Shown here: in pieces, positions 1 to 64,000 of the stretch
Layout of the letters: every line of letters starts with the position of its first letter
How positions within the stretch are numbered: position 1 is the first letter of the stretch
NCBI GenBank assembly: GCA_964403285.1
Contig: CAYOFG010000005.1
Coordinates: forward strand, 9,995 to 73,994
DNA: 64,000 nucleotides
Source: an uncultured Clostridia bacterium
GTDB lineage: Bacteria > UBA6262 > WVXT01
Direction: 5' to 3'
Translations under genes and position numbers: made by a program
Notes under the pieces: model-generated
Seen by the model: the letters and a program-made list of their open reading frames with translations, nothing else
What the model was told of the DNA's origin: nothing
Databases searched by the model: none

Positions 1-86
1 CTATTTTTCCAGGGATATCTGTAAAAGCAAAGGAAACACAGGCGGTAAGCATTGGTTATGGCTGGTCCACAGAAGAGAATGAAAGA

Positions 87-1271
87 GTGGCAATGAGGAA
101 GGCAGTTTCTATGGTTAATAAACAATTGGCAGGAGTGGTGCCTGAGTATATCCTTCTCTTTTCTACTGTGGGTTATGATTCCCAGAAAGTTCTTCAGGAA
201 GCAAGAAGGTTCTTTGGAGAGAGGGTGAAAATCCACGGTGGGACTTCCAGTGGGGCGGTGTTTACTCCAGGGGGTTATCATGGGGGTAAATCTGACTCAT
301 TGGCTCTCTTGGCTGTGGCTTCTCCCAGGATGACCTTTGGAGTGGGAGGTGCATCTTTAGGAAAAGTGAGCTCAGCAAGGGAAGCAGGAAGCAAGGCAAT
401 TCTGGAAGCAATTGAGAATGCAAGGAAGAAGAGAGAAGACAAGCCAAAACTGATTTTGATGACAGCAGCGCCGGGAAAAGAAGAGGAAATTATACAGGGT
501 ATAGAAGAGGTAATCGGTAAAAGAGTTCCCATATTCGGAGGTAGTGCTGGAGATGATGATAATAGCGGAAAGTGGGAAGAATTTGCCAATGATCGTGTAT
601 ATGGTAATGGCGTTGTCTTGACCGCAGTGTATACAGACTTGAAAGTTGGCTGGGCATTTGAAAGTGGATATCTGAGAAGCGAGAGGAGTGGCATTGCTAC
701 TAAAGTTAAAGAAAGGATCATTTATGAGATAGACCGAAAGCCAGCAGCCCGGGTTTACGACAATTGGATAGGGGGAGAGCTTAGTGAGATTCTCAAAACA
801 GAAAAAGAGAAAATGTCTATCCAAGCAAAGACTGTTTTTTATCCTCTGGCAAAGATTGTCAAAGGAAATGGTGGAGAGACATATTATATTTCCATGCATC
901 CAGCACCGTATGGACCTTCCCAGGAGTTTCTCGAGGTGCGTACCAATGTGGAAGAAGGAGATACTCTTTTCCTTATGCGTGGTGGTTGGGAATTACTCCT
1001 CAACAGGGCCAGGACAACAAGTCTTGAGGCAACGGTAAAAGGAAGAATTCTTCCCCGAGACATAGCCTTCGGAATAGCTTTCTTCTGTGCGGGCACAATG
1101 TTGGGTATACCTCCAGAAGAGAGACCCAAGATTCCCCCATTAGTTAAGGATGGTCTGGTAGGTGCTCCTTTTATTGGTACTTTTACTTTTGGAGAGCAGG
1201 GCTTCTTACCCGGGGTGGGAAATGTCCATGGAAATCTGGTAAGTGTAGCGGTCGTCTTTGGCAATAAATGA
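87..1271 (+). CDS. FIST-domain sensory protein (putative)
   Basis: 394-aa ORF. The Gly-rich N-terminal block (HGGTSSGAVFTPGGYHGG) and the C-terminal ...PFIGTFTFGEQGF...GNVHGNLVSVAVVFG resemble FIST_N/FIST_C modules. It lies directly upstream of a histidine kinase. Confidence 0.45.
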   Translation: MAMRKAVSMVNKQLAGVVPEYILLFSTVGYDSQKVLQEARRFFGERVKIHGGTSSGAVFTPGGYHGGKSDSLALLAVASPRMTFGVGGASLGKVSSAREAGSKAILEAIENARKKREDKPKLILMTAAPGKEEEIIQGIEEVIGKRVPIFGGSAGDDDNSGKWEEFANDRVYGNGVVLTAVYTDLKVGWAFESGYLRSERSGIATKVKERIIYEIDRKPAARVYDNWIGGELSEILKTEKEKMSIQAKTVFYPLAKIVKGNGGETYYISMHPAPYGPSQEFLEVRTNVEEGDTLFLMRGGWELLLNRARTTSLEATVKGRILPRDIAFGIAFFCAGTMLGIPPEERPKIPPLVKDGLVGAPFIGTFTFGEQGFLPGVGNVHGNLVSVAVVFGNK

Positions 1272-1282
1272 CCTTCAGGCTT

Positions 1283-1390
1283 TAGTGTAGGGGCTCAATT
1301 TATTGAGCCCGACGATAACGGGTTCCGATTTATCGGAACCCCTACAAAAGCCCGCGGGGATGGGTTCGATGAATCGAACCCCTACAATGT
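1283..1390. repeat. cluster of three short palindromic hairpins (REP-like)
   Basis: The three hairpins are GGGGCTCAATTTATTGAGCCC, GGGTTCCGATTTATCGGAACCC and GGGTTCGATGAATCGAACCC. Each is followed by CCTACAA. A related unit recurs at 58121-58145. Confidence 0.7.
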
Positions 1391-3340
1391 ATGAGATACT
1401 CTTGTAAATCCTGGGAGGAGCGGATGGACAGAACGGCTGGTCGTGTTTCCCAAAAAAGGTCAAGTATTTTTATTAAAATTTTTCTTTTGATGGCTGGTTT
1501 AGGTATAGGAATATCGATACCGAGCATCTTAATATTTACAGCTCACCACATAAGATATGCGAAGAATATTTTGCTTGAAAACAATAAGCTAATTGCTGAA
1601 TTGGCTTCTATGAATGTTCAGTCTGGATACTTCTTACAGCAGTGGCCTTTTGAATTCTTTAAGAAGATTAAAGATAATGAGAACATTGTTTACTGGAGAG
1701 TAGTCAAACCGGATGGGGAAATCTACTTGGCTGACGATGCAGAAGTCTGGGGGAAGAGGATTGAGGATGAGGCTGTGACCACAAGAACAACTTTGATGAA
1801 AGAGGACATTCTTTCTACAACTGGTGAGAAGATAGGAGTAATAGTTAGACCATTAGATATAAAGGAGGATGGCAGACAGTGGACTTTTTGGTTAGGATAC
1901 TCACTGGAACCGATTCTCGTTATGAAAAGGAAAGTATTATTTATGAGTCTTGGTGTGGAGTTCTTGATTATGATACTTGTTGGTTTTCTTGCTTACTATT
2001 TTTCTAAAGGGATTACTAGACCAGTAAAGCAGTTAGTAGAAGGAACGAAAGCCATATCTGAGGGTAATCTCGATTACGAAATAAAAACAGAATCCAATGA
2101 TGAAATTGGAGAACTGGCAGATTCGTATAACAAGATGGCTTACGATTTAAAGAGAACAACTATTTCCCGGGACTACTTTGACAATATAATCAGGAGTATG
2201 ATTGATACTTTAGTTATCTTTGACTCCCAGGAAAAGATTAAGATGGTGAATCGGGCAACCCTTGACCTTTTACAATATAGAGAAGAAGAACTAATCGGAA
2301 AACCTGCCAGTATACTTTTTGCAGAAGGCGAACCACTCTTCAAGAAAGAAAAGTTGGGAGAACTGATTGAAAAAGGCAAAATCAGGAATTTTGATACTAC
2401 TTATTTAACCAAGTCGGGAGAGAAAATTCCTGTCAGCTTTAGCGGGTCTATAATGAGAAATGTACAAGGAGAAATTGAAGGGATTGTGGGTGTGGCTAAA
2501 GATATAAGAAAGACCCAGAAGCTCATTTCTGAATTGAAAGCAGCGAATTTAGAACTAACCAGAAGTAAGAATGCAATGTTAAATATGTTGGAAGATTTGG
2601 ATGAGTCGCATAGGGAGTTAAAAACTCTCCACTCTCAACTTCTCCAGACGGAGAAGATGGTAGCAGTGGGAAGATTAGCAGCGGGAGTTGCTCATGAGAT
2701 AAATAATCCCTTATCCGGAGTTTTAGGGTTTGCCCAGGTACTTTTACAGGAGATTCCCGAAGGAAATGCCTGGCGCAGGGACGTGGGAAAGATTGAGGAG
2801 GGTGCCAAGCGATGTAAGAAGATTGTTTCCGACCTTTTAACTTTTTCCCGGCAGGAAGATTTTGAGTTGGAGCTTGCTGACATTAGAGAAGTAATCGATT
2901 CCACTCTCAGCCTGTGTCAGAATCAGATCTTATTGGAGAAGATCAAGATAATTAGGGATTATGAGGAAAACTTACCTAAATTGAGAGTAAGTATTCCTCA
3001 AATAGAGCAGGTCTTTCTCAATCTGATTACCAATGCGATTCAAGCTATGTCCGACGGCGGGGAACTAAAAATTTCAACTCGCTGGGGAAATGGAGGAGAT
3101 TCTGTAGAAATTTCTTTCACTGATACTGGGAAGGGAATCGAGAAAGAAAATTTGCCCAAAATATTTGAGCCGTTCTATACTACTCAAGAAGTGGGAAAAG
3201 GCACTGGATTGGGACTTTCTGTAAGTTATGAGATACTGAAGAGACATAATGGCAGTATCAAGGCAGAAAGTGAAGGAGAGGGCAAGGGAGCGCGTTTTAT
3301 GGTGATTTTACCCGTGGAAAAGAAGGAATATGAAAGTTAA
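1391..3340 (+). CDS. sensor histidine kinase (TM-HAMP-PAS-HisKA-HATPase)
   Basis: Two TM segments and a PAS region. H-box AHEINNPLSGVLGFAQ, then N/G1/G2 boxes (NLITNAIQA; DTGKGI; GTGLGLS). The true start is probably internal to the listed ORF. Confidence 0.85.
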   Translation: MRYSCKSWEERMDRTAGRVSQKRSSIFIKIFLLMAGLGIGISIPSILIFTAHHIRYAKNILLENNKLIAELASMNVQSGYFLQQWPFEFFKKIKDNENIVYWRVVKPDGEIYLADDAEVWGKRIEDEAVTTRTTLMKEDILSTTGEKIGVIVRPLDIKEDGRQWTFWLGYSLEPILVMKRKVLFMSLGVEFLIMILVGFLAYYFSKGITRPVKQLVEGTKAISEGNLDYEIKTESNDEIGELADSYNKMAYDLKRTTISRDYFDNIIRSMIDTLVIFDSQEKIKMVNRATLDLLQYREEELIGKPASILFAEGEPLFKKEKLGELIEKGKIRNFDTTYLTKSGEKIPVSFSGSIMRNVQGEIEGIVGVAKDIRKTQKLISELKAANLELTRSKNAMLNMLEDLDESHRELKTLHSQLLQTEKMVAVGRLAAGVAHEINNPLSGVLGFAQVLLQEIPEGNAWRRDVGKIEEGAKRCKKIVSDLLTFSRQEDFELELADIREVIDSTLSLCQNQILLEKIKIIRDYEENLPKLRVSIPQIEQVFLNLITNAIQAMSDGGELKISTRWGNGGDSVEISFTDTGKGIEKENLPKIFEPFYTTQEVGKGTGLGLSVSYEILKRHNGSIKAESEGEGKGARFMVILPVEKKEYES

Positions 3341-3710
3341 AATTAATGTTCTTATAATTGACGATGATGAAATTGTCCGGGACCTTTTCTTAAGAGTTTT
3401 GCAGAAGAGGGAGAATGTTAAGGTATTTGTGGCAGAGAATGGAAATGAGGGCATAGAAATTCTGAAAAGGAATCCTTTGCATACTATATTTCTCGATTTA
3501 GGGTTGCCAGAGATAAATGGAATTGAGACCTTTGAGAAGATACAGAGGCTGAACTTGAATGTAATAGTGACATTTATGACTGCGAGCTCAAATCTGAGTT
3601 TGGAGGAAAAGGCTAAGAAAATTCCTAACACTCAGGTAGTTTATAAACCATTAGAGATTGAAGAAATTTATAATATAGTTGATAGGAATTCAAAGAAACG
3701 TCTAAATTAA
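3330..3710 (+). CDS. single-domain response regulator (receiver only)
   Basis: 126 aa. DD pair (LIIDDDE), phospho-acceptor Asp in FLDLGLP, conserved Lys in YKPLE. No output domain. Confidence 0.85.
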   Translation: MKVKINVLIIDDDEIVRDLFLRVLQKRENVKVFVAENGNEGIEILKRNPLHTIFLDLGLPEINGIETFEKIQRLNLNVIVTFMTASSNLSLEEKAKKIPNTQVVYKPLEIEEIYNIVDRNSKKRLN

Positions 3711-3740
3711 ATTTATGCATACTGGAATTATGGAGGAGGG

Positions 3741-5429
3741 ATGGCGCGAGAAAGAATACTGATTGTGGATGACGAGATAGAGACCAGGGATGTGTGTAAG
3801 AGGCTCCTCAGCAAAAAAGGTTATCTGGTAAAGTTCGCCGAGGATGGACCGACAGCACTCAAAGTGATTAGAGATAGTTACTTTCAAGTGGTGCTTGCCG
3901 ATTTGAAGATGCCTGGTATAGATGGACTGACACTACTGAAGCGGATAAAAGAGGAACGTCCCCGAACAGAAGTAATTATTATTACCGGCTATGCGAGCAT
4001 CAATACAGCAGTTAAGGCAATGCGCATCGGTGCTTATGACTATATTGTAAAGCCATTCGATATCAATGAACTGGCCTTAGTAGTTGGTAGATGCCTGGAG
4101 AAACAGAGGTTGACGAGCAAGGTGGGTGAACTCAAAGAGGTTGTGGCTCTTTATGAGGTCAGTAAGGCAATGCGCTCGGTTATGGATTTGGGCAAGCTCC
4201 TCAAAACCATTCTTAAATTGGCTTGTGAGACAATGGCTGGTGATGGAGGGGTGTTGATGTTATTTGATAGAGAGGGAAAGGAGTTGCTTCCCCGAGTGCG
4301 AATCGGTTTAAAGAGGAAATGGTTAGGAACCATTAAAAAGGAGATTGAGGAGAGAATACCAGAATGGACGGGAAAAGGGAATAGTCCACTGCTACTTAGA
4401 AATATGGTCGGAGATTACTCTGATGGCAGGAAGGATAAGAGGTTTAAGAATAATATTTCAGGTATTGCCGTCCCCTTAAGAATAAAAGGTAGAGTGTTCG
4501 GGGTGATAAGTGTAAATAATTTTAAGGGGGGTGGGGAGAAGTTTACAGGAGAGAGTGCGAAGTTATTAACAATATTTGCCACCAATGCTTCTTTAGCTCT
4601 GGAAAACGCAAAAATTTATGTAAGGCTGGAACAGAAGAAGAAAGATTTGGAGAAGGCTAATGAACGGTTGAGAGAATTAGATAAATTGAAATCTCAGTTT
4701 GTGTTTATTCTTTCTGGCGAGTTGAGGAGGCCATTGGCTGCGGTGCAAGGGGCGATAGATTTGTTGGCAGCAAAATTGCCAAAAGAAGTAACAGCCGAAA
4801 AAGAAAGATTAATAAAAATTGCCAGAAATAATACTACTCGCATGGGAAAGTTGATTGAGGAATTGCTCGATTTTTCCCGAATAGAAGCAAGCACTATGAA
4901 ATTAAAAATGGAGAAGGTTTCCCTACCGGAAGTTGTCTCAGAGGCAGTTATTGAATCCAAAACTTTACTTGATAAGAGAGGGATTTCCCTACAAACTTTC
5001 TTACCCAGAAGTCCTGCTGAGGTATTTGCTGATTTTTACAGACTGAAGCAGGTGATTGTAAACTTGCTCAAAAATGCTGTAAACTTTACACCCCATAGAG
5101 GAAGAGTGGCTATCCAGGTGGAAGATAGAGAAAAGGAAGTGCGGATCGCTGTTGAGGATAAGGGAATGGGAATCCCCTCTAAAAACCAGAGTAAGATTTT
5201 CGAGAAGTTCTATCAGGTCAACGGCTCTTGGATAAAGAATGCTGGCGGATTTGGATTGGGCTTATACATTGCCAAGGCTATTGTGGAGGCGCATGGAGGA
5301 AGGATTTGGGTAAAGAGTGCACCGGGTAAAGGTAGTAAGTTCACATTCGTTATTCCCAAAGAGAAAAGAGCAAAGCCCCGGCCTTGCCAGAGCGAATTAC
5401 CTAACCTTTTTGATTATTTTATGAATTAG
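3741..5429 (+). CDS. hybrid REC-GAF-HisKA-HATPase histidine kinase
   Basis: N-terminal receiver (ILIVDDE...VLADLKMPGIDG...YIVKPF), central GAF-like region, H-box region (GELRRPL), HATPase (GMGIPS, GFGLGL). It is a paralogue of 51258-53192. Confidence 0.85.
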   Translation: MARERILIVDDEIETRDVCKRLLSKKGYLVKFAEDGPTALKVIRDSYFQVVLADLKMPGIDGLTLLKRIKEERPRTEVIIITGYASINTAVKAMRIGAYDYIVKPFDINELALVVGRCLEKQRLTSKVGELKEVVALYEVSKAMRSVMDLGKLLKTILKLACETMAGDGGVLMLFDREGKELLPRVRIGLKRKWLGTIKKEIEERIPEWTGKGNSPLLLRNMVGDYSDGRKDKRFKNNISGIAVPLRIKGRVFGVISVNNFKGGGEKFTGESAKLLTIFATNASLALENAKIYVRLEQKKKDLEKANERLRELDKLKSQFVFILSGELRRPLAAVQGAIDLLAAKLPKEVTAEKERLIKIARNNTTRMGKLIEELLDFSRIEASTMKLKMEKVSLPEVVSEAVIESKTLLDKRGISLQTFLPRSPAEVFADFYRLKQVIVNLLKNAVNFTPHRGRVAIQVEDREKEVRIAVEDKGMGIPSKNQSKIFEKFYQVNGSWIKNAGGFGLGLYIAKAIVEAHGGRIWVKSAPGKGSKFTFVIPKEKRAKPRPCQSELPNLFDYFMN

Positions 5430-5440
5430 GAGGGTCTCTA

Positions 5441-7987
5441 TTGGAAAGAACATCTCAACCAGATGTCTTCTTGGTTAATATTGTATATAAATATACAGGA
5501 CTTCTCGCTGGCATGGTGTGGCCATTAATACTAATTTTGAGAGAAATTCCACTTAGTAAATTCCCGCAAACATTTTCAGTTATCTTTTTAATAGTTGTTT
5601 TTAATATTGCCAGTAGCAAAATGATGCTCAAAGGTAAGTTTCTAAAATTGAATAAGCTACTCATGGGACTACTGAATATTCTTTTCGTGACCCTTCTGGT
5701 CTACTACTCAGGCGGTTACAAGTCGAACCTCTGGGTGATGTTTTTATTGCCCCTGATAATAGTTTCCTTGTTGTATTCGCTAAAGGAGGTGATTGTCGCT
5801 GCATCTTTTGTAACGATAATTTGTAGCCTCTTCTACTTTCTCCAGACCGAGAAAATTCAATTTGAGGGTGTTGCCTGGCTATTGTTGAAGAGTAGCATAT
5901 TTTTTGTTGTAAGTCTAATCTTCAAAAAGATTGTAGAGTTAGAGACAAAACATAGGGAGGCTTTTCAGGAGAAGAGCCGCGAGCTAATTAAAACTCGGGA
6001 TTATACGGACAACATTGTTAGGAATATGTTAGATTCTCTAATTGTAATTAGCCCTGATGCTAAGATAGAAAGGATAAATAAGGCAGCACTTGATATTTTG
6101 AATTATAACGAAAGGGAACTGATAAAAAAGCCAGTTACCAAAATTTTTTCTCAGAAAGACGGAGAACTCTTACAGGGTCGCCAATGGGGGGAGTTGCTAA
6201 ACAAAGGTTTCGTCAGGGATTTCGAGTTGACTTATGTAACTAAAAGAGGAGACAGAATTCCCGTAAGTCTTAGTGGCTCGGTAATGAGGGATGGTGAGGG
6301 GAAGACCGAGGCTGTTGTGGCAGTAGTTAGAGATATGCGGGCTCTGAAGACTCTAATTGCAGGTTTAGAGAAAGCAGGAAGAGAGATTAGAGAGTATAGC
6401 CAGAGTCTGGAAAGGAAGGTTGATGAGAGAACCAAAGAGATAAAAAAGCATGCTCATGAGTTTTCTATCATTTATGAAATAAACAAAGGTATCAGCTACA
6501 CCCTTGATATCCGCCAAATTTTAGAAACGATAATGGGTTCACTCCATAGACTGATAGACTACGATGTTTTCGCATCATTATTGATAGAAGGAGGGAAAGG
6601 AGAATTAATCATAGAATCCTGCCATTCACTAGATGAGAGGTTTCTTCAGGCGGTCAAGTTGAATCTGGCAGGTGTAGCGAATTCTCTTCTCGGCCGGGAT
6701 GTAAAAGTTGAAGATTTAAGAGTTACTTTGAGAAAGGAGAAAAGTTTCAGGCTTCGGCAACAAGTTGAAGGAGAATTGGAATCTTTCCTTAACGTACCTT
6801 TGGTTATTGAAAATCTTCCCCTGGGGATTCTGCACATAAGCAGTTTTAGAAAGAATGCATTTTCTGAAGATGACATCAGAATACTTCACACCATTGCCGA
6901 CCAGGTGGCTTCTGCACATAAGAAACTGAAGGAGTTAATCTCCAAAGAGAAGAGAAAAATTGAATCGATGGTGGAGAGTATGGGTGAAGGGGTAATAATG
7001 ACTGATGAGAGTGACAATCCGCTGGTGTTGAATCCTGCAGCAAAGGGGATGCTGGGAATCTCTTCCATAGATAGTATGAGCGATGAGGAAATGTGGAATT
7101 ATTTTGGAAAGCTTAAACTGGGCAGATTGTATCAAAAACTTTCCCAACAGGCAGGTGACGGGGTGGTTACTGAGGATGTGGATTTAGACGAACCTAAGCC
7201 AATTACTTTAAAAGTCACCTCTTCCCTGGTAAGGAATCACCTGGGCGAGAGACTGGGAGTGGTGACTGTATTGCGAGATGTTACTAAAGAGAAAGAGCTT
7301 GACCGCATGAAATCCGACTTCATTTCCTTCGTCTCTCACGAGTTACGTACTCCCCTTACAATTGTAAAGGGGTTTGCGACCATTATGTTGGACGATGCAT
7401 CGGACAGGCTTACCAGAGAGCAAAAGGAACAGTTATCCTATATCAATGAGAGTATCGACCACCTTTCCCGTATAATTTCCAATCTCCTGGACATTTCCAA
7501 AATAGAAGCGGGAAAGTTGCGGCTGGAAAAGAAGAGCGTAGATATTGTCTCCTTAATTAAAAAGGTGTTACGTTCATTCAGGCTATATGCCAAAAGTAAA
7601 GAGATTAAATTGGAGACTTCTTTTGCTACAAAATTGTCCCTTGTTTCGGCTGACCCCGACCGCCTGACACAAGTACTTACGAATCTTATTGACAATGCCA
7701 TTAAATTCTCTCACAAGAATGGAGAAGTTTTTATCAAAGCAAAAGAGGAGAAAGATGTTATTGAAGTCAGTGTCGCCGATTCGGGAATAGGTATCTCTCC
7801 AGAAAATTTCAATAGAATCTTCAATAAATTCCAGAGAGTAGAGAAGGGAATTAGTTCCAAGTTGAGAGGGACAGGACTGGGACTGCCCATTTCCCGGGAG
7901 ATTATTCAACTTCACGGCGGTAAAATCTGGGTAGAAAGCGAAGAAGGAAGAGGCAGTAAGTTCATTTTTACCCTTCCCCAACAATGA
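5441..7987 (+). CDS. multi-sensor membrane histidine kinase (5-6 TM, PAS, GAF, PAS, HisKA, HATPase)
   Basis: Hydrophobic N-terminal third, PAS/GAF regions, H-box FVSHELRTPLT, HATPase motifs (DNAIKFS, DSGIGIS, GTGLGL). Confidence 0.85.
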   Translation: MERTSQPDVFLVNIVYKYTGLLAGMVWPLILILREIPLSKFPQTFSVIFLIVVFNIASSKMMLKGKFLKLNKLLMGLLNILFVTLLVYYSGGYKSNLWVMFLLPLIIVSLLYSLKEVIVAASFVTIICSLFYFLQTEKIQFEGVAWLLLKSSIFFVVSLIFKKIVELETKHREAFQEKSRELIKTRDYTDNIVRNMLDSLIVISPDAKIERINKAALDILNYNERELIKKPVTKIFSQKDGELLQGRQWGELLNKGFVRDFELTYVTKRGDRIPVSLSGSVMRDGEGKTEAVVAVVRDMRALKTLIAGLEKAGREIREYSQSLERKVDERTKEIKKHAHEFSIIYEINKGISYTLDIRQILETIMGSLHRLIDYDVFASLLIEGGKGELIIESCHSLDERFLQAVKLNLAGVANSLLGRDVKVEDLRVTLRKEKSFRLRQQVEGELESFLNVPLVIENLPLGILHISSFRKNAFSEDDIRILHTIADQVASAHKKLKELISKEKRKIESMVESMGEGVIMTDESDNPLVLNPAAKGMLGISSIDSMSDEEMWNYFGKLKLGRLYQKLSQQAGDGVVTEDVDLDEPKPITLKVTSSLVRNHLGERLGVVTVLRDVTKEKELDRMKSDFISFVSHELRTPLTIVKGFATIMLDDASDRLTREQKEQLSYINESIDHLSRIISNLLDISKIEAGKLRLEKKSVDIVSLIKKVLRSFRLYAKSKEIKLETSFATKLSLVSADPDRLTQVLTNLIDNAIKFSHKNGEVFIKAKEEKDVIEVSVADSGIGISPENFNRIFNKFQRVEKGISSKLRGTGLGLPISREIIQLHGGKIWVESEEGRGSKFIFTLPQQ

Positions 7988-8048
7988 ATGAAAAGTCTGG
8001 AGTCCCCGATTTCATCGGGGGAGGTTGGAGTGTCATTTGTAGGCATCT

Positions 8049-8462
8049 ATGAAGATGAAAAAAAAGATTTTAGTCATTGATGATGAACCTCTGGTAGTTG
8101 AGGTTCTAAAGATTAGGTTGAAAATGAATAATTACGAAGTCATCACAGCCAGCGATGGCACGGAGGGGATAGAAAGGGCAGTGACGGAAAAGCCAGACCT
8201 CATCATTTTGGACGTAGTAATGCCCGGGCTGGATGGTTACCAGGTCTGCCAAAAATTGAAAGAAGATACAAACACCAAGACAATACCCGTTATTATGTTA
8301 ACAGCGCTTGGTCAATCCCCGGGGAGAAAAAAAGGATACTCTGCGGGAGCTCAAGATTATATTTTTAAACCCTTTGACGATGAAGAGTTACTAAATAGCG
8401 TAGAAAAAGCCCTAAAATACAAGATGATAAATTCTTCAAAGAAAAGAAGAAATGCAAACTAA
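8049..8462 (+). CDS. single-domain response regulator
   Basis: 137 aa receiver: ILVIDDEP, IILDVVMPGLDG, conserved Lys in FKPFD. No output domain. Confidence 0.85.
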   Translation: MKMKKKILVIDDEPLVVEVLKIRLKMNNYEVITASDGTEGIERAVTEKPDLIILDVVMPGLDGYQVCQKLKEDTNTKTIPVIMLTALGQSPGRKKGYSAGAQDYIFKPFDDEELLNSVEKALKYKMINSSKKRRNAN

Positions 8463-8474
8463 CGGGGTGCTCAA

Positions 8475-8876
8475 TTGGGTGTTCTAGTAAAGATTCTCGT
8501 TGTTGATGATGAGATAGAGGTGAGGGAATTATGTCGCAGGATATTTAACAAAGAGGGATACGTAGTGCACCTGGCGGTGAACGGGCAAGAAGCACTGGAG
8601 ATTTTGCAGAATAACAGCTACCATGTGGCTGTTGTTGATTTAAAAATGCCCAATATAGACGGGATGAAAGTCCTTGAAAAGATAAAGGAAAATTATCCCC
8701 AGACTGACGTGATTATTATTACCGGCTTTGGGACTATAAAGTCGGCAGTAGAGGCAATTCAGCGAGGAGCATCCAATTATCTTCCCAAGCCATTCGAAAT
8801 TGAAGAACTGAATGGAGCGATTAAAAATTGCCTGTCCAGGCAGAGCCTAATTGACGAAGGAGGAAGTGGAAGCTAA
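8475..8876 (+). CDS. single-domain response regulator
   Basis: 133 aa receiver: ILVVDDE, VVDLKMPNIDG, conserved Lys in LPKPFE. Confidence 0.85.
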   Translation: MGVLVKILVVDDEIEVRELCRRIFNKEGYVVHLAVNGQEALEILQNNSYHVAVVDLKMPNIDGMKVLEKIKENYPQTDVIIITGFGTIKSAVEAIQRGASNYLPKPFEIEELNGAIKNCLSRQSLIDEGGSGS

Positions 8877-9242
8877 GTGAAGAAACCCAAAGTTCTGGTT
8901 GTGGATGATGAACCGGATATCTGTGAAATTTTGGGAGTGTTTCTGGAAGATAATGGTTACCACTTTCTCCAGGCTAGCGATGGAAAACAAGCGATAGCCA
9001 AGGTAGAAAAGGAGAAGCCAGAAATAGTAATCCTGGATGTAGCTATGCCCAAAATGAGTGGGTTAGAAGTTCTTCGTAGAATAAAAAAGGATAATAAAGA
9101 AACAAATGTAATCTTGATTACCGCGTACCAGGATGCGGAAAAGGTTGTAGAGGCATTCCATTTAGGTGCTGACGACCTCGTATTTAAACCCTTTAACTTT
9201 AAATATTTAAGAAAAGTCCTCTCATCAAAAATTAGTGGTTAA
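8877..9242 (+). CDS. single-domain response regulator
   Basis: 121 aa receiver: VLVVDDEPD, VILDVAMPKMSG, conserved Lys in FKPFN. Its start overlaps the stop of the previous receiver gene. Confidence 0.85.
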   Translation: MKKPKVLVVDDEPDICEILGVFLEDNGYHFLQASDGKQAIAKVEKEKPEIVILDVAMPKMSGLEVLRRIKKDNKETNVILITAYQDAEKVVEAFHLGADDLVFKPFNFKYLRKVLSSKISG

Positions 9243-9313
9243 CAAAATTCCTGATTCCCCTCTCAGCTATACCTATCTAAAGATATGACTTCCCGAATCT
9301 AAAAAGGAAAATT

Positions 9314-10243
9314 ATGAAGAGCAGAATACTGGTTGTTGATGATGAGTTGAGCATTGTCGATTTCCTTGGTGGACAACTGGCAAACAGAGGATATGATGTC
9401 CTAAAAGCTTTCGATGGAGAGGAGGGCATTGATTTAGCCAAGAAAGAATTGCCGGACCTTGTGCTTCTGGACGTGCGTATGCCCAAAATGGATGGATTTG
9501 AAATCTGCCGAAAACTGAGAGAAGACCGTATGACTTATCTTATTCCCGTGATAATGATCACGGGGAAAAGGGAACAGGAAGATAAGATTACAGGGATTAA
9601 GTCTGGGGCTGACGATTATGTCACTAAACCCTTTGACCTACCGGAATTATTAGCCAGAATAGAAGGAGTTCTCTGGCGGACAAAGGTAGGAAAGGGAAGT
9701 AACCCCTTAACGGGCTTACCAGGGGCTCCGTCAATTGAGTATGAAATAAGCAAAAGGATAAACAATAGGAGTAAATATGCGGTTTGCTATCTCGATTTAG
9801 ATAATTTTAAAGCATACAATGACAAATATGGATATGACCAGGGAGATAAAGTTATTGTCTTTACAGCTAAGGTTTTAATTCAGGCAATAACTAAGGAAGG
9901 AAATGCAGATGACTTTCTTGGCCACATTGGCGGTGATGATTTTATTATAGTGACCACTCCCGAGAGAGTGGAAAGTATATGTAGAGTGGTCATTGATAAT
10001 TTTGACCTCAATATTCCCGTATTCTATGCTGAAGAAGATATAAAGAAAGGTTACATTGAGACGATTGACCGTAGAGGTAATCTCCATAGGTTCCCCTTTA
10101 TGACCCTTTCTATAGGGGTGTCCACCAATGAGAGGCGAACTTTTAATAGTCCCCTGGAGGTATCAGCCATAGCCACTGAAATGAAACAATATGCCAAGAC
10201 CTTTACGGGCAGTAACTATAAAGAAGATAGAAGAACTGGTTAA
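9314..10243 (+). CDS. response regulator with GGDEF (diguanylate cyclase-type) output; GGDDF variant
   Basis: Receiver (ILVVDDE...LLDVRMPKMDG...VTKPF) followed by NPLTGLPG...LDLDNFKAYND...HIGGDDF. The signature reads GGDDF instead of GGDEF, and no RxxD I-site is visible upstream of the motif. Confidence 0.8.
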   Translation: MKSRILVVDDELSIVDFLGGQLANRGYDVLKAFDGEEGIDLAKKELPDLVLLDVRMPKMDGFEICRKLREDRMTYLIPVIMITGKREQEDKITGIKSGADDYVTKPFDLPELLARIEGVLWRTKVGKGSNPLTGLPGAPSIEYEISKRINNRSKYAVCYLDLDNFKAYNDKYGYDQGDKVIVFTAKVLIQAITKEGNADDFLGHIGGDDFIIVTTPERVESICRVVIDNFDLNIPVFYAEEDIKKGYIETIDRRGNLHRFPFMTLSIGVSTNERRTFNSPLEVSAIATEMKQYAKTFTGSNYKEDRRTG

Positions 10244-10268
10244 TAAAAAGTGACAGGTAGTTTTTTTT

Positions 10269-10465
10269 GGTCTCTGAAAAAGTCCTCCTCGATGTCTTTG
10301 CGAGGAGCAAAGCGGTTGCGAGGCGAAGCCGAAGCAAACTCGTGCGGAATTACGAGATTGCTTCACTTCGTTCGCAATGACACTTTGTGTCAGATTGCCA
10401 CGCCCTTCGGGCTCGTCCCGACTTTCAATCGGGAACAGACCAAAGTCAATACTTTTTCAGAGACC
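10269..10465 (+). repeat. 197-bp MITE-like element with 14-bp terminal inverted repeats (GGTCTCTGAAAAAG)
   Basis: An almost identical copy in inverse orientation lies at 18835-19027. The interior is built from CATTGCGAG / GCAATCTC palindromic sub-units. This copy sits between the two arms (10250-10260 and 10494-10505) of a GTGACAGGTA/GTACCTGTCAC palindrome. Confidence 0.8.
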
Positions 10466-10517
10466 TTTTTTTAAGCGATATCAAGAGAAAAAAGTACCTG
10501 TCACCTTTTTTTAGAAA

Positions 10518-10546
10518 TTGACAGGCAAATATAATAAGTGTATAAT
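10518..10546 (+). promoter_or_regulatory. sigma-70-like promoter for otsA (TTGACA-17-TATAAT)
   Basis: Perfect -35 TTGACA (10518-10523), a 17-nt spacer, and perfect -10 TATAAT (10541-10546), about 60 nt upstream of the otsA ATG. Confidence 0.6.
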
Positions 10547-10605
10547 ACAAAAAAGATAGCCCCACCGTTTATCACGTTTATCAAAATAGTAGGAGAAAAA
10601 TATAA

Positions 10606-12069
10606 ATGTGGACGAAAGAAAACTTAGAGGATACAATTAAAAATAAATTTGGTGGTTATGATTTTATCGTTGTTTCCAACCGAGAGCCATACGTCCATGA
10701 ATATTCGGGCAAGAAAGTCAGATGCGTGAAGTCTATTGGAGGTCTCACTACTGCCATTGATCCAATAATGAAGGCTTGTAAGGGTGTTTGGGTTGCTTAT
10801 GGAAGTGGAGATGCTGACAAGGATGTTGTGGATAAAAGTAACAAAATTAAGGTTCCTCCTGAGGACCCGAAGTATAGTTTAAAGAGAATATGGATGACCA
10901 AGGAAGAGGAGAACGGTTTCTATTACGGCTATGCGAATCAAGTTCTTTGGCCATTATCTCACATCGCCTATCGCCAGCCAATTTTTGACGCCTCCCATTG
11001 GGAGTATTACCAGAAAGTCAACCAGAAGTTTGCCGAAGCTATTCTGGAAGAGAAAAGAGATAAGAAATTGTTCGTCTGGCTCCAGGATTACCATCTAAGT
11101 ATATGTGCGAAAATTATCAAGGAGAAAAATCCCGATGCAATTGTCTCTCTATTCTGGCATATTCCCTGGCCCAACCCGGAGGTATTCAGGATATGTCCCC
11201 AGAAAAAGGAACTCCTGGAAGGGCTTTTAGCCAACGACCTTCTGGGATTCCACCTTCGCTACCATTGCCTCAACTTTCTGGATACCGTAAGCCAGGAATT
11301 GGAAGCCAAAGTCAATCGTGAAGAGTCTTCTGTTACCTATAGGGACCATAAGACTTTAGTGAGACCGTTTCCCATCAGCGTCGATGCCGCGGGTATCTCA
11401 CAGATGGCTAATAGTAAAGAAGTTAAAGAAAAAATGAAAAGCCTTCCGGAAGAGATAGACCCACCTTATGAAATCCTCTGTCTGAGTATAGATAGGGTTG
11501 ATTATACTAAGGGAATTTTGGAAAAAATCAGAGGAGTGGATAGATTTTTAGAGAAGTATCCCGAATACCAGGGGCGGTTCGTGTTCGTTCAGCTGGGGGC
11601 ACTGAGTCGATTGCACATCAAGACTTACAAGCAATTAATAGATGATATCCAGTCCCTGGCTGAAGATGTGAATTGGAAATACCGTTCTGGCTACTGGTAT
11701 CCCATTGTCCTCATCAATCGCCGGCTCGATTATACAACGCACCTCGCCTACTATCGCGCTTGCGACCTGTTCCTGGTAGGTTCTCTCCATGACGGAATGA
11801 ACTTGGTTGCCAAAGAGTACAATATGGCTAACGTAGACCTTAATGGAATGCTCGTTTTGAGCCAGTTTACAGGCGCAGCGAGAGAATTAAAGGATGCTAT
11901 TTTGATAAATCCTTTTGACACTGAAGGATTTGCCGATGCGATTTACTCTGCAGTTACGATGCCAGAGGAGGAGAGAAAAAAACGGGTGAGAAATATGCGG
12001 AAGATCATCCTGGAAAATAACATTTATAAATGGGCAGGGAAATTCATCCTCCAGTTAAGCGAATTATAA
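10606..12069 (+). CDS. otsA: trehalose-6-phosphate synthase (GT20)
   Basis: 487 aa. Contains VVSNREPY, GGLTTAI, NQVLWPLSH and VWLQDYHL blocks typical of OtsA. Confidence 0.8.
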   Translation: MWTKENLEDTIKNKFGGYDFIVVSNREPYVHEYSGKKVRCVKSIGGLTTAIDPIMKACKGVWVAYGSGDADKDVVDKSNKIKVPPEDPKYSLKRIWMTKEEENGFYYGYANQVLWPLSHIAYRQPIFDASHWEYYQKVNQKFAEAILEEKRDKKLFVWLQDYHLSICAKIIKEKNPDAIVSLFWHIPWPNPEVFRICPQKKELLEGLLANDLLGFHLRYHCLNFLDTVSQELEAKVNREESSVTYRDHKTLVRPFPISVDAAGISQMANSKEVKEKMKSLPEEIDPPYEILCLSIDRVDYTKGILEKIRGVDRFLEKYPEYQGRFVFVQLGALSRLHIKTYKQLIDDIQSLAEDVNWKYRSGYWYPIVLINRRLDYTTHLAYYRACDLFLVGSLHDGMNLVAKEYNMANVDLNGMLVLSQFTGAARELKDAILINPFDTEGFADAIYSAVTMPEEERKKRVRNMRKIILENNIYKWAGKFILQLSEL

Positions 12070-12077
12070 AATAAGTC

Positions 12078-12923
12078 TTGAGCAGGATAAGTATCGTGAA
12101 ATATGTTTTCCATGTTTGGCAAAATATTGAAAGGAGATTGTTCTCAGCTAAGAGGATACTTCTTCTTTTGGACTTCGACGGCACACTGACTCCCATTGTC
12201 GATCGTCCTGGGAAGGCGGAACTCCCTTCAGAGATGGAAGGAATTCTGAAATTTCTTACAAGAAAGAGAAGATTCGAGGTTGCTATTATAAGCGGAAGGT
12301 CTCTTTATGACTTAAAACAAAAAATCAAGATAAGGAACATAATTTATGTGGGAAATCATGGATTGGAGATAGAAAGGAAGGGAAAAAAATTTATCTATCC
12401 CCAAGCCTCAAAATCAATCCCCACTATGAAGGAACTAAAGAAAATTCTAAAAGCAAGACTTGGTTCTATTAGAGGAACAATTATTGAAGATAAGAGAGTA
12501 GGCTTAGCTGTACATTATAGAGGGGTAAAGAATTCCGACGTGCCAGAATTAAAGAGGACCGTGAGAGAAGTTTTCAGTCCGTTTATGGAAAAGAGGAAGA
12601 TAAGAGTTGGCCATGGGAAAAAAATGGTTGAGGCAAAACCTCCTATTATGTGGGATAAGGGGAAAGCGGCTTCTCTGCTTATAAATTCTTTCAGGCAAGA
12701 GAAACCTCTTCCCATCTATTTAGGAGATGATAAGACAGACGAAGATGCTTTTTCCTCGCTGGATGGGAAAGGGATTACTGTTTTCGTGGGAAAACCCGGG
12801 AAATCAAAAGCGAATTTTTTTCTCAAGAATATTCGTGAAGTGGGGATTTTCCTGAAGAGGCTTTCTGCTTTGAAGGTAGGAGGTCATAAACCAAGTGCAC
12901 AAGAAAACGGGCCGCCTGGTTAA
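12078..12923 (+). CDS. otsB: trehalose-6-phosphate phosphatase (HAD family)
   Basis: LLLDFDGTLTPIV (HAD motif I), later YLGDDKTDEDAF (motif III). It lies immediately downstream of otsA. Confidence 0.75.
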   Translation: MSRISIVKYVFHVWQNIERRLFSAKRILLLLDFDGTLTPIVDRPGKAELPSEMEGILKFLTRKRRFEVAIISGRSLYDLKQKIKIRNIIYVGNHGLEIERKGKKFIYPQASKSIPTMKELKKILKARLGSIRGTIIEDKRVGLAVHYRGVKNSDVPELKRTVREVFSPFMEKRKIRVGHGKKMVEAKPPIMWDKGKAASLLINSFRQEKPLPIYLGDDKTDEDAFSSLDGKGITVFVGKPGKSKANFFLKNIREVGIFLKRLSALKVGGHKPSAQENGPPG

Positions 12924-13596
12924 GGCCAGAGAGCCATTCCATTTCTATACCAGGCTTAATTTAATTGAGTTTACGGGTAAGAAAGCCACCAATTTGCGCG
13001 AGCTGGTAGAGATAATGAAAGAAGTACCGGGTTCGGTTATCTACCACCATACGCACCATTATCTGCAACAGCACCTTTATCTCTCACCGGAACCTCCCAA
13101 CGACTTTGCCTACTGGGTTACCTATATTCTTCGCGAGGATGAATTGGGAGAAGAGATTGCCAGTATTGACCTCTGCAAATTTTCTACGATTCGCTCCCTG
13201 AGAGAAAAAATTATAGAGACCATTGAACAGCATCTTGCCCAAAACCCTGAACCGCTACGCACGGCACTCCCGGGAGGAGAATTCCATTTCCTTAAGACGA
13301 TTACCTTTATTCTGCCTACTCCTTATGTTGCGGGTGACCTATTAGAGTTTCTGGAATCTATCAAGAAAATTTCTATCCATTCAATCTACTTCCATATGTT
13401 TGAGGCGAAACTAAGGTTAGAAAAAGGAGAAAACGATTTTTCTCGCTGGATTGAAGATATGCTGGGAGAGAAGGAACTTGCCGAGGAGATTGCCCGACTC
13501 GACCCTTATACTTTTACTATGGAAGGTTTGCGGGGTGAACTCTCAAGACTAATTGCCAAGTATATTCCTGGAGAAATAATCGAATGTCAACAATAA
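12895..13596 (+). CDS. conserved hypothetical protein embedded in trehalose locus
   Basis: 233-aa ORF between otsB and the TreT-like gene, overlapping both ends. I recognise no family. Confidence 0.4.
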   Translation: MHKKTGRLVKAREPFHFYTRLNLIEFTGKKATNLRELVEIMKEVPGSVIYHHTHHYLQQHLYLSPEPPNDFAYWVTYILREDELGEEIASIDLCKFSTIRSLREKIIETIEQHLAQNPEPLRTALPGGEFHFLKTITFILPTPYVAGDLLEFLESIKKISIHSIYFHMFEAKLRLEKGENDFSRWIEDMLGEKELAEEIARLDPYTFTMEGLRGELSRLIAKYIPGEIIECQQ

Positions 13597-14804
13597 GTGA
13601 CTACGAATCAATTGTGGGAGCTGATGTAATCAACGAATTAAGAATGCTCGCCCGGAAACTGAAGAATAAAGTTATTCAGAATATCAACTCCACTTCAGTA
13701 GGTGGGGGAGTAGCTGAGATTCTCGGCCGCATGGTTCCCCTCCTGCAAGATTTGGGAGTAGATACCCGCTGGGATGTGGTGGAGGGAGGAGAAAAGTACT
13801 TTCAGGTAACCAAGAAGTTCCATAATGCTCTCCACGGCAGGAAAACGGAGATTACCAGTGATGACTATGAAATTTTTCTTGAAACTACAAAGACAAACAT
13901 TGAACAGATGGAATTTTATGGCGATATAATTTTCGTTCATGACCCTCAGCCGGTAGCTTTAGTGGAAAAGAAAAAATACTTGAAGAGCAGTTGGATCTGG
14001 AGGTGCCATATCGATTTCACCTATCCCGACCCCGAAGTGTGGAAGTTTCTTAAATCCTTTGTAGAGCAATACGACGCCTGTGTTTTTTCAGCGCCTTCTT
14101 TCTCTCGCCCGTTGCCCATTAGGCAGTTTTTGATTTCTCCTTCCATCGACCCCTTAAGCGTTAAGAATAGAGACTTGTCCGAGGAAGAAATTAATGATGT
14201 TCTTGAGAGACTAAAGATAAATAGGGATAAGCCAATAATTACTCAAATTTCTCGTTTCGATTATCTCAAGGATCCTTTTGGGGTAATCGAAGCCTTCCGG
14301 CAGGTTAAAAAGTATGTCGACTGCCGACTGGTTTTGGCTGGAGGAGGTGCAATTGATGACCCTGAGGGAGCAAAAGTCTTTCAGGAAGTAGTAGAGAAAG
14401 CAGGGAATGACCCGGATATCAACGTTTTGCTTCTCCCCCCGGCAAGCGACCTGGAAATAAATGCCTTACAAAGGGCATCTACAGTCATTCTCCAGAAGTC
14501 TCTCAGGGAAGGTTTTGGGCTTACAGTGGCTGAGGCTTTATGGAAGGCTAAGCCAGTGGTTGCTTCTGCAGTAGGTGGCATACCTTTACAGATTACCCAT
14601 AAGTATTCTGGACTACTTTCCCACACAGTTCAGGGAACTGCTTATTGGATCAGGCAGCTGCTCCATAGTCCCGGGTACGCGACAAAGTTGGGCGAAAATG
14701 GTAAAGCACACATTAAGCAAAATTTCCTCCTTACCAGACACTTGAGAGAGTACCTGCTCCTTTTTCTATCCTTAGAAGAAAAAGGGGACATAATCTACTT
14801 ATAA
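13584..14804 (+). CDS. treT: trehalose glycosyltransferring synthase-like GT4 (TreT-like)
   Basis: Blocks NINSTSVGGGVAEIL, RWDVVEGG..FQVTKKFHNALHG, FVHDPQPVALV, WIWRCHIDF, SPSIDPLSVKN, PIITQISRFDYLKDPFGVIEAF, LQKSLREGFGLTVAEALWKAKPVV and LLTRHLREYL. I recall these as matching archaeal/bacterial TreT closely; the match is from memory, not a search. Confidence 0.7.
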   Translation: MSTISDYESIVGADVINELRMLARKLKNKVIQNINSTSVGGGVAEILGRMVPLLQDLGVDTRWDVVEGGEKYFQVTKKFHNALHGRKTEITSDDYEIFLETTKTNIEQMEFYGDIIFVHDPQPVALVEKKKYLKSSWIWRCHIDFTYPDPEVWKFLKSFVEQYDACVFSAPSFSRPLPIRQFLISPSIDPLSVKNRDLSEEEINDVLERLKINRDKPIITQISRFDYLKDPFGVIEAFRQVKKYVDCRLVLAGGGAIDDPEGAKVFQEVVEKAGNDPDINVLLLPPASDLEINALQRASTVILQKSLREGFGLTVAEALWKAKPVVASAVGGIPLQITHKYSGLLSHTVQGTAYWIRQLLHSPGYATKLGENGKAHIKQNFLLTRHLREYLLLFLSLEEKGDIIYL

Positions 14805-14890
14805 AAAAGTGACAGGTACTTTTTTCTTTCCTTTTTCTGTCACACCCTTTTAGATGTTAACTTTCTGTTAAGTTTTTGTTAAAAATCTGG

Positions 14891-14922
14891 TTGACAAAAC
14901 CTGTTTTTTGTGGTAATATAAT
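14891..14922 (+). promoter_or_regulatory. putative promoter upstream of riboswitch 1
   Basis: TTGACA at 14891-14896, with TAATAT/TATAAT 17-20 nt downstream. Confidence 0.4.
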
Positions 14923-14979
14923 ATTGCCCTAAGGGAGCTTGATAAGAGTTGTTTTGACAACATAATAAGTGAGTTTGAA

Positions 14980-15058
14980 TTGTCCGATAAAGGCAAACCT
15001 CGAGAAATCGGGGGGCGCAAAACCTCGGATCTAAGGAGCCACCTCTATGATGGCCGGG
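14980..15058 (+). promoter_or_regulatory. c-di-GMP-I (GEMM)-like riboswitch, copy 1 (translational type)
   Basis: UCCGAUAAAGGCAAAC, then the hairpin CCUCGA-GAAA-UCGGGG (GNRA loop), then GGCGCAAAACC. A second stem CUCGG...CCGGG encloses the AAGGAG SD and the AUG at 15047. Confidence 0.45.
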
Positions 15059-16765
15059 TTGCCGAAGACAATAAACAATATATGGAGCCGAATAGGCAGG
15101 AAAACGTGCTTGTTCGGTTTTATATTTATATTAACTGTAGTTCCTTTAAGAATTATTGCATTTGCTGAGAGTACTGAACAGACTGTTTTAGGAAATCTCC
15201 AAGTTGTCAATAACACGCTGTTTGGAAAATTCAATTATGGCAATGAACGTGCGGAAGGATTTCTGGAAGCTAAAGAGTCTTTCCCAGGAGGGGTAAGCGG
15301 CTTTGTAATAGGGACAAACATTGGTCTGGGTTCTCTTGAGGAGAATTGCGGAAAAGGGAAAATAGACGTAAAAGTATGTTTTACTAATGATAATCCGGTA
15401 TGGGAGCGAAGCGCTCTTTATAAAGTAGGAGCCGCATGGCTTCCCCAGTTGAATCTTGGCTCTACTCACTTAAAAGCCAGGCTGGGCCTTAGAGGGGGTT
15501 ACCTTTCAGTAACGACCACTACCGAGCCGATAGACCCGCCATACCCCTCTCAATTCCTTTATGGAGGCGAGAGCGGACTATCCATTTCCCAGGAGTTCAA
15601 AGGGATAACTTTTGAGACCGGAGTTACCGGGTATATGACTTACAGTTTCTATAATCAGACTAATCAGGTTGATAATTCGGGAATTGAGTTACAGGCGGGT
15701 AGCAGAGTAGAGGTTCTTCCGGTTATATTAAGACTGGGATGGACGGGGACTTTAGTAAGCTATAATCAGGACAAATACTTTTTTCTGGATTCTATGAGAG
15801 AGGACAGTTACGAAGTTAGCATCGCCTATGCTGGAGAAAGGTTTGGTGTGGGACTATTCAATTCTCTGGAAATCAGAGAGGGAATAGAATTTGCAAGGAA
15901 GAGGGACCTGACAGGTATGGGAGTCCAGGTAGGCGGATGGTTAGCGAAGGGGATTTTCTCGCAGGACCTTCTGGTCGGGAAAGAGGCCTTCACAATTTCA
16001 CTGGGTAGAGATTTTTCTGATGCATATTTTGAAGCCTACTGGACAAAAGACCAGAATTATGTAGAGACAGGTAATGGTAACATTTTTGGAGTGAGTTTCA
16101 AGTGCGGGATTGGGCCTAAGCCATCTGATCTTGTGGAAATTGAGTCTTATAAGAGTTATGTTCGAGAAGGTGATAGTCCGTTCAACGCATTGCCCGATTT
16201 TCGCCTGCCATTTACTGAAAGCGTAGAAAGACTCGATACTATGAACAAGGTTATAAGGTACACCAGAAGTAACCTGGAATATATCCCACAGAATGGTTAT
16301 GACCGCGACCCCAAGGAAGTGTTCGAGTTGAGGGGAGGAGACTGTGATGAGCAAGTCTTCTTTCAGCTACATGCCCTGAAGTCCCATGGCTATGATGATT
16401 TATACGAACTGGCTTTCGTGTCTCCCAGAATGGCACACGCCTTCTCATACGGTAAAGATAACAGGACAGGAGAAGAATATATATGGGAGTATGGCAGGGT
16501 ATTCAGATTGGATTTTGACCCTGACTCAAGCCTCTCAGAAAAGGAGAAGATGGCAGCTATCCTTTCATCCAGGAGTTACACAGAGGACTGGGAGTATCTT
16601 TGGACTTTCAAACCCCCAAGTTCTGACTATAGGAAATACAATTACCAGGATATGGAATGCGTTTATGAAGCCTGGAGTGACGAGATAGATATTTCAGGAG
16701 ATACGGTACAAGTAATTCCTGAGTCGGGAATAAGATTATTTATCGGCACAGAATTTGAAGAATAA
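15047..16765 (+). CDS. secreted protein, paralogue A of tandem pair (function unknown; C-terminal GGDCDE-containing domain)
   Basis: 572 aa with an N-terminal signal/TM. More than 90% identical to 17145-18818 across most of its length. Confidence 0.75.
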   Translation: MMAGLPKTINNIWSRIGRKTCLFGFIFILTVVPLRIIAFAESTEQTVLGNLQVVNNTLFGKFNYGNERAEGFLEAKESFPGGVSGFVIGTNIGLGSLEENCGKGKIDVKVCFTNDNPVWERSALYKVGAAWLPQLNLGSTHLKARLGLRGGYLSVTTTTEPIDPPYPSQFLYGGESGLSISQEFKGITFETGVTGYMTYSFYNQTNQVDNSGIELQAGSRVEVLPVILRLGWTGTLVSYNQDKYFFLDSMREDSYEVSIAYAGERFGVGLFNSLEIREGIEFARKRDLTGMGVQVGGWLAKGIFSQDLLVGKEAFTISLGRDFSDAYFEAYWTKDQNYVETGNGNIFGVSFKCGIGPKPSDLVEIESYKSYVREGDSPFNALPDFRLPFTESVERLDTMNKVIRYTRSNLEYIPQNGYDRDPKEVFELRGGDCDEQVFFQLHALKSHGYDDLYELAFVSPRMAHAFSYGKDNRTGEEYIWEYGRVFRLDFDPDSSLSEKEKMAAILSSRSYTEDWEYLWTFKPPSSDYRKYNYQDMECVYEAWSDEIDISGDTVQVIPESGIRLFIGTEFEE

Positions 16766-16798
16766 AAACAAGGGCAACCAAAGAGGTGGTGCTCCCTT

Positions 16799-16835
16799 AC
16801 CGCCAGTACCAGGAAGGGTACTGGCGGTTTTTTTT
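16799..16835 (+). terminator. rho-independent terminator
   Basis: ACCGCCAGTACC-aggaagg-GTACTGGCGG followed by eight T residues, directly after the stop of paralogue A. Confidence 0.75.
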
Positions 16836-16931
16836 AAAAAAGGGGACAGGCTACTTTTTCAAAATTTTACGTATTTTTTACAATTTTTTTACACATCCGT
16901 GATATTAATAGTATAGACTGTATTTAAATAT

Positions 16932-17066
16932 TCCGAAAAGGCAAACTCCGAGCAATCGGAGGGCGCAAAGCCTTGGGGTTACATAGATATACAACATTGC
17001 AGTTGAACCAGCCGGGCTGCCGATAACGAGTAGGGGAACCCGTTAGGGGTAGCCCGGCTTTTTTTT
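16932..17066 (+). promoter_or_regulatory. c-di-GMP-I (GEMM)-like riboswitch, copy 2 (terminator type)
   Basis: UCCGAAAAGGCAAAC, then hairpin CUCCGA-GCAA-UCGGAG, then GGCGCAAAGCC. Further downstream, the stem GCCGGGCU...AGCCCGGC plus eight U residues forms an intrinsic terminator just before the RBS/ATG of paralogue B. Confidence 0.55.
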
Positions 17067-17144
17067 AATCTGCTAGCCCACAAACTCAGTATGGAAAATG
17101 CTGTCAAAAGGGATGAAAAACTTTGGGAAAGAAGTGGGGGAAGT

Positions 17145-18818
17145 ATGTTCAAGGCATGCTTGTTCGGTTTTATATTTGTCATATTGACTATAGTTTCTTT
17201 AGAGACTATTACATTTGCCGGCACTTCTGACGAGACCATTTTAGGAAATCTCCAAATTGTCAATAACACCCTGTTGGGAAAATTCAATTACGGCACTGGA
17301 CGCGTGGAAGGATTTCTGGAAGCCAAAGAGTCTTTCCCGGCAGGGGTAAACGGCTTTGTAATAGGGACAGACATTGGACTGGGTTCTCCTGAGGCGAATT
17401 GCGGAAAAGGGAAAATAGACGTAAAGGTATGTTTTACTAATGATAATCCGGTATGGGAGCGAAGCGCTCTTTATAAAGTAGGAGCCGCATGGCTTCCCCA
17501 GTTGAATCTTGGCTCTACTCACTTAAAAGCCAGGCTGGGCCTTAGAGGGGGTTACCTTTCAGTAACGACCACTACCGAGCCGATAGACCCGCCATACCCC
17601 TCTCAATTCCTTTATGGAGGCGAGAGCGGACTATCCATTTCCCAGGAGTTCAAAGGGATAACTTTTGAGACCGGAGTTACCGGGTATATGACTTACAGTT
17701 TCTATAATCAGACTAATCAGGTTGATAATTCGGGAATTGAGTTACAGGCGGGTAGCAGAGTAGAGGTTCTTCCGGTTATATTAAGACTGGGATGGACGGG
17801 GACTTTAGTAAGCTATAATCAGGACAAATACTTTTTTCTGGATTCTATGAGAGAGGACAGTTACGAAGTTAGCATCGCCTATGCTGGAGAAAGGTTTGGT
17901 GTGGGACTATTCAATTCTCTGGAAATCAGAGAGGGAATAGAATTTGCAAGGAAGAGGGACCTGACAGGTATGGGAGTCCAGGTAGGCGGATGGTTAGCGA
18001 AGGGGATTTTCTCGCAGGACCTTCTGGTCGGGAAAGAGGCCTTCACAATTTCACTGGGTAGAGATTTTTCTGATGCATATTTTGAAGCCTACTGGACAAA
18101 AGACCAGAATTATGTAGAGACAGGTAATGGTAACATTTTTGGAGTGAGTTTCAAGTGCGGGATTGGGCCTAAGCCATCTGATCTTGTGGAAATTGAGTCT
18201 TATAAGAGTTATGTTCGAGAAGGTGATAGTCCGTTCAACGCATTGCCCGATTTTCGCCTGCCATTTACTGAAAGCGTGGAAAGACTCGATACTATGAACA
18301 AGGTTATAAGGTATACCAGGAGTAACCTGGGATATATCCCACAGAATGGTTATGGTCGCAACCCCAAGGAAGTGTTCGAGTTAAGGGGAGGAGACTGTGA
18401 TGAGCAAGCTTTCTTTCAGCTACATGCTCTGAAGTCCCATGGTTATGACGATTTATACGAACTGACCTTCGTGTCTCCCAGAATGGCTCATGCCTTCTCA
18501 TATGGTAAAGATAACAGAACAGGAGAAGAATATATATGGGAATATGGCAGGGTATTCAGATTGGATTTTGACCCTGATGTAAACCTTTCAGAAAAGGAGA
18601 AGATGGCAGCTATCCTTTCATCCAGGCGATGCACAGAGGATTGGGAACGCTTCTGGGCCTTCAGACCTACAAGTTCCGACTATAGGGACTACAATTACCA
18701 GAATATGGAGTGGGTCTATCAAACCTGGAGTAACGAGATAGACATTTCAGAAGATACGGTACAAGTAATTCCCGAATCGGGAATAAGGCTATTTATTGGG
18801 ACTGAATTTGAAGAATAA
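17145..18818 (+). CDS. secreted protein, paralogue B of tandem pair
   Basis: The ORF is called from 17091. The ATG at 17145 (MFKACLFGF...) has the strong RBS GGGGGAAG and aligns with the start of the signal peptide. The body is near-identical to paralogue A. Confidence 0.75.
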   Translation: MFKACLFGFIFVILTIVSLETITFAGTSDETILGNLQIVNNTLLGKFNYGTGRVEGFLEAKESFPAGVNGFVIGTDIGLGSPEANCGKGKIDVKVCFTNDNPVWERSALYKVGAAWLPQLNLGSTHLKARLGLRGGYLSVTTTTEPIDPPYPSQFLYGGESGLSISQEFKGITFETGVTGYMTYSFYNQTNQVDNSGIELQAGSRVEVLPVILRLGWTGTLVSYNQDKYFFLDSMREDSYEVSIAYAGERFGVGLFNSLEIREGIEFARKRDLTGMGVQVGGWLAKGIFSQDLLVGKEAFTISLGRDFSDAYFEAYWTKDQNYVETGNGNIFGVSFKCGIGPKPSDLVEIESYKSYVREGDSPFNALPDFRLPFTESVERLDTMNKVIRYTRSNLGYIPQNGYGRNPKEVFELRGGDCDEQAFFQLHALKSHGYDDLYELTFVSPRMAHAFSYGKDNRTGEEYIWEYGRVFRLDFDPDVNLSEKEKMAAILSSRRCTEDWERFWAFRPTSSDYRDYNYQNMEWVYQTWSNEIDISEDTVQVIPESGIRLFIGTEFEE

Positions 18819-18834
18819 GGGCAGCCAAATAAGA

Positions 18835-19027
18835 GGTCTCTGAAAAAGTATTGACTTTGGTCTGTCATTGCGAGTCCCGATTGAAAATCGGGGCGTGGCA
18901 ATCTGACATAAAGTGTCATTGCGAACGAAGTGAAGCAATCTCGTAATTCCGCACGAGTTTGCTTCGGCTTCGCCTCGCAACCGCTTTGCTCCTCGCAAAG
19001 ACATCGATGGGGACTTTTTCAGAGACC
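18835..19027 (-). repeat. 197-bp MITE-like element, inverted copy
   Basis: Reverse complement of 10269-10465 with a few indels. It has the same terminal inverted repeats. Confidence 0.8.
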
Positions 19028-19272
19028 AAAATAAAAGACTTGACAAATTCGCATTTTTGTAGCATTATTTAAAGAGGGTAAATAGGGATATAAGTGTGTG
19101 CTGGGGTGAATTTTTTTTGTCTGCATTTTGAAGTGTTGATTTCAAAGTTACAGTATTACTAAAATTGACGAAGACGTATCGGAGGAAAAGAACCCAATCC
19201 TTAGCCATGCAGGAGATATCGACCCCAGGCCCAGAATACAGGAGATTCGAACCTAGGCTTTAGTCAAGAAAG

Positions 19273-20391
19273 GTGAAAGAGATAGTGAAAAAACTGTATC
19301 CAGAATCAGAACTGGAAAGGACATATAAGATTTTGATTGAGAATATGGGTGAAGGCTTGTGCGTTCTGGACAAGAATTTTTCACCGACATTTGTTAATCC
19401 TAAGTTCTGTGAGATTACAGGTTACGCCAAGGATGAACTTTTGGGTAAGTCTGCTTTAGAGCTTGTTGAAGGTAGAAGTAGAAAGATATTGAAAAAGGAA
19501 TTAGAAAAAAGGATTAAAGGCAAGTCGTCGCGTTATACCGTAAAGGTCAGGAAAAAAAATGGAGAAGAAGCATTCGTCTTGGTCAACGGGGTGCCTCGTT
19601 TTGACAAAAAAGGAAATTTTAATGGAACCATCGCCATTGTCTCCGATATTACGGAGAGAAAGAGACTGGAGAAGGAACTGGAAGAACGGACCACGGAACT
19701 GGAGAAAGAAGTAGAGAAGAGGACCCGCTTACTGGTTGATCTCTATAGAGGGGTTGCCGTTTCGGAGGAAAGGAGCAGATTGGCGCAGGAGATTCACGAT
19801 AGTTTAGCCCAGACTCTGGCCACTTCACTTTGGAAAACTGAGATGTGTGAGAAACTGGTGGGCGATAACCAGGTGCGGGCAAGGAAAGAACTGTCGGAAT
19901 TGAGAGAGATGCTGGCAAAAAGTGTTAAGTCGACCCGACACGTCATATTTGGATTGCAGTTCCCCAACTTTCACAGAGAGGGTTTTACTGCCGTACTCAA
20001 GCAGTATTTGCGGGAATTTCAGAGAAAGAGCGGGATTACGTGCGACTTGAGACTCAAACTGGAAAGGAGTCTCGCGGTAAAGACACAGGTAGGTATCTAC
20101 CAAATCATTCGGGAAGCAATGAACAATGTGAAAAAACACGCTATGGCGAAAAGAGTCGATTTGGTATTAAGAACCGACAGTAAGGGGAATCTCCATCTTA
20201 CCATAAAAGATGATGGGAAGGGATTCTGTTTGAAGGAAACTTTAGCCCGGAGCGAGTCCGCCAAGCATTTTGGACTGAAAGGGATGAGAGAGCAAGCGAG
20301 ACGATTGGGAGGGAATTTCATTGTGGAAACCGCAAAGGGGCAAGGGACAAGGATAAAGGTGAAAGTACCTCTCAAGACGCAAAATGAGTGA
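19273..20391 (+). CDS. cytoplasmic PAS-HisKA_3-HATPase histidine kinase (NarL/DegS-type); GTG start
   Basis: PAS region, coiled coil, then the H-box LAQEIHDSLAQTL typical of HisKA_3, then HATPase (DDGKGF, GLKGMRE). No cognate LuxR-type regulator is adjacent. Confidence 0.8.
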   Translation: MKEIVKKLYPESELERTYKILIENMGEGLCVLDKNFSPTFVNPKFCEITGYAKDELLGKSALELVEGRSRKILKKELEKRIKGKSSRYTVKVRKKNGEEAFVLVNGVPRFDKKGNFNGTIAIVSDITERKRLEKELEERTTELEKEVEKRTRLLVDLYRGVAVSEERSRLAQEIHDSLAQTLATSLWKTEMCEKLVGDNQVRARKELSELREMLAKSVKSTRHVIFGLQFPNFHREGFTAVLKQYLREFQRKSGITCDLRLKLERSLAVKTQVGIYQIIREAMNNVKKHAMAKRVDLVLRTDSKGNLHLTIKDDGKGFCLKETLARSESAKHFGLKGMREQARRLGGNFIVETAKGQGTRIKVKVPLKTQNE

Positions 20392-20463
20392 ACTTAAATT
20401 CTGACCAAAAATATTTCTACATGCTACCGAAGGATTAAGGAGATTTCTAAAAAGGGGGGAGAA

Positions 20464-20646
20464 ATGGCAAAATTAAAGTGCAATAAATGTGGTACAATAC
20501 AGGACATACCCATTCATTGCGGGCAACCGATGATAGTTACGGAAATTAATGAGAGAACAATGCTCGCCTGTCGCATGGGCGCTGCCTGTGGCGTCACAAA
20601 AGAACTCCCGAAACATTGTGGTCAGCCTATGGTCGTAGTTGAGTAA
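20464..20646 (+). CDS. small Cys-rich protein with internal duplication (CxxCG...HCGQPM x2)
   Basis: 60 aa. KCNKCGTIQDIPIHCGQPMIV and CRMGAACGVTKELPKHCGQPMVV are two half-repeats. A strong terminator follows the gene. Confidence 0.45.
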   Translation: MAKLKCNKCGTIQDIPIHCGQPMIVTEINERTMLACRMGAACGVTKELPKHCGQPMVVVE

Positions 20647-20690
20647 GGCTAAATTTGCACCAGTAAGTTCCATACTGGCGTAAATTTCGG

Positions 20691-20726
20691 AAAAGCCCTC
20701 GTATTTGATACGAGGGCTTTTTTCTT
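20691..20726 (+). terminator. rho-independent terminator
   Basis: AAAGCCCTCGTAT-ttga-TACGAGGGCTTT followed by TTTTCTTTT. Confidence 0.75.
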
Positions 20727-20923
20727 TTGGGGTTAGTGAATTTTTATTTTCCTTGCTTTTTGCAAGAAGTGTAGATACAATATTTTCACAATTTCGCATG
20801 ATTCCAAAGGTACCGCATATAGTGCTACAATTTCAAATATTTCTTTTTGGGGCGGGAATAGCAGGTGAAATCCCTGTCCTAAACCTTCCAGAATATGGTC
20901 CATAAACCAGTAATTCCAATATT

Positions 20924-21892
20924 CTAAAATTTAACTTGTAGTTGAGTCATGAACAAATCGTTTCGTATACTCGGGGTTTCCATTTTTTGTTCGTAATTAT
21001 TTCTGAAGAGAACATTTTTATCAATGAAATAGTTCACTCCCCAGGTCCACCTGCTATTTTCATTATTTGATACATTTATATCTGGATCCAGAGAATCGTA
21101 TCTTAGTAATATGACTACAGATGGGATTAAGGTATATCCTGCAGTGACATAATATCCTTCCTGCTTTGTTGTTTCATCAATACCTGTAATGTATTCTGCT
21201 TTACACATAAATTTTTCAAATTCATATTTCATTTCGAAACCCGTTCGGTTCTTTGTAATACTGTTGGCACGAACGGAGCCATCATAAATTGAAGCCCCGA
21301 CACTAAGGCCGACTATGGGTAGGAATAATATTCTGCCTACGACTGTTTTTTGAGAATTTTCCTCTGCCTGATTCGAACCACTCCCGTTAAGAATTGCAAC
21401 AAAAACATTTGATTTTATGGATTTCAAAGAAAAACTTCTGGAGAGTTCAATACCGATATCTCTTGTGGGCTTTACAGAGTTATTTACAATATCCGATTTA
21501 TCTATAAATTCTAAATCAGCGTCTGGGGTACACTGTTCAAGTGAAAACTTGTATTTAAACTGTCCAACACGTAATATAAAATATTTGATTGATTTGACGT
21601 CAAAATAAGTATCATAAATTAACTTATTATTAATAGTATCAGTATTACTACCTTCAAGTGAGAAACAATATGAAATATTTTTTGATATATTCCCAATAAT
21701 CCCAAACCTCGATTGAGCAATACCAAAGCCGTCTTTTGCTCCTTCCGTAGTATCTGCAGTATATCTGACCCTGGCAAAACCGGCAAAACTAATTTTAGGA
21801 AAATCGGAATCTGCACTTGTTAATACCTGCATTGAAAATGCGGTCTTTACTGAAAAGAATAATACAATGCAAAGCAAGAAGTATTTTTTCAT
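20924..21892 (-). CDS. outer-membrane beta-barrel porin (phosphate-selective porin O/P-like, putative)
   Basis: Signal peptide MKKYFLLCIVLFFSVKTAFS, alternating amphipathic strands, and a C-terminal ...QLQVKF ending in an aromatic residue. Confidence 0.5.
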   Translation of the reverse strand: MKKYFLLCIVLFFSVKTAFSMQVLTSADSDFPKISFAGFARVRYTADTTEGAKDGFGIAQSRFGIIGNISKNISYCFSLEGSNTDTINNKLIYDTYFDVKSIKYFILRVGQFKYKFSLEQCTPDADLEFIDKSDIVNNSVKPTRDIGIELSRSFSLKSIKSNVFVAILNGSGSNQAEENSQKTVVGRILFLPIVGLSVGASIYDGSVRANSITKNRTGFEMKYEFEKFMCKAEYITGIDETTKQEGYYVTAGYTLIPSVVILLRYDSLDPDINVSNNENSRWTWGVNYFIDKNVLFRNNYEQKMETPSIRNDLFMTQLQVKF

Positions 21893-21921
21893 ATTATCTC
21901 CTTTTGAATTTATTTTTTGGC

Positions 21922-22743
21922 TTATTTAAATACATCAGGAAAAAACAAGGGCTCACCAAATTTCTCAACCCCATAATTTTTGATAATGTTTTGTCCCTCA
22001 GTGCTTCTAAGAAATTCAGCAAAATTTTTTGCTAAATCATATTTTACCCAGGGAAATTTGGATGGGGAAACCACAATTACAGAATAAGGGTTGTAAAGTT
22101 CAGGGTCATCATTAACAAGTAAATCAAGTGTATCAATCTCTTTTTTGTGTGACAACCACGTAGCCCTATCGCATAATGAATATGCAACTTTTTCATTTGC
22201 AATTCGCAATGTAACTTCCATACCAGAGCCACTTTCAATATACCAAGTGGAGGAAGGCTTCATACTTAGCTTTTCCCATAAATAAAGTTCCTTTTTATGT
22301 GTACCTGAATCATCACCTCGTGAAATAAATATGGATTTCGTTTCATATATTCTTTTTAATGCTTCTAAAGATTTAAGTCCTTTTATTCCTGCCGGGTCAT
22401 TTTTAGGGCCGATAATAAAAAAATCATTATGCATTATATCAAGCCTTTTTACCCCATAACCCTCAGCTACAAATTGCTCCTCGGATTTTCTGTCATGAAC
22501 AAGAATTACATCTGCATTACCATCTTTGGCAAGGCGCATTGCCTGTCCTGTTCCCACGGCAATTATTTTCACTTTACAATTGTATTTCTTTTCAAAGGGT
22601 GGTATCAAGACATCAAATAATCCTGAATCTAATGTTGAGGTAGTTGAAGCAAGTATCAGGCTCTTTTGGGCACTCACTTCAGAACTAAATCCAACAACCA
22701 ATAAAACAATTCCAAGAAAAAGGGGACAGGCTACTTTTTTCAT
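21922..22743 (-). CDS. periplasmic substrate-binding protein, TupA/WtpA-like (tungstate/molybdate-type PBP)
   Basis: Signal peptide, then ASTTSTLDSGLFD and RGDDSGTH motifs resembling TupA-family oxyanion-binding proteins. No permease or ATPase is adjacent. Confidence 0.45.
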   Translation of the reverse strand: MKKVACPLFLGIVLLVVGFSSEVSAQKSLILASTTSTLDSGLFDVLIPPFEKKYNCKVKIIAVGTGQAMRLAKDGNADVILVHDRKSEEQFVAEGYGVKRLDIMHNDFFIIGPKNDPAGIKGLKSLEALKRIYETKSIFISRGDDSGTHKKELYLWEKLSMKPSSTWYIESGSGMEVTLRIANEKVAYSLCDRATWLSHKKEIDTLDLLVNDDPELYNPYSVIVVSPSKFPWVKYDLAKNFAEFLRSTEGQNIIKNYGVEKFGEPLFFPDVFK

Positions 22744-23134
22744 TATTCACCTCAAAAATAAAAAATCCAGCATTCCGCACTTGCAAAATACTGGACTTCG
22801 TTTCTCCTTCTCAAGCACGGAAAGCGCACCGATTTCTCAATGCACTCTATCGGCCATCAACCATATCTTTTGGACTTAGGCAAAGTGGCTCGGAGAATAT
22901 TTTTATAGCATAGTATAAAAATTATACTTTTTTGTCAAGTAAAAAAGAGATAGATGTTATCCAAAGGCTTTACCCACCCAGATTCTCGTTCTGGGAATCT
23001 TAACTTACCGGCAACCTCTGTTCGCTTCTGGTCATTTAGAAGTGAAAGCTTGACGAATTCTTATTTTCCTTGATTTTTATAGGAGGTTTAGATATAATAC
23101 TTTTGGTATTCTGGATAGTTCTAAGGTTGTGGAT

Positions 23135-23480
23135 GGCTCCTGTCGGCGGCGTACCACAATAGAACATACGCAACATACTTAACAACGATAATTTTCATTG
23201 TTCAAGCTAAAATTCCAAGGCTCAACAAGAATCCAAACGCATATTCAGGCATTACAAGACAGCCGGGCTATTGCTATAATATGCTTAAGAGAAGGAGGCA
23301 GTTACTAAAGAGAGGGTATAGATTTGACCGAAAAACGAGGGAGTGGGTAAAGAAATAACATAATAGCAGGTAATAGTAATAAGGATTCTTTGAAACTGCC
23401 TTACAGATTAGGGCGGTTTTTTATTGCCCTCTGTGGCAGATTTTGCTATAGTAGATCACACCGAAAGACAGGAAAGATTT
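23135..23480 (+). repeat. about 350-bp direct repeat, copy 1 (3' gene fragment plus terminator)
   Basis: Matches 27403-27748 at roughly 80% identity. It includes an in-frame remnant ...[30 protein letters not shown] corresponding to the C-terminus of ORF 27276-27626. No intact ORF lies upstream of the remnant. Confidence 0.7.
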
Positions 23481-23682
23481 GGCAGGTAAATTAGAGTTTA
23501 GAGTATAAATAGACAAATAAAAACGGACAAAGCGATTGATATGAAAAAAGGAAATACTCAAGAAAAGGTGGAAGAATAGCAATAGGAGTATTTAATCGGT
23601 GGTAGTCCACAGGCTCTGCATTAAGACTTTGTGTTGATCGATGGCTGGGCTATAGGATGACTATGGAGAGGAGATTCAATCT

Positions 23683-26232
23683 GTGAAGGAACATCAACTG
23701 CAAAATTTAGATTTTGACTTTGTCAACTGTACTCAAGAAACACTTTTTGAGAAGATGGGAACTTCCCAGAAAGGCCTTACCGATGAAGAAGCCAAAAAGC
23801 GTCTTTCAGAATATGGCTTTAATGAGCCAGCTAAAAAGAAAAAAAGGACAATCCTTTTCCAAATCCTTTCAAAATTCCTTAGTCCTCTGGTTATAGTTCT
23901 TTTAGTCATCGGAGTATTTTCCTTATTTTTTGGGGAAAAGGTAAGCGCGATTCTGGTTATGTTGATGGCGCTTATCAGCGTCCTATTGTCTTTTGTGCAG
24001 GAATACCGCGCGGGCAGGGAAGCCGAGAAACTCAGCGAAATGGTCCGCTCCACAGCCACGGTTTACCGCAATGGCAAAGCCAGAGAGATAAAAATTAAGG
24101 AGATTGTCCCCGGAGACATAGTGGATTTGTTTGCCGGAGATATGATACCTGCGGACCTACGCATAATCTTCTGTAAGGATCTATTTGTTAACCAGGCGTC
24201 ATTAACGGGAGAGTCATTTCCTGTGGAAAAGAGTTCGAACCTCATAGAATCAAAGAGTAGTTCTCCAGCAGCTTTAACCAACATTGCTTTTATGGGCTCA
24301 AGTGTGGTAAGCGGAACAGGCTTAGGCGTGGTTATAAAAAGCGGACTTGCTACTCAATTCGGTGAGCTTTCTCGAAAACTTGCCACTATACCGATTGAGA
24401 CTGGTTTTGATAGAGGCGTACGCAGTTTTACCTGGCTTATGATTCGTTCTATGCTGGTTTTGGTTGCGGTTATCTTTGCCATAAACGCCCTATCAAAAGG
24501 CAATCCCATTCAGGCGTTTCTTTTTTCGCTGGCAGTTGCCGTAGGGCTTACGCCCGAGATGCTTCCCATGTTAGTGGCTATAAATCTTTCCAAGGGCGCG
24601 CTTGCGATGTCAAAGAAAGAAGTTATTGTAAAACGCCTAAATTCTATACAGAATTTCGGTGCAATGGATATTTTATGCACCGATAAAACAGGCACTCTTA
24701 CTTTGGATAAGATTATTTTGGAAAAACACTGCGATGTGGTACGAAATGACGACGAGGATGTGTTAAGGCTTGCCTATATTAACAGTTTTTACCAGACAGG
24801 ACTTAAGAATATTTTGGATAGGGCTATTTTAAGACATGAAAAACTGCTGGTTAAGGAGCATAAAAAGGTGGATGAAATACCTTTTGATTTCTCCAGAAAA
24901 ATAATGTCTGTGATAATTGAAATGAATGGAAAACACAAGCTCATTGCTAAAGGTGCACCAGAGGAAATTTTTAAGAGATGTACAAAATATGAATTAGATG
25001 GCGAAATATTGGATATGGAACAACTAATCCTGACAGACCTAAAAGAAGAACATGACCGATTAAGCATGGAAGGCTTTAGAGTCCTTGCTCTTGCCTATAA
25101 AGATATAGAAGACAAAAAAGAAAAATATACAAAAGAGGATGAAGAAAATTTGGTTCTTAAGGGCTATATTGCATTCTTAGACCCACCAAAACCCACAGCC
25201 AGAAAAACTATTGAAGTGCTAAAGAATTTGGGGATAGAATTTAAGGTCTTAACTGGTGATAATGAATTGGTGACAAAAAAGATATGCAGCGAAGTCAGTA
25301 TCGACGTCAAAGAATTAGTTACTGGTGAACAAGTTGAAAAACTGGATGATAAACAACTTCAGGAATTGGTAAAGACCGCTTCTGTTTTTGCCAGGCTTTT
25401 GCCTTTGCAGAAAGAAAGGATAATCCGCGCTCTTCATAAAAATAAACATATCGTAGGTTATTTGGGAGACGGCATCAATGACGCTCCTGCTTTGAAAGCC
25501 GCAGACGTCGGTATTTCAGTCAATAATGCGGTAGATATCGCCAAAGAGTCTGCAGATATAATTCTTTTAAAGAAAAGTCTTATGGTGCTTGCCGACGGGG
25601 TTACCGAAGGAAGAAAGACTTTCGGAAACATCCTTAAATATATCAAAATGGGTTCAAGCTCAAATTTCGGCAATATGTTTAGTATGACCGGAGCAAGCCT
25701 CTTTTTACCATTCCTGCCAATGCTACCCATACAGATACTATTGAACAATTTTCTCTATGATTTATCGCAGGTATCTATTCCTTCGGATGAAGTAGATAAA
25801 GAATACCTTTTAAAATCGCGGCCTTGGAATGTAAGATATATCAAAAAATTTATGCTTTTTATCGGCCCTATCAGCTCAATTTTTGACTTTGTGACCTTTG
25901 GAGTATTGCTATTTATTTTTCATGCCTCAGTAGCACTTTTTCGTACGGCTTGGTTCCTGGAATCCCTTTGCACACAGACATTGGTTATACATATCATCCG
26001 CACCGGCAAACTCCCCTTTCTTGAAAGTAAGCCCAGCCAGTTTCTGATGTTTACCTCTATCTATATAGTTACGATAGGACTGTTTATTCCGTTTACCCCT
26101 TTGGGAAAATATTTTGGTTTTGTCCAACCGCCGCCCGCATATTTTGTGGCGCTTGTTCTCATTGTGGCAGTTTATTTGTTAATGGTGCAGTTTGCAAAAA
26201 GATGGTTTATAAAAAAATACGGCTATGAATGA
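23683..26232 (+). CDS. mgtA: P-type cation-transporting ATPase, MgtA-like (P3B-type, Mg2+ import)
   Basis: 849 aa. Contains TGESFPVEK, DKTGTLT and GDGINDAPALKAADVGISV, ten predicted TM segments, and a cytoplasmic N-terminal extension typical of MgtA-type pumps. Confidence 0.7.
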   Translation: MKEHQLQNLDFDFVNCTQETLFEKMGTSQKGLTDEEAKKRLSEYGFNEPAKKKKRTILFQILSKFLSPLVIVLLVIGVFSLFFGEKVSAILVMLMALISVLLSFVQEYRAGREAEKLSEMVRSTATVYRNGKAREIKIKEIVPGDIVDLFAGDMIPADLRIIFCKDLFVNQASLTGESFPVEKSSNLIESKSSSPAALTNIAFMGSSVVSGTGLGVVIKSGLATQFGELSRKLATIPIETGFDRGVRSFTWLMIRSMLVLVAVIFAINALSKGNPIQAFLFSLAVAVGLTPEMLPMLVAINLSKGALAMSKKEVIVKRLNSIQNFGAMDILCTDKTGTLTLDKIILEKHCDVVRNDDEDVLRLAYINSFYQTGLKNILDRAILRHEKLLVKEHKKVDEIPFDFSRKIMSVIIEMNGKHKLIAKGAPEEIFKRCTKYELDGEILDMEQLILTDLKEEHDRLSMEGFRVLALAYKDIEDKKEKYTKEDEENLVLKGYIAFLDPPKPTARKTIEVLKNLGIEFKVLTGDNELVTKKICSEVSIDVKELVTGEQVEKLDDKQLQELVKTASVFARLLPLQKERIIRALHKNKHIVGYLGDGINDAPALKAADVGISVNNAVDIAKESADIILLKKSLMVLADGVTEGRKTFGNILKYIKMGSSSNFGNMFSMTGASLFLPFLPMLPIQILLNNFLYDLSQVSIPSDEVDKEYLLKSRPWNVRYIKKFMLFIGPISSIFDFVTFGVLLFIFHASVALFRTAWFLESLCTQTLVIHIIRTGKLPFLESKPSQFLMFTSIYIVTIGLFIPFTPLGKYFGFVQPPPAYFVALVLIVAVYLLMVQFAKRWFIKKYGYE

Positions 26233-26351
26233 AAATAGAGAATTTATTTCGCTTGATTTTTGCAAAAATTCAGAATATAATATATTCGTTACTGTAACGA
26301 AAAAGGGAAAATATGAGCTTGTTTTCGTTATGATAACTAAAAGGACAATAA

Positions 26352-26723
26352 ATGGGAGAATTTAAAAAGCATTTAGAAATTGCAAAAGAGAAATTGAAGG
26401 CAGTAGCAGCTGCGTACAAAAGTAAGCAGCACACGGTAGTAGGGGACCTCGCTACTAAGGTAGTAGAGCAATTGGTAGAAGCGGATGCTGGAAGGTTCAA
26501 TGAACATTTTGGTACTCACAGTGAAAGGCACGAATATTCCAATAAGACCTTTCCTGCTGAAATTAATAAGGCCATGAGAAAGGTATGGTTTGCGTATGGA
26601 GACTTGGGCTATGATGGAGTTGATGGAAAAAGAGCAAAATCTGTTATTATTAATTTGAATAAAATAATAGAATATTTTGCACAGAGGTTTGGTGAGAAAA
26701 TTGAACGCAAAATTAATGTATAA
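26352..26723 (+). CDS. small helical protein, possible partner of the downstream nucleotidyltransferase (HI0074/HEPN-like?)
   Basis: 123 aa, predicted all-helical. It overlaps the downstream NTase gene. No clean Rx4-6H HEPN motif is present. Confidence 0.3.
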   Translation: MGEFKKHLEIAKEKLKAVAAAYKSKQHTVVGDLATKVVEQLVEADAGRFNEHFGTHSERHEYSNKTFPAEINKAMRKVWFAYGDLGYDGVDGKRAKSVIINLNKIIEYFAQRFGEKIERKINV

Positions 26724-27285
26724 GAATATAGTGAAGCAACTGTCCGTAATAAGCGATGTAAAAGCAACAATAGTATACGGCAGCTTTGCAAGGGGTGACT
26801 ATGGACCCAAATCGGATATAGACCTATTTATAATAACCACTAAACCAGAAACCACGCAACAAATACAGGATAGGGTTATTGAACTGGAATCAAAAATAGG
26901 CAGGGGTATTCAGCCGACAATAAGGACAGAGAAAGAGCTAAAAAAGACAGACACAGGTCTGCTTCAGAATGTGTTTCAGGAAGGCAAAATCGTTTATCTA
27001 AGCGAGCCATTGGATATCTCTGTAAACTCCCTTCTCAAACAGAGACCCTATGTAATATACACATTTCAGTTGAATAATTTGAGTCAAAAAGATAAAGCAA
27101 GGTTTAATAGAGAATTATATGAAAGAACACACGAGAAATATGCATATAGAGGATTCCTTCAAGAAATCGGAGGAGAGAAGCTATCCAGTGGATGTGTGTT
27201 GATACCTTATAATAGAAAGAAAAGGATAGAAAAATTTTTTAAGAAATTTAAAGTCAAATATAGAAAATTGAAAATATGGAGATAA
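26677..27285 (+). CDS. nucleotidyltransferase-fold protein (MNT-like)
   Basis: YGSFARGDYGPKSDIDLFII matches the GSx(9-13)DxD polymerase-beta NTase motif. The true start is probably the internal MYKNIV. Confidence 0.6.
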   Translation: MHRGLVRKLNAKLMYKNIVKQLSVISDVKATIVYGSFARGDYGPKSDIDLFIITTKPETTQQIQDRVIELESKIGRGIQPTIRTEKELKKTDTGLLQNVFQEGKIVYLSEPLDISVNSLLKQRPYVIYTFQLNNLSQKDKARFNRELYERTHEKYAYRGFLQEIGGEKLSSGCVLIPYNRKKRIEKFFKKFKVKYRKLKIWR

Positions 27286-27626
27286 TTAAATATTCTAAGA
27301 GGGTATTCTCTGGTAAGGACTTGCAAAAACTCAGCAAATATGATAAAAATAATCTGGAACTAGATATTCACATACCTGGGCAAAATGATTCCCATGGGTG
27401 TGCATGTTATCTGGCGGCGTACCACCATACAACATACACAAACCACATAGGAACAGTAATTTTCATTGTCCAGAGCATGATTTCAAGGCTAAATAAGAAT
27501 CCGAATGCGTGCTCAGGCCGTTCAAAACAGCCAGGCTATCGCTATGGGATGGTCAAAAGAAGAAGGCAGTTACTAAGGAAAGGTTATAGATTTGACCGAA
27601 AAACGAGGGAATGGGTAAAGAGATGA
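27276..27626 (+). CDS. hypothetical protein (its 3' end is duplicated at 23.1-23.35 kb)
   Basis: 116 aa with a basic C-terminus. Its start overlaps the stop of the upstream NTase gene. Confidence 0.4.
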   Translation: MEIIKYSKRVFSGKDLQKLSKYDKNNLELDIHIPGQNDSHGCACYLAAYHHTTYTNHIGTVIFIVQSMISRLNKNPNACSGRSKQPGYRYGMVKRRRQLLRKGYRFDRKTREWVKR

Positions 27627-27661
27627 TGTAATATCAGGTAATATTAATAAGGATTCTTTGA

Positions 27662-27691
27662 AACCGTCTTACCAAGGTGAGGCGGTTTTTT
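27662..27691 (+). terminator. rho-independent terminator
   Basis: AACCGTCTTACC-aa-GGTGAGGCGGTT (using G-U pairs) followed by TTTTTT. Confidence 0.6.
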
Positions 27692-27759
27692 ATTGCCTTT
27701 TCAAAATGTTTTTGCTATATTGACAGTAAGAAAAGGGACTGGAAAGGTTTATCGACCAT

Positions 27760-27832
27760 GGGGCAGTAGTTCGGTTGGGAGAACGCATCCCTCTCACGGA
27801 TGAGGTCAGTGGTTCGAATTCCCTCTGCTCCA
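27760..27832 (+). tRNA. tRNA-Glu (anticodon CUC)
   Basis: Acceptor stem GGGGCAG/CTGCTCC, D-stem GTTC/GAAC, anticodon stem CATCC/GGATG with loop CUCUCAC, T-loop TTCGAAT. There is one mismatch in the T-stem and no encoded CCA. Confidence 0.6.
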
Positions 27833-27941
27833 GAGCCGATGAACGTACGCGACGATTTATTAGAATTTTAGATTTGTCAAGGGGAGCTTTAAGTTAGAAC
27901 TGGTTTTTTTGTTAATGTTGTTGTTTAGTATTTCTTAAGCG

Positions 27942-28022
27942 ATGGATATTCTTCTTATAGCTATAATGCTTGGGTTGATTGCAGTTTCTTTTGCATTCAT
28001 TGCTTTATGTAATAAAGTCTAG
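27942..28022 (+). CDS. 26-aa hydrophobic peptide upstream of kdpF (MDILLIAIMLGLIAVSFAFIALCNKV)
   Basis: Single-TM micropeptide ORF 10 nt upstream of kdpF. This could equally be chance. Confidence 0.25.
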   Translation: MDILLIAIMLGLIAVSFAFIALCNKV

Positions 28023-28032
28023 GAGATAATCT

Positions 28033-28125
28033 ATGCATGTGATTTATTGGATAGGCGGTATTATTTCATTGCTTTTGTTTATTTATCTTCTCATAGCTCT
28101 TCTCAAACCGGAGATTTTTAAATGA
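28033..28125 (+). CDS. kdpF: K+-transporting ATPase subunit F
   Basis: [30 protein letters not shown]. The PExF-type C-terminus and single TM are typical of KdpF. Its stop overlaps the kdpA ATG (ATGA). Confidence 0.6.
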   Translation: MHVIYWIGGIISLLLFIYLLIALLKPEIFK

Positions 28126-29867
28126 ATTGGAATAATCTTGCCCAGAGCCTCATCTATTTGACAGTGCTGCTTTTGTTGGTTAAACCGCTTGGGATCTATA
28201 TGGCGCGAATCTATGAAGGCAAGCCTACCGGTATAAACGTTTGGTTTTGGTGGTTAGAAAAATTTATTTACCGATTGACAGGCGTACATCCTGAGCAGGG
28301 AATGAATTGGAAAACCTATGCAATAGCGATGATGCTATTTAATGTATCAGGAATAGTGGTTGTCTATATCCTTCAGCGTGTTCAACCGTACCTACCTTTA
28401 AATCCTATGTCTATGCCGGCAGTTAATCCGGATCTGGCATTCAATACGGCAGTTAGCTTTACTACCAATACGAATTGGCAGAGTTACGGCGGAGAAACAA
28501 TTTTGAGTTATCTTACCCAGATGCTGGGATTGACCGTTCAAAACTTTGTTTCTGCGGCAACGGGGATGGCTATATTAGTGGCTGTAATCCGAGGGTTTGT
28601 CCAAAAGCAGGTTGAAACAATCGGTAATTTCTGGGTGGATTTAGTTAGGTCTACGCTCTACATACTAATGCCGCTTGCAATAATACTGTCTTTGGTTTTA
28701 GTATCGCAAGGGGTAGTTCAGACCTTTAAACCGAGCGTAAAAGTCGCTTTGCTTGAAGCTGCTAGAGATGCAAATGGAGAAACTGTTTCAGAACAGGTTA
28801 TTGCTTTGGGTCCGGCTGCTTCTCAAATAGCCATCAAGCAGCTAGGTACTAACGGAGGCGGTTTCTTTAATGTCAACTCCTCGCATCCATTCGAAAACCC
28901 GACACCTTTATCAAATTTTCTGGAGATGTTAGCCATACTTTTGATAGCTGCGGCATTGTGCTATACCTTTGGCCATATGGTTAGAGACAGGCGTCAAGGT
29001 TGGGCGATACTGGCGGCTATGTTGATAATCTTTATTCCATGTCTTTGGGGATGCATTCAAGTTGAACAAAAAGGCAATCCTTTGTTTGGTCGATTAGGCG
29101 TTGATCAAAATGCAAGTTCTCTGCAGCCCGGCGGTAATATGGAAGGTAAAGAAGCGCGTTTTGGCATCGTGAATTCAGCTATATGGGCAACAGCCACAAC
29201 CGCAGCTTCCAACGGTTCGGTAAACTCAATGCATGATTCCTATATGCCTCTTGGAGGGATGGTCCCGATGTGGCTTATGCAATTGGGAGAGGTAATTTTT
29301 GGCGGAGTTGGCTCAGGCCTTTATGGGATGATTGCGTTTATCATTATTGCGGTATTTATCTCAGGGCTTATGGTCGGTCGTACGCCCGAATATTTAGGTA
29401 AAAAAATTGAAGGCTATGAAATGAAAATGGCTTCTCTGATGATTTTGATTCCGCCTATTCTTGTTTTATTAGGTACGGCAGTTTCAGTTGTTTTACCGCA
29501 GGCAAAAGCAGCGATATTTAATCCAGGCCCCCACGGATTCAGCGAAGTGCTGTACGCATTTTCTTCTGCAGGAAACAATAATGGAAGCGCATTTGCAGGA
29601 TTATCCACGAATAACCTTTTCTATAACATTGCTCAAGGGTTAGCTATGTTTTTTGCGCGTTACTGGCTCGCAATACCCGCGCTTGCCATTGCAGGTTCCC
29701 TTTCTAAGAAAAAGATTGTTCCTGTAAGTCAGGGCACATTGCCTACGCATACCCCGCTTTTTATAATATTTTTGGTTATGGTTATTTTGATTGTCGGAGC
29801 ACTGACGTTTTTCCCGGCATTAGCTTTAGGCCCAATTGTTGAGCATTTAATTTTATCTGGAGTTTAA
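28122..29867 (+). CDS. kdpA: K+-transporting ATPase subunit A
   Basis: 581 aa. N-terminus [33 protein letters not shown] and the four selectivity-filter-like GG regions are characteristic of KdpA. Confidence 0.9.
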
Positions 29868-29868
29868 T

Positions 29869-31947
29869 ATGAGTAAATCTCACAAGCCCAAGTCATTGTT
29901 TGATCCGTCCATTGCCGGACCGGCTGTCATTGAAGCGATAAAGAAATTAGACCCTAGGCATCAGATTAAGAATCCGGTGATGTTTGTGGTTTTGGTGGGA
30001 AGCGTATTGACTACGGGTCTATATATTCAGGCGTTGATGAGAAAAGGAGAAGCTCCGGCTGGCTTTATTTTAGCTATTAACTTATGGCTGTGGTTTACGC
30101 TTATTTTCGCTAATTTTTCGGAAAGCCTTGCCGAAGGTCGTGGAAAAGCGCAGGCCGCAAGTTTAAGGAAAGCTAGGAAAGATACTCTTGCCAAAAAGCT
30201 TTCGAAGGCTGAGTATAGTTCTGATTACGAAAAGGTAACAGCTTCGATGCTTGGAAAAGGAGATATTGTTCTTGTTGAAGCTGGCGATACAATTCCTATG
30301 GATGGCGATGTTATAGAGGGCGTAGCCTCTGTTGATGAGAGCGCAATTACCGGAGAGAGTGCACCGGTCATACGTGAAAGCGGAGGAGACCGCAGCGCTG
30401 TTACCGGAGGCACAAGGGTTCTTTCCGATTGGCTTGTTGTGCGAATAAGCTCTAATCCAGGAGAAACGTTTTTAGATCATATGATAGCCATGGTTGAAGG
30501 GGCAAAAAGGCAAAAAACGCCTAATGAGATAGCTCTTAGTATCTTGCTTGCTGTTTTTACTTTAATATTTCTTTTAGCAACGGCAACTCTTCTTCCGTTT
30601 TCAATTTATAGTATAAATGTCGCAGGGCATGGCGAGCCTGTCTCGGTAACGGTTTTAGTAGCCCTGCTTGTTTGTCTAATTCCCACTACCATAGGAGGAT
30701 TATTGCCGGCTATAGGCATTGCCGGTATGGATAGAATGATTCAGGCTAATGTTATCGCTACCTCGGGTCGGGCTGTAGAAGCATCAGGAGATGTGGATGT
30801 CCTTCTCTTAGACAAAACAGGAACTATTACGCTTGGCAACAGGCAAGCTGTGGCTTTTATTCCTACTCAAGGTAAGAGCATTGGGTCTTTGGTAGATGCA
30901 GCGCAAATAGCTTCTTTGGCTGACGAGACTCCGGAGGGAAGAAGTATTGTTGTCTTGGCTAAGGAAAAATATGGAATCAGGGAACGCCATATTCAAGAAC
31001 TTAGCGCAAAGTTCATCCCCTTTACAGCACAGACGCGAATGAGCGGAGTGGATTTAGGAGACGGCAGGCAGATCAGAAAGGGAGCGGTCGATTCCGTGGA
31101 AAGCTATGTCAAAGACCTCGGCGGGTCATTCCCAGAAGATTTAAAGACAGCCATTACCTTTATTTCTAAAAGCGGGGGAACTCCACTGGTTGTAGCAGAG
31201 CAAAAAAATGTGCTCGGCGTCATCCATTTAAAAGATATTGTCAAGGGCGGCATAAAGGAACGTTTTGCTGAACTGCGGCGCATGGGAATTAAAACCGTAA
31301 TGATTACCGGAGATAATCCTTTGACTGCAGCAGCGATTGCTGCAGAAGCAGGTATGGATGATTTTTTGGCTCAGGCTACTCCTGAATCTAAGCTTAAATA
31401 TATCCGCAAAATGCAAGAGGGAGGCAGACTTGTTGCGATGACCGGCGATGGAACTAACGATGCGCCGGCTCTTGCGCAGGCAGATGTTGCCGTAGCCATG
31501 AATACGGGAACGCAGGCGGCAAAAGAAGCAGGGAATATGGTTGACCTTGATTCTAATCCCACAAAGCTTATTGAAATTGTTGAAATCGGAAAGCAGCTGC
31601 TAATGACTCGAGGTTCTTTAACCACCTTCAGTATCGCCAATGATGTATCAAAATATTTTGCGATTATTCCGGCAGCATTCGTAGGAACGTATCCGGCGCT
31701 TTCGGCGCTTAATATTATGCATCTTGCCACACCAGCAAGCGCTGTTTTGTCAGCAGTTATTTTTAATGCACTTATTATTATACTTCTGATCCCGTTGGCG
31801 TTACGCGGCATTCGATATAAACCAATGCCTGCAAGCCGCCTTTTACGGGATAACTTGTTTATCTATGGAATAGGCGGAATAATAGCTCCGTTTTTAGGCA
31901 TCAAGTTGATTGATATGATTTTGGTTGCGTTACATCTTGTTCGATAA
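29869..31947 (+). CDS. kdpB: K+-transporting ATPase subunit B (P-type ATPase)
   Basis: 692 aa. Contains [28 protein letters not shown] and TGDNPLTA. Confidence 0.9.
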
Positions 31948-31955
31948 GGAGAAAC

Positions 31956-32564
31956 ATGTTTCGGCAACAAATTAGGCCAACGATTTTATTGTTTATAGTT
32001 TTATCAATCATCTCCGGGATTATTTATCCGCTATTTGTGACTGGCATTGCACAGATGTTTTTCCATAATAAAGCTAACGGCAGCTTAATTTATAGAAATG
32101 GAAAACCAGTAGGGTCATTACTTATTGGTCAACCATTTGATGACCCCAGATACTTTTGGGGCCGTCTTTCAGCAACATCTCCCGTTGCTTTCAATGCAGC
32201 AGCTTCATCGGGGTCTAACTTAGGGCCTTCTAACCCCGCATTAATCAGCGCGGTAGAAGCGCGCATCAAAGAATTAAAAGCAGCCGATCCTGACAATAAA
32301 AATCCAATTCCAGTAGATTTAGTCACTTCTTCAGCAAGCGGTCTAGACCCGCATATTAGTTTAGCGGCGGTGTATTATCAAGTTTCTCGGGTTGCGCGTG
32401 TGCGCGGATTACCGCAAGATTTCGTGAGAAAAATTGTAAACCAATATTCTCGCGGCCGTCTCTTGGGGGTAATTGGAGAGCCGGTTGTAAACGTACTTGA
32501 AGTGAATTTAGCATTGGATGCCCGCCTCACCGGCAGGCAGACGCAAAATGCAAAATTGAGGTGA
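31956..32564 (+). CDS. kdpC: K+-transporting ATPase subunit C
   Basis: 202 aa with a single N-terminal TM and the conserved GLDPHIS-type region. It follows kdpB. Confidence 0.85.
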   Translation: MFRQQIRPTILLFIVLSIISGIIYPLFVTGIAQMFFHNKANGSLIYRNGKPVGSLLIGQPFDDPRYFWGRLSATSPVAFNAAASSGSNLGPSNPALISAVEARIKELKAADPDNKNPIPVDLVTSSASGLDPHISLAAVYYQVSRVARVRGLPQDFVRKIVNQYSRGRLLGVIGEPVVNVLEVNLALDARLTGRQTQNAKLR

Positions 32565-32567
32565 AAT

Positions 32568-34745
32568 ATGGAAAGGCCTGATCCAGATGAATTGTTAGCA
32601 AATATCAAGCGCGAGGAATCGCATAGGGGAAAACTTAAAATTTTCTTTGGCGCGGCCGCGGGAGTAGGTAAAACTTACTCAATGCTTGAGGCCGCAAGGC
32701 TCCAGAAGAAAGAAGGCGTTGACGTTGTTGCCGGATGGGTTGAGACGCATAAACGTGTTGAAACGGAAGTTCTCCTTGAAGGCTTGGAAATCCTTCCGGC
32801 AAAGATTATCCAGTATAAGAATGTTGGGTTGCGAGAATTTGATATTGATGCTGCATTAGTGAGAAAACCAGCTCTTATCTTAGTCGATGAGCTGGCCCAT
32901 ACCAATGCTCCCGGTTCGCGCCACCCAAAACGATGGCAGGATGTTGAGGAACTTCTTGATAAAGGAATAGATGTTTATACTACCCTTAATGTTCAGCACT
33001 GCGAAAGTGCTACTGATGTTGTGGCTCAGATTACAGGCATAACCGTCCGTGAGACTATACCCGACACCATTGTTGAGAAGGCTGATGAAATAGAACTTGT
33101 GGATTTGCCCACCGAGAACCTGCTAAAACGCCTCAAAGAAGGAAAAGTTTATCTTGGAGAAATGGCAGAGCGAGCGGCTCAACATTTCTTTCAACCGGGT
33201 AATTTAATCGCATTGCGACAGTTGGCGCTGCGTTATACGGCGCACAACGTGGATGAAAAACTAATGTCGTATAAACAGGCTCATGCTGTTTCAAAAGTAT
33301 GGGGCGCGCGGGATAGATTTCTGGTATGTATATCTGCTAGCCCAAATGCCATTCGCTTAATCAGGGCAGGTAAACGCATTGCGGCAGATTTAGGAGTAAA
33401 CTGGACTGTTGCATATGTAGAGACTGGCACGCAATTAAATGAGAAGGACAAGGCTAGGATATCCGAAATGATGCGCCTTGCGGAAAAACTAGGGGCACAG
33501 GTAGCTACACTGAGCGGCCAAGATGTGGCAGAGACGTTAATTTCGTATGCGCGTTCAAAGAATGTCAACAAAATAATTGTGGGTAAGCCGGCAAAACCAA
33601 AATGGAAGGAGCTTGTTTTTGGTTCTATTATCGATAAGTTAGCCCGTAAATGCCAAGAAATAGATTTGTATCTATTAAGCGGAGAGGCTCAAAGTGAACC
33701 CATTGAGGTTGCTCCTGTGGCCATGGTTCCTTTTTCTTGGAAAAACTTCTTTAAAGTTTTAAGCATAGTCATTCTTTGTACCTTAATAGACTGGGCAATG
33801 TTTCGTAATTTAGCCCTTGTTAATTTAATAATGGTTTATTTACTGGGAGTAACCTGGGTTGCCTTCAAATACGGCCGCCGGCTGTCAATGATAGCGTCCT
33901 TCTTGAGTGTTGTATTTTTTGATTTCTTTTTCGTACCTCCGTATTTGACATTTGCGGTAGCAGACGTTCAATATATTCTTACTTTCGCAGTTATGCTCAT
34001 TGTGGGTTTTGCTATATCCCATTTGACGGGTCAGCTTCGCCGCCAAACTATCATGATGCGTTTCCGGGATGACAGAACGCAGGTTCTTTATGCGCTAAGC
34101 CGTGACTTGTCAAAAAGTTCCTATCCCGATGAACTTTTTAAGATTACGTTAAAACATATTCAAGAATTTTTTAAATGTCGGGCCGTTATCCTTACTCCTG
34201 ATGCAAAGAAAAAACTTATGCCGCGTTTTGGCGAAGCAGAAGAATTAAGTCTTTTCCCCAACGAAATTGCTGTCGCGCAGTGGGCATATGAAAATAAGAA
34301 AGTCGCTGGAAAAGATACCGATACCTTGCCGGGTGCAAAGGGAATTTATTTTCCTTTTGTGGGCGCAGAAAAGACAGTGGGAGTAATTGGAGTTTTTCCT
34401 CATGAGGATAAACAGTTTGTTGATCCCGAACAGTTTCATATTTTAGAAATGTTTGTTAGCCAAGCTGCACTGGCTGTCGAAGGAGCACAGCTTGCAGCGG
34501 CAGCTCTTGACGCAGAAGCAAAGATTGAAAGTGAACGTCTCAAGAATTTACTTCTAACTACTTTTTCTTCCGGTTTACCTGAGCCTTTAACGTCTATCTC
34601 TCAAACCGCCTCGGAATTATTAAAACCGGAAAATATTAAAGACGATTCAAAACGTGCTGAATTGATAGAGAAAATGCGCCAAGAGACAGAGCGTTTGAAT
34701 TCCCTTATTACTGAGTTGCCAAAGATACTTGAATCAGAAGAGTAG
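32568..34745 (+). CDS. kdpD: KdpD-like sensor lacking the kinase catalytic domain and the phospho-acceptor His
   Basis: KdpD N-terminal domain (GAAAGVGKTYSM P-loop), USP-like region, 4-TM block, GAF, then a degenerate DHp (ERLKNLLLTTFSSGLPEPLTSIS, where the canonical form is ..SHDLRTPLT..). The protein ends after about 70 more residues with no HATPase. No kdpE is present. Confidence 0.75.
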   Translation: MERPDPDELLANIKREESHRGKLKIFFGAAAGVGKTYSMLEAARLQKKEGVDVVAGWVETHKRVETEVLLEGLEILPAKIIQYKNVGLREFDIDAALVRKPALILVDELAHTNAPGSRHPKRWQDVEELLDKGIDVYTTLNVQHCESATDVVAQITGITVRETIPDTIVEKADEIELVDLPTENLLKRLKEGKVYLGEMAERAAQHFFQPGNLIALRQLALRYTAHNVDEKLMSYKQAHAVSKVWGARDRFLVCISASPNAIRLIRAGKRIAADLGVNWTVAYVETGTQLNEKDKARISEMMRLAEKLGAQVATLSGQDVAETLISYARSKNVNKIIVGKPAKPKWKELVFGSIIDKLARKCQEIDLYLLSGEAQSEPIEVAPVAMVPFSWKNFFKVLSIVILCTLIDWAMFRNLALVNLIMVYLLGVTWVAFKYGRRLSMIASFLSVVFFDFFFVPPYLTFAVADVQYILTFAVMLIVGFAISHLTGQLRRQTIMMRFRDDRTQVLYALSRDLSKSSYPDELFKITLKHIQEFFKCRAVILTPDAKKKLMPRFGEAEELSLFPNEIAVAQWAYENKKVAGKDTDTLPGAKGIYFPFVGAEKTVGVIGVFPHEDKQFVDPEQFHILEMFVSQAALAVEGAQLAAAALDAEAKIESERLKNLLLTTFSSGLPEPLTSISQTASELLKPENIKDDSKRAELIEKMRQETERLNSLITELPKILESEE

Positions 34746-34948
34746 GACCTTCGAGCTTGGATCTTATATAACCAATAATTCTTTTGTTTCCTTTGACTAT
34801 TATCTGTGGTAAAATCATTTCCTGAAATCCTTCTGAATTTTTGTAGTTTTGTTGTGAAAAAGGACAAATTTTTGGCGCTACTAAAGATAAGGCCCTGTAT
34901 CGAAACCTGTCGATATCTGGCGCACCAGACAAAATTTTTACTAAACTT

Positions 34949-35533
34949 ATGGCAATTATGATATTTATTGAAAGAATAAGAGAATGTAAAAAATGTGACA
35001 TTAGATTTCATAAGCCTCTTGTGTTTGGAGATATTGAAAAGAACAAGTTCGTATTTTTGAGTGAGGAGCCCACGAAAGATGCAAGAGACAGGGATTTTTT
35101 TGAATATTATCTTGGCTCGCCAAATGGGAGATTTCATACTGAATGGATGCCCAAGATGGGAATTGACATTGCTTGGCTCAAAAATAATGCTTATATTACG
35201 CATGTATATAAATGTTGTTCGGAAATGAAAAAGTATCAACGTAATAAAATGTGCGCCCACTGCTTGGATTGGTTAGAAAAGGAAAAAGAATATTTTAAGA
35301 ATGGAAAAACTATCATTACTTTTGGAAGCTATGCTCTTGCAAATCTGCGTTCTACGCATCCTTATGCACAGCGTATAACAGAAATAATAAAAGAAAAAAA
35401 GCAGTTTTCAATTTGGGAAAGTGATGTGATTCCACTCCTTCATCCAGCCAGAACAAACAATCGTTATATAAATAAGTATAGAGAAGAAATCGATTACATC
35501 TTACATAAAATCAGAAGTCTTATCCATAATTAA
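34949..35533 (+). CDS. hypothetical protein, weakly uracil-DNA-glycosylase-superfamily-like
   Basis: 194 aa in an AT-rich segment. N-terminal CKKCD, ...VFLSEEPTKD, and LLHPARTNN are reminiscent of family-4/5 UDG motifs (GEAPG / HPSPLN) but divergent. Confidence 0.25.
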   Translation: MAIMIFIERIRECKKCDIRFHKPLVFGDIEKNKFVFLSEEPTKDARDRDFFEYYLGSPNGRFHTEWMPKMGIDIAWLKNNAYITHVYKCCSEMKKYQRNKMCAHCLDWLEKEKEYFKNGKTIITFGSYALANLRSTHPYAQRITEIIKEKKQFSIWESDVIPLLHPARTNNRYINKYREEIDYILHKIRSLIHN

Positions 35534-35726
35534 GTATGTGAGATTGATTTTGAAATCCCTTAATTTTTAAATTTGTTAATTTCCTTTGGTGCAAATTGAA
35601 ATTAAAAAAAGAGAAAGGAAGGTCTAACATCAGGATTCCTATTTTGCTTGATTTTTGCAAAAGCTTTAGATATAATAGATTTGGCATTCAGCATAAGGCA
35701 TAATAAGAAAATGCACGGCAGAATTT

Positions 35727-35804
35727 CGGCGGCGTAGCTCAGTTGGTCAGAGCAGGGGAATCATAATCCCTTTGTCGTAGGTTCGAATCCTACCGCCGCT
35801 ACCA
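35727..35804 (+). tRNA. tRNA with CAU anticodon (elongator Met or tRNA-Ile2/lysidine)
   Basis: GGCGGCGTAGCTCAGTTGGTCAGAGCAGGGGAATCATAATCCCTTTGTCGTAGGTTCGAATCCTACCGCCGCTACCA is a full cloverleaf with CAU in the anticodon loop and a paired 1:72 position, so it is not an initiator. Coordinates are +/-1 because of a local numbering ambiguity. Confidence 0.85.
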
Positions 35805-35818
35805 GAAATATTATAGTC

Positions 35819-37255
35819 TTGTCCAAAGAGTCCGCAATGGCGGGCTATTTTTATCGAAAAATGGTCTTCCCCAAGGTAAAAAAAATAATAGAAAAATATA
35901 GTATGTTTTCTCCTGGAGATAAAATCCTGGTGGGAGTTTCCGGAGGACCGGATTCAGTTTGCCTGTTGCATATCCTGGATAGATTCCGAAAAGAGATGGC
36001 TTTATCCTTGCACATCGCACACATCAACCATGGAATAAGAAAGAGGGAATCTAAAAGAGAAGAAGAATTTGTGAGTCACCTGGCTGGTAGGATGGGTCTA
36101 CCAATTACGGTGAAATCAATAAATGTTCCCTCTTATGCTAGAAAGAAAAAGCTAACGGTTGAGGAAGCAGCAAGGGATATGCGTTACAGGGTTTTGGAGC
36201 GATTAGCCGGGAAACTGAATGCTAAAAAGATTGCTCTGGGACATACTGCTTCCGATCAGGTGGAGACAGTGCTAATGCACCTTTTGCGTGGCAGCGGTCC
36301 GCAAGGGTTATCTGGAATTCCTCCTTTGAGAAAATTGGGTAGAGCGGAAATCGTCCGTCCTCTAATAGAAATAAGTAGGGAAGAAATTTTGGGCTATTTA
36401 AAAGAGAATAATCTGAAATTCTGCCTGGATTCGTCAAACAGAAAAACCGAATATTTTCGTAACAAGATAAGGTTAAAGCTTCTGCCTCTTTTGCGAAAGA
36501 ACTATAATAGGAACATTGAGGGAGCGCTCCTCCGTTTGTCAGAAATTTTGAAAGAAGAGAATGCCTATTGGGAGAGAGTGGTGGAGAGAGTTTTGAACGA
36601 GGTAGTCTCCTGGAAATCAGGGAAAATTTTGATTGATTTCAGGAGGTTTTTAAGATATAATGTAGTTGTTCAGAGAAGAGTTTTATACAGGCTTTTTGCG
36701 GGAATTGTAAGTCTATACCAGATAGAAGCAATAAGAAATTTAGCAGGGAAGAGTTCTCAGGGGAAAAGGATTTATCTGGTTAACAGGTTAAGTGTCAGGA
36801 AAGAGGGCGATTTTCTCATATTCTCATCTTCTCCTGAGCGAAAGTTAAAAAAATTCAATTATCCCATCAGAGTTCCTGGCAAAAACGAGATTGACGGACT
36901 GAACTTAACACTCAATACCAGAATAGTAGATTTTCGTCCTGTTTCTGATGGAAGTGCCAATATAGTCTATTTTGATATTGATAAGATAAACTCCCGGAAG
37001 TTAATAATAAGGAATAGACGGGAGGGAGACAGGTTTAAGCCTTTTGGGTTGAGAGGTACAAAGAAGCTTAGTGACTTCTTTATTGATAGAAAAATCCCCA
37101 GACGTTTACGGGACAGGGTTCCTCTTCTGGTAGATGGAAACGATATTCTCTGGGTTGTGGGGATTCGCCGGGCCGATAAAGCAAGGATTACTGAAGATAC
37201 CAGAAAGATTTTGGAAGTTCAGGTTTTACGTGAGAAAGAGTCTTTCAGTGATTAA
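35819..37255 (+). CDS. tilS: tRNA(Ile)-lysidine synthetase
   Basis: PP-loop SGGPDS at residues 41-46 and a TilS-like C-terminal domain. The ORF begins at a TTG; alternative ATG starts lie 18 and 42 nt downstream. Confidence 0.85.
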   Translation: MSKESAMAGYFYRKMVFPKVKKIIEKYSMFSPGDKILVGVSGGPDSVCLLHILDRFRKEMALSLHIAHINHGIRKRESKREEEFVSHLAGRMGLPITVKSINVPSYARKKKLTVEEAARDMRYRVLERLAGKLNAKKIALGHTASDQVETVLMHLLRGSGPQGLSGIPPLRKLGRAEIVRPLIEISREEILGYLKENNLKFCLDSSNRKTEYFRNKIRLKLLPLLRKNYNRNIEGALLRLSEILKEENAYWERVVERVLNEVVSWKSGKILIDFRRFLRYNVVVQRRVLYRLFAGIVSLYQIEAIRNLAGKSSQGKRIYLVNRLSVRKEGDFLIFSSSPERKLKKFNYPIRVPGKNEIDGLNLTLNTRIVDFRPVSDGSANIVYFDIDKINSRKLIIRNRREGDRFKPFGLRGTKKLSDFFIDRKIPRRLRDRVPLLVDGNDILWVVGIRRADKARITEDTRKILEVQVLREKESFSD

Positions 37256-37266
37256 AGAGGTGGAAT

Positions 37267-39117
37267 ATGAATAAATTTTTGAAAGGTTTGTCTCTCTGGC
37301 TAATCATTATTCTGGTGGCTATGCTTTTTGCCAGATTGATGAGGCCACAAGAATATAAGGAAATAGATTATAGTGAATTTAAAGGCTATCTGAAATCAGG
37401 TCAGGTAGTGGAAGCCTTAATCAGCGAGGGGCTGATTAAAGGAAGCTTCAAGAGCGAAACAGGAGAGCTGGTCAAATTTAAGACGGTGCCTGTGGAGGAC
37501 CCCAAGCTCGTGGAAGAACTGGAAGCCTATGGAGTTAAATACAAAGGTGAAGTTAGGAAAAACTGGTTCTCTGTCATTCTTTTCAATTTTGGGCCGATTC
37601 TTCTGTTTGTTTTTATCTGGTTTATGTTGATTCGTTCCATGCAGGCTGGTGGAAAGCAGGCTATGTCTTTTGGCAGAAGTCGGGCAAAACTTATGGACAA
37701 GAGTAAACAGAGAGCAACTTTTGCTGACGTTGCCGGAGTAGATGAGGCAAAAGAAGAGTTACAAGAGATAATTGCATTTTTGAAGGACCCAAAGAAGTTT
37801 CAGAAGCTGGGTGGAAAAATTCCCAAAGGAGTCCTGCTTTACGGAGCTCCGGGCTCAGGCAAGACGCTTTTAGCCAGGGCGGTGGCAGGGGAAGCAGGGG
37901 TACCTTTCTTCAGTTCTAGTGGCTCTGAGTTTGTGGAGATGTTTGTGGGAGTGGGAGCTTCAAGGGTGCGGGACCTATTCACTCAGGGAAGAAAAAACGC
38001 GCCTTGCCTCCTCTTCGTGGATGAGTTGGACGCTGTGGGCAGGCACAGGTTTTCCGGTATTGGAGGTGGACACGATGAGCGGGAGCAGACTCTCAATCAG
38101 CTTCTGGTGGAGATGGATGGATTCGATACCAGAGAGGGTGTAATTCTCATTGCCGCCACTAATAGACCGGATGTCCTCGATCCAGCGCTTCTCCGTCCGG
38201 GAAGATTTGACAGGCATATAATGGTACCCAATCCTGATTTGAAAGGACGCGAAGAGATACTAAAGGTGCATAGCCGCAACGTAAAATTGGCTCCCGGTGT
38301 CGATTTAAAAGTTATCGCCAGAAGGACTCCGGGATTTGTGGGTAGCGATATAGCTAATTTAGTCAATGAAGCTGCGCTTCTGGCAGCGCGTGAAGACAAG
38401 AAGGCAGTAGAAATGAAAGAGTTGGAAGAAGCAATCGACAGAGTTATTGCTGGCCCGCAGAGGAAGAGCAGGATGATTTCTGAAAGGGAGAAGAAGATTA
38501 TTGCCTATCATGAAGCCGGACATACTCTGGTGGCAAAACTGATTCCTGGCACAGACCCGATCCATAAGGTCTCCATTATTCCCCGGGGACCTGCTTTAGG
38601 ATACACCCTGCAGCTCCCTTTGGAAGATAAGTATTTGGCTACTAAAACTGAAATTACAGATAAGTTGACTGTTTTTTTGGGAGGCAGGGCGGCTGAAGAG
38701 TTGACTTTTAATGAATTGACTACGGGCGCGGAAAACGACCTCCACCAGGCAACTGAGGTTGCCCATAAGATGGTCTGTGAATACGGGATGAGCGATAGAC
38801 TCGGCCCATTGACTCTCAGGAAAAAAGAGACTGAGATATTTTTAGGTCGAGATTTCACTGCAGAGAAAGCCTATAGTGAGAAAACAGCAGAGATGATAGA
38901 TGAAGAAGTAAAGAAGATTATGGAAGATTGTAGAGATCGGGCGAAGGAGCTTTTGGGAAAGAACAGGGCTAAACTGGATAGATTGGCTAAAGCACTGATG
39001 GAAAAAGAAATACTTGTGGGAGAAGAGGTAGAAGAGATATTGAAACATGTGGAAGAAGTTTTCCCCCCGGGGAAAAAGAGTAGAACCCAGGGTAGAACGA
39101 AAAAGAGTAGGGAGTGA
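37267..39117 (+). CDS. ftsH: ATP-dependent zinc metalloprotease FtsH
   Basis: Two N-terminal TM segments, Walker A GAPGSGKT, Walker [12 protein letters not shown] region, and zinc-binding HEAGH. Confidence 0.9.
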
Positions 39118-39677
39118 TGGACAAGAAGAAAATTGAGAGAGCTGTAAAAATGATTTTGGAGGCAATTGGCGAGGAGCCCTCGCGAGAAGGATTGAAGGGG
39201 ACTCCGCAACGCGTTGCCGAAATGTATGAAGAAATTTTGGCTGGCTATTCAGAGACGCCAGCCAAAGAATTAAAAATTCATTACGAGAAAGAAAACTATG
39301 AAGAGATAGTTCTGGTGCGGGACATTCCCCTTTACTCGATGTGCGAGCACCATATGTTGCCTTTTTTTGGCAGAGCCCACGTAGCTTATATGCCTCATAA
39401 AGATAGAGTTGCCGGGTTGAGCAAAATCGTTAGGGCGGTGGAACTTCTCGCGCGCAAGCTTCAAGTGCAGGAAAGGCTAACCAAGCAGATTGCCGATACC
39501 ATAATGGAGGCATTATCCCCCCAGGGAGTGTTAGTGGTTATTGAAGCGGAACATTTTTGTATGACTATGCGCGGGATAAAGAAACCAGGTTCACTGGTGA
39601 TGACTTCAGCAATGCGAGGTATATTCCTTAAAGACGCCCGTACCCGGAATGAAGCGATGGCCTTAATTAGTAAATAA
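39114..39677 (+). CDS. folE: GTP cyclohydrolase I
   Basis: 187 aa with the conserved [10 protein letters not shown] and GLSK..R blocks. Confidence 0.9.
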
Positions 39678-39769
39678 TATCGGGGTCGGGCACTCTTCAG
39701 AGTGCCGTTCTTCGTCACCCTTAAGGGTGACCGACCTATAACTACATTCCTCCCTTTCGGGAGGACTCC
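39678..39769 (-). repeat. compound palindromic repeat (REP-like), inverted copy of 62364-62507
   Basis: Hairpins GGGCACTCTTCAGAGTGCCC-like, GGTCACCCTTAAGGGTGACC and CCTCCCTTTCGGGAGG. The reverse complement recurs downstream of argS. Confidence 0.8.
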
Positions 39770-39863
39770 AAATTGATGAAGATTGAGTTCCTCGAGTTGT
39801 TTTGCCCTCCGTTATAGCTGCAATTAAATAGAAAAAAATAACTAACAGAAGTAAGTTGATGAA

Positions 39864-41066
39864 ATGGCTGAAAGTCAAGTGAGAGTTATTAGTATAGATG
39901 ATTCTCCTTGTGCTCGCTCAGAAATGGGAAAGATTGACGTCCATGAGACGGGTATCAGGATAATGGAGAAGAAGGCGATTTTCTACTCCATCAAAGTAGA
40001 AAGTGTTAATAGTCAATCCGCCAATATTATTAAACAGGAGATGCTGTCGTTGGGAGGAGAAACAGCAGTTTCCCGCGATGTTTTGAATTTCTCCAGAAAA
40101 AAGTCGGATATTTTGCTTTTAGGTACGGAGAAGCAGTTTGCAGAGTTAATAGTTAAACTTAGCCGACATCCTTTCGGTCTGGCGCTCCTCAGTCAAGAGA
40201 TTAAGAAAGTCCTCTCAAATTATCGGAACAGAGATTTTAGATTAAGTTCTAAAGGACATACCCTGCAATTGGGCAAGAGGACGCTAATTACGGGAGTCCT
40301 AAATGTAACTCCCGACTCTTTTTATGATGGTGGAAGATATAACAGCTTGAAACGGGCGGTGGACCGTGCTTTGGAGATGGTAGAAGAGGGCGCGGACATT
40401 ATCGATATCGGTGGAGAGTCGAGCCGTCCCGGGGCAAGTCCAGTAGGGGAAAAGGAGGAATTGGAGAGGGTGATTCCAGTGATAAAGAAGCTGTCATCCA
40501 GAATTAAGGCGTTTATCTCCATCGACACTTATAAATCAGGAGTAGCAAGAAAGGCTATCGATGTGGGAGCAAGTATAGTCAACGATATTTCCGCACTACG
40601 TATGGACGAAAAGATGGCTAAGGTGGTAGAGAGTAATGGAGTTCCTGTTTGCCTGATGCATATGCAGGGTACTCCACGGAACATGCAGAGGAATCCCAGA
40701 TACAAGGATGTGATAAGCGAGATATTTGCTTTCTTGAGAGAAAGGATAGATTTTTGTGAACAGGCAGGCATTGATATAGAAAAGACTATCGTGGACCCGG
40801 GAATTGGATTTGGCAAGACAGTGGAGCATAATCTACAAATTTTAAAGAACCTCGATCAGTTCAAATCCCTGGGCAGACCGATTATGGTAGGGGTCTCCAG
40901 GAAATCCCTTATAGGGAAAGTCCTCCAGTTAGAGCCTGAGGAGAGATTAGAGGGTTCTCTTGCTTCGGCAATCTGGTCTATGATGAAGGGAGCAAGTATT
41001 CTGAGGGTTCATGATGTTAAAGAGACAAAGAGAGCGGTAAAGATGGTAGAGGCAATTAAAGAATAA
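39864..41066 (+). CDS. folP: dihydropteroate synthase with about 130-aa N-terminal extension
   Basis: The C-terminal 270 aa has LITGVLNVTPDSFYDGG, IIDIGGESSRPG and other pterin-binding DHPS blocks. The N-terminal 130 aa has no recognisable family. Confidence 0.85.
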   Translation: MAESQVRVISIDDSPCARSEMGKIDVHETGIRIMEKKAIFYSIKVESVNSQSANIIKQEMLSLGGETAVSRDVLNFSRKKSDILLLGTEKQFAELIVKLSRHPFGLALLSQEIKKVLSNYRNRDFRLSSKGHTLQLGKRTLITGVLNVTPDSFYDGGRYNSLKRAVDRALEMVEEGADIIDIGGESSRPGASPVGEKEELERVIPVIKKLSSRIKAFISIDTYKSGVARKAIDVGASIVNDISALRMDEKMAKVVESNGVPVCLMHMQGTPRNMQRNPRYKDVISEIFAFLRERIDFCEQAGIDIEKTIVDPGIGFGKTVEHNLQILKNLDQFKSLGRPIMVGVSRKSLIGKVLQLEPEERLEGSLASAIWSMMKGASILRVHDVKETKRAVKMVEAIKE

Positions 41067-41173
41067 AGAAAAGGGGTCAGAGTCATTTTTTCTCACAATT
41101 GCTTTCTTCCACAAAGGTGGGTTGAAACAGGTAGAGATGGGAAAATCACTCTGACCCCATTTTCGCAAAGGGG

Positions 41174-42301
41174 GTGAACATGACAGAAGGGATTGAAGTT
41201 AAGGAAGTAAGAACTAAAAAAGAGTTGATGGAGTTTATAAAATTTCCCTGGAAGGTCTATCAAAATGACCCTTACTGGGTGCCACCATTAATTAATGATG
41301 TAAAACTTATTTTAAGTGAAAAGAACCCTTTCTGGCAACATGCGGAAAAGGAACTTTTCCTCGCCAGAAGAGACGGTAAATCAGTAGGTAGGATTTCTGC
41401 CATAGTTGATGATAACTACATAAATTTTCATAATGAAAAGTTAGGATTCTTTGGGTTCTTCGAGTCCATCGAAGATTATACAGTCGCTGAAAATTTGCTC
41501 AACCGGACAAGAGAATGGTTAAGAGACAAAGGGATGGGGAAAATGGCTGGTCCTATGAACCCTTCTACCAACGACGAGGTGGGTTTCCTGATAGAAGGAT
41601 TCGATTCTAGCCCTTACATTTTGATGACTTATAATCCAAAGTACTATATCGATTTTATGGAGAGATACGGTTTGGTTAAAGGGATGGATTTCTTCGCCTA
41701 TTTGACAGAGGTAGATAAGGGTCCCTTAGAAAGATTAGAAAAAGTGGCTAAGAAAATAAAAGAGAAAAATCCAGATGTTAAAATTCGACAAGGCAATCTA
41801 AAAAACTGGAAAAACGAAGTGGAGAATGTTCGTACAATCTATAATAATGCCTGGGAAAAAAACTGGGGATTCGTTCCCTGGACAAAGGAGGAGTTCTACA
41901 CTGAGGCTATGAAGTTGAAGCCTTTTCTCGTGACGGGAACGCTTCCCATGGCTGAAGTAGATGGTAAGGCAGTGGGAATGTTAATTACGGTTCCTAACTA
42001 TAATGAGGTTACTAAAAAGATGAACGGAAAGTTGAATCCCTGGACTATTCTGAAATTCCTATGGTACAGGAAGAAGATTACTACTCAGCGTTTGCCGATT
42101 ATGGGAGTGGTAAAAGAATATCAGAAGAGAGGAATTGAGACCCTGCTTATGTTGGAAGGATTGAAAGGTTCACAGAAGGTGGGTTATAAATATTGTGAGT
42201 GTTCCTGGGTGCTGGAAGATAACATCTTAACCCAGAGAGCAGCCGAAATGATGGGTGGTAAAGTATACAAAAAGTACAGAGTGTATCAGACCGATATTTG
42301 A
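41174..42301 (+). CDS. hypothetical protein, possibly acyl-CoA N-acyltransferase (GNAT-like) fold
   Basis: 375 aa, soluble. This is a weak pattern-based guess only. Confidence 0.25.
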   Translation: MNMTEGIEVKEVRTKKELMEFIKFPWKVYQNDPYWVPPLINDVKLILSEKNPFWQHAEKELFLARRDGKSVGRISAIVDDNYINFHNEKLGFFGFFESIEDYTVAENLLNRTREWLRDKGMGKMAGPMNPSTNDEVGFLIEGFDSSPYILMTYNPKYYIDFMERYGLVKGMDFFAYLTEVDKGPLERLEKVAKKIKEKNPDVKIRQGNLKNWKNEVENVRTIYNNAWEKNWGFVPWTKEEFYTEAMKLKPFLVTGTLPMAEVDGKAVGMLITVPNYNEVTKKMNGKLNPWTILKFLWYRKKITTQRLPIMGVVKEYQKRGIETLLMLEGLKGSQKVGYKYCECSWVLEDNILTQRAAEMMGGKVYKKYRVYQTDI

Positions 42302-42306
42302 AAGCA

Positions 42307-43317
42307 TTAAGATTGAGAAGACTTTATATGATATTTTGAATTATTCTTATACCATTCTACCGTTTTCTCCATACCTTCATCCAGAGAGACTCTCGGTTGG
42401 TAGCCAAGTTTAGCCCTCGCCTTTTTTATACTGAAATGGTAATCCTTACCCACGTTGGCTATTCTGTAGCGAGTAATGATAGGTGGCTTCTTTGACCGGA
42501 ACAATCTTAAGATTGCCTCACAGACAGCCGCGGCAGAATAGGCTACAGGGTAAGGGACAGAGAACAGAGGTCTTCTTACGCCGAGTTTCTCGGCAATCTT
42601 GTCCGTATATTCCTTCCAGGTAATTTCCAGCCCATCAGTGACAATGAATGTCTCTCCTACTGTATCCTTCCTGTCCACAGCAAGGAGAATGGCATCTATG
42701 AGATTTTCAACATATGTGGGACAGGTCAAAGGTCTTCCTCTGCTAATATAGACCATCTGTCCCTTCTCTATGAGTTCTGCCATTTTTGCAAAAGTCACTC
42801 GATCTCTTGGCCCAAAAACATTCCCCGGCCTGATAATCAATGTAGGTAGACCTCTTTCTCTATGGTATCTATTTACCAGATCCTCCGCTTCTCTTTTGGT
42901 TATGGAGTAGGGGAAGATGGTATCTGTCTTTGGAGAATTCTCTATAGCATTGCGAAAGCCTCTAAACCCGTGAACCGCAGCAGAACTGATAAACACGAAT
43001 CTCTTGACTCCAGAGTTGACTGAGCTTTCCATAAGGTTCTTGGTACCTTCCACATTTACTTTTCTAAATAGTTCTATTGGTCCCCAATCGGATGCTCGTC
43101 CTGCCACATGGTATACTACATCTATTCCTTGAGTAGCTTTATCTAATAACGCTTTATCCGATAAATCTCCAAAGAATAATTTTACTTTCAGCCCTTCAAG
43201 GAAAGAGAGATTACTGGTTTTCCTCACCAGGCCCGATACTTCTTGACCTTCTGCAATCAGGCGTGTTGCCAGATTGCTTCCAATAAAACCATTTATTCCC
43301 GTAATAAACGTTTTCAT
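42307..43317 (-). CDS. NAD-dependent epimerase/dehydratase (SDR family)
   Basis: N-terminal TGINGFIGSNL Rossmann motif and a YxxxK-type active-site region. Confidence 0.8.
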   Translation of the reverse strand: MKTFITGINGFIGSNLATRLIAEGQEVSGLVRKTSNLSFLEGLKVKLFFGDLSDKALLDKATQGIDVVYHVAGRASDWGPIELFRKVNVEGTKNLMESSVNSGVKRFVFISSAAVHGFRGFRNAIENSPKTDTIFPYSITKREAEDLVNRYHRERGLPTLIIRPGNVFGPRDRVTFAKMAELIEKGQMVYISRGRPLTCPTYVENLIDAILLAVDRKDTVGETFIVTDGLEITWKEYTDKIAEKLGVRRPLFSVPYPVAYSAAAVCEAILRLFRSKKPPIITRYRIANVGKDYHFSIKKARAKLGYQPRVSLDEGMEKTVEWYKNNSKYHIKSSQS

Positions 43318-43364
43318 CTCAAAAAAGGGAACAAGCTACTTTTCCCACTCCTCCTTCAATATGA

Positions 43365-43413
43365 AAAAGGTGACAGGTACTTTTTTCTAAATATTGTACC
43401 TGTCACTTTTTTT
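43365..43413. terminator. palindromic hairpin AAAAAGGTGACAGGTAC-N15-GTACCTGTCAC-T7 (bidirectional terminator-like; REP family member)
   Basis: Perfect 11-bp inverted repeat flanked by an A-run and a T-run. The same arms recur at 10250/10494 and 14808. Confidence 0.6.
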
Positions 43414-43414
43414 G

Positions 43415-44140
43415 CTACAGAATAGTTACCAATAAGTCCGTGGAGACTCCTATATAGGAATGGATTATGAGGGGATACAATATAGACCGGGTTCGTAAAG
43501 CAAGATAGCCCAATACTAATCCCAGAATTATCGACCCTAAGAATTCCGGCTCTGGCTTATTAAAATGTAAGATAGATGAGGGAATAACTTGTAGTAAAAT
43601 TGCATAGGTATCACCGAATTTTTCTCTCAATCCAAATAGTATGTATCCTCTAAAAAAGAACTCCCAGCCCACATAATATAACAAAACATAAGAAAATTCA
43701 TACAATAAGAAAACCGAAGCCTTATCCTGTACCAGTTTTGATAGCGGGTATTCTGCACGAAACTGTGGCATATATGCTCCCAGAATCATTATCGGAGTCA
43801 CAATAAGAGGAATAGTTATAATAATAAATCGTAATCCATATCTTTTATCTCCCAAGGAAAGTCCATAATCCTTAAGTTTCTCTTTAAAAACCAGTTTTAT
43901 GATTACCAGAGGAAAGAGAAAAAACAGAATGAGTGTAGCCAGAAATTGGTAAACATAGCGGTATATGTCGAAATAGCATAAATTAGAAAGGTGAGAAAAA
44001 TATCGTGCAAATGCCTCGTCCATCCCGTGGTAAATGTAGACTAATATAATTACAGGGACAGAAAGGAGAAGAATTTTTGTTTTCCAATCACCTTCTTTTA
44101 AGGTCTCAATGAATCTCAATCTTCCTCCCTTATTAAGCAA
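43415..44140 (-). CDS. CPBP-family intramembrane metalloprotease (CAAX protease/Abi-like)
   Basis: Multi-TM protein with the EFFFRG motif (WEFFFRGY) and downstream conserved His residues. Confidence 0.7.
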   Translation of the reverse strand: MLNKGGRLRFIETLKEGDWKTKILLLSVPVIILVYIYHGMDEAFARYFSHLSNLCYFDIYRYVYQFLATLILFFLFPLVIIKLVFKEKLKDYGLSLGDKRYGLRFIIITIPLIVTPIMILGAYMPQFRAEYPLSKLVQDKASVFLLYEFSYVLLYYVGWEFFFRGYILFGLREKFGDTYAILLQVIPSSILHFNKPEPEFLGSIILGLVLGYLALRTRSILYPLIIHSYIGVSTDLLVTIL

Positions 44141-45068
44141 ATTTTGTCTCAGGCAAAACTACCTGAATAGCCTGAGGGCAGATTTCGATTTCTTGAGGGA
44201 GAGTGCCCATAATTTCTCCATCAACCTGTATCCACACTTCCCCGGGGGCATCAATCTCTATCTTCTTTGCCTTGGTATATTCCACATCTTTAAAATAGGT
44301 GTGGCGCCCTCGCAAAATGCCCAAGACATAACGGAGAATATCTCTTCTTTTACCATTTTTAAATATAATAACATCCAGATAGCCATCAGCCATGTCGGCT
44401 TCAGGGGCAATTATGGAAGATACACCGTAGAAACTCCCGTTGGAGATAATTGCCTCAAAACCTCGCCGGGAAGAGCCATCCACTCTAATAGAAAGTTCAG
44501 TTGCTTGGTGTTTAATTAACACGCCCACTCCTGCTATCAAATGAGCAGGGATCCCGCCCAAGGTTCTTACCAGGTTAGGCTTCAGTGATTTAATTACCGA
44601 AGCCTCGTATCCTATTCCTGCCATGGAAACAAAGTAGCGGAGGAAATTGCCAGTTCCCACTTTCCCCAGGTCGATTTTCCTCACGTATTTTTTAATAACA
44701 ATTTCACAGGCCCGGATAGGGTCAAGAGGAATACCTGCAGAAAGCGCATAAATATTACTTGTACCGCAGGGAATAAATCCTATAGGAAGGGAACTGTGGG
44801 AAGAGACCACTCCGTTAATTACCTCGTTCATAGTCCCATCGCCTCCACAGACCACAATCAGGTCATACTCTTCCCCGCTTACTTTCTGAGCTTCCTGAAA
44901 TGCACCGTTTTTCTCTTTGGTTATAGCCCAACTGAGGGAATTATCCTTTCCCAGAATTTCCTTAATTATGGGCAGGTAAGTTTCTATTTTCTTGCCACCA
45001 GATAAAGGATTTACGATTAGTTTCATTCTCATAGTATTGAATTCCTTTACTTTGACTAAGTATATCAA
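44133..45068 (-). CDS. diacylglycerol/lipid kinase family protein (YegS/DgkA-type catalytic domain)
   Basis: LIVNPLSGGKK and VVCGGDGTMNEVINGV motifs. Confidence 0.8.
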   Translation of the reverse strand: MIYLVKVKEFNTMRMKLIVNPLSGGKKIETYLPIIKEILGKDNSLSWAITKEKNGAFQEAQKVSGEEYDLIVVCGGDGTMNEVINGVVSSHSSLPIGFIPCGTSNIYALSAGIPLDPIRACEIVIKKYVRKIDLGKVGTGNFLRYFVSMAGIGYEASVIKSLKPNLVRTLGGIPAHLIAGVGVLIKHQATELSIRVDGSSRRGFEAIISNGSFYGVSSIIAPEADMADGYLDVIIFKNGKRRDILRYVLGILRGRHTYFKDVEYTKAKKIEIDAPGEVWIQVDGEIMGTLPQEIEICPQAIQVVLPETKFA

Positions 45069-45199
45069 AATGGTATCACTCGGTCAAGGCAAAACTATCT
45101 CCTGTTTTTTCTCTTGCGTTTTTTGAGATTTCGTGGTAATCTAAAAATGGGTACTTGTAAGCTATTCCCGGAAACTTAAGCGGTCATCATCCATATCTT

Positions 45200-47542
45200 T
45201 TGCCAAAAATGAAAAACGCAAAATATTGTTTGCTATTATTTTTATTTCTCGCCTTTTTTGTCCCATTTTGCTGGGCTCTTCCTGATCTATATATCTCCGA
45301 ATCAGACATCAGTTTTAGTACTGATTATCCCGACTCAAGTGAAGTATTTACTATTTCAGCAACTGTACATAACAGTGGGGATGACTATTCTGATCCGGTT
45401 TTTACTAAGAATCCTGGACCTGTCGACCTGATGGCAGCAGTATATAATAGTCAGTGGCTTGCTCAATCGTTTAATCACTCGGATGATATAAACTTAACAG
45501 GTGTAAGTCTGTTTATAAAAGATGTTGGAAATGATGATTCTCTAATTGTAACGATTGAGACAAATACTGCAGGTAATCTGCCGAGCGGCTTTGAAATTGC
45601 CTCCAGCACAGAAAATAGTAGTGGTGACGGATATTACTGGGTCGATTTTATGTTTTCTGGATTAGTCTCTTTATCAGCAAATACTACATACTGGATAGTA
45701 ACTCACAATTATGCTGTGGCCGACTCAGATGGGTATAAAGTAGTACTCACATCTTATAACTATTATGCTTCCGGCATAGAGGCTTACTCATATGACCAGG
45801 GAGGTACGTGGGAAGAATGGCAGAAACGCGATTTGTTGTTTGAAGCATATCGCTCTACAACAACTATAGTCAAATTCTATGATGGCGACCCGGATTCTGG
45901 AGGTTTTTTGATTGGTACAGACGAAATATCTCCAGTTCCTAACGGAGGTAGTGTAACTGCATCCATCTCAACTTCTACTTCCGCTGGCTATCATAGTATT
46001 TATGTCCATATAAACATGGATAATTACATTGTTGAACAGGATACAACTGATAATAAGGCTTATAATACAATTGCTGTAGATTTTCCCAGAGTTGTAAGTG
46101 CGGAAACAATTGATGCTGACCTCAATGGCTGTATAGATGCTTATTATATTGTCTTTAATGAGGATATAAATGATTCTGATTCTCAATTCAATCCGGCGGG
46201 TTTTACAGTTGATGGTCATAGTATCATAGGTGTCATCACCACTCTGGCAAATCATCTGGATGAGTTAGATGATGATGATATCTATCTTTGCTTTACTGAA
46301 AGCGGAATCCCTGATACTGGCATCGTTCCCGAAATCACTTATAGTAGCGCTACCGGAAAACTGACAGACCTGGACGATGGTAATCCTTTGCTTGATATTG
46401 GTCCATCGGACATAACCGAGGCCGATGGAACATCTCCGGCAATCAATTCTCTTCTTTCCTTTCCCCAAGACGGTGGACTGGGTGTCCTGATTGATGACTC
46501 AATTCAGATTATTTTTGCTGAAGAGATGAATGTCGACACTACAACCAGCGCCATCAAGGTAGAAGCAATTGTAAATAAAGATAGGGAAACTATAACTCCT
46601 GAGATAGTTTCCGGAGATTTTTCCTCTTCTTATGATGAAACTACCCACCGACATAAATTCATTTTTCAGCCGATTCCCACTCTAAAAAATAATTATACTT
46701 ATCGAGTTACTGTTGATACAACAGCAACAGATACCACTGGTGAACATTTTAGCGGCTTTGAGTTCGATTTTACCACAATTTCCAATTACCGGGAGTCGAA
46801 TACGTTTCTTTCAGGTGATGGCAAAATGAAAATAGCTTTACATGCTGCAACATTGAAAAAGGATTTCTTTGTAGAGGTGAGCACCTCTCCTCTTAAGGAC
46901 TCTTCCAAGAAAAACAATATAATTGATGCCAATAATAAACTTGACAATGATGATGACCCATTTTCCTTTACCCTGGAACCCACTATAGTAGAGATAGAAG
47001 CTTTTGATGCCAATGGGGATGCGATTACTGATGCCTTTGAAATTCCGGCAACTATAACTTTGTCTTACGAAGATAATAACCCTGAGAATGGGATTGTTGA
47101 TGAAACATCACCTGCGTTGAGAGAAAAGACATTACAAGTTTACTGGCTTGACGAGTCACATAGCCTCTGGGTGAAATTATCAGGTTCAAAAGTTGATACT
47201 GACTCTAACCGCGTTTCAGCTGACACGTTTCACTTTAGCGTTTTTAGCCTGCATGGAATGGGAACGACCGATTTGAGCGATGCTTATGCTTATCCTGTTC
47301 CGTTTATACCCAGTCGGGGAGATGAGGATATCACCTTTACAAACATTTCTCCTTTATGCACAATTAAAATATACACCCTGAATGGCGAACTTGTTAGAAC
47401 TATTGAACATACAAGCGGCAAAACTAGTCGTTCGTGGGACGTTACCAATGATAGAGGAGACAGGTTGGGAAGCGGAGTCTACCTTTACTTAATTGATAGT
47501 AATAGAAGCAAAAAGAAAGGGAAATTAATAATCATTCGATAA
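45200..47542 (+). CDS. large secreted protein with T9SS C-terminal sorting domain
   Basis: Signal peptide. The C-terminus ...CTIKIYTLNGELVRTI...WDVTNDRGDRLGSGVYLYLI...KKGKLIIIR matches the Por-secretion-tail pattern. Confidence 0.6.
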   Translation: MPKMKNAKYCLLLFLFLAFFVPFCWALPDLYISESDISFSTDYPDSSEVFTISATVHNSGDDYSDPVFTKNPGPVDLMAAVYNSQWLAQSFNHSDDINLTGVSLFIKDVGNDDSLIVTIETNTAGNLPSGFEIASSTENSSGDGYYWVDFMFSGLVSLSANTTYWIVTHNYAVADSDGYKVVLTSYNYYASGIEAYSYDQGGTWEEWQKRDLLFEAYRSTTTIVKFYDGDPDSGGFLIGTDEISPVPNGGSVTASISTSTSAGYHSIYVHINMDNYIVEQDTTDNKAYNTIAVDFPRVVSAETIDADLNGCIDAYYIVFNEDINDSDSQFNPAGFTVDGHSIIGVITTLANHLDELDDDDIYLCFTESGIPDTGIVPEITYSSATGKLTDLDDGNPLLDIGPSDITEADGTSPAINSLLSFPQDGGLGVLIDDSIQIIFAEEMNVDTTTSAIKVEAIVNKDRETITPEIVSGDFSSSYDETTHRHKFIFQPIPTLKNNYTYRVTVDTTATDTTGEHFSGFEFDFTTISNYRESNTFLSGDGKMKIALHAATLKKDFFVEVSTSPLKDSSKKNNIIDANNKLDNDDDPFSFTLEPTIVEIEAFDANGDAITDAFEIPATITLSYEDNNPENGIVDETSPALREKTLQVYWLDESHSLWVKLSGSKVDTDSNRVSADTFHFSVFSLHGMGTTDLSDAYAYPVPFIPSRGDEDITFTNISPLCTIKIYTLNGELVRTIEHTSGKTSRSWDVTNDRGDRLGSGVYLYLIDSNRSKKKGKLIIIR

Positions 47543-47546
47543 AATT

Positions 47547-49457
47547 ATGAAAGAATGGATATATAAATTAATTATATTTATCATATTGTCCGTTGGCCTG
47601 TCACTTCCGGATTGTTTTGCTAAGGGACGGGGAACTACAGGAGCAAATTTCTTAAAGATAGATGTGGGAGCCAGACCCTTGGGAATGGGGGGTGCTTTTG
47701 TTGCTGTAGCAGATGATGTTAACACTATTTGGTGGAACCCGGCGGGAGCTGCCACTACAAAGCGTAAAGAGATAACCTTAATGCATAATGAAATGGGTGA
47801 AGATATACGCTATCAATTCTTGGCTTATAGCCAGCCGGTAGGAAAACTGCGAGGAGGATTAGGGGGAAGCATATCCTATTTAAGTGTAAGCGATATTCAG
47901 GGATATAGCCCCGGGGGGATAGAAACCAAAAAGTTAAGCACATATGATTTGGGAATCAGTTTATGTTATGGTTTAAGAATTATTCCTTCCGTTTCCGGGG
48001 GCGTCAATTTTAAATTTATTGCAGAGAAACTGGCTGATAGGAAAGCTTCCACCTGTGCGTTGGACATAGGAGGGTTGTGGAAGACGCCTGTTTCTGGTTT
48101 ACGATTGGGATTCAATATTCAAAACCTCGGAGGAGGACTTAAGTTTATCGAGGAGAGGTCATCCCTTCCTCTAAATGGTAAACTCGGTTGTGCTTACGAA
48201 TTTGAGTTTTTTGGCGCTAAATCAATTGTTGCCATGGATGTCAATATACCGGTTGACTATAGCGTTTTTGTAAATGGTGGAGTGGAATGCAAAATATACG
48301 ATTTGATTGCTTTACGTGCAGGATTCAAGTCAAAAGATGATTTGTCCAGTGGACTCCGTTTAGGGATAGGAATTGGGGGGAAAAATTTGGTAGTTGACTA
48401 TTCCTGGCTATCCAGAGGAGATTTTGAGAATAGCCACCGTGTGAGTGCTACTCTCCGTTTCGGCAGAGAGTATGAAGAGAGTATGATTGAAACAGATATT
48501 AAAGAACATTTTGAGCGAGGCAAGAAATATTTTCATAACGGACAACTACTTAACGCCCACAGGGAGTTCAAAAACATACTTTTGGTTAGTCCGGGGCACA
48601 AAGGCGCGCGTGATTTTATAAGCCGCATCGAAGTCAGCGTAGAGGAAGTGGAAGTTGCGAAGGATATCACTAATTTCTTTAGCCAGGGAGAAAAGTATTA
48701 CAAAAAAGGTGATTTGATTTCTGCGCGCGCAATGTTTGAGGAGATTATTGCCCTTAATCCCGACCATCAAGAAGCAAGGGATTATATTAATATGATTGAG
48801 CAAAGGTTCGGTGAAGTCGTTAATTCCATTTTTGTAAGAGGAGTATCATATTATGAACAGGCGAATTACTCTAATGCTCTTGAGGAAATGAAAAAAGTCT
48901 TATCCCTTAATCCCGACCACCGGGAGGCAAAAGAATATATAACGCTCATTGAGAATAAGCAGAGGGAGCTGGAGAAAATCAAATTTGCCTTAAAGAAAAA
49001 ACAGGAAGAAGAAAGAAAAAACAGGAAAATCTCCGCCTGCCTCAAGAAAGGACTAAATTATTATGAAGAGAAACAGTGGACAAAAGCGATTAACTTATTT
49101 AATGAGGTGTTAGCTCTTGCCCCTGGCCATAAAGTAGCATTAGAGCATATTGTTATTTGTTACTATGCACAGGGACTCACCCTGCATAAAGAAGGCAAAT
49201 TGCTGGAAGCACTGCATATGTTCAACAATGTGCTCAGGTTATATCCGGAACATGAAGAGGCTCAAGAACGGATTTCCCGAATAGATGAGGAATGTAAGGA
49301 AAAAGCAGAACAGTACAATCGAGAAGGGCTGGTAGAATATACCCAGGGGAATTTGCAGGAAGCCATAGAAGCCTGGGAGAATGCGCTTCGTTTCTATCCT
49401 GACCTGGAGACAGCGCGAAAGAATCTGGAAAGAGCCCAAAAGGAAATAAACAAATGA
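47547..49457 (+). CDS. outer-membrane beta-barrel (PorV/FadL-like family) fused to C-terminal TPR repeats
   Basis: Signal peptide, then GARPLGMGGAFVAVADDVNTIWWNPAG motif and beta-strand-rich region to about residue 300. After that come 7-8 TPR-like repeats (..A...F..IL.L.P.H.EA..YI..IE..). Confidence 0.45.
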   Translation: MKEWIYKLIIFIILSVGLSLPDCFAKGRGTTGANFLKIDVGARPLGMGGAFVAVADDVNTIWWNPAGAATTKRKEITLMHNEMGEDIRYQFLAYSQPVGKLRGGLGGSISYLSVSDIQGYSPGGIETKKLSTYDLGISLCYGLRIIPSVSGGVNFKFIAEKLADRKASTCALDIGGLWKTPVSGLRLGFNIQNLGGGLKFIEERSSLPLNGKLGCAYEFEFFGAKSIVAMDVNIPVDYSVFVNGGVECKIYDLIALRAGFKSKDDLSSGLRLGIGIGGKNLVVDYSWLSRGDFENSHRVSATLRFGREYEESMIETDIKEHFERGKKYFHNGQLLNAHREFKNILLVSPGHKGARDFISRIEVSVEEVEVAKDITNFFSQGEKYYKKGDLISARAMFEEIIALNPDHQEARDYINMIEQRFGEVVNSIFVRGVSYYEQANYSNALEEMKKVLSLNPDHREAKEYITLIENKQRELEKIKFALKKKQEEERKNRKISACLKKGLNYYEEKQWTKAINLFNEVLALAPGHKVALEHIVICYYAQGLTLHKEGKLLEALHMFNNVLRLYPEHEEAQERISRIDEECKEKAEQYNREGLVEYTQGNLQEAIEAWENALRFYPDLETARKNLERAQKEINK

Positions 49458-50875
49458 AATTAAGAGCAAAGTTTTCTTTTTTAAACAGTTTCTTAATCAT
49501 TGCTGTCATTTTGGGAGTAAGTATCTTTCTTTTTATTGCTCAGAAGCGGCTTCTGATTCAAGAAATGGAAAAGAACCAAACGAATATTATTAAAGGATTA
49601 GCTCAGGTAGGCAAGGAATCTCTCATAACCAATGATGAAATACTGCTCATAAACTATGTAAACCTTGTAAAGAGAACCAGAGGAGTGATGTACGCAGTGG
49701 TGACCGATCCTCAGGGTAAAGTTCTTGCTCATACTGACGTGAGTCTTTTAGGAGCCATTGCCAATGATACTATTGGAATAAAAGCCGGTTCATCAAATAA
49801 ACTTATTACTCAATCATATGTAGATAAGGAAAAACAAAAAGTAATAGATGTCGCCTTGCCTATCTTGATTAACCAGGAGAAGGTGGGGATTGCTCGCATT
49901 GGGTTTTCTCAGGATAGTATACACGAAATAGTAGAGGAAACCCTAAGAGAAACGCGCAGAAGAATTTTTGGTGTCGCAGTGGTAATGTTAATCATCGGTT
50001 TTGTCGGCGCCGTAATTCTCGCCCAGATGATGACTAAACCAATTAAACAGATGGCAGAAGGAGCAGAATTAATCGGCCAGGGGAAACTTGATACGAAAAT
50101 TGTGGTCAAAAGCAAGGATGAACTGGGAAGTTTAGCCAGGGACCTCAACAAGATGTCCGGCCAATTAAAAGAGATCGACCAGATGAAAAGTGACTTCCTT
50201 GCCAGTGTTACCCATGAGTTAAAGTCGCCATTAACTTCACTAATTATGTACATTGACCTTTTCTTGACAGGGGCAACGGGTAAGTTGAACGAGAAAGCAA
50301 AAAAATTCTTGAGAATTATGGAAAGGAACAGCAATCGCCTTTCCCGATTTATTGATGACCTGTTAGATATGGCAAAGATTGAGCGAGGTAAGATGGAAGT
50401 AAGAAAGGAGTCCCTGGGAATTTTTCCCATAGTTTCGGAAACAGTAGAACTTATGAAACCTCAGGCTGATGAAAAAAATATTGAAATAGCAATTAATATT
50501 CAGGATAACTTGCCTTTAGTTTCTGTCGACGGGGACAGAACTCGACAGATCATCACCAATCTTCTCAGCAATTCCATAAAGTTTACCCCGGAGGAAGGAA
50601 AGATATCGATCAAAATCCAGGACGATAAAGAGTACCTTCAAGTCAGTATTAGCGATACGGGAATAGGTATTCCCCCGGACCAGATAAATAAGATTTTCGA
50701 TAAATTTGAACAAGTTAAAGAAATAAGAGAAAGAGTAAAAGGGCCAAGAGGGACTGGCTTGGGTTTGGCAATCGTGAAATCCCTGGTTGAGGCTCAGGGA
50801 GGAAAAATCTGGGTAGAATCGGAAGTGGACAAAGGTTCAACTTTTTATTTTACCCTGCCCAAACAGACAATATAA
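49454..50875 (+). CDS. membrane sensor histidine kinase (TM-sensor-TM-HAMP-HisKA-HATPase)
   Basis: H-box VTHELKSPLTSL and HATPase (NLLSNSIKFT, DTGIGIP, GTGLGL). Its start overlaps the stop of the upstream gene. Confidence 0.85.
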   Translation: MKLRAKFSFLNSFLIIAVILGVSIFLFIAQKRLLIQEMEKNQTNIIKGLAQVGKESLITNDEILLINYVNLVKRTRGVMYAVVTDPQGKVLAHTDVSLLGAIANDTIGIKAGSSNKLITQSYVDKEKQKVIDVALPILINQEKVGIARIGFSQDSIHEIVEETLRETRRRIFGVAVVMLIIGFVGAVILAQMMTKPIKQMAEGAELIGQGKLDTKIVVKSKDELGSLARDLNKMSGQLKEIDQMKSDFLASVTHELKSPLTSLIMYIDLFLTGATGKLNEKAKKFLRIMERNSNRLSRFIDDLLDMAKIERGKMEVRKESLGIFPIVSETVELMKPQADEKNIEIAINIQDNLPLVSVDGDRTRQIITNLLSNSIKFTPEEGKISIKIQDDKEYLQVSISDTGIGIPPDQINKIFDKFEQVKEIRERVKGPRGTGLGLAIVKSLVEAQGGKIWVESEVDKGSTFYFTLPKQTI

Positions 50876-50899
50876 GGCAAAGGTTTTTCCCTGCAGGTT

Positions 50900-51190
50900 A
50901 AGTTTAAAGTTAAAAGATAGTTCTTCGCTTGAGGAATATGCTCGGGATTTGGTTCGCTCGCTGACAATTTTTTGCTCTTCGAGCACCGCCAAAAATCTCT
51001 GTAGCTGCAGAGCGATAGCTCTGCGCAAATAATAAGCAAAGCTTGCGCTTTGCGGCTACAAATCTTCGATTTTTGGCTAAAAATTCCAAGAGCTCCTTAT
51101 AAATTGCACAAATTGAATTTGTGCCTACAATGAGATGAATTTGAAATTTTGTAGGCACGATTTCAAATCGTGCAAGGTTTTGAATAACGG
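50900..51190. repeat. mosaic of short palindromic repeat units (REP/BIME-like)
   Basis: Shares AAGTTAAAAGATAGTT, GCAGAGCGATAGCTCTGC, GCTTTGCGGCTACAAATCTTCGATTTTTGGCTAAAAATTCCAA with 58081-58335. It also holds a hairpin pair, TTGCACAAATTGAATTTGTGC and CACGATTTCAAATCGTG. Confidence 0.75.
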
Positions 51191-51257
51191 TAGAAGCTCT
51201 TTAGGCGAATAGTATATCTTCGAAAATTAAAGTTTAAGATGTTGGTGTGGGGGTATT

Positions 51258-53192
51258 ATGGCTGGTGAACGAATTTTAGTTGTTGATGACGATCCTAATA
51301 TTAGAGAAGCCTGTGTGGAATATTTGAAGATGAATAGATACAGTGTAGATGAAAGTAAGAATGGAGAAGAGTGTCTGCGACAACTTAAACAGAATTATTA
51401 TCAGATTATCCTTACAGATTTAATGATGCCGGGCATTGATGGAATTGGAGTGTTAAGAGCGGCAAAAAAAGAATATCCCCAATCTGATGTAATTATAATG
51501 ACTGCTTATGGGACTATCGAAAATGCAGTGGAAGCGATGAAAATAGGGGCTTACGATTATATTACAAAACCATTCAAGATTGACGAACTGGGTATATTGA
51601 TTGATAGATGCCTGGAGAAGCAAAGGCTTGCTCGAGAAGTTGATGAATTAAAAGAAGTAGTAAACCTCTATGAAGTAAGTAAAGCAATAAGTTCACTTAT
51701 GGATCTGGACCAATTGCTCTCGCGCATCATAAAATTAGCCACTGATACTTTAGGCGCGGATGGCGGGTCTATAATGTTATTTGATAAAGAAACGGGAAAA
51801 CTCATAGTAAAAGCAGCCTCAGGGAGAAGGGAAGATATGGTTATGGGAAAGAAACTCGATATCGGGGAAAGGGTAGCCGGGTATGCAGCCGAGAAAAGTG
51901 AGATTGTGAAGATCGATGGAAATTTGAAGGATGACCCGCGGTTCTCTAATCTTGAGCAGTTCGACGGGATACATTCAGGAATAACCATTCCCTTGGTTAG
52001 AAAAGATAAATTATTCGGTATAATCAATGTTCATAGAACAGAGAAAAAAGACACATTTACTAAAAAGGACGTGGACCTGTTATCTATCTTTGCGGCCCAG
52101 TCAGCAATTGCTATTGATAACGCGTACCTTTTCAGCACCTTGCAACAGGAAAAAGAAAAGATTGAGGCTGTTTTTCGAGGAATGGAAGATGGAGCGATTA
52201 TTACCGATGCTCAATTGAACATAATTATGCTTAATTCATCAACAGAAAGATTGTTAAATATAAAAAGAGAAGAGTGCCTGGGAAATAACCTTCTGGAATT
52301 CATTCCAGATTTTCAACCTTCTATTACCTGGAAAGAACTGGAAAAGAAAGAGGAAAAGGTGGTCAATTTTGACCTAGTAAGAACAACCAGGAAGACTCTT
52401 TTTCTTTCTGTTGTAGCCACCAAAATCAGGAATGAAGAGGGGAAATTATTGGGCCAGATTATGGTGCTTCGTGATGTTACTGATGAGAAAAAAGAGGAAA
52501 TGGTAAAGAGAAATTTCCTTAACCTTATTTCCCACAAACTGAGAAATCCCCTGACAACGATTCTGGGATACCTTCCTTTCCTTCAGGAAAAAATGAAAGT
52601 ATTGGGCAAGTCGGAAAAAGAGATTCTGGAAGTGATAGAAAAGGAAACACTGATTCTTTCCAGTCACGTAGATAAACTACTTATGTTTACCCTGCTGGAG
52701 CGGGAATATTTAGAAATTAAGAAAGAAAAAGTAAATATAAAATCCCTTGTAGAGACTGCATTGGAAATGATAGCAAGTCTCATTAAGGTTAATCTGGCAG
52801 AAGTAGAGATTGATAGCAGGTTGGGCGATGTAGGCCAGGTTTATGTAGATAAATTAAAAATCCAGGATGTCATTGAAAACTTAGTGGAAAATGCAATAAA
52901 GTTTAATGATAAGAAGAGAAAAAAGGTGAGAATTAGCGGGTGTGCTGTGGATGATAAGTTTATTCAAATGGAAATATCCGATAATGGGCCGGGTGTTCCT
53001 TCCGAAGAACATGAAAAAATATTTCAAAAGTTCTATCAGGTGGAGGAATATTTTACGGGCAAGGTAGAAGGAACAGGACTAGGATTGGCACTGGCAAAAA
53101 GACTCGTAGAAACTCATGGGGGGAGAATCTGGGTGGAAAGCAAATTGGGAGAGGGAAGTACCTTCTATTTTACTTTACCAAGAACAGAATGA
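51258..53192 (+). CDS. hybrid REC-GAF-PAS-HisKA-HATPase histidine kinase
   Basis: Receiver (ILVVDDDPN...[12 protein letters not shown]...YITKPF) closely similar to that of 3741-5429. Then GAF, PAS, H-box [10 protein letters not shown], and HATPase. Confidence 0.85.
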
Positions 53193-53229
53193 GGAGTAGC
53201 AGACTTTAGTCTGCGTTATACAGAATGTT

Positions 53230-54240
53230 CTAAAAATGGATGATTAATGAAATCTTGTTATCCCGGGTATAACCTATCATTTCACTTGCCGGCACATTAG
53301 CCCAATCGAATTGATAGTTCTTAAGTTTAATCCCCATCCCGTAAGTTGCTCCCCTAACATTGCCATCTTTTTCATAATAACCAAATCGTAGGAAAATTGC
53401 ATCTTTGAATTTGTGTTCTCCTCCCATATGTATGCGCCATCGGTCGTTGAGAACTTTGTTAATATCACTGGCAATGATCCAGGGACCCTTATTGTAAGAA
53501 AGACCTAATCTTATTGTTCTCGGTAAATCATCCTTTTTGATTTCTCCTTCCATCTGAAGTCTGTTTCCTGCATTTAAGAGAGAAGACCCCAGATTCAATC
53601 CCTTGGCAAAAGGAAATTCATAAATGAGACCAAAATCTCCAGAATATGCTGTTCCTTTGGTAGTTCCAAAGATAGGGTCACTTTCTATCCGTTGGATTAC
53701 CTTAAACCCAAGACCAAAAGAAAGGCCTCCTGTAACTTCTTTACCATACGATAATGCTAATGCCCAATCTGTCCACCTTAGGTTCCCCAAAGTTTTACCC
53801 CCTGTATCTGTTACCGGGAGAGGGTCAATAAACAAAAATACCCCACTTATTTCATAAGTTCCCCAACCCTTTACGGGAACAGCTAAACCAAAAAAGTTAA
53901 GGAAAGCGTCCCTTACCGCCTCGCTATACATTGCTGCGCATTGTATCCTCTTTATTTTTGCTAACCCTGCAGGATTCCAATAAGCAGAAGTTACGTCAGA
54001 ATGGAGGGAAACAGAGGCCTCTCCCATTGCAGAGGGTCTGGCTCCTATGCCAAATATAAGAAAATCTACATAGGTGGGACGTATATCGCCGGCATATGCA
54101 TTTTTTACTAATGCACAAAATGCAAAAATCAAAAATAAAATTTTAAAAGTTGATTTAATCATTTTCCTAATCTGGTAGTCGCAAGCTTTAGCTTGCGTTA
54201 AACTTCGCAGTCTGCGGGATATTTTGTTCACAGGGCTCAT
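53230..54240 (-). CDS. outer-membrane beta-barrel protein, PorV/FadL-like family
   Basis: Signal peptide, GIGARPSAMGEASVSLHSDVTSAYWNPAG (same family motif as 47547), and a C-terminal ...ISLIIHF. Confidence 0.45.
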   Translation of the reverse strand: MSPVNKISRRLRSLTQAKACDYQIRKMIKSTFKILFLIFAFCALVKNAYAGDIRPTYVDFLIFGIGARPSAMGEASVSLHSDVTSAYWNPAGLAKIKRIQCAAMYSEAVRDAFLNFFGLAVPVKGWGTYEISGVFLFIDPLPVTDTGGKTLGNLRWTDWALALSYGKEVTGGLSFGLGFKVIQRIESDPIFGTTKGTAYSGDFGLIYEFPFAKGLNLGSSLLNAGNRLQMEGEIKKDDLPRTIRLGLSYNKGPWIIASDINKVLNDRWRIHMGGEHKFKDAIFLRFGYYEKDGNVRGATYGMGIKLKNYQFDWANVPASEMIGYTRDNKISLIIHF

Positions 54241-54306
54241 AAATAATAATACCTCTCGGTATAATTATTATATATCAGACTTTTGCGTGCCGAGAGGTAA
54301 TATATA

Positions 54307-55779
54307 TCATTTCAGGATAGCCATTCTTTTGGTATCTATAAAATCACCTGCTTTTAACTGATAATAATAGATACCGCGCGAAAGTCTATCGCCAGCATCG
54401 AAATGTTTTGAATAACTTCCTGCCTGCTGATACTCATCCACGATAGTGGCTACTAACTGTCCACAAATGTTATACAGTTTTAAGGTAACGTGGCAATCCT
54501 GAGAAATAGCGTAGTTTATTGTCGTTGATGGATTGAATGGATTGGGATAATTCTGTCCCAAAGAATTTTTTGCTGACTCGGCTAGTTCTCTTTTATCGCC
54601 TGGATCAGACTGTCCAGGTGAAGATGATGAAACGCACATAATCTGATACAGGCAATACCCTGTCCTTTTCGTGGTGACACTTTGTTCTGCCGGGTCTAAT
54701 GTGGAATCGGGCATAACTTCCCATTGAGATGTTGCTTCATTCCATCCACAGATTACGATATTTTCTGTATCCATCCCCTGGATATCTTCGTCCCTGAAGA
54801 AAAGTCGCACCAGCTTTCTCCCTTTAGGGAAGATAAATCTGGGAGCAATAGGCTTAAGGTTTTGTTCCTCTATAGCATTTTCCTCAAGGGTGGTTGAACC
54901 TTCATAGGTGACGATGAGTGCGGGGTACCCATTGACAATTTGCGTATCATAATCCAGGGAAATCGTAACATAGTAAATTCCCTTGTCCCAATTTCCCCTT
55001 ACAGTTTCAGTAAGATCCCATTCATAGCCACCGCCTTCAATAATGGGTAAGAAGTAGTGTTTGGCAAATTTATGCTCAAGCAATCTCGACCACTTGCGGT
55101 TTAAGAATTTTCTCAGCCAAAATTTAATTCTCCAATCATTCTTTCGGTAATTCATCCACAACAGGGCTTTTACGATTGTGGAATCTGAAGATAAGTGCTT
55201 GCCTAAACGGAAAATAAACGTCTTTTCTCTGGCATTTACAGGGAAACATTTTCCCGGCCCAATAACTCTTAAGGTGTCAACTCCGGTAAACTTTTCTCCA
55301 CTTGCGAGCAATCCTTCAATGGTTATTTCAACTTCGTCTCCGGGACTAAGAACATTTATTAAATCTCCTCTTGCAAACTTCGCTAATAGACAATTATCGC
55401 TTTCTGTCCCTGACTTCGTCGTTTTATCTGCGGGTATTGGTTCTATGGGATATCCATCGATTGCCGAGATTTGTACGGTATTTCCATCAATCTGATTGAC
55501 ATTGAACTCATCCGGCAATCTAATAGATGCGGTAATATATTTACCCATGCTCTTAAGGTTTATGGTGTTTGGGGTTATATTCACGGTTACTGCTATGGGT
55601 TCGGGAGGTGGAGGTTCAGGTGGAGGTGGAGGCACGTCATCATCAAGATCATCGTCTATAGGTTCATCGACAGGCTCTCCCATCACGACAACTGTGTCGG
55701 CTTGGGCAAAAGTAGGGAAAATAGATAAACCCGTTATCAGCAAACAGCCAATCAGAAATAGCATAAGGGTTTTTTTCAT
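54307..55779 (-). CDS. secreted protein with Pro-rich linker and T9SS C-terminal sorting domain
   Basis: Signal peptide. A DDDLDDDVPPPPPEPPPPEP linker. C-terminus ...GQNYPNPFNPSTTINYAI...LKLYNICGQLVATIVDE...GIYYYQLKAGDFIDTKRMAILK, the hallmark Por_Secre_tail. Confidence 0.6.
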   Translation of the reverse strand: MKKTLMLFLIGCLLITGLSIFPTFAQADTVVVMGEPVDEPIDDDLDDDVPPPPPEPPPPEPIAVTVNITPNTINLKSMGKYITASIRLPDEFNVNQIDGNTVQISAIDGYPIEPIPADKTTKSGTESDNCLLAKFARGDLINVLSPGDEVEITIEGLLASGEKFTGVDTLRVIGPGKCFPVNAREKTFIFRLGKHLSSDSTIVKALLWMNYRKNDWRIKFWLRKFLNRKWSRLLEHKFAKHYFLPIIEGGGYEWDLTETVRGNWDKGIYYVTISLDYDTQIVNGYPALIVTYEGSTTLEENAIEEQNLKPIAPRFIFPKGRKLVRLFFRDEDIQGMDTENIVICGWNEATSQWEVMPDSTLDPAEQSVTTKRTGYCLYQIMCVSSSSPGQSDPGDKRELAESAKNSLGQNYPNPFNPSTTINYAISQDCHVTLKLYNICGQLVATIVDEYQQAGSYSKHFDAGDRLSRGIYYYQLKAGDFIDTKRMAILK

Positions 55780-55791
55780 TATTACCCCTGG

Positions 55792-55952
55792 AATAAAAAA
55801 ACCGGCTTGCCTACTCTTTTAGAGTTTTTTCGGCAACCCGGCTCGCATGGAACGGTATCTTCGGCAACCAGCTAGCATAGACCTACCGGTCTTTAGCCCC
55901 GTGGCTTTGCGTCCTCCGATTTCTCGGAGTTTGCCTTTATCGAATACCCCTG
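55792..55952 (-). promoter_or_regulatory. c-di-GMP-I (GEMM) riboswitch with intrinsic terminator expression platform
   Basis: Minus-strand RNA: GGGUAUUCGAUAAAGGCAAAC, then UCCGA-GAAA-UCGGA (GNRA hairpin), then GGACGCAAAGCCACGGGG. The P2 hairpin carries a tetraloop-receptor-like CUAAAG...UAUG. After that comes CCGGGUUGCC...GGCAAGCCGG plus seven U residues, then the RBS and AUG of 54307-55779. Confidence 0.7.
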
Positions 55953-56036
55953 TTTTCATTACAAGTATATCACACAAATTGGGAATTGTCAACGTGAAAA
56001 AATACGGAGAAATAAGTAATAACCCCTTAAAAATAC

Positions 56037-56065
56037 TTGACAGAAAAAAAGATATTTTATAAAAT
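56037..56065 (+). promoter_or_regulatory. putative promoter for plsY (TTGACA-17-TAAAAT)
   Basis: -35 TTGACA at 56037-56042 and -10 TAAAAT at 56060-56065, followed by the AGGAG RBS. Confidence 0.45.
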
Positions 56066-56074
56066 CAAGGAGCT

Positions 56075-56710
56075 ATGGAAACAGGAACATTAAGACAAAT
56101 CGGTTTAATAGTTGGCGCATACCTTTTAGGATCGGTCTCTTCGGCATACTATGTTACAAAATGGAAGAAGAGAGCCGATATACGAGAATTGGGTTCGGGT
56201 AATGCTGGAGCCAGGAATGTGATGTTAACGGTGGGAGCCTCCTTGGGGATTGCAGTAGCTATTTTCGATATTCTTAAGGGCGCGGTGCCTATACTTTTTG
56301 CCAAGGCTCTTAAAATGCCCCCTCATACCGTTACTCTCACGGCTCTTGCCGCAATTTCTGGACACAATTGGCCAATTTTTCTCCAGTTTCGTGGAGGTTC
56401 TGGACTGGCCACTCTGGGGGGAGTGATTCTTCCCCTGATGCCTCGCGAGGCTTTTCTTCTCTCTCTGGTGGGGATGGGAGTAGGTTGGACCTGGGTACGT
56501 TTTCCTGCCTGGTGTCAGAAAGCGCCACCTATAGAGAGTAGCTGTCTGTTTATATATATTATCTGTCCTTTTCTGGCATGGCATTTTGGTGAGCCTATCT
56601 ATTTAATCACCTTTCCTCTCTATGTGGGAATCCCCATCATTATTCGGCGTATCTCTCTCCTTAAAAATGGGCTGTACGAACGGGTAGATGAGTTCCGGAA
56701 ACCCTGTTAG
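56075..56710 (+). CDS. plsY: glycerol-3-phosphate acyltransferase PlsY
   Basis: GSGNAGARNV motif and multi-TM layout typical of PlsY. The C-terminal 60 aa are atypical. Confidence 0.7.
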   Translation: METGTLRQIGLIVGAYLLGSVSSAYYVTKWKKRADIRELGSGNAGARNVMLTVGASLGIAVAIFDILKGAVPILFAKALKMPPHTVTLTALAAISGHNWPIFLQFRGGSGLATLGGVILPLMPREAFLLSLVGMGVGWTWVRFPAWCQKAPPIESSCLFIYIICPFLAWHFGEPIYLITFPLYVGIPIIIRRISLLKNGLYERVDEFRKPC

Positions 56711-56822
56711 TTAAAAATCACACCAAGAAATACTCTTCCCCTATTGCATTAGTTCACAAATTATGTTAAAATAAACCTCTCTATTCTCTAACTGAAAGTA
56801 TTTCTTTTAAGGAGAAAGGGTT

Positions 56823-58079
56823 ATGGATAGTATAAAAGAAATGGAAAAGATGGCAAGAAGGGCAAAGCTGGCGGCGAGTGGAATGGCTAATCTGAGTCCT
56901 TCATTGAAGAAAAAAGCACTCGTGGCGATGGCTAAGGCGATTGAGGAAAAAGCTCTAAATATCAAATCCAAAAATAGAATCGACCTAAAAAAGGCCAAAG
57001 AAGAGGGTCTTACTCCCGCATTAATTGACAGGCTAACTCTGAATGACAAAAGAATCAAGAACATGGCTAAAAGTTTAAAGGAAATAGCCAAACTGCCCGA
57101 TCCGATTGGCGAAGTTATTGAAGAGAAGCTAAGACCCAATGGCTTAAGAATCAAAAAAGTCAGGGTTCCTCTGGGTGTTATAGCCATAATCTATGAATCC
57201 CGTCCCAATGTCACCTGTGATGCAGCGGGGTTATGTCTTAAGGCAGGTAATGCAGTTATCTTGCGTGGCGGTTCAGAAGCAATAAATTCTAATATGATTA
57301 TTGCCAGGGTCTTGCAACAGGCTGCTTATTCATCAGGGATTCCTCAGGGTGCAATCCAGTTGGTAGAGACCACGGATAGGGAAGCAGTATTCCAACTCAT
57401 AAAGATGGATGAGTTTATCGATGTAGTAATTCCTCGAGGCAGTGAAGAGATGATAAAGAAAATAAAAGCCAGCGCTACTGTTCCCGTGATTGGTCATGGT
57501 AAGGGACTATGCCACGTTTATGTAGATAAGAATGCTGACCTGAAAATGGCAGAGAGGATATGTTTCAATGCTAAAGTGCAGAGACCAGGCGTGTGCAACG
57601 CTATGGAAACTCTTTTAGTCCATAAGGATATTGCAGGTAAATTCTTACCCGGTATGATTAGGAAATTTGAGGAAGCGAAGGTGGAAATTCGCGGGGATGA
57701 AAAGACCAAAAGACTGTTTACGCATATTAAAAGTGCCAGTGAAGAGGATTGGAGTACTGAATATCTGGATCTGATTCTCTCAGTCAAAGTCGTTGACTCG
57801 CTCTCAGAAGCCATAGACCATATCAGTAAGTATGGATCGGGGCATTCCGAGGCAATTGTAACCAGGGACAAGGATGCAGCCCAAAGATTTCTAAAGGAAA
57901 TAGATGCCGCTTCCGTTTTCTGGAATGCCTCTACCAGGTTTACGGATGGGGGAGAGTTTGGGATGGGGGCGGAGATTGGCATCTCTAACCAGAAACTGCA
58001 CGCCCGGGGCCCAATGGGCGTAAGGGAGTTGACCAGTACGAAGTTTGTAATATTTGGAAATGGACAGATAAGAGAGTGA
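56823..58079 (+). CDS. proA: gamma-glutamyl phosphate reductase
   Basis: 418-aa aldehyde dehydrogenase-fold protein, with ProA blocks VIAIIYESRPNVT and LLVH. Confidence 0.9.
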   Translation: MDSIKEMEKMARRAKLAASGMANLSPSLKKKALVAMAKAIEEKALNIKSKNRIDLKKAKEEGLTPALIDRLTLNDKRIKNMAKSLKEIAKLPDPIGEVIEEKLRPNGLRIKKVRVPLGVIAIIYESRPNVTCDAAGLCLKAGNAVILRGGSEAINSNMIIARVLQQAAYSSGIPQGAIQLVETTDREAVFQLIKMDEFIDVVIPRGSEEMIKKIKASATVPVIGHGKGLCHVYVDKNADLKMAERICFNAKVQRPGVCNAMETLLVHKDIAGKFLPGMIRKFEEAKVEIRGDEKTKRLFTHIKSASEEDWSTEYLDLILSVKVVDSLSEAIDHISKYGSGHSEAIVTRDKDAAQRFLKEIDAASVFWNASTRFTDGGEFGMGAEIGISNQKLHARGPMGVRELTSTKFVIFGNGQIRE

Positions 58080-58080
58080 A

Positions 58081-58335
58081 TTAAAGTTAAAAGATAGTTT
58101 ATTCCTCGCTGAGAGAAACGGGCTCAATAAATTGAGCCCCTACAAATCTTCGATTTTTGGCTAAAAATTCCAAAAGCTCTTCACAAACCATATTTTGAAT
58201 GTTGTAGCGGCAGAGCGATAGCTCTGCATTGTAATCGTGTCACTGCGAGCGACTGAAAGGAGCGTGGCAGTCTGGAGATTGCTTCGGTCGCCTGCTCCCT
58301 CGCAATGACAGCGCTTTGCGGCTACAGGATAGATA
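58081..58335. repeat. mosaic of REP-like units (same families as 1283-1390, 50900-51190, and the CATTGCGAG family)
   Basis: Contains GGGCTCAATAAATTGAGCCCCTACAA, CTACAAATCTTCGATTTTTGGCTAAAAATTCCAAAAGCTC, GCAGAGCGATAGCTCTGC, and GTCACTGCGAGCGA...CTCGCAATGACAGCGCTTTGCGGCTACAGG. Confidence 0.75.
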
Positions 58336-58364
58336 GTGTAGGTTGGAAAAATGGAGGGGGTAGG

Positions 58365-58952
58365 ATGCGAATTGGGATTCTCGGAGGGGTGTTTAATCCC
58401 ATCCACTATGGGCACTTAGTCATCGCCGGTGAGGCTAAGGATAAGCTTAATTTGGATAAGGTTATTTTTGTTCCCACAGGAAAGGCACCACATAAGAAGG
58501 TAAAAGGGGCTACTCCTGAGGAGCGGTATCAGATGGTCTCTCTGGCGATAAAGGGGAATTCTTCGTTCGAGGTTTCTCCTATAGAGATAGAAAAGAGCAA
58601 GCTTGCGAGTCGTCCCACTTTTACTCTGGAAACGATAAGAGAATTTATAAAGATTTACAATAAAGCAAAAATATATTTCATCGTCGGGTTAGACGAAATG
58701 CTAAAAATCTCTACCTGGAAAGAACCGAAGAAGTTGCTGGAACTTTGCAAATTTGTAGTCGTTACCAGGCCGGGTTATGAATCAAGTAAGTTGGATGAAA
58801 GAATAGCTTCTAAAGTTATGATGCTACAAGTTCCCGGCTTAGAGATTTCTGCTTCCGACATTCGCAAGAGAATAAAAACTGGCAGGCCAATCAGATATTT
58901 ACTGCCCCCCTCAGTAGAAGAGTATATTCGTAAGAAGAGACTATACTCTTAA
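58365..58952 (+). CDS. nadD: nicotinate-nucleotide adenylyltransferase
   Basis: MRIGILGGVFNPIHYGHL (the HxGH motif) preceded by RBS GGAGGGGG. The listed ORF extends upstream into the repeat mosaic and is probably spurious there. Confidence 0.8.
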   Translation: MRIGILGGVFNPIHYGHLVIAGEAKDKLNLDKVIFVPTGKAPHKKVKGATPEERYQMVSLAIKGNSSFEVSPIEIEKSKLASRPTFTLETIREFIKIYNKAKIYFIVGLDEMLKISTWKEPKKLLELCKFVVVTRPGYESSKLDERIASKVMMLQVPGLEISASDIRKRIKTGRPIRYLLPPSVEEYIRKKRLYS

Positions 58953-58954
58953 AA

Positions 58955-60181
58955 ATGAAAAAGCTAAGAATTCCCATAAAGAAGTTAATTTTAGCTTGCA
59001 TATTAGTCTGTATAGCTCTATTTATCTTCTTCTCTTATAATGGTAAGATTTTTCAATTCATCAGACAGGGGAAGCGAATCAATATCCTGGTTCTGGGATG
59101 TGATGAGCTAAAGTTTGCCAAACACGCTGATGTAATAATGTTGTTAAGTTATGAACCCAGAACAAGATTCCTGGACGTCCTGTCGATTCCCCGCGACACC
59201 AAGGTTTCCTGTTCCAAAGAGCTCTCCTGGTGGGGGTACAGAAAGATAAGTGAAATTTATGCCCTGGTGTATAGGAAAACTCAAACCATTGGTGAAGCTT
59301 GTCTTTCTTTGAAGAATGCGATAGAAAATGTTTTGGAAATGGAAATACCATTATACTTGCAGATTAATTATCAGGGAGTGGTTAATATAGTCGATACTAT
59401 TGGCGGCGTGACAGTAAATATCGACGAACCGATGGATTACGACGATCACACAGCAGATTTACATATTCACTTTACGGTGGGAGAGAAAGGATTAAACGGA
59501 GACGGAGTGTTAGAGTATATTCGATTTCGGGATAGGTTACTGGGAGATAAGGGTAGAGTTGAGAGGCAACAGAGACTCCTTAAACTCATCGCCCGAAAGA
59601 TGGGGGACCCGAAAATTCTGCTGAAAACCCCCCAAATCTATCGAAATATAAAAGGCAACATCTGGACAAATCTCAGCTTCTGGGATTTTTTGGCTCTGGC
59701 CAATGAGATGAGAAGTTTCGACCAGGAAAATCTGAGGATCCAGAGTTTGCCTGGGAAATCGGAATATATCAGGGGGGTGGACTACTGGGTCCCGGATAAG
59801 AAAATGTCTGAAGAGGTTGTTCAGGTAATTATGAATAGTTATAGAATTGGTGGAAAAGCTTCTCGGCCTGTCTATTCCGGGGGGAAACTCGATCAAATAG
59901 TAAAGGTGGAAGTATGGAATGCCACTAATAGAGGAGATTTAGCCTATGATGTCCAGCGTAAATTGAGGCAGTATGGGATCGATGCTGTTCGCTGGGGTAA
60001 TTTTGGAATTCATAAGAAATATACCACAGTCATAGATCGTCTTGGCGATATTGAAGTGGCTCAGAAAGTAGCAAAAATAGTTGGCTCGAGCGTAGTAAAA
60101 ACGGAAATTGACACGACGAGATTTGTCGACCTCTCAATTGTTCTCGGTAGTGACTTTATAGAAGTGGGCGAGCCTGAATAA
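58955..60181 (+). CDS. LytR-CpsA-Psr (LCP) family protein
   Basis: N-terminal TM, then INILVLGCDEL...DVIMLLSYEP...LSIPRDT, typical of the LCP catalytic domain. Confidence 0.8.
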   Translation: MKKLRIPIKKLILACILVCIALFIFFSYNGKIFQFIRQGKRINILVLGCDELKFAKHADVIMLLSYEPRTRFLDVLSIPRDTKVSCSKELSWWGYRKISEIYALVYRKTQTIGEACLSLKNAIENVLEMEIPLYLQINYQGVVNIVDTIGGVTVNIDEPMDYDDHTADLHIHFTVGEKGLNGDGVLEYIRFRDRLLGDKGRVERQQRLLKLIARKMGDPKILLKTPQIYRNIKGNIWTNLSFWDFLALANEMRSFDQENLRIQSLPGKSEYIRGVDYWVPDKKMSEEVVQVIMNSYRIGGKASRPVYSGGKLDQIVKVEVWNATNRGDLAYDVQRKLRQYGIDAVRWGNFGIHKKYTTVIDRLGDIEVAQKVAKIVGSSVVKTEIDTTRFVDLSIVLGSDFIEVGEPE

Positions 60182-60312
60182 AAAAAGCGACATAAAAAAT
60201 GGCATAGCTTTATCAGAAAGCCCCGATTTCATCGGGGAGGCATCAGATTATAGCCTAAACTTCCGCTTTAGCGGAAGGATGTTTAGGAGGAAATAGGCGG
60301 ATTCACACAAGA

Positions 60313-60693
60313 ATGAATTTCAGAAATTTAGCTAAAGAATGTGCAGGTCTTGCCTTGGCGAAGAAGGCAAAGGAGATATTAATTCTGGATGTCCGTAAAT
60401 TGACATCGATTGCAGATTATTTTGTAATTTGCAGTGGTAGATCTAACATACATGTGGAGACTATTGCCGAGTCGATAGTTGCAAAATTGAAAGATGAAGG
60501 GATTCGTCCCCTCCATATAGAAGGAGAAAAACAGGCACAGTGGGTACTCATAGATTATATAGGGACAATTGTTCACGTGTTCTACGGAGAGACAAGAAAG
60601 TTCTATGGGTTGGAAAAACTCTGGGGGGAAGGGGAGAGAGTAGGATTCCAGGGGCAAGAAAAAAAGAAGCTCAAGAGGTCAAGTAGATTATAA
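60313..60693 (+). CDS. rsfS: ribosomal silencing factor RsfS (Iojap)
   Basis: ILILDVRKLTSIADYFVICSGRSNIHVETIAESI...WVLIDYIGTIVHVF matches RsfS. Confidence 0.8.
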   Translation: MNFRNLAKECAGLALAKKAKEILILDVRKLTSIADYFVICSGRSNIHVETIAESIVAKLKDEGIRPLHIEGEKQAQWVLIDYIGTIVHVFYGETRKFYGLEKLWGEGERVGFQGQEKKKLKRSSRL

Positions 60694-60713
60694 GAATTTT
60701 AAGGAAGAATAGA

Positions 60714-62336
60714 TTGATAATCAAAAATGAACTTAGAAACGGAATCGATGAGGTGCTGAGGAAATTGCACCTGGATATTCCCAATTATAGTTTAGAGTTT
60801 GCACCCGAAGAGATTGGTGGAGACTTCGCTACTAATGTCGCTTTAATAGTAGGGTCGAAGACAGAGAAGTCTACTATAGAGACTGCCGAGGTTATCTCCA
60901 GAACCCTTCAGGAAGCGGAACCGGAAACAATCGAGCGCATAGAAGTAGCTAAACCCGGTTTCATTAATATATGCATAGCAAGGAAACGATGGCACAGGGA
61001 ACTGGATATGATCTTGAAAGAGGGAAGAGATTACGGGAAAGATAATATTGGCAAGGGAATGAAAGTCCTGATCGAATTTGTCTCAGCAAATCCTACCGGA
61101 CCTCTGCATGTGGGACACGGCAGATGCGCATCCATTGGTGATTCTCTGGCAAATATCTTAAAAGAGGTAGGATATCGGGTAGTAAAAGAATATTATGTTA
61201 ACGATATTGGTAACCAGATGGATCTTTTGGAAAAGTCTATAGATATAAGACAAAAACAGTTACGCGGTGAGGATGTCTCTCTTCCCGAGGGTGGATATCG
61301 GGGACCTTATGTCAAGGAGATAGCAGAAGAACTCCAGTCGAGATATGGCAAGAAAAATTCATTCCATTGCAGGGAGTACGCCGTTCAGAAAATACTAAGT
61401 TGGATAAGAAAAGACCTGAAAGATTTTGGGGTTAAGTTTGACAAATGGTTTTTTGAAAGTACGCTTTACAGAAAGAATAAAGTTAAAGAGATTATCGAGT
61501 TATTGAGAAACAAAGATTTAATTTATGAGAAGGACGGCGCACAGTGGTTTAAATCTTCTCAATTCGGCGATGAAAAAGACCGGGTAGTAATTAGAGAAAA
61601 TAAGAAACCTACTTACTTTATTTCTGATATTACTTACCATTACCATAAATTCAGGAAAGGTTCTAAGAAAGTTATTAATATCTGGGGTGCTGATCATCAT
61701 GGTTATGTCGATAGAATAAGGGCGTCAGTAGTTGCTCTGGGAATTCCTGTGGAGAATCTTAAAATAATTCTTTATCAATTAGTGAGCCTGACGCGCGGGG
61801 GGCAACAGGTCTCAATGTCCACGAGGGAAGGTGAGTTTGTGACCTTGAGACAAGTTATGGAAGAGGTGGGAAAAGATGCCTCGCGGTTCTTCTTTTTGAT
61901 GCGCGGGGCAGACAGTGGCTTGGATTTCGATCTGGAATTAGCCAAGAAACAGTCTCCGGAAAATCCTGTATATTATGTTCAGTATGCGCATGCACGAATA
62001 TGCAGTATCTTCCGGGAAAGGAAGAAAGAAGGATATGAAAAGGTCTCTCTTACGGAAGGAACCGGAGAAGAAAAGAAAGAGTCGATTGAGATCATAAAGA
62101 GGCTGTCCCGCTATCCAGAAGTTGTCAAGAATTGTGCTGCAAGGTACGAGCCGCACCATCTGACCGGATATTTACAGGATTTGGCTAAATGTTTCCACCA
62201 TTATTACGATAAGTATAGAATCTTAAGTGGCGATAGAAACGCTACCGAGTTTCGCTTAAAACTCATGGCAGCAATTCGATTAGTGATAAGTAATGGTTTG
62301 GGTCTTTTGGGGATTTCCGCTCCTAAGAGTATGTGA
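60714..62336 (+). CDS. argS: arginine--tRNA ligase
   Basis: 540 aa with class-I HIGH-type motif PTGPLHVGHGR and a C-terminal anticodon-binding (DALR) region. Confidence 0.9.
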   Translation: MIIKNELRNGIDEVLRKLHLDIPNYSLEFAPEEIGGDFATNVALIVGSKTEKSTIETAEVISRTLQEAEPETIERIEVAKPGFINICIARKRWHRELDMILKEGRDYGKDNIGKGMKVLIEFVSANPTGPLHVGHGRCASIGDSLANILKEVGYRVVKEYYVNDIGNQMDLLEKSIDIRQKQLRGEDVSLPEGGYRGPYVKEIAEELQSRYGKKNSFHCREYAVQKILSWIRKDLKDFGVKFDKWFFESTLYRKNKVKEIIELLRNKDLIYEKDGAQWFKSSQFGDEKDRVVIRENKKPTYFISDITYHYHKFRKGSKKVINIWGADHHGYVDRIRASVVALGIPVENLKIILYQLVSLTRGGQQVSMSTREGEFVTLRQVMEEVGKDASRFFFLMRGADSGLDFDLELAKKQSPENPVYYVQYAHARICSIFRERKKEGYEKVSLTEGTGEEKKESIEIIKRLSRYPEVVKNCAARYEPHHLTGYLQDLAKCFHHYYDKYRILSGDRNATEFRLKLMAAIRLVISNGLGLLGISAPKSM

Positions 62337-62363
62337 AGTAAAAGATAGACGGAAAAAAGGACT

Positions 62364-62507
62364 GGAGTCCTCCCGAAAGGGAGGATTAATTTATAGGTCG
62401 GTCACCCTTAAGGGTGACGAAGAACGGCACTCTGAAGAGTGCCCGACCCCGATAAATATCGGGGAGTCCTCCCGAAAGGGAGGAATAATCCCGATTTTAT
62501 CGGGGGG
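62364..62507 (+). repeat. compound palindromic repeat (REP-like), partner of 39678-39769
   Basis: CCTCCCGAAAGGGAGG (two copies), GGTCACCCTTAAGGGTGACG, GGCACTCTGAAGAGTGCC, CCCGATAAATATCGGGG and CCCGATTTTATCGGGGGG. Confidence 0.8.
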
Positions 62508-62650
62508 ATTCCAGGGATTTTCGTTGATATTTTGGGTTGGTTGGGAGGTGAAGGATGAGGAGAAAAAATTTCCTTTTGTTACTGGGTGTTGTGGTGATTG
62601 GGTTTGGTTTTTTGCTCGCGGCAAAATTACAAATGGAAAAGGAGGGGATA

Positions 62651-63286
62651 ATGAGAATTAAATGGTATGGGCACGCCTGCTTTTTGGTAGAAGCAAAAGA
62701 TGGAACAAAGGTCATTACCGATCCTTTTGATGAGTCTATAGGATACCAGATTCCTGAGGATAAGCCAGATATAGTTACTGTGAGTCATAGCCATTTTGAC
62801 CATAATGCGGTGGACTTGCTTCAGGGCGATCCTGAGGTAGTGAAGAATGTGGGAGAGACAGAGGTCAAAGGGATAATCTTTAAGGGCATTAAAAGTTTCC
62901 ACGATAAAAACAAAGGGGCTCAGCGAGGAAGCAACATTATTTTCGTTTTTGCTATTGATGGGGTAAGGTTCTGCCATTTGGGAGACCTGGGTCACCTCTT
63001 AAGTAGTGAACAACAGAAAGAGATAGGAGAAGTGGATGTTTTGTTTATTCCTGTAGGAGGTACTTTTACTATAGATGGCCGGGAGGCGCAAGAAGTTTCT
63101 CAGCAATTGAATCCCAGATTGATTATTCCTATGCATTATAAAACAGAAGCTTGCAATATTGGTATCGCTTCCTGTGAGGAATTCCTGAAAGGGTTTACAA
63201 AAGTAGAAAAAATGGCAGAATGGCAAGGAAATAAAGAATCCCTGCCTTCCGAACAGACAGTTTTAGTTCTGGAATATGGCAGGTAG
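62651..63286 (+). CDS. MBL-fold metallo-hydrolase (UPF0173-like)
   Basis: MRIKWYGHACFLVE...VTVSHSHFDHN, with RBS GGAGGGG upstream of the ATG at 62651. The listed ORF from 62555 reads through the repeat element. Confidence 0.7.
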   Translation: MRIKWYGHACFLVEAKDGTKVITDPFDESIGYQIPEDKPDIVTVSHSHFDHNAVDLLQGDPEVVKNVGETEVKGIIFKGIKSFHDKNKGAQRGSNIIFVFAIDGVRFCHLGDLGHLLSSEQQKEIGEVDVLFIPVGGTFTIDGREAQEVSQQLNPRLIIPMHYKTEACNIGIASCEEFLKGFTKVEKMAEWQGNKESLPSEQTVLVLEYGR

Positions 63287-63622
63287 ATTGGCTTATTTCT
63301 TTTGATTAATTGTGGATGTGGATGTGGATAATATTCTTGACAGTCTATATAAAATATGGTATAAAAAACAAGTTAATCTCATAATAAATGTTAATTGATC
63401 CGTGCCACTGCAGTTGTCTGGACTATTTGGGAGTTGTTACTCTGTATAGTATTCCGATGCATGGGTGATAAGGAAAGTGATTGCACCGATGAGGACAGTG
63501 GCGGGACAAATAGAAAGGAGGGTCGCTGTTCCGACGAATAAGGAGGAACGGGGTAGCGACGCCTGCGAGTCGGTGAGCAGGCGGGTCACCGAGTGAAGCG
63601 AAGCGAAAGGAGGTGAGTAAGG

Positions 63623-63898
63623 TTGAATCAAGTTCAATTAATAGAGAAAGTAGCAAAAGCAGGAAAGATTAAGAAGGCTGCAGCTGGAAGGGCTATAAAG
63701 GCTATGGTAACGAACATTGTGGACTCTTTGAAATCTGAAAGCCGAGTAGTTATTGCTGGTTTGGGCACGTTCAAAGTGAAGGCGACCAAGCCAAGGACAG
63801 GAAGAAATCCAAAGACTGGTGAGAGTATCCAAATCGCTGCTAGCAAGAGGGTATTATTTAAACCCAGTCTTGGCTTGAAGAAAATGTTGAAATCGTAA
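63623..63898 (+). CDS. hup: HU family DNA-binding protein (TTG start)
   Basis: 91 aa containing GLGTFKVKATKPRTGRNPKTGESIQI, the HU/IHF arm signature. Confidence 0.85.
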   Translation: MNQVQLIEKVAKAGKIKKAAAGRAIKAMVTNIVDSLKSESRVVIAGLGTFKVKATKPRTGRNPKTGESIQIAASKRVLFKPSLGLKKMLKS

Positions 63899-64000
63899 GG
63901 TTGAATCATCACTCTGTTTTTAGCCCGTTAGAAGGTTCTGTCCTTTGATGGAGATGGTATGGGGAGGAAGGTATAGCAAAATTTCTAGCGAGGCTTAGAG

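Follow-up and report, generated by a model that had tools for sequence, protein, structure and literature searches.

A candidate multi-kinase two-component network ending in a GGDDF-type variant cyclase domain beside predicted c-di-GMP-I riboswitches

We analysed a 64-kb stretch of DNA, hereafter the window, which begins with a signalling cluster of 9-10 genes encoding a FIST sensor, two working kinases, one pseudo-kinase, four lone receivers and a terminal receiver (REC) fused to a GGDDF-type variant of the GGDEF cyclase domain. The cluster ORFs listed in the original prediction for this locus were all found on the plus strand with the domain types given there (ORF map and Pfam). Directly upstream of the first kinase lies a FIST gene that the prediction had not included.

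3-1271, plus strand: FIST_N + FIST_C protein, putative NosP-like accessory sensor; N-terminus truncated by the window edge
1391-3340, plus strand: HK1, canonical kinase (2TM-HAMP-PAS-HisKA-HATPase); H-box AHEINNPL
3330-3710, plus strand: stand-alone receiver, REC only; 11-nt overlap with the HK1 stop; kept in all relatives
3741-5429, plus strand: predicted pseudo-kinase, REC-GAF-HisKA-HATPase (REC-GAF-DHp-CA); H-box ILSGELRRPL
5441-7987, plus strand: HK3, canonical kinase, about six TM helices followed by PAS-GAF-PAS-HisKA-HATPase; H-box SHELRTPL
8049-8462, plus strand: stand-alone receiver, REC only; kept in all relatives
8475-8876, plus strand: stand-alone receiver, REC only; kept in all relatives
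8877-9242, plus strand: stand-alone receiver, REC only; appears dispensable
9314-10243, plus strand: REC fused to the GGDDF-type variant GGDEF cyclase domain; the cluster's sole enzymatic output

Intergenic gaps within the cluster are 0-120 nt (ORF map), the gap between HK3 and the receiver block measuring 62 nt and containing a weak terminator-like site, and five related contigs keep the entire order of genes between FIST and REC-GGDDF. As predicted, Pfam placed no DNA-binding domain in any response regulator; the cluster has no transcription-factor output, and its only enzymatic output is the GGDEF-type domain. Pfam scans of the remaining window ORFs of at least 110 aa did not find an EAL, HD-GYP, PilZ or second GGDEF domain.

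Three histidine kinases had been proposed for the cluster, of which only HK1 and HK3 proved canonical; the third, the REC-GAF-HK protein, is kinase-like and lacks the acceptor His. In this protein Gly replaces the phospho-acceptor His, and its four orthologues read SD, SG, SG and SD (Gly or Asp) at that position. The protein retains the N, G1 and G2 boxes for ATP binding. The missing His would preclude a normal phosphodonor role, and judging from the H-box the protein is a conserved pseudo-kinase, so that the cluster reads as two canonical kinases plus one pseudo-kinase. The proposal of a phosphorelay did not survive in its strict, classical sense: since no cluster protein matched an Hpt domain at E<=0.01, the system is not of that type, and the receiver of the hybrid protein is N-terminal rather than C-terminal, on a kinase core whose H-box His is Gly. 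Further along the window lies a second pair of kinases.

49454-53192, plus strand: second kinase pair, sCache-HAMP-HK (49454) and REC-GAF-PAS-HK (51258); H-box His present, SHKLRNPL

The receivers of this pair had been described as closely paralogous to the 3741-5429 protein; they are paralogous, but only moderately so, the identity being 50% for REC and 42% for REC-GAF as a whole. A kinase core that lacks the acceptor His, is conserved among orthologues, and sits beside a bona fide kinase in a network with many single-domain receivers resembles the DivL-DivK-CckA system (PMC9430884). DivL, however, has Tyr at the acceptor position, contains PAS domains and lacks a receiver, whereas the protein here has Gly (Gly or Asp in orthologues), an N-terminal REC and a GAF domain. 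We treat the comparison, which covers the generic kinase core, as an analogy only.

Four consecutive stand-alone receivers had been proposed; four do exist, but only three stand in a row, the one at 3330 being placed after HK1. Receiver 3330 is translationally coupled to HK1, and its overlap with the HK1 stop makes it the likely cognate partner of that kinase. The receiver of the cyclase has its closest paralogue in receiver 8049 (48%); receiver 8475 is closest (48%) to the receivers of both REC-GAF-HK proteins. Receiver 8877 is intact in two relatives (L087, L088) and present only as fragments in two others (L086, L089), and the number of lone receivers in close relatives ranges from 2 to 4. 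All seven REC domains retain DD, D, T/S and K at the acceptor site, and by this measure the four stand-alone receivers are all predicted to be phosphorylatable. A phosphate-sink role for them is possible. The existence of REC-REC-REC-GGDDF fusions in other Elusimicrobiota (L048) suggests an adaptor or dimerisation role as an equally good alternative, and an HK-REC-REC-GGDDF fusion was also found, so that both extra receivers and a kinase occur joined to this type of cyclase. Single-domain receiver hubs and sinks (MrrA, PMC5964349; CheY-type phosphate sinks) likewise consist of stand-alone receivers with intact acceptors encoded with several kinases. Unlike those systems, the locus has no partner-switching or chemotaxis genes nearby, and one of its receivers is evolutionarily dispensable.

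The FIST ORF is open to base 3 and 73% identical to a 439-aa orthologue (L086), and its product scored 109.7 bits for FIST and 40.6 bits for FIST_C in Pfam. Its position, adjacent to genes for a kinase and for a receiver with c-di-GMP-type output, matches the gene neighbourhood of NosP-NosK(NahK)-NosR systems, which comprise a FIST haem sensor, a histidine kinase and a c-di-GMP-metabolising response regulator (PMC12570481). The output in those systems is HD-GYP or GGDEF-EAL, whereas here it is a GGDDF cyclase, and beyond the shared genes the present lineage also encodes a second kinase, the pseudo-kinase and the four lone receivers. The FIST protein scored 68.1 bits against the NCBIfam NosP model (NF041558), far under the equivalog cutoff of 450, and its sensor role is putative. 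FIST-HK-REC-GGDDF triads were found in other phyla, at 5 of 80 species-representative loci (L018, L019, L024, L031 and L066).

The protein at 9314-10243, proposed to be a REC-GGDEF, does carry a GGDEF-type domain, but its motif is HIGGDDF and not GG(D/E)EF. The Pfam GGDEF profile (PF00990) matched at 57.1 bits against a gathering threshold of 23.8, over profile positions 5-91 of 161 only, and an AF2 model (pLDDT 90.9) gave WspR, PleD and DgcR as the best Foldseek PDB matches; together these results identify a GGDEF/palm fold. With those three enzymes the protein shares a receiver, a coiled linker and a GGDEF-fold domain, and YLDLDNFKAYNDKYGYDQGD aligns with solved cyclases such that the metal Asp and the guanine-contacting Asn and Asp (equivalents of PleD D327, N335 and D344) are present. 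The guanine-contacting Asn and Asp are retained in 97 of 120 homologues, and the metal Asp together with the Asn/Asp pair is conserved in most members. The base-specificity position (GacA S348/PleD D344), a Ser in Hypr enzymes, is Asp in the window protein and Ser in only about 3 of 87 clade ORFs.

Relative to WspR, PleD and DgcR, the protein has HIGGDDF for RxGG(D/E)EF, no RxxD I-site, GSN for GRN and an unalignable C-terminal half; in addition, extra receivers are separate genes in the window lineage and fused in L048. The departures in sequence extend across its clade, where GGDDF is the rule, the Arg two residues before GG is an invariant His, and the RxxD I-site is absent (Arg at the site in 4 of 120). 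The C-terminal ~70-90 residues aligned to canonical GGDEF domains neither by Pfam nor by a profile search of PDB sequences, so the AK..GRN clamp was read by motif inspection only: its Lys is kept, and Ser replaces the Arg of GRN. The clade also has an additional invariant Lys, placed one helical turn ahead of the conserved Lys, and its C-terminal half as a whole is conserved in a clade-specific manner. One clade member shows weak similarity to Cas10 palm2 (24.3 bits).

The clade comprises about 1,000 clusters at 50% identity (1,039 at E<=1e-30) from more than 10 phyla. H-x-GGDD-[FY] is present in all 120 top homologues and in 139 of the best 150 representatives listed out of the 1,039 clusters, a pattern that indicates strong constraint. 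Many members stand as orphans among housekeeping genes, such as rpe and ribD on either side, and the multi-kinase wiring is therefore lineage-specific. The literature that we searched contained no assayed member of the HxGGDDF clade, and the only GGDDF enzyme shown there to be active is GSU1937 of Geobacter sulfurreducens, a Hypr enzyme whose GGDDF domain yielded both c-di-GMP and cGAMP in E. coli (PMC8835794). GSU1937 resembles the window protein in its motif and in having no EAL or HD-GYP partner. The two differ at the N-terminus, which is transmembrane in GSU1937 and a receiver in the window protein, and at the specificity position, where GSU1937 carries the Hypr Ser and the window protein the canonical Asp.

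Downstream of the cluster, and again near the second kinase pair, three leaders precede genes for predicted envelope or secreted proteins.

14982-15066, plus strand: RS1, predicted c-di-GMP-I aptamer; Rfam 79.6 bits, threshold 35
15047-16765, plus strand: p572, signal peptide, predicted outer-membrane beta-barrel, C-terminal domain with invariant RGGDCDEQ; predicted to be riboswitch-gated
16931-17067, plus strand: RS2, predicted c-di-GMP-I aptamer (16931-17025) with intrinsic terminator (stem 17010-17059, U-run to 17067)
17091-18818, plus strand: p575, tandem paralogue of p572, 90% identical
53230-55779, minus strand: operon predicted to be gated by RS3, encoding a 490-aa T9SS cargo with Por_Secre_tail, then a PorV/PorQ-family protein
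55794-55945, minus strand: RS3, predicted c-di-GMP-I aptamer (55860-55945) and a separate ~50-nt terminator (~55794-55845); Rfam 84.2 bits, threshold 35

The assignment of these leaders as GEMM-like was borne out by Rfam, in which all three are c-di-GMP-I-clan aptamers with canonical ligand-site nucleotides. Each has the canonical GGCAAAC and CGCAAAG cores of c-di-GMP-I (GEMM-I, RF01051), and two of the three have intrinsic terminators. They differ from the family in two ways: the P2 loop of RS2 is long and atypical, and RS1 holds the start codon of its own gene, a conserved ATG at 15050 inside the 3' strand of the aptamer; a covarying hairpin (15080-15125) lies downstream of RS1. Under the clan rule RS2 was retained as RF03167 ('GGC'; 62.2 versus a threshold of 59), a slightly better score that we attribute to the P2 loop. 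We rejected its assignment as a c-di-GMP-I-GGC variant, as it reads CGCAAAG, with A and not G at the intercalating column (consensus CGCGAAG). The 5' arm of the RS2 terminator is the 3' strand of the aptamer, which implies that RS2 would act as an ON switch.

In 3/3 genomes whose contig extends far enough (window, L086 and L089), the cyclase gene is followed by a riboswitch-gated 57x-aa gene, which supports the proposed feed into the riboswitches; in L089 the aptamer begins 137 nt past the cyclase stop codon. In the window genome a trehalose operon with its own 12/12 promoter lies between the cyclase and RS1; the two remain neighbours with or without this operon. RS1 and RS2 each have their own promoters. 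At greater distance, 3 of 80 clade loci have a c-di-GMP-I aptamer within 8 kb (Omnitrophota L018 and L016, Thermincola L006), a raw count without a matched background. Relatives with 82-88% identity have largely inherited their gene order, and their synteny does not count as independent support. Because c-di-GMP diffuses and the window covers only 64 kb of the genome, other cyclases could feed the riboswitches; the location of the cluster beside genes under predicted c-di-GMP-sensing RNAs makes a link between the two plausible.

The reading that we prefer, and in which we place middling confidence, is a branched two-component, NosP-like multi-kinase network that drives a c-di-GMP-type cyclase read by neighbouring riboswitches, its enzymatic activity, product and phosphotransfer all being predicted. 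The NosP-like FIST protein, HK1 (HAMP-PAS) and HK3 (6TM-PAS-GAF-PAS) would serve as inputs, and the pseudo-kinase, by analogy with DivL, may act as a modulator of the adjacent HK3 under the control of its phospho-receiver, with the lone receivers buffering, competing for or adapting phosphoryl flow. Phosphorylation would then dimerise the cyclase, as in WspR, PleD and DgcR, and the dimer would make a guanine-containing cyclic dinucleotide, most probably c-di-GMP. This messenger would be sensed by the adjacent c-di-GMP-I riboswitches, which are predicted to gate the two paralogous outer-membrane beta-barrel proteins and the T9SS cargo/PorV operon. If this wiring is right, the locus offers a compact, experimentally tractable case in which receivers and a pseudo-kinase bring several sensory inputs together on a single second-messenger enzyme, whose read-out is riboswitch-gated envelope proteins encoded next door.

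Counting against this explanation are the unaligned C-terminal residues, the low NosP score of the FIST protein, the many orphan members of the clade and the inherited synteny. The catalytic signature, too, departs from that of every well-studied diguanylate cyclase, with E to D at motif position 4, R to H before GG and, by motif inspection only, GRN to GSN. That these changes are coordinated across the clade, together with the extra invariant Lys, the clade's own conserved C-terminal half, the few members with a Hypr-like Ser and the one with weak Cas10 palm2 similarity, would be consistent with an active cyclase or polymerase whose product is not c-di-GMP but some other guanine nucleotide, cyclic or linear, with other diguanylate cyclases feeding the riboswitches. 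We consider this unlikely, though the best of the alternatives: the window protein and most members keep the guanine-contacting Asn and Asp, the GGDDF domain of GSU1937 did make c-di-GMP, and canonical c-di-GMP-I aptamers are co-located in four unrelated lineages.

Slightly less probable still is a catalytically dead GGDDF domain with a nucleotide-binding or protein-interaction output, the lone receivers signalling as diffusible CheY-like regulators. Motifs other than GG(D/E)EF are usually inactive, as in PA3258 (PMC8835794), the Pfam match is partial, and each of the four lone receivers could give an output through protein binding. However, across ~1,000 50%-identity clusters at ~45-55% overall identity there is almost no variation in the two acidic residues, the metal Asp or the substrate-base residues, the pattern expected of a working active site. 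Receptor-type degenerate GGDEF domains usually retain the RxxD I-site, which is absent here, and there is no partner EAL domain to regulate.

Equally improbable is that several independent two-component modules (HK1 with receiver 3330; HK3 with at least one later receiver) are merely co-located, and riboswitch proximity is inherited gene order with no functional coupling, as the weak terminator-like site and gap after HK3, the varying receiver number, the intervening trehalose operon and the separate RS1 and RS2 promoters might suggest, since gene order from FIST to REC-GGDDF persists in five contigs, the FIST-HK-REC-GGDDF core recurs in other phyla, its parts occur joined in fusion proteins, and the riboswitch gene stays beside the cyclase both with the trehalose operon in place and without it.

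Beyond the network reading that we prefer, we entertain, as a long shot, that HxGGDDF proteins form a distinct, ancient and widespread enzyme class whose re-modelled triphosphate/metal site would yield either a non-c-di-GMP signal or c-di-GMP by a different mechanism free of I-site feedback, governed in this Elusimicrobiota-like lineage by a DivL-like His-less kinase and variable decoy receivers. If the family is active, estimates of c-di-GMP capacity would change in Omnitrophota, Gemmatimonadota, Acidimicrobiia, Nitrospirota, Chloroflexota, Clostridia and Elusimicrobiota. Censuses that score GG(D/E)EF motifs would count the GGDDF family as inactive, and current annotation pipelines label it only 'response regulator' or 'GGDEF-like'.

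The ORF listing and Pfam scans arrange the genes of the signalling cluster as one co-directional series with intergenic gaps of 0-120 nt:

3-1271, + strand: FIST_N/FIST_C protein, truncated at the window edge
1391-3340, + strand: histidine kinase HK1 (2TM-HAMP-PAS-HisKA-HATPase)
3330-3710, + strand: lone receiver, overlapping the HK1 stop
3741-5429, + strand: REC-GAF-HisKA-HATPase protein
5441-7987, + strand: histidine kinase HK3 (~6 TM helices, then PAS-GAF-PAS-HisKA-HATPase)
8049-8462, + strand: lone receiver
8475-8876, + strand: lone receiver
8877-9242, + strand: lone receiver
9314-10243, + strand: REC-GGDEF protein, the terminal cyclase

The FIST orthologue in a closely related locus, L086, is 439 aa long. 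Acceptor-site residues are intact in all seven receiver domains of the window. Consistent with the original prediction of a cluster without DNA-binding output, Pfam found neither DNA-binding nor Hpt domains in the cluster proteins, and no EAL, HD-GYP, PilZ or second GGDEF domain among the window's other ORFs of at least 110 aa.

That prediction had also counted three kinases, linked in a candidate phosphorelay. HK1 and HK3 do carry canonical H-boxes (AHEINNPL and SHELRTPL), whereas the REC-GAF protein at 3741-5429, taken for a hybrid kinase, reads ILSGELRRPL and has no histidine anywhere in its DHp region. Its orthologues have SD, SG, SG and SD where the acceptor histidine is expected, with N, G1 and G2 boxes retained; its paralogue in a second cluster (51258-53192) has the canonical H-box SHKLRNPL. 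Judged by sequence, the 3741-5429 product is a conserved His-less kinase-like protein carrying its own receiver and, since H-boxes are canonical in HK1 and HK3 only, the cluster would comprise two phosphodonors and one His-less protein. A classical phosphorelay is ruled out by the absence of an Hpt domain from the cluster, the N-terminal position of the hybrid's receiver and the His-less core. By analogy only, the 3741-5429 protein resembles Caulobacter DivL, a pseudo-kinase that switches CckA upon reading the phosphorylated form of a single-domain receiver (PMC9430884).

The observation behind the original prediction was largely right, and its interpretation is supported in part. In the best-supported reading, to which we give about an even chance, a NosP-like multi-input two-component network acts through the REC-GGDDF cyclase on adjacent riboswitches and envelope proteins. 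The two kinases, the pseudo-kinase and several receivers would set the phosphorylation state of the cyclase, its product, most likely c-di-GMP, would be read by the adjacent c-di-GMP-I riboswitches, and these would control envelope proteins. What the sequences show is the domain map, the missing histidine, the clade signature, the aptamers and the synteny. We infer each phosphotransfer step of this scheme, as well as the activity and product of the cyclase and the part played by the FIST protein; the lone receivers may act as sink, competitor or adaptor.

The active-site motif of the cyclase is HIGGDDF. The Pfam GGDEF profile matched its N-terminal half only, and alignments to solved cyclases (single-sequence phmmer and profile) end at about domain position 100-126, shortly past the motif; by neither method could the C-terminal phosphate-binding residues be mapped onto the solved cyclases. 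A domain-only search returned at least 7,965 homologues, and among the matches listed H-x-GGDD-[F/Y] was present in 120 of 120. Searched exhaustively with HMMER, a set of 1.84 billion representatives contained 1,039 matching clusters at E<=1e-30, a number that rises to 3,480 at E<=1e-10 and to 65,148 at E<=1e-3; HxGGDDF stands in 139 of the best 150 representatives. A scan for the motif pattern among GTDB species representatives yielded at least 600 matches, those listed including Omnitrophota, Gemmatimonadota, Actinomycetota, Nitrospirota, Chloroflexota, Clostridia, Elusimicrobiota, Eremiobacterota and Planctomycetota. This GGDDF clade conserves GHxGGDDF, the metal Asp (in Y-x-D-x-D-x-FK) and a clade-specific C-terminal pattern (Y..D...G.I....R...P....SIG...N..R...E.K..AK....S.Y..D.R), and the guanine-contacting Asn and Asp are kept in 97 of the 120 listed homologues. 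The RxxD I-site is absent from the clade, its first-position Arg occurring in just 4 of these 120. The full-length AF2 model, of high confidence (pLDDT 90.9), has the canonical REC-linker-GGDEF topology, with WspR, PleD and DgcR as best PDB matches. NCBIfam has no model naming the protein, and several NCBI records label clade members just 'response regulator'.

In the literature searched for GGDDF or 'GGDD motif', the one GGDDF enzyme with demonstrated activity was Geobacter GSU1937, the remainder being inactive dual-domain examples and Cas10 papers. GSU1937 belongs to the Hypr enzymes, and in E. coli its GGDDF domain produced signals of both cGAMP and c-di-GMP (PMC8835794). The searched literature gives other GGDDF proteins as inactive or untested. 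A Hypr enzyme making cGAMP is ruled out here by the specificity residue, which is Asp, not Ser. The GGDD motif also raised a Cas10/mCpol-type polymerase, but Pfam and fold matches point to GGDEF cyclases, and a Cas10/Cmr2 palm2 match appeared in one Gemmatimonadota member only, below threshold (24.3 bits vs 27). That member is of a ~333-aa type with a non-REC N-terminus, found at L058 and other Gemmatimonadota loci.

Downstream of the cyclase, and again near 56 kb, lie a trehalose operon, the candidate effectors and two of the genes they precede:

10606-14804: trehalose operon (OtsA, OtsB, DUF5752, TreT-like GT)
14982-15066, + strand: RS1, c-di-GMP-I-clan aptamer
15047-16765, + strand: p572, RS1-gated gene
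16931-17025, + strand: RS2, c-di-GMP-I-clan aptamer
17091-18818, + strand: p575, RS2-gated gene
55860-55945, - strand: RS3, c-di-GMP-I-clan aptamer

Rfam confirmed the three aptamers, which had been proposed as GEMM-like leaders. RS2 was assigned to RF03167 ('GGC') at 62.2 bits vs a threshold of 59; the aptamers of two distant loci, L006 and L016, were likewise placed in RF03167. The RF03167 and RF01051 consensus sequences differ at one column (CGCGAAG vs CGCAAAG), and RS2 has A there, like RS1, RS3 and the relatives' aptamers. A 'GGC' variant riboswitch paired with the variant cyclase is excluded by this A in RS2 and in the L006 and L016 aptamers, and we treat RS1-RS3 all as presumptive ordinary c-di-GMP-I ligand sites.

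The 5' arm of the RS2 terminator is the 3' strand of the aptamer itself, an arrangement in which ligand binding should block termination and make RS2 an ON switch. The RS3 terminator is separate from its aptamer. At RS1, the conserved ATG (15050) of the gated gene sits inside the aptamer, and a downstream hairpin covaries among relatives; folding of RS1 and RS3 gave no ON or OFF sign.

The RS1- and RS2-gated genes are tandem paralogues, 90% identical, of a narrow family (27 matches); close homologues of p572 are labelled Elusimicrobiota. The AF2 model of p572, of moderate confidence (pLDDT 66), combines a signal peptide with a barrel of about 16-18 strands, whose matches to outer-membrane barrels (LptD, BamA, OprC and porins among them) are generic only (TM 0.2-0.33), and the C-terminal alpha/beta domain bears an invariant RGGDCDEQ motif. 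RS3 lies upstream of a T9SS cargo gene and a PorV/PorQ-family gene. Identity between p572 and p575 reaches 100% over a central ~290 aa (residues ~118-410), pointing to a recent duplication or to gene conversion. Since their expression platforms differ (start codon within the RS1 aptamer vs terminator after RS2), one ligand might control the two copies differently.

Five related contigs, with cyclases 82-88% identical to that of the window, retain the order FIST-HK1-REC-pseudoHK-HK3-RECs-REC-GGDDF. Orthologues of receivers 3330, 8049 and 8475 occur in each of the five. L087 and L088 encode an intact receiver 8877 and have one extra receiver, and L086 and L089 retain 8877 only as fragments, so that copy number runs from 2 to 4. 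L086 shares the window's layout of cyclase, otsA-otsB-DUF5752-treT, aptamer and a following gene, which in L086 is 569 aa long. In L089, the aptamer (7502-7586) starts 137 nt past the cyclase stop and is followed by a 571-aa gene and a PAS-HisKA_3 kinase matching window 19273. Because the trehalose operon is present in L002 and L086 and absent from L089, it constitutes an indel between the cyclase and the riboswitch gene.

The operon has a perfect (12/12) sigma-70-like promoter at 10518-10546. The 8.4-kb segment otsA-otsB-DUF5752-treT-RS1-p572-RS2-p575 is flanked by inverted repeat arms of ~220 nt (10251-10472 and 18828-19045), which match at 95% over 155 nt and again at 95% over 38 nt. Relatives L002, L086 and L089 lack these arms, and the segment could be invertible or recently rearranged. 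The short motif AAAAAGTGACAGGTACTTTTTT is found repeatedly at the ends of genes (10250, 10495(-), 14809, 43370 and 43397(-)), in L086 as well as in the window.

Gene context was read on stop-to-stop frames in 80 distant species-representative loci. A kinase adjoins the cyclase gene in about 25 of them, and a FIST-HK-REC-GGDDF triad occurs in five (Omnitrophota, Planctomycetia). The triad matches the published layout of NosP-NosK-NosR, where a kinase under the control of a FIST haem protein phosphorylates a c-di-GMP-type regulator (PMC12570481), although the window's FIST protein, at 68 bits vs the NosP cutoff of 450, falls far short of NosP itself. Extra receivers are fused to, or adjoin, the cyclase in Elusimicrobiota (REC-REC-REC-GGDDF in one protein at L048; HK / REC-GGDDF / REC-REC-REC / REC-GGDDF at L072), and L007 (Chloroflexia) encodes HisKA-REC-REC-GGDDF.

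With a covariance model built from five aptamers, and matches then checked with Rfam, c-di-GMP-I-type aptamers were found near the cyclase in 3 of the 80 loci, a count made without matched random loci and for which we claim no significance. At L018 (Omnitrophota) the aptamer is divergent from a FIST-HK-REC-GGDDF operon and gates a protein of >1,980 aa (L018 0-6077, - strand); at L016 (Omnitrophota) and L006 (Thermincola) it lies near the cyclase gene. With shared ancestry among the close relatives and no background control for the distant count, the co-location of cyclase and riboswitch is suggestive.

Many other clade members are orphans, such as the Actinomycetota-type gene between rpe and ribD. 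Its housekeeping context, def-fmt-rpe-[REC-GGDDF]-ribD-ribE-ribBA-ribH, is conserved at L025, L041, L052 and L075 and adjoins the GTP-consuming riboflavin pathway. At two Candidatus Glassbacteria loci (L003, L004), REC-GGDDF, HK, REC and REC precede a type IV pilus / T2SS-like operon; its ATPase includes an MshEN domain, which in some proteins binds c-di-GMP.

Elsewhere in the window, a KdpD-like protein after kdpABC (32568-34745) combines KdpD, Usp, DUF4118 and GAF domains without a HisKA/HATPase core, with no KdpE nearby. A Moco/tungsten riboswitch (22788-22907, - strand, 70.5 bits) precedes genes for a PBP_like_2 solute-binding protein and a phosphate-selective-porin-like protein.

Follow-up and report, generated by a model that had tools for sequence, protein, structure and literature searches.

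IS200/IS605 elements carry no terminal inverted repeats (TIRs), produce no target site duplication (TSD) and integrate on the 3' side of a particular tetra- or pentanucleotide. Members of the Tn3 family have a repeat of about 38 bp, starting with GGGG and ending with TAAG, together with a 5-bp TSD, and TIMEs are inverted-repeat miniature elements derived from Tn3. Small dispersed repeats (SDRs) are reportedly nested in the MITEs of Nostoc punctiforme (Elhai et al. 2008, Genome Res). REPs tagged with GTAG/CGTC have been described inside palindromic shells, with a REP dimer within a longer palindrome (PMC3733652). Bacterial MITEs such as Correia/CREE (Neisseria), RUP, MITEAba12 and Nezha are about 100-400 bp long and possess TIRs and a TSD but no open reading frame (ORF); they lie in intergenic regions by promoters and gene ends, have strong hairpin potential and include repeats inserted into one another (PMC10969869).

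The element described here resembles these MITEs in each of these respects. Two copies, in inverted orientation, border a segment with trehalose and riboswitch-associated genes in a 64-kb stretch of DNA (the window, by which we mean the whole stretch analysed). With its TIRs, a fixed 5-bp TSD, a length of 184-225 nt, no transposase ORF and an empty site in the related metagenome contig L027, the element has the marks of a bacterial MITE, and the two copies are most likely non-autonomous TIR transposons that inserted independently at two intergenic sites.

Two inverted copies with perfect terminal repeats

The initial annotation had placed reverse-complementary copies at 10269-10465 and 18835-19027, bounded by 14-bp TIRs. 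Both copies are there: copy A and the reverse complement of copy B are identical in 183 of 210 aligned columns, with a perfect tract of 98 nt in common (10289-10386 in copy A), and they differ by two small indel modules. The TIRs are also real, being perfect over 15-16 nt (GGTCTCTGAAAAAGT(C)), but the true ends of the element lie 2 nt outside each GG/CC (Table 1). The 14-mer GGTCTCTGAAAAAG has exactly four matches in the window, in two inverted pairs at 10269/10452 and 18835/19014; shuffled sequences gave 0.85 matches when up to two mismatches were allowed. No more than these two copies of the element occur in the window, and Logan short-read contigs end within it, as expected of a repeat.

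Table 1. Positions of the two element copies and of associated features in the window.
Feature	Position	Strand	Description
MITE copy A	10267..10467	+	201 nt with terminal dinucleotides TT/TT; TIRs 10269-10284 and 10450-10465
MITE copy B	18833..19029	-	197 nt, inverted relative to A; terminal dinucleotides GA/AA; TIRs 18835-18849 and 19012-19027
Copy A left TSD, TTTTT	10262..10266		Right partner 10468-10472
Copy B left TSD, AATAA	18828..18832		Right partner 19030-19034
Bracketed segment	10473..18827	+	otsA, otsB, DUF5752, treT and two units of c-di-GMP-I riboswitch with 572/575-aa ORF
otsA consensus promoter, TTGACA-17-TATAAT	10518..10546	+	45 nt past copy A TSD, inside the bracketed segment
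Promoter-like site, TTGACA-17-CATTAT	19040..19068	+	-35 box starts 5 nt past copy B right TSD
Left arm unit of REP/BIME-like palindrome hosting copy A	10240..10266	+	AAAAAGTGACAGGTAGTTTTTT
Right arm unit of copy A host palindrome	10486..10513	-	
Compact palindrome copy	43364..43413		11-bp core stem with A/T extension, 15-nt loop; 3' of ORF 43415-44140 (-)
Degenerate palindrome copy	14800..14846	+	3' of treT
Nested-palindrome core in copy A	10292..10410	+	Opens with inverted repeat TGTC(T/A)TTGCGAG; holds inverted doublet of 27-nt hairpin unit
Stand-alone core-type palindrome	58238..58310		Same 12-nt inverted repeat (TGTCACTGCGAG...CTCGCAATGACA), without GGTCTCTG shell

The TIR shell and its target duplication

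Nine independent insertions from several organisms, copies A and B among them, were compared, out of 9-10 in total to work from; both window copies and seven further elements carry a perfect 15-16-nt TIR. The outer shell consists of two variable terminal nucleotides followed by an invariant 16-nt TIR, GGTCTCTGAAAAAGTC, which also bounds otherwise unrelated elements of 184-225 nt in a Candidatus Glassbacteria MAG and on four metagenome/ENA contigs. The only ORFs in elements of this size are short and spurious. A 5-bp direct repeat sits at offset 2 from the TIR on both sides of the element, and across the nine insertions its two halves are identical in cis at 42 of 45 positions, against about 14 of 45 for mismatched pairings of left and right flanks. 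The TSD of copy A is ambiguous by itself because it falls in a T-run homopolymer, and its register was taken from the other eight insertions. Reading the flanks as an 8- or 9-bp TSD was rejected, as position-by-position scoring gave a match at the central five positions only.

The outermost 2 nt form no inverted repeat and differ between copies, which is unusual for DDE elements. These dinucleotides move with the element, the two Glassbacteria copies sharing GA at one element end and TA at the opposite one; this pair shows the GA to be element-borne, and the ideas that it derives from the target or is tied to TTGACA polarity were discarded. Within the shell the TIR is invariant in distant organisms while the interior varies freely.

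Collections were scanned for TIR-N{150,180}-TIR, that is, for TIR pairs 150-180 nt apart, which gave two loci in the genome collection and four in the metagenome collection, the window's own genome not being among them. When the spurious 'proteins' encoded by the element served as queries, one further copy with the GGTCTCTG shell appeared (L022), together with several cores enclosed in another shell. All 11 matches from a 16-mer scan of viral contigs were dismissed as chance, four of them being one conserved giant-virus coding sequence. TIR and core strings retrieved only unrelated primers from literature full text, and Rfam gave no match to the element, whether the gathering threshold or a limit of E = 10 was applied.

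All ORFs of at least 150 aa in the window were scanned and none encodes a transposase of any kind, Y1 (HUH) enzymes included, in agreement with the initial annotation. Nor was an autonomous element with the family TIRs found in 376 kb of DNA, where TIR pairs spaced by at most 3.5 kb and with at most five mismatches were sought. An ISL3-family transposase gene adjoining the L008 element was considered as the parent and rejected, its ends (CTTTCCCATATTTTATGCAA) being different.

The nested-palindrome core

The interior of the element is a nested-palindrome core of 120-150 nt, in which the partner CTCGCAATGACA of the core inverted repeat is retained in copy B and deleted in copy A. The core of copy A is identical at 116 of 121 positions to that of L021, where it is enclosed in a different TIR shell. 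Its 27-nt unit at 10356-10382 matches, with 100% identity, an intergenic repeat of the Nostoc punctiforme plasmid pNPUN03, where it is nested in the same way, and BLAST against plasmids and phages returned this 27-nt module only, in cyanobacterial plasmids. An identical module in Nostoc shows that such tiny palindromes are widely spread. Hairpins headed by GTAG are found in the L005 subfamily and also at other points of the window (1286, 58119, 51000-51175), and palindromes nested within palindromes were seen repeatedly.

Insertion sites

Copy A is hosted by a palindrome whose arms, GTGACAGGTA(G/C), lie at 10250-10260 and 10494-10504 and recur in a compact version at 43370-43406, where the 15-nt spacing noted earlier near 43365-43413 is indeed present; the arm has five matches in all against 0.33 expected. 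Each arm belongs to a dispersed repeat unit of 25 nt, AAAAAGGTGACAGGTACTTTTTTCT, with a further copy at 14800-14827. The GTGACAGGTAC palindrome forms BIME-like clusters 3' of genes and has T-runs on either side; its compact copy folds as RNA with -25.2 kcal/mol. An intrinsic terminator has a GC-containing stem and a short loop followed by a U-run. Here the stem is 11 bp with an A/T extension, but the loops are 15-67 nt long, and the terminator scan therefore did not call the palindrome.

Copy A does lie inside this palindrome, but not exactly between the arms as had been claimed: it sits in the T-run at one side of the 27-nt loop, with 28 nt of loop left on the other side. In L027 the orthologous intergenic region, between RR-GGDEF and otsA, contains the palindrome but lacks the element; its loop is inverted relative to that of the window, a small-scale flip between the arms. 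The search gave no clean empty site for copy B. Insertion into a hairpin loop, which the initial annotation had likened to REP-associated or IS200/IS605-type targeting, holds for copy A but is not a property of the family, the insertion point being spanned by a palindrome in only one of the nine reconstructed empty sites.

A TTGAC(A/G)-like hexamer is found 5-8 nt beyond the TSD in seven of the nine insertions, against a background of 1.8%. On this count the family tends to land just upstream of promoter-like TTGACA boxes, and this is the one unusual point of the locus.

Origin of the two copies

A DDE-type enzyme is suggested by the combination of TIRs with a TSD of fixed length; TIRs alone would be no proof of one, since Y1 'TIRYT' transposases linked to TIR repeats have been described (PMC3733652). 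Under the MITE interpretation, the shell would supply what the transposase recognises, and integration would duplicate 5 bp of target as in DDE-type cut-or-copy-and-paste transposition, with the enzyme presumably acting in trans from a gene outside the window. The interior, on the other hand, would not be IS-derived, consisting of nested REP-like palindromes whose core is also seen in another TIR shell and alone. Copy A would have landed in the loop T-run of a pre-existing REP/BIME-like, terminator-like palindrome, and copy B 5 nt ahead of the -35 box in the promoter of the following gene, the usual context for the family. The pair would then be a passive inverted repeat, able to recombine but with no sign of having done so.

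It is unlikely that the element persists chiefly because it serves the host as a cis-element, with selection on the 16-nt repeat and the long hairpin upstream of promoters (as a terminator/insulator or regulator-binding site) rather than through ongoing mobility. The strong position-specific association with TTGACA boxes would fit such a role, but the TTGACA next to the element lacks a -10 box in L004 and L007, where the real promoter is situated some 27 nt beyond it. The stability of the hairpin is very high (copy A as single-stranded DNA folds with -66 kcal/mol, z = -9.2), T7 follows copy A on the plus strand in a terminator-like form, and a TIR held constant across distant organisms around a variable interior would also suit selection; against this, the TSDs and the empty site show arrival by insertion, and searches for an Rfam family or covariation evidence for the element found none. 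Domestication after insertion is compatible with a MITE origin.

We consider it improbable that the copies are REP/REPIN- or IS200/IS605-type elements mobilised in single-stranded form by a Y1 (HUH) transposase with a preference for hairpin loops. The position of copy A within a palindrome loop, the interior of REP-like hairpins (with GTAG-headed ones in the L005 subfamily), the repeated nesting and the precedent of REP dimers in palindromic shells and of TIR repeats with Y1 'TIRYT' genes (PMC3733652) all point towards such a mechanism, which may well hold for the modules of the interior, though not for the outer shell. The low count of palindromic empty sites and the lack of a Y1 gene in the window speak against it, and the IS200/IS605 or REP analogy drawn in the initial annotation fails on the consistent 5-bp TSD and perfect TIRs, neither of which is found in those elements. 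Because the TSD is held so consistently over the nine insertions, we regard the element as a TIR/TSD MITE, probably of the DDE type, rather than one of the IS200/IS605 or REP type; the earlier description 'MITE-like' is borne out by TIRs, TSDs, absence of an ORF, multiple copies and the empty orthologous site.

The bracketed segment

Inversion of the 8.4-kb segment, which the initial annotation had raised, is mechanistically possible because the perfect inverted tract, at 98 nt, has the length needed for RecA-type recombination; the loop between the palindrome arms is flipped between the window and L027, and inversion of Correia MITEs has been reported (review, PMC10969869). It has left no sign of having happened. 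Inversion would give flanks of TTTTT/TTATT and AAAAA/AATAA, but those found are TTTTT/TTTTT and AATAA/AATAA; a composite transposon would have matching outer repeats, but the outer flanks of the pair are TTTTT and AATAA and each copy has its own TSD in cis. The otsAB-treT-riboswitch block of L027 and L029/L030 is oriented as in the window relative to both flanks (RR-GGDEF then otsA in L027; a 571-aa gene then a PAS kinase in L029/L030) with no MITEs present, and a single orientation is seen in the window and relatives alike. Nor would inversion act as an expression switch, since the block has its own promoters, which travel with the genes, and a scan of window ORFs found no recombinase gene near the segment. 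With cis TSDs intact and gene order conserved in relatives, it is very improbable that the pair forms a genome-inversion switch or that an 8.8-kb unit arrived as a composite transposon with the trehalose and riboswitch genes. The segment is an ordinary part of the chromosome, bordered by two old MITE insertions, rather than a cassette that moves or inverts, and the repeats therefore need not be read as regulatory.

The findings reach beyond this locus in that unrelated organisms share one invariant 16-nt TIR around a freely exchanged interior. We propose, tentatively and with some doubt, that the GGTCTCTGAAAAAGTC-ended elements could be a MITE family that spans phyla and is inserted by its transposase roughly one helical turn upstream of TTGACA hexamers resembling a -35 box (promoter-targeted integration), the interior being a landing pad for pan-bacterial tiny REP-like palindromes, such as the 27-nt unit identical from this MAG to Nostoc. 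If the TTGACA spacing holds genome-wide, it would represent a rare promoter-proximal target choice in bacteria and offer a handle for finding the transposase.

Comparison with known systems

The 5-bp AT-rich TSD is like that of TIMEs and the Tn3 family, and the ends of the element (GAGGTCTCTGA) resemble GGGGTCTGA, as in the Tn3 family, but the inverted repeat is 16-18 nt long and lacks the terminal GGGG and the inner ...TAAG. As with the SDRs of N. punctiforme, a small unit (the 27-nt repeat also found on pNPUN03) is nested in a larger element, which does not imply a match to a published SDR family; the host here, unlike Nostoc, is an uncultivated non-cyanobacterial MAG. The likeness to IS200/IS605 elements is confined to the one copy lying within a hairpin, and TIRs and the 5-bp TSD set the element apart from them. 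Its interior hairpins of 25-30 nt, arranged as inverted doublets, are like those of REP/BIME/REPIN sequences with RAYT transposases (PMC3733652, PMC3116915), and the architecture of a REP dimer in a longer palindrome, with GTAG-headed hairpins, recurs here (PMC3733652); unlike in REP/RAYT systems, the outer shell has TSDs, the empty site shows that the shell is the inserted unit, and no RAYT gene was seen. Among MITEs, Correia duplicates TA (PMC10969869), in contrast to the 5 bp duplicated here; the TIR sequence had no counterpart in the literature search, and no parent IS was found in the 376 kb of DNA. Unlike known MITEs (PMC10969869), this family has its interior swapped wholesale among copies with identical TIRs, and its promoter box lies in the flank, outside the element.

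The element and its gene surroundings

Two copies of a miniature element with ends GGTCTCTGAAAAAGT lie in inverted orientation around the trehalose genes. The end sequence GGTCTCTGAAAAAG occurs exactly four times in the window, in two inverted pairs (10269/10452 and 18835/19014), against 0.85 matches after shuffling even when two mismatches were allowed. Copy A and the reverse complement of copy B are identical in 183 of 210 alignment columns and have a 98-nt perfect tract in common, and their differences include two small indel modules. Palindrome arms, GTGACAGGTA(G/C), stand on both sides of copy A and recur as a compact hairpin (five matches against 0.33 expected). The initial annotation had described an inverted pair of about 200 nt with terminal inverted repeats (TIRs), flanking arms and a compact second arm pair, and these counts and the alignment agree with it.

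The genes between 5441 and 20391 all read in the + direction. A Pfam scan covered all window ORFs of 150 aa or longer, and those it left unassigned were compared with NCBIfam as well; no transposase or recombinase was found among them, in agreement with the initial annotation as far as transposases are concerned. The riboswitch and the ORF that follows it are duplicated in tandem (89% over 300 nt) and are single-copy in three related contigs (L027, L029 and L035); Pfam and NCBIfam returned nothing for either protein (572 and 575 aa). Cluster mates of the window proteins at ≥90% identity are labelled 'bacterium', Elusimicrobiota or Candidatus Aerophobetes only, and named homologues further off belong to Omnitrophota and Elusimicrobia. 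The host is neither a cyanobacterium nor the Glassbacteria MAG that carries the same TIR.

Features of the window and their positions
Feature	Position	Strand	Remark
Response-regulator/GGDEF gene	end at 10243	+	upstream of copy A
Palindrome arms	10250-10260, 10494-10504		either side of copy A
Copy A	10267-10467		TSD TTTTT
Perfect tract	10289-10386		98 nt
Core in copy A	~10292-10410		
27-nt unit	10356-10382		
otsA promoter	10518-10546		
otsA, otsB, DUF5752 gene, treT	between copies A and B	+	
Two tandem units, c-di-GMP-I riboswitch + unannotated 572/575-aa ORF	between copies A and B	+	duplicated part 15128-15427, 17181-17480
Copy B	18833-19029		TSD AATAA
PAS/HisKA_3 kinase gene	after copy B	+	
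42-nt promoter-like repeat	20745-20786, 23062-23103, 26245-26286, 35640-35681, 36625-36666		
~300-nt direct repeat	23145-23450, 27413-27719		4.27 kb apart
Moco riboswitch	22788-22907		
tRNA	27760-27832		
79-nt inverted repeat	39678-39756, 62376-62454		22.6 kb apart
Compact arm hairpin	43370-43406		
GTAG-headed hairpins	1286-1311, 1339-1386, 51000-51175, 58119-58144		
Empty GCAGAGC...GCTCTGC hairpin	51007-51024, 58210-58227		
Stand-alone core-type palindrome	58238-58310		
27-nt direct repeat	62364-62390, 62463-62489		

Target-site duplication and empty site

Every offset and length was scored for a target-site duplication (TSD) over nine independent insertions, and a single clear signal emerged: a 5-bp direct repeat, separated on either side from the conserved GG/CC by 2 nt. 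Its left and right copies agree at 42 of 45 positions, whereas pairing the left flank of one element with the right flank of another gives agreement at about 14 of 45. A pair of Glassbacteria copies, one inserted in each orientation, keeps GA at the same element end and TA at the other; the two nucleotides between TIR and TSD are therefore the element's own, and this 2-nt offset sets the boundaries and TSDs of copies A and B.

Related metagenome contigs were reached through OtsA homologues of 83-90% identity. In one of them, L027, the orthologous response-regulator-GGDEF/otsA junction contains the GGTGACAGGTACC...GTACCTGTCACC palindrome and lacks the element, so copy A is an insertion. Together, the TIRs, the 5-bp TSDs and this empty site support the earlier reading of the element as a MITE. 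The palindrome loop is itself flipped between the genomes, reading AAGCGATATCAAGAG in the window and CTCCTTGATATCGCTT in L027, which has 40 nt more; the flipped stretch is small and bounded by inverted repeats of 11-17 bp, the GTGACAGGTAC arms (window 10261-10493, L027 9773-9838). Outside the window, the 25-nt arm unit was found in its closest relatives alone. Always 3' of genes and in clusters of two to four with variable spacers, it is reminiscent of BIME-like REP clusters or of terminators conserved in sequence.

The combination of TIRs with a TSD of fixed length is characteristic of DDE-type transposition. The cognate enzyme was not found, IS-sized TIR pairs being absent from the 376 kb of sequence searched. 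An ISL3-family transposase (416 aa, L008 5970-7321) lies 500 nt from the MITE copy of that contig, but has different ends (its own inverted repeat, CTTTCCCATATTTTATGCAA) and was rejected as the parent.

Target choice

Empty sites were reconstructed for the nine insertions and checked for inverted repeats longer than 7 nt across the insertion point. The proposed insertion into a hairpin loop holds for copy A but not for the family, as the other eight sites have no such repeat; REP- or IS200-style hairpin targeting is accordingly not supported.

At seven of the nine sites, copy B included (TTGACA at 19040), a TTGAC(A/G) or TTGAAA hexamer, pointing outward from the element, begins 5-8 nt past the TSD; adding the split L008 copy by its left end, which was read by eye, makes the count 8/10. 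Among intergenic positions of the DNA analysed, 1.8% show this arrangement (binomial P about 2e-11, a post hoc value to be discounted accordingly), and in an unbiased count TTGAC was the outward 5-mer most shared among element flanks. In copy B, L005 and the second copy in L007, a good -10 box follows the hexamer at a distance of 17 nt. The hexamers of L004 and L007 have none, the real promoter being a second TTGACA further on, and this favours target choice over selection for promoter function, albeit in a small sample. Copy A is an exception; the hexamer nearest to it at the right spacing is GTGACA of the palindrome arm, oppositely oriented, which may or may not matter.

The bracketed segment

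Recombination between the copies is possible in principle, given their 98-nt perfect tract, and k-mer contigs break inside the element. Inversion would leave the flanks TTTTT/TTATT and AAAAA/AATAA, and composite insertion matching outer repeats; unlike either expectation, the two 5-bp repeats beside each copy match one another. The upstream junction is retained in L027 and the downstream order (a 571-aa gene, then the PAS kinase) in L029/L030, all in the window's orientation and with the MITEs absent. The suggested inversion of the segment by the MITE pair is thus not supported, and a composite transposon is rejected. A flip would in any case leave expression unrewired, because the segment itself includes the otsA promoter as well as the riboswitch leaders.

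Relatives and interior of the element

Scanning one genome per species for TIR-N{150,180}-TIR returned only two elements, of 189 nt each, both in one Candidatus Glassbacteria MAG; a separate scan of metagenomes gave four further loci. Relaxed matching in the fetched DNA added an extra copy in L007 and the split copy in L008, and translations of spurious ORFs in the element led to the L022 copy. All have the 16-nt TIR in common and nothing else, the interiors forming three unrelated subfamilies. The two L008 ends (7679-7770 and 10455-10540) lie 2.86 kb apart around nifU, cysteine desulfurase and DsrE-like genes, with mismatched TSDs and a 36-nt direct repeat at the inner junctions, and look like a repeat-mediated rearrangement rather than a single insertion.

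The core starts with TGTC(T/A)TTGCGAG, whose partner CTCGCAATGACA is present in copy B and relatives. Within the core, a 27-nt hairpin unit forms an inverted doublet, accompanied by other small hairpins. Folded as ssDNA, the complete element reaches -66 kcal/mol (z = -9.2). The core is 116/121 identical in L020, L021, L023-26 and L039, where it lacks GGTCTCTG ends and sits in a second shell, the inverted repeat GAGGCTGTGTC...GACACAGCCTC. At L039 1640-1830 and L020 2950-3150 the GAGGCTGTGTC shell in turn occupies the loop of a TGTAGC-headed GCAGAGC...GCTCTGC hairpin, in Russian-doll fashion; this hairpin is empty in the window.

The 27-nt unit is 100% identical to an intergenic site of Nostoc punctiforme plasmid pNPUN03 (L042, NC_010630.1 71285-71311; L043), where it is nested the same way: it makes up one half of an inverted doublet, which is enclosed by TGTCATTGCGAG...TCGCAATGACA and further out by an 8-nt inverted repeat. 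Similar units occur in Fischerella, Brasilonema and Geminocystis plasmids. Longer palindromic shells that enclose REP dimers are known from the literature, as are TIR repeats associated with Y1 'TIRYT' genes (PMC3733652), and a review of MITEs notes that small bacterial repeats insert into each other (PMC10969869); hairpin-associated insertion may well therefore apply to the inner modules.

Other repeats were also seen. GTAG-headed REP-like hairpins (TGTAGGGGCTCAAT..., TGTAGGCACGATTTCAAATCGTGC and others) form mosaic clusters, which suggests a RAYT-type system somewhere in the genome. The 79-nt inverted pair (91%) holds three small GC-rich hairpins, and GGAGTCCTCCCGAAAGGGAGGA is a local 27-nt direct repeat. 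A 42-nt promoter-like sequence, TATTTTGCTTGATTTTTGCAAAAG...TAGATATAAT, stands upstream of different genes five times. The ~300-nt direct repeat (80% identity) has one copy ~240 nt from the Moco riboswitch and the other just upstream of the tRNA.

Comparison with known elements

The apparent TTGACA-proximal target choice deserves a genome-wide test, as does the pairing of an unvarying TIR shell with nested-palindrome contents that can be exchanged. The outer shell behaves as a conventional TIR/TSD element. The likeness to IS200 elements and REPs drawn initially does not hold, since IS200/IS605 elements and REPs are not known to have TIRs or a TSD, whereas the window element has both, the TSD being fixed at 5 bp. 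The element is unreported until now, within a known kind, the MITEs.

Follow-up and report, generated by a model that had tools for sequence, protein, structure and literature searches.

The tandem gene pair

The window analysed here, a 64,000-nucleotide stretch of contig CAYOFG010000005.1 (assembly GCA_964403285.1) from an uncultured Clostridia bacterium, contains two tandem paralogous genes on the forward strand, the strand of all features described below. Copy 1 (15047..16765; 572 aa) is delineated by the ORF call, homologues, structure models and fold searches, and copy 2 (17145..18818; 557 aa counted from the ATG at 17145) by the ORF call and homologue alignment. An in-frame ATG at 17091 was rejected as the copy-2 start, as it is not conserved in the related loci L001 and L006. 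The copy-1 transcription unit is closed by an intrinsic terminator (16799..16836; T8 after a 12-bp stem, 8 of whose pairs are G-C) that is conserved in L006 and not in L001.

The copies align by BLASTN over 15107-16790 and 17157-18837 at 93.7% identity (1687 nt, 2 gaps), and their global alignment contains a mismatch-free run of 851 bp (15374..16224 in copy 1, 17427..18277 in copy 2). In 100-nt windows beside this tract, identity ranges over 75-94% upstream (5') and 77-96% downstream (3'); as the flanks are only about 90% identical, the perfect run is not attributable to chance. The tandem duplicate with a near-identical core described in an earlier note on this DNA is thus borne out, although the unit extents given there hold only in part: the units are homologous and in tandem, but their homology begins only at about 15107/17157, and the sole common part of the leaders is 55 nt at 82% identity, which constitutes the aptamer P1 hairpin. 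The same note called the duplication recent. The 3' flank, which escaped conversion, instead displays a dS of 0.418 (omega 0.14) compared to 0.005 in the centre, and the duplication is therefore old.

The encoded protein

The protein sequence has no match in Pfam, NCBIfam or PDB, in keeping with the initial failure to name its family. Copy 1 is comprised of a signal-like N-terminus, a β-barrel (residues ~46-353) modelled with 16-18 strands, and a transglutaminase-fold domain (~380-560) bearing the candidate catalytic residues C433, H464 and D471/E481. In the moderately confident structure models (pLDDT 72.6 and 63.4), the Cys of the GGDCDEQ motif is presented at the N-terminus of a helix, and the His and Asp/Glu on subsequent strands. 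A profile search connects the family to DUF553, Transglut_core and Peptidase_C93 proteins, with Transglut_core matched by 6 of the 32 family members, and a Foldseek search with the C-terminal domain model returns CPR-C4 (E = 1.2e-4) and LapG (E = 3e-4), at TM-scores of only 0.35-0.44. These results support a predicted transglutaminase-fold, cysteine-protease-like C-terminal domain with CPR-C4 and LapG as its nearest relatives, as had been suspected of this region from its sequence, and the protein would plausibly function as an extracytoplasmic protease. One full-length family member resides on an archaeal contig and distant relatives occur in CPR bacteria, so the barrel need not sit in an outer membrane.

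A riboswitch with a built-in start codon

Upstream of copy 1 lies a promoter-like element (14891..14919; TTGACA-17-TAATAT with TG ahead of the -10; 10/12 consensus positions) that is kept in the leader alignment of the window, L001, L004, L002 and L007. A weaker second promoter candidate is found at 14939-14966. The leader then folds into the T1 riboswitch, a type-1 c-di-GMP-I aptamer (14982..15066) that matches the full-length RF01051 model with 79.6 bits, compared to a gathering score of 35. The c-di-GMP-I (GEMM-I) riboswitches of Rfam family RF01051, with their types 1 and 2, were reportedly described by Weinberg in 2007 and Sudarsan in 2008. Like these, T1 and its counterpart upstream of copy 2, T2, are both two-hairpin aptamers with canonical ligand-contact bases, which in T1 are G at G20, A at A47 and GCC at C92 of the Rfam model alignment. 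Each also follows its type, with a GAAA tetraloop and 11-nt receptor (UCUAAG/UAUGA) in T1 and a receptor-less GYRA loop (GCAA) in T2. The T1 aptamer is almost invariant among 19 distinct leaders.

T1 departs from these known riboswitches in that it holds a Shine-Dalgarno sequence (AAGGAG, 15033-15038) and two start codons (15047 and 15050; element 15033..15052) inside P2 and the tetraloop receptor, as read from the sequence and its structure line, and the first eight residues, M(M)AGLPKT (codons 1-8), are encoded by the aptamer 3' strand and the P1 3' strand. ATG 15047 coincides with A8-U9-G10 of the receptor, and ATG 15050 covers the bulge as well as pairs of P2. No T1 leader lacks both (the first is absent from L007, L052 and L009, the second from L035). 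The sequence GATGGCCGGGTTGCCGAAGA is invariant among T1 leaders, an AAGGAG is kept by L009 despite its rebuilt distal P2, and M(M)AGLPK is retained even between proteins that are only 40% identical. All 22 classifiable T1 instances have an ORF start at aptamer offset 58-61 and belong to the same gene family, to which this arrangement is confined in the sample. No description of a Shine-Dalgarno sequence and start codon inside the P2/receptor of a c-di-GMP-I aptamer was found in full-text literature searches.

Within the signal-peptide codons that follow, a stable hairpin (15080..15125) with a 14-bp core stem (GAGCCGAAUAGGCA/UGCUUGUUCGGUUU) precedes a U-rich stretch. It is found in 18/18 distinct T1 leaders with a dG of -19 to -26 kcal/mol, is rated terminator-like by a terminator scan, and takes a shorter form (GCCGAACC/GGUUCGGU) in L009 (42% protein identity). 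At 97.3% of cells paired versus 96.1% in shuffles, evolution lends the pairing little support, and this count could reflect either coding conservation or RNA selection.

The copy-2 leader and the remnant of T1

The leader of copy 2 carries a conserved promoter-like element (TTTACA-18-TATAGA; 16888..16917, coordinates read from the sequence) that is kept upstream of T2 aptamers before family genes and unrelated genes alike. The T2 riboswitch (16931..17025), a type-2 c-di-GMP-I aptamer with a long distal P2, is matched best among Rfam models by RF03167 (c-di-GMP-I-GGC; 62.2 bits, gathering score 59). Its expression platform is an intrinsic terminator (17010..17066; 5' arm 17010-17021, AGCCGGGCUGCC; 3' arm 17048-17059; U8 17059-17066) of which the 5' arm is the aptamer P2 3' strand and C92 region, a classic terminator competition as known from GEMM-I. 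The MFE fold of 16925-17070 (-53.3 kcal/mol) forms the 12-bp terminator stem, and the terminator is kept in all T2 modules with wobble-compatible changes. In the pbuE adenine and Geobacter GEMM-Ib cGAMP riboswitches, both ON switches, the aptamer 3' strand likewise forms the terminator 5' arm. The T2 stem takes up the P2 3' strand and C92 region in the same way, with a ligand class that differs and is predicted from the contact bases to be c-di-GMP.

The same T2 module occurs at 26 loci, lies upstream of 16 unrelated ORFs in related metagenomes as well as of 6 family genes, and loses homology between modules directly after the U-tract. The cassette thus also serves other genes in the lineage. 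T1 and T2 are different aptamer subtypes with different platforms and not copies of each other, which, together with the unrelated genes behind T2, speaks against the notion that a riboswitch was duplicated along with the gene.

The different N-termini of the copies, MMAGLPKTINNIWSRIGRKTCLF in copy 1 and MFKACLF in copy 2, were correctly recognised at the outset, but they do not represent generic divergence. Copy-2 genes retain a decaying T1 remnant in their 5' coding region, in a series extending from L098_2, where the 3' half is whole, through diverged forms (L001_2, L131, L041, L140) to deleted ones (L006_2, L012_2), with a larger deletion in W_2, the window's copy 2; only the 2.2-kb contig L098 attests a whole T1 half behind T2. 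The copy-1 N-terminus is aptamer-encoded, and the seemingly rebuilt copy-2 N-terminus is owed to the decayed, partly deleted remnant. The T2 promoter-aptamer-terminator cassette would have replaced the original promoter and T1 5' half at copy 2, and the orphaned 3' half would then have decayed or been deleted to leave the shortened N-terminus.

Gene conversion among relatives

L001 carries the same gene pair in conserved synteny, and further pairs occur in L130, L006, L012 and L041. In the 3' segment, W_1 (the window's copy 1) is nearest to copy-1 orthologues (L006_1p 93.7%, L004 93.2%) and W_2 to copy-2 orthologues (L006_2 91.3%, L012_2 92.4%). W_1 and W_2 are identical in the central segment, whereas the L001 copies are 92.7% identical to each other there. 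L037 in turn matches W_1 at 95-97% in the 5' and central segments and at 89.6% in the 3' segment. These segment identities support concerted evolution and the gene-conversion mosaic that had been suggested from the window. Recurrent conversion would homogenise the gene bodies, with the 851-bp run as the latest tract in the window genome.

Concerted evolution by gene conversion is known for duplicated bacterial genes such as tufA/tufB. As in that pair, an internal tract is homogenised, the flanks have diverged and paralogues in one genome are closer than orthologues; unlike tufA/tufB, conversion in the window halts before regulatory 5' ends that differ in origin.

Predicted regulation

The location of the T1 Shine-Dalgarno sequence and AUG within P2 and the receptor predicts a translational OFF switch, in which c-di-GMP-induced folding and tetraloop docking would bury the ribosome-binding site of copy 1. 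The T2 aptamer, whose 3' strand is the terminator 5' arm, predicts a transcriptional ON switch, in which ligand binding would prevent termination ahead of copy 2. The T1 P2 hairpin could form even without ligand. Opposite control of near-identical proteins has no obvious rationale, though one is possible if the 21 C-terminal and ~20 N-terminal substitutions matter.

Both polarities exist among c-di-GMP-I riboswitches, as in Vc1 and Vc2 of Vibrio cholerae, and polarity is not always legible from sequence. The copies might accordingly form a dosage pair responding in the same direction, with T1 not gating translation and either the strong terminator-like hairpin at 15080-15125, present with its U-rich tail after T1 in all 18 leaders, acting as a terminator or an unseen ON mechanism at work. 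We regard this as unlikely. The hairpin has no strand in common with the aptamer and is predicted to form regardless of it, and is thus unable on its own to transmit ligand binding; its U-rich tail doubles as signal-peptide codons, its pairing barely exceeds that of shuffles, and the T1 Shine-Dalgarno sequence and AUG lie physically within the ligand-stabilised fold. A slightly better, still doubtful, role for this hairpin is as the second layer of a T1 OFF switch, a refinement rather than a replacement of the main explanation, in which blocked initiation would leave no trailing ribosome and the hairpin would terminate transcription, akin to the translation-coupled attenuation of pyrBI. The hairpin starts 34 nt past AUG 15050, such that a ribosome only a few codons in would melt its 5' arm, and it is present in all T1 leaders, if shortened in L009. 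For a signal peptide, the n-region residues that the hairpin encodes (SRT.R) show unusual conservation, and its 5' arm is gone in W_2, which no longer relies on T1. The proposal is inferential throughout, however: the U-tract falls short of a perfect one (UUUUAUAUUU, UUUUCUAUU), the hairpin persists in the T1-less copy-2 genes L001_2, L006_2 and L041_2, and the pair count is equally compatible with coding conservation.

That T2 is a genuine c-di-GMP-I-GGC variant with another ligand, such that the paralogues would answer two signals, seems very improbable. RF03167 is the top Rfam model for T2 and its orthologues (62-65 bits), but its defining G (consensus GACGCGAAgCc) faces an A in the window (GGGCGCAAAGCC), the G20-equivalent G and the GCC of the C92 region are canonical, and the higher score reflects the model's tolerance of a long, receptor-less distal P2. 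Improbable to a lesser degree is an assembly artefact, be it a single copy or diverged copies merged over 851 bp by short-read bubble collapse, in which case no recent gene conversion would have taken place. Independent contigs of relatives break inside the gene in L006, L012, L022, L035, L041, L042, L066, L115, L133, L135, L136 and L138, so the locus is difficult to assemble; no contig other than the window's carries exact matches to the W_1 and W_2 proteins; and the L001 pair displays a uniform 92% identity and no long identical run. On the other hand, independent assembly recovered a pair with two different leaders and two different 3' ends for L001 and L130, and parts of one for L006, L012 and L041, so there must be two copies. 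Because the flanks are unique, only one path through the repeat is open (copy-1 5' end, repeat, copy-1 3' end, intergenic region, repeat, copy-2 3' end), and mosaic identities in other genomes, such as L037, reveal concerted evolution independently of the window contig. Assembler bubble collapse could still have partly inflated the tract's perfect identity.

Functional context

LapG (BTLCP; Peptidase C93) is a periplasmic, c-di-GMP-controlled protease that releases an adhesin (PMC3032545). The window protein resembles it in its predicted transglutaminase-fold Cys protease domain, for which 4fgo, 4u65 and 4fgq are among the top fold matches, in its tie to c-di-GMP and in its predicted extracytoplasmic location. 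It differs in lacking a Pfam PF06035 match, in the large β-barrel fused to its N-terminus, and in predicted control by mRNA riboswitches rather than sequestration on LapD. Among the neighbours of the gene pair, none resembling LapD, LapA or LapE was seen. CPR-C4 (7OB6, 7PJO), a cysteine protease of the Candidate Phyla Radiation and the best structural match of the C-terminal domain (TM 0.43), has neither barrel nor riboswitch and shares only 15-20% identity.

In Clostridioides difficile, the protease ZmpI/PPEP-1 is under a c-di-GMP-I OFF switch and its adhesin substrates CD2831 and CD3246 under c-di-GMP-II ON switches, a module of opposite polarities that resembles the one predicted here. In Bacillota, COG1305 yebA transglutaminase-like putative proteases lie behind tandem c-di-GMP-I riboswitches (PMC12452182). 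The window thus parallels both in placing secreted protease/transglutaminase-like enzymes under c-di-GMP riboswitches, with the differences that its enzymes belong to another family and that the two polarities are predicted for paralogues of one enzyme. On balance, the locus is probably an old, converted pair of secreted barrel and protease-like proteins with opposite c-di-GMP wiring, whereby cells would produce isoform 1 when c-di-GMP is low and isoform 2 when it is high.

Structure, age and conversion of the gene pair

The two genes lie in tandem on the forward strand, copy 1 at 15047-16765 (+; 572 aa in the ORF listing) and copy 2 within the open reading frame at 17091-18818 (+), which yields 557 aa from its conserved start, ATG 17145. 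BLASTN pairs 15107-16790 with 17157-18837 over 1687 nt (93.7% identity), and a global alignment of the two copies contains an unbroken identical run of 851 bp (15374-16224 and 17427-18277), beyond which identity drops to 75-94% in the 5' flank and 77-96% in the 3' flank. The earlier note was essentially right in its coordinates and in its description of the pair of units, and given flanks of about 90% identity, a perfect run of this length cannot have arisen by chance. Between the copies, segment-wise Nei-Gojobori estimates give dS 0.418, dN 0.058 and omega 0.14 for the 3' flank, which encodes the C-terminal domain, and dS 0.005 with dN of about 0 (no omega given) for the centre. These values mark an old duplication, with purifying selection on both copies and recent homogenisation confined to the centre; the dS of the 3' flank thus overturns the note's view of the duplication as recent.

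That a tandem duplication took place is borne out in the relatives, whose loci carry L numbers here (suffix _1 or _1p for copy 1, _2 for copy 2). An independent MAG (L001) has the same pair in the order otsA, otsB, DUF5752, treT, copy 1, copy 2 and PAS histidine kinase, further pairs or partial pairs occur in L006, L012, L041 and L130, and a single copy stands at the equivalent site in L004, L002 and L007, which include closer and more distant relatives. Around the pair in the window, too, there are trehalose genes and a gene for a PAS histidine kinase. All syntenic relatives have the DUF5752 gene (12895-13596, +, in the window) between treT and the otsB-like trehalose-phosphatase gene, a conserved position that suggests a trehalose-related role for this family. 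In one close relative (L004:11511-13722), the downstream FtsH gene has intein and LAGLIDADG Pfam matches within its AAA domain, and its orthologues in L006 and L007 are without such matches.

The affinities of the two copies differ by segment. Over the 3' segment, copy 1 is nearest to copy-1 orthologues (L006_1p, 93.7%; L004, 93.2%) and copy 2 to copy-2 orthologues (L006_2, 91.3%; L012_2, 92.4%), whereas over the central segment the two window copies are nearest to each other, being identical; the L001 copies are uniformly 92% identical and lack a long identical run. Mosaics are seen in further genomes, such as L037, which is 95-97% identical to copy 1 of the window in its 5' and central segments and 89.6% in the 3' segment. 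The window's centre is about equally near a T1-controlled gene (L037, 96.9%) and a T2-controlled gene (L006_2, 95.9%), T1 and T2 being the aptamers that precede copy 1 and copy 2, respectively, which fits donation in either direction. With an identical inner tract, diverged flanks and segment-dependent affinities, the pattern is concerted evolution through repeated gene conversion, as the mosaic proposed earlier had implied. Contigs of the relatives often break within this gene and the exact proteins of the pair were found on no contig except the window's own, so that an assembler's collapse of bubbles could have erased a few true differences within the 851-bp tract; the presence of two gene copies is not in doubt.

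Two subtypes of c-di-GMP-I aptamer

The leaders of the two genes can be aligned only over 55 nt, at 82% identity, corresponding to the first hairpin. The supposition that the riboswitch was duplicated along with its gene does not hold. Rfam assigns T1 (14982-15066, +) to c-di-GMP-I (RF01051; 79.6 bits against a gathering score of 35) and T2 (16931-17025, +) to c-di-GMP-I-GGC (RF03167; 62.2 bits against 59), the best member of its clan, with the RF01051 score of T2 masked by clan competition. The T2 aptamers of L001, L006, L130, L131 and L140 score 61.9-65.2 bits with RF03167. T1 bears a GAAA tetraloop and the 11-nt receptor UCUAAG/UAUGA, with one U-A in place of C-G, and is a type-1 GEMM-I aptamer; T2, with a GCAA loop, no 11-nt receptor and a long distal P2, follows the type-2 pattern. 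The GNRA tetraloop of c-di-GMP-I is thus found in both.

The bases that contact c-di-GMP, which we take to be G20, A47 and C92 in Vc2 numbering, have retained equivalents in T1 and T2: the cmscan alignments place in each a G before the GC of P1a, an A directly after the closing GC (CGCAAA) and a GCC after P2. Despite its score, the assignment of T2 to the GGC variant was dropped because the G that defines this variant in place of A47 is absent, the model consensus GACGCGAA aligning to GGGCGCAAA with an A at this base. Given the retained contact bases and this A, both aptamers are treated as ordinary c-di-GMP sensors.

A translation start within the T1 aptamer

The T1 aptamer appears to double as the ribosome-binding region of copy 1. 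Both the distal P2 stem and the 5' half of the receptor share bases with the Shine-Dalgarno sequence AAGGAG (15033-15038, +); ATG 15047 (+) coincides with A8-U9-G10 of the receptor's 3' half, and ATG 15050 (+) covers two P2 base pairs and a bulge. Codons 2-8 correspond to the 3' strand of P2, the C92 region and the 3' strand of P1 (GACA), and the residues M(M)AGLPKT would therefore be encoded by the aptamer itself. The sequence GATGGCCGGGTTGCCGAAGA is unchanged in six leaders whose proteins span 42-88% identity, and in L009 the distal P2 has been rebuilt, yet AAGGAG still precedes the ATG by 10 nt. None of the 19 distinct T1 leaders has lost both of the neighbouring in-frame ATGs, the first being missing in L007, L052 and L009, where the variable U9 of the receptor is A or C, and the second in L035. 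Indels 3' of the aptamer come in multiples of three, MAGLPK is retained in proteins of only 40% identity, and no other conserved in-frame start with a Shine-Dalgarno sequence was found before the hydrophobic core. These features of the sequence are evidence that the start codon within the aptamer is the real one.

The arrangement is largely particular to this family within the set compared, 129 metagenomic aptamer instances with this P1 motif in common. The general pattern behind the set draws in mostly unrelated c-di-GMP-I aptamers; an ORF starts within the aptamer (offset 58-61) in 23 instances from the family and in only two outside it, both doubtful, and family genes follow all 22 of the classifiable T1 aptamers. 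Nothing specific on start codons inside c-di-GMP aptamers was found in the literature searched. Because P1, P2 and the docking of tetraloop and receptor are stabilised when ligand binds, we infer that T1 is a translational OFF switch, a reading for which no alternative pairing was found or needed. In the lineage at about 40% identity (L009), the genes at 3956-5743 and 6001-7617 are also tandem paralogues; a c-di-GMP-I riboswitch, again with a start codon inside, was detected only before the first, and the second may be co-transcribed or have a diverged leader. A sub-threshold NsiR1 match at 16787-16835 (+; 27.7 bits, gathering score 39) falls on copy 1's intrinsic terminator and is nearly certain to reflect only that hairpin.

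A further hairpin of 14 bp or longer lies 34 nt after AUG 15050 (15080-15125), within the signal-peptide codons, in all 18 of the distinct T1 leaders, with a dG of -19 to -26 kcal/mol across leaders and a U-rich stretch next to it, and is flagged by a terminator scan. Its pairing is retained in 97.3% of cells against 30-50% in slid controls, and column shuffles already yield 96.1%, the changes being mostly one-sided and wobble-compatible, so that structural selection on the hairpin is inseparable from conservation of the coding sequence. As the expression platform of T1 the hairpin was rejected, for it has no strand in common with the aptamer and covariation is weak. More speculatively, it could act as a translation-coupled attenuator resembling that of pyrBI and strengthen the OFF state. 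The 5' arm of the hairpin is deleted from copy 2 of the window and kept in other copy-2 genes.

T2 as a predicted ON-type platform and a portable cassette

The leader of copy 2 contains a predicted intrinsic terminator, a 12-bp stem in which AGCCGGGCUGCC (17010-17021) pairs with GGUAGCCCGGCU (17048-17059), followed by U8. The 5' arm of this terminator is also the 3' strand of P2 and the C92 region of the T2 aptamer; aptamer and terminator would hence be mutually exclusive, ligand should favour read-through, and T2 should be a transcriptional ON-type switch. The whole module of promoter (TTTACA-18-TATAGA), aptamer and terminator is conserved in the window, L001 and L006, and stands also 5' of 16 unrelated ORFs in related metagenomes, which encode a giant protein or a receiver-domain protein, with homology between modules stopping directly after the U-tract. 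By these sequence comparisons T2 is a portable cassette, and its reuse suggests that a small regulon switched ON by c-di-GMP shares one riboswitch module.

The giant ORF behind T2 (L011:483-12110; also L090, L049, L122, L128, L099 and L076) exceeds 3,876 aa and begins MVAWW.SKANKIWLR...; a role as an adhesin or substrate was set aside because its sole Pfam matches are to SecA-like domains, at residues 1327-1788. In L075, L095, L097 and L013, T2 precedes a stand-alone response-regulator receiver protein of 127-139 aa.

The remnant of T1 in copy 2

Remains of the 3' half of T1 are present 3' of T2 in copy-2 genes, in several states of preservation. In L098_2, the intact stage known from one 2.2-kb contig only, AAGGAGCCACCTCTATGATGGCCGGGTTGCCGAAGAC is still whole; L001_2, L131, L041 and L140 carry a diverged remnant (TTAAGGAGCTACC...ATGTTTAAGGCGATTGATAG...) giving MFKAIDSGDV...; L006_2 and L012_2 have a 45-nt deletion in it; and copy 2 of the window has the largest deletion, which joins ATGTTC directly to AAGGCATGCTTGTTCGG and gives MFKACLF. 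The most economical history of these sequences would be that an ancestral gene under T1 control was duplicated, that in the downstream copy a T2 cassette then took the place of the promoter along with the 5' half of T1, and that the orphaned half of T1, released from RNA constraint, decayed. This decay and deletion in copy 2 would account for the N-terminal signal regions that the earlier note had described as rebuilt.

A family with a predicted beta-barrel and transglutaminase-fold domain

Searches of Pfam, NCBIfam and PDB sequences with the proteins of the pair gave nothing usable, and a family-profile search of the PDB gave no match. The 28 close homologues are all metagenomic and none has a Pfam domain. 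An exhaustive profile search retrieved 164 proteins, about 60 of them at E <= 1e-10, many with two domains and roughly 530-600 aa long, along with a tail of short proteins that align only over residues ~380-480 and carry DUF553, Transglut_core or Peptidase_C93 (E = 1e-10 to 1e-4). Transglut_core matches occur in 6 of 32 diverse family members (best E 8.9e-6), and the sequence relationship to the transglutaminase-like cysteine peptidase superfamily is accordingly visible through the family profile, not through the protein of the pair alone.

The full-length AF2 model (pLDDT 72.6) has an N-terminal helix, about 18 beta-strands at residues 46-353 and an alpha/beta C-terminal domain, the predicted barrel being closed and antiparallel like those of solved outer-membrane proteins. 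Barrels predominate among the Foldseek matches of the full-length model, and the C-terminal domain was hence modelled separately (pLDDT 63). Its best matches were CPR-C4 (E = 1.2e-4) and LapG (E = 3e-4), followed by 3ISR, vasohibins, PNGase and a TGase (E 1e-4 to 1e-2, TM-scores 0.3-0.44 across the top matches), which places the modelled fold with the transglutaminase-like superfamily. Four candidate catalytic residues are invariant or nearly so in the family: in the C-domain model, whose pLDDT is only 63, C433 (GGDCDEQ) begins helix 79-91, H464 lies in strand 109-116, D471 comes right after that strand and E481 lies in strand 123-127. From the models, the fold matches and the modelled placement of these residues, the protein is best described as a predicted beta-barrel fused to a transglutaminase-fold domain, either a cysteine protease or a transglutaminase, and the earlier suggestion of a transglutaminase-like C-terminus is upheld by the family-profile and Foldseek matches.

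A neighbouring Porin_O_P gene and a Por_Secre_tail protein encoded farther off in the window make the host look diderm. The family extends beyond organisms with an outer membrane, with a full-length homologue on an archaeal contig and partial homologues in CPR genomes, and insertion in an outer membrane is therefore not a family-wide property. The archaeal homologue (P0027; L147:4001-5713, 24% identity) shares its contig with archaeal eL42, S3Ae and GINS genes, its gene overlaps the end of the upstream gene, and another Transglut_core protein is nearby; an archaeon is an unexpected place for a predicted porin-like barrel. The catalytic domain may lie in the periplasm, like that of LapG, or reach the outside through the barrel in the manner of inverse autotransporters. 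Distant relatives are without a c-di-GMP riboswitch, and relatives carry conflicting taxon labels (Clostridia, Firmicutes, Aminicenantes, Elusimicrobiota).

Other riboswitches in the window

A third c-di-GMP-I riboswitch (55860-55945, -; 84.2 bits), with a terminator-like platform of its own, precedes two genes: the first (54307-55779, -) encodes a secreted protein of 490 aa that carries a T9SS-type sorting domain (Por_Secre_tail) at its C-terminus, and the second (53230-54240, -) a protein of 336 aa with no Pfam match and an aromatic C-terminal residue. Outer-membrane barrels typically end in an aromatic residue. A Moco/tungsten riboswitch (22788-22907, -; 70.5 bits) precedes an ORF (21922-22743, -) for a periplasmic-binding-protein-like product of 273 aa, and next to this ORF is the Porin_O_P-family porin gene (20924-21892, -).

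A possible selector of protein isoforms

Riboswitches of the c-di-GMP-I class, ON-type terminator platforms, gene conversion between paralogues and c-di-GMP-controlled transglutaminase-fold proteases are already known. What is unusual here is a T1 aptamer that also supplies the ribosome-binding site, the start codon and the codons after it; the presence of two structural subtypes with opposite predicted polarity on paralogues that are otherwise homogenised; the surviving series of stages by which one riboswitch was displaced by another; and a barrel-plus-transglutaminase-fold family without annotation. In Bacillota, COG1305 proteins sit behind tandem c-di-GMP-I riboswitches (PMC12452182), and LapG is controlled through LapD (PMC3032545). 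The protein of the pair has no PF06035 match, the genomic partnership with LapD/LapA was not found at this locus, and a LapG-like mode of working would hold by analogy at most.

A tentative joint reading, which we consider possible but rather doubtful, is that c-di-GMP acts as an isoform selector, with a translated-aptamer OFF switch that is perhaps joined to a translation-coupled intragenic terminator. As c-di-GMP rises, the two riboswitches of opposite polarity would replace one form of a barrel-anchored, LapG-like protease by the other, T1 contributing the Shine-Dalgarno sequence and AUG through its tetraloop receptor and codons 1-8 through its 3' strand, and its OFF state may gain from the terminator. 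Conversion would hold the shared barrel identical while selection would preserve the differences between the regulatory ends and those on the surface of the catalytic domain. The polarity of the switches, the enzymatic activity and the cellular location of the pair we infer alike.

If the polarities are true, one second messenger would reciprocally control two paralogues by means of two subtypes of a single riboswitch class. Because part of the T1 aptamer is also coding, RNA structure would fix the first residues of a protein. The proposed route of rewiring, by which a portable cassette of promoter, aptamer and terminator lands on a duplicate and the old aptamer decays in frame, would have left its stages surviving in different genomes. 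Members of the family occur in CPR bacteria, in uncultured diderm bacteria and on at least one archaeal contig, and the family's link to c-di-GMP in this lineage may serve as a starting point for assigning it a function.
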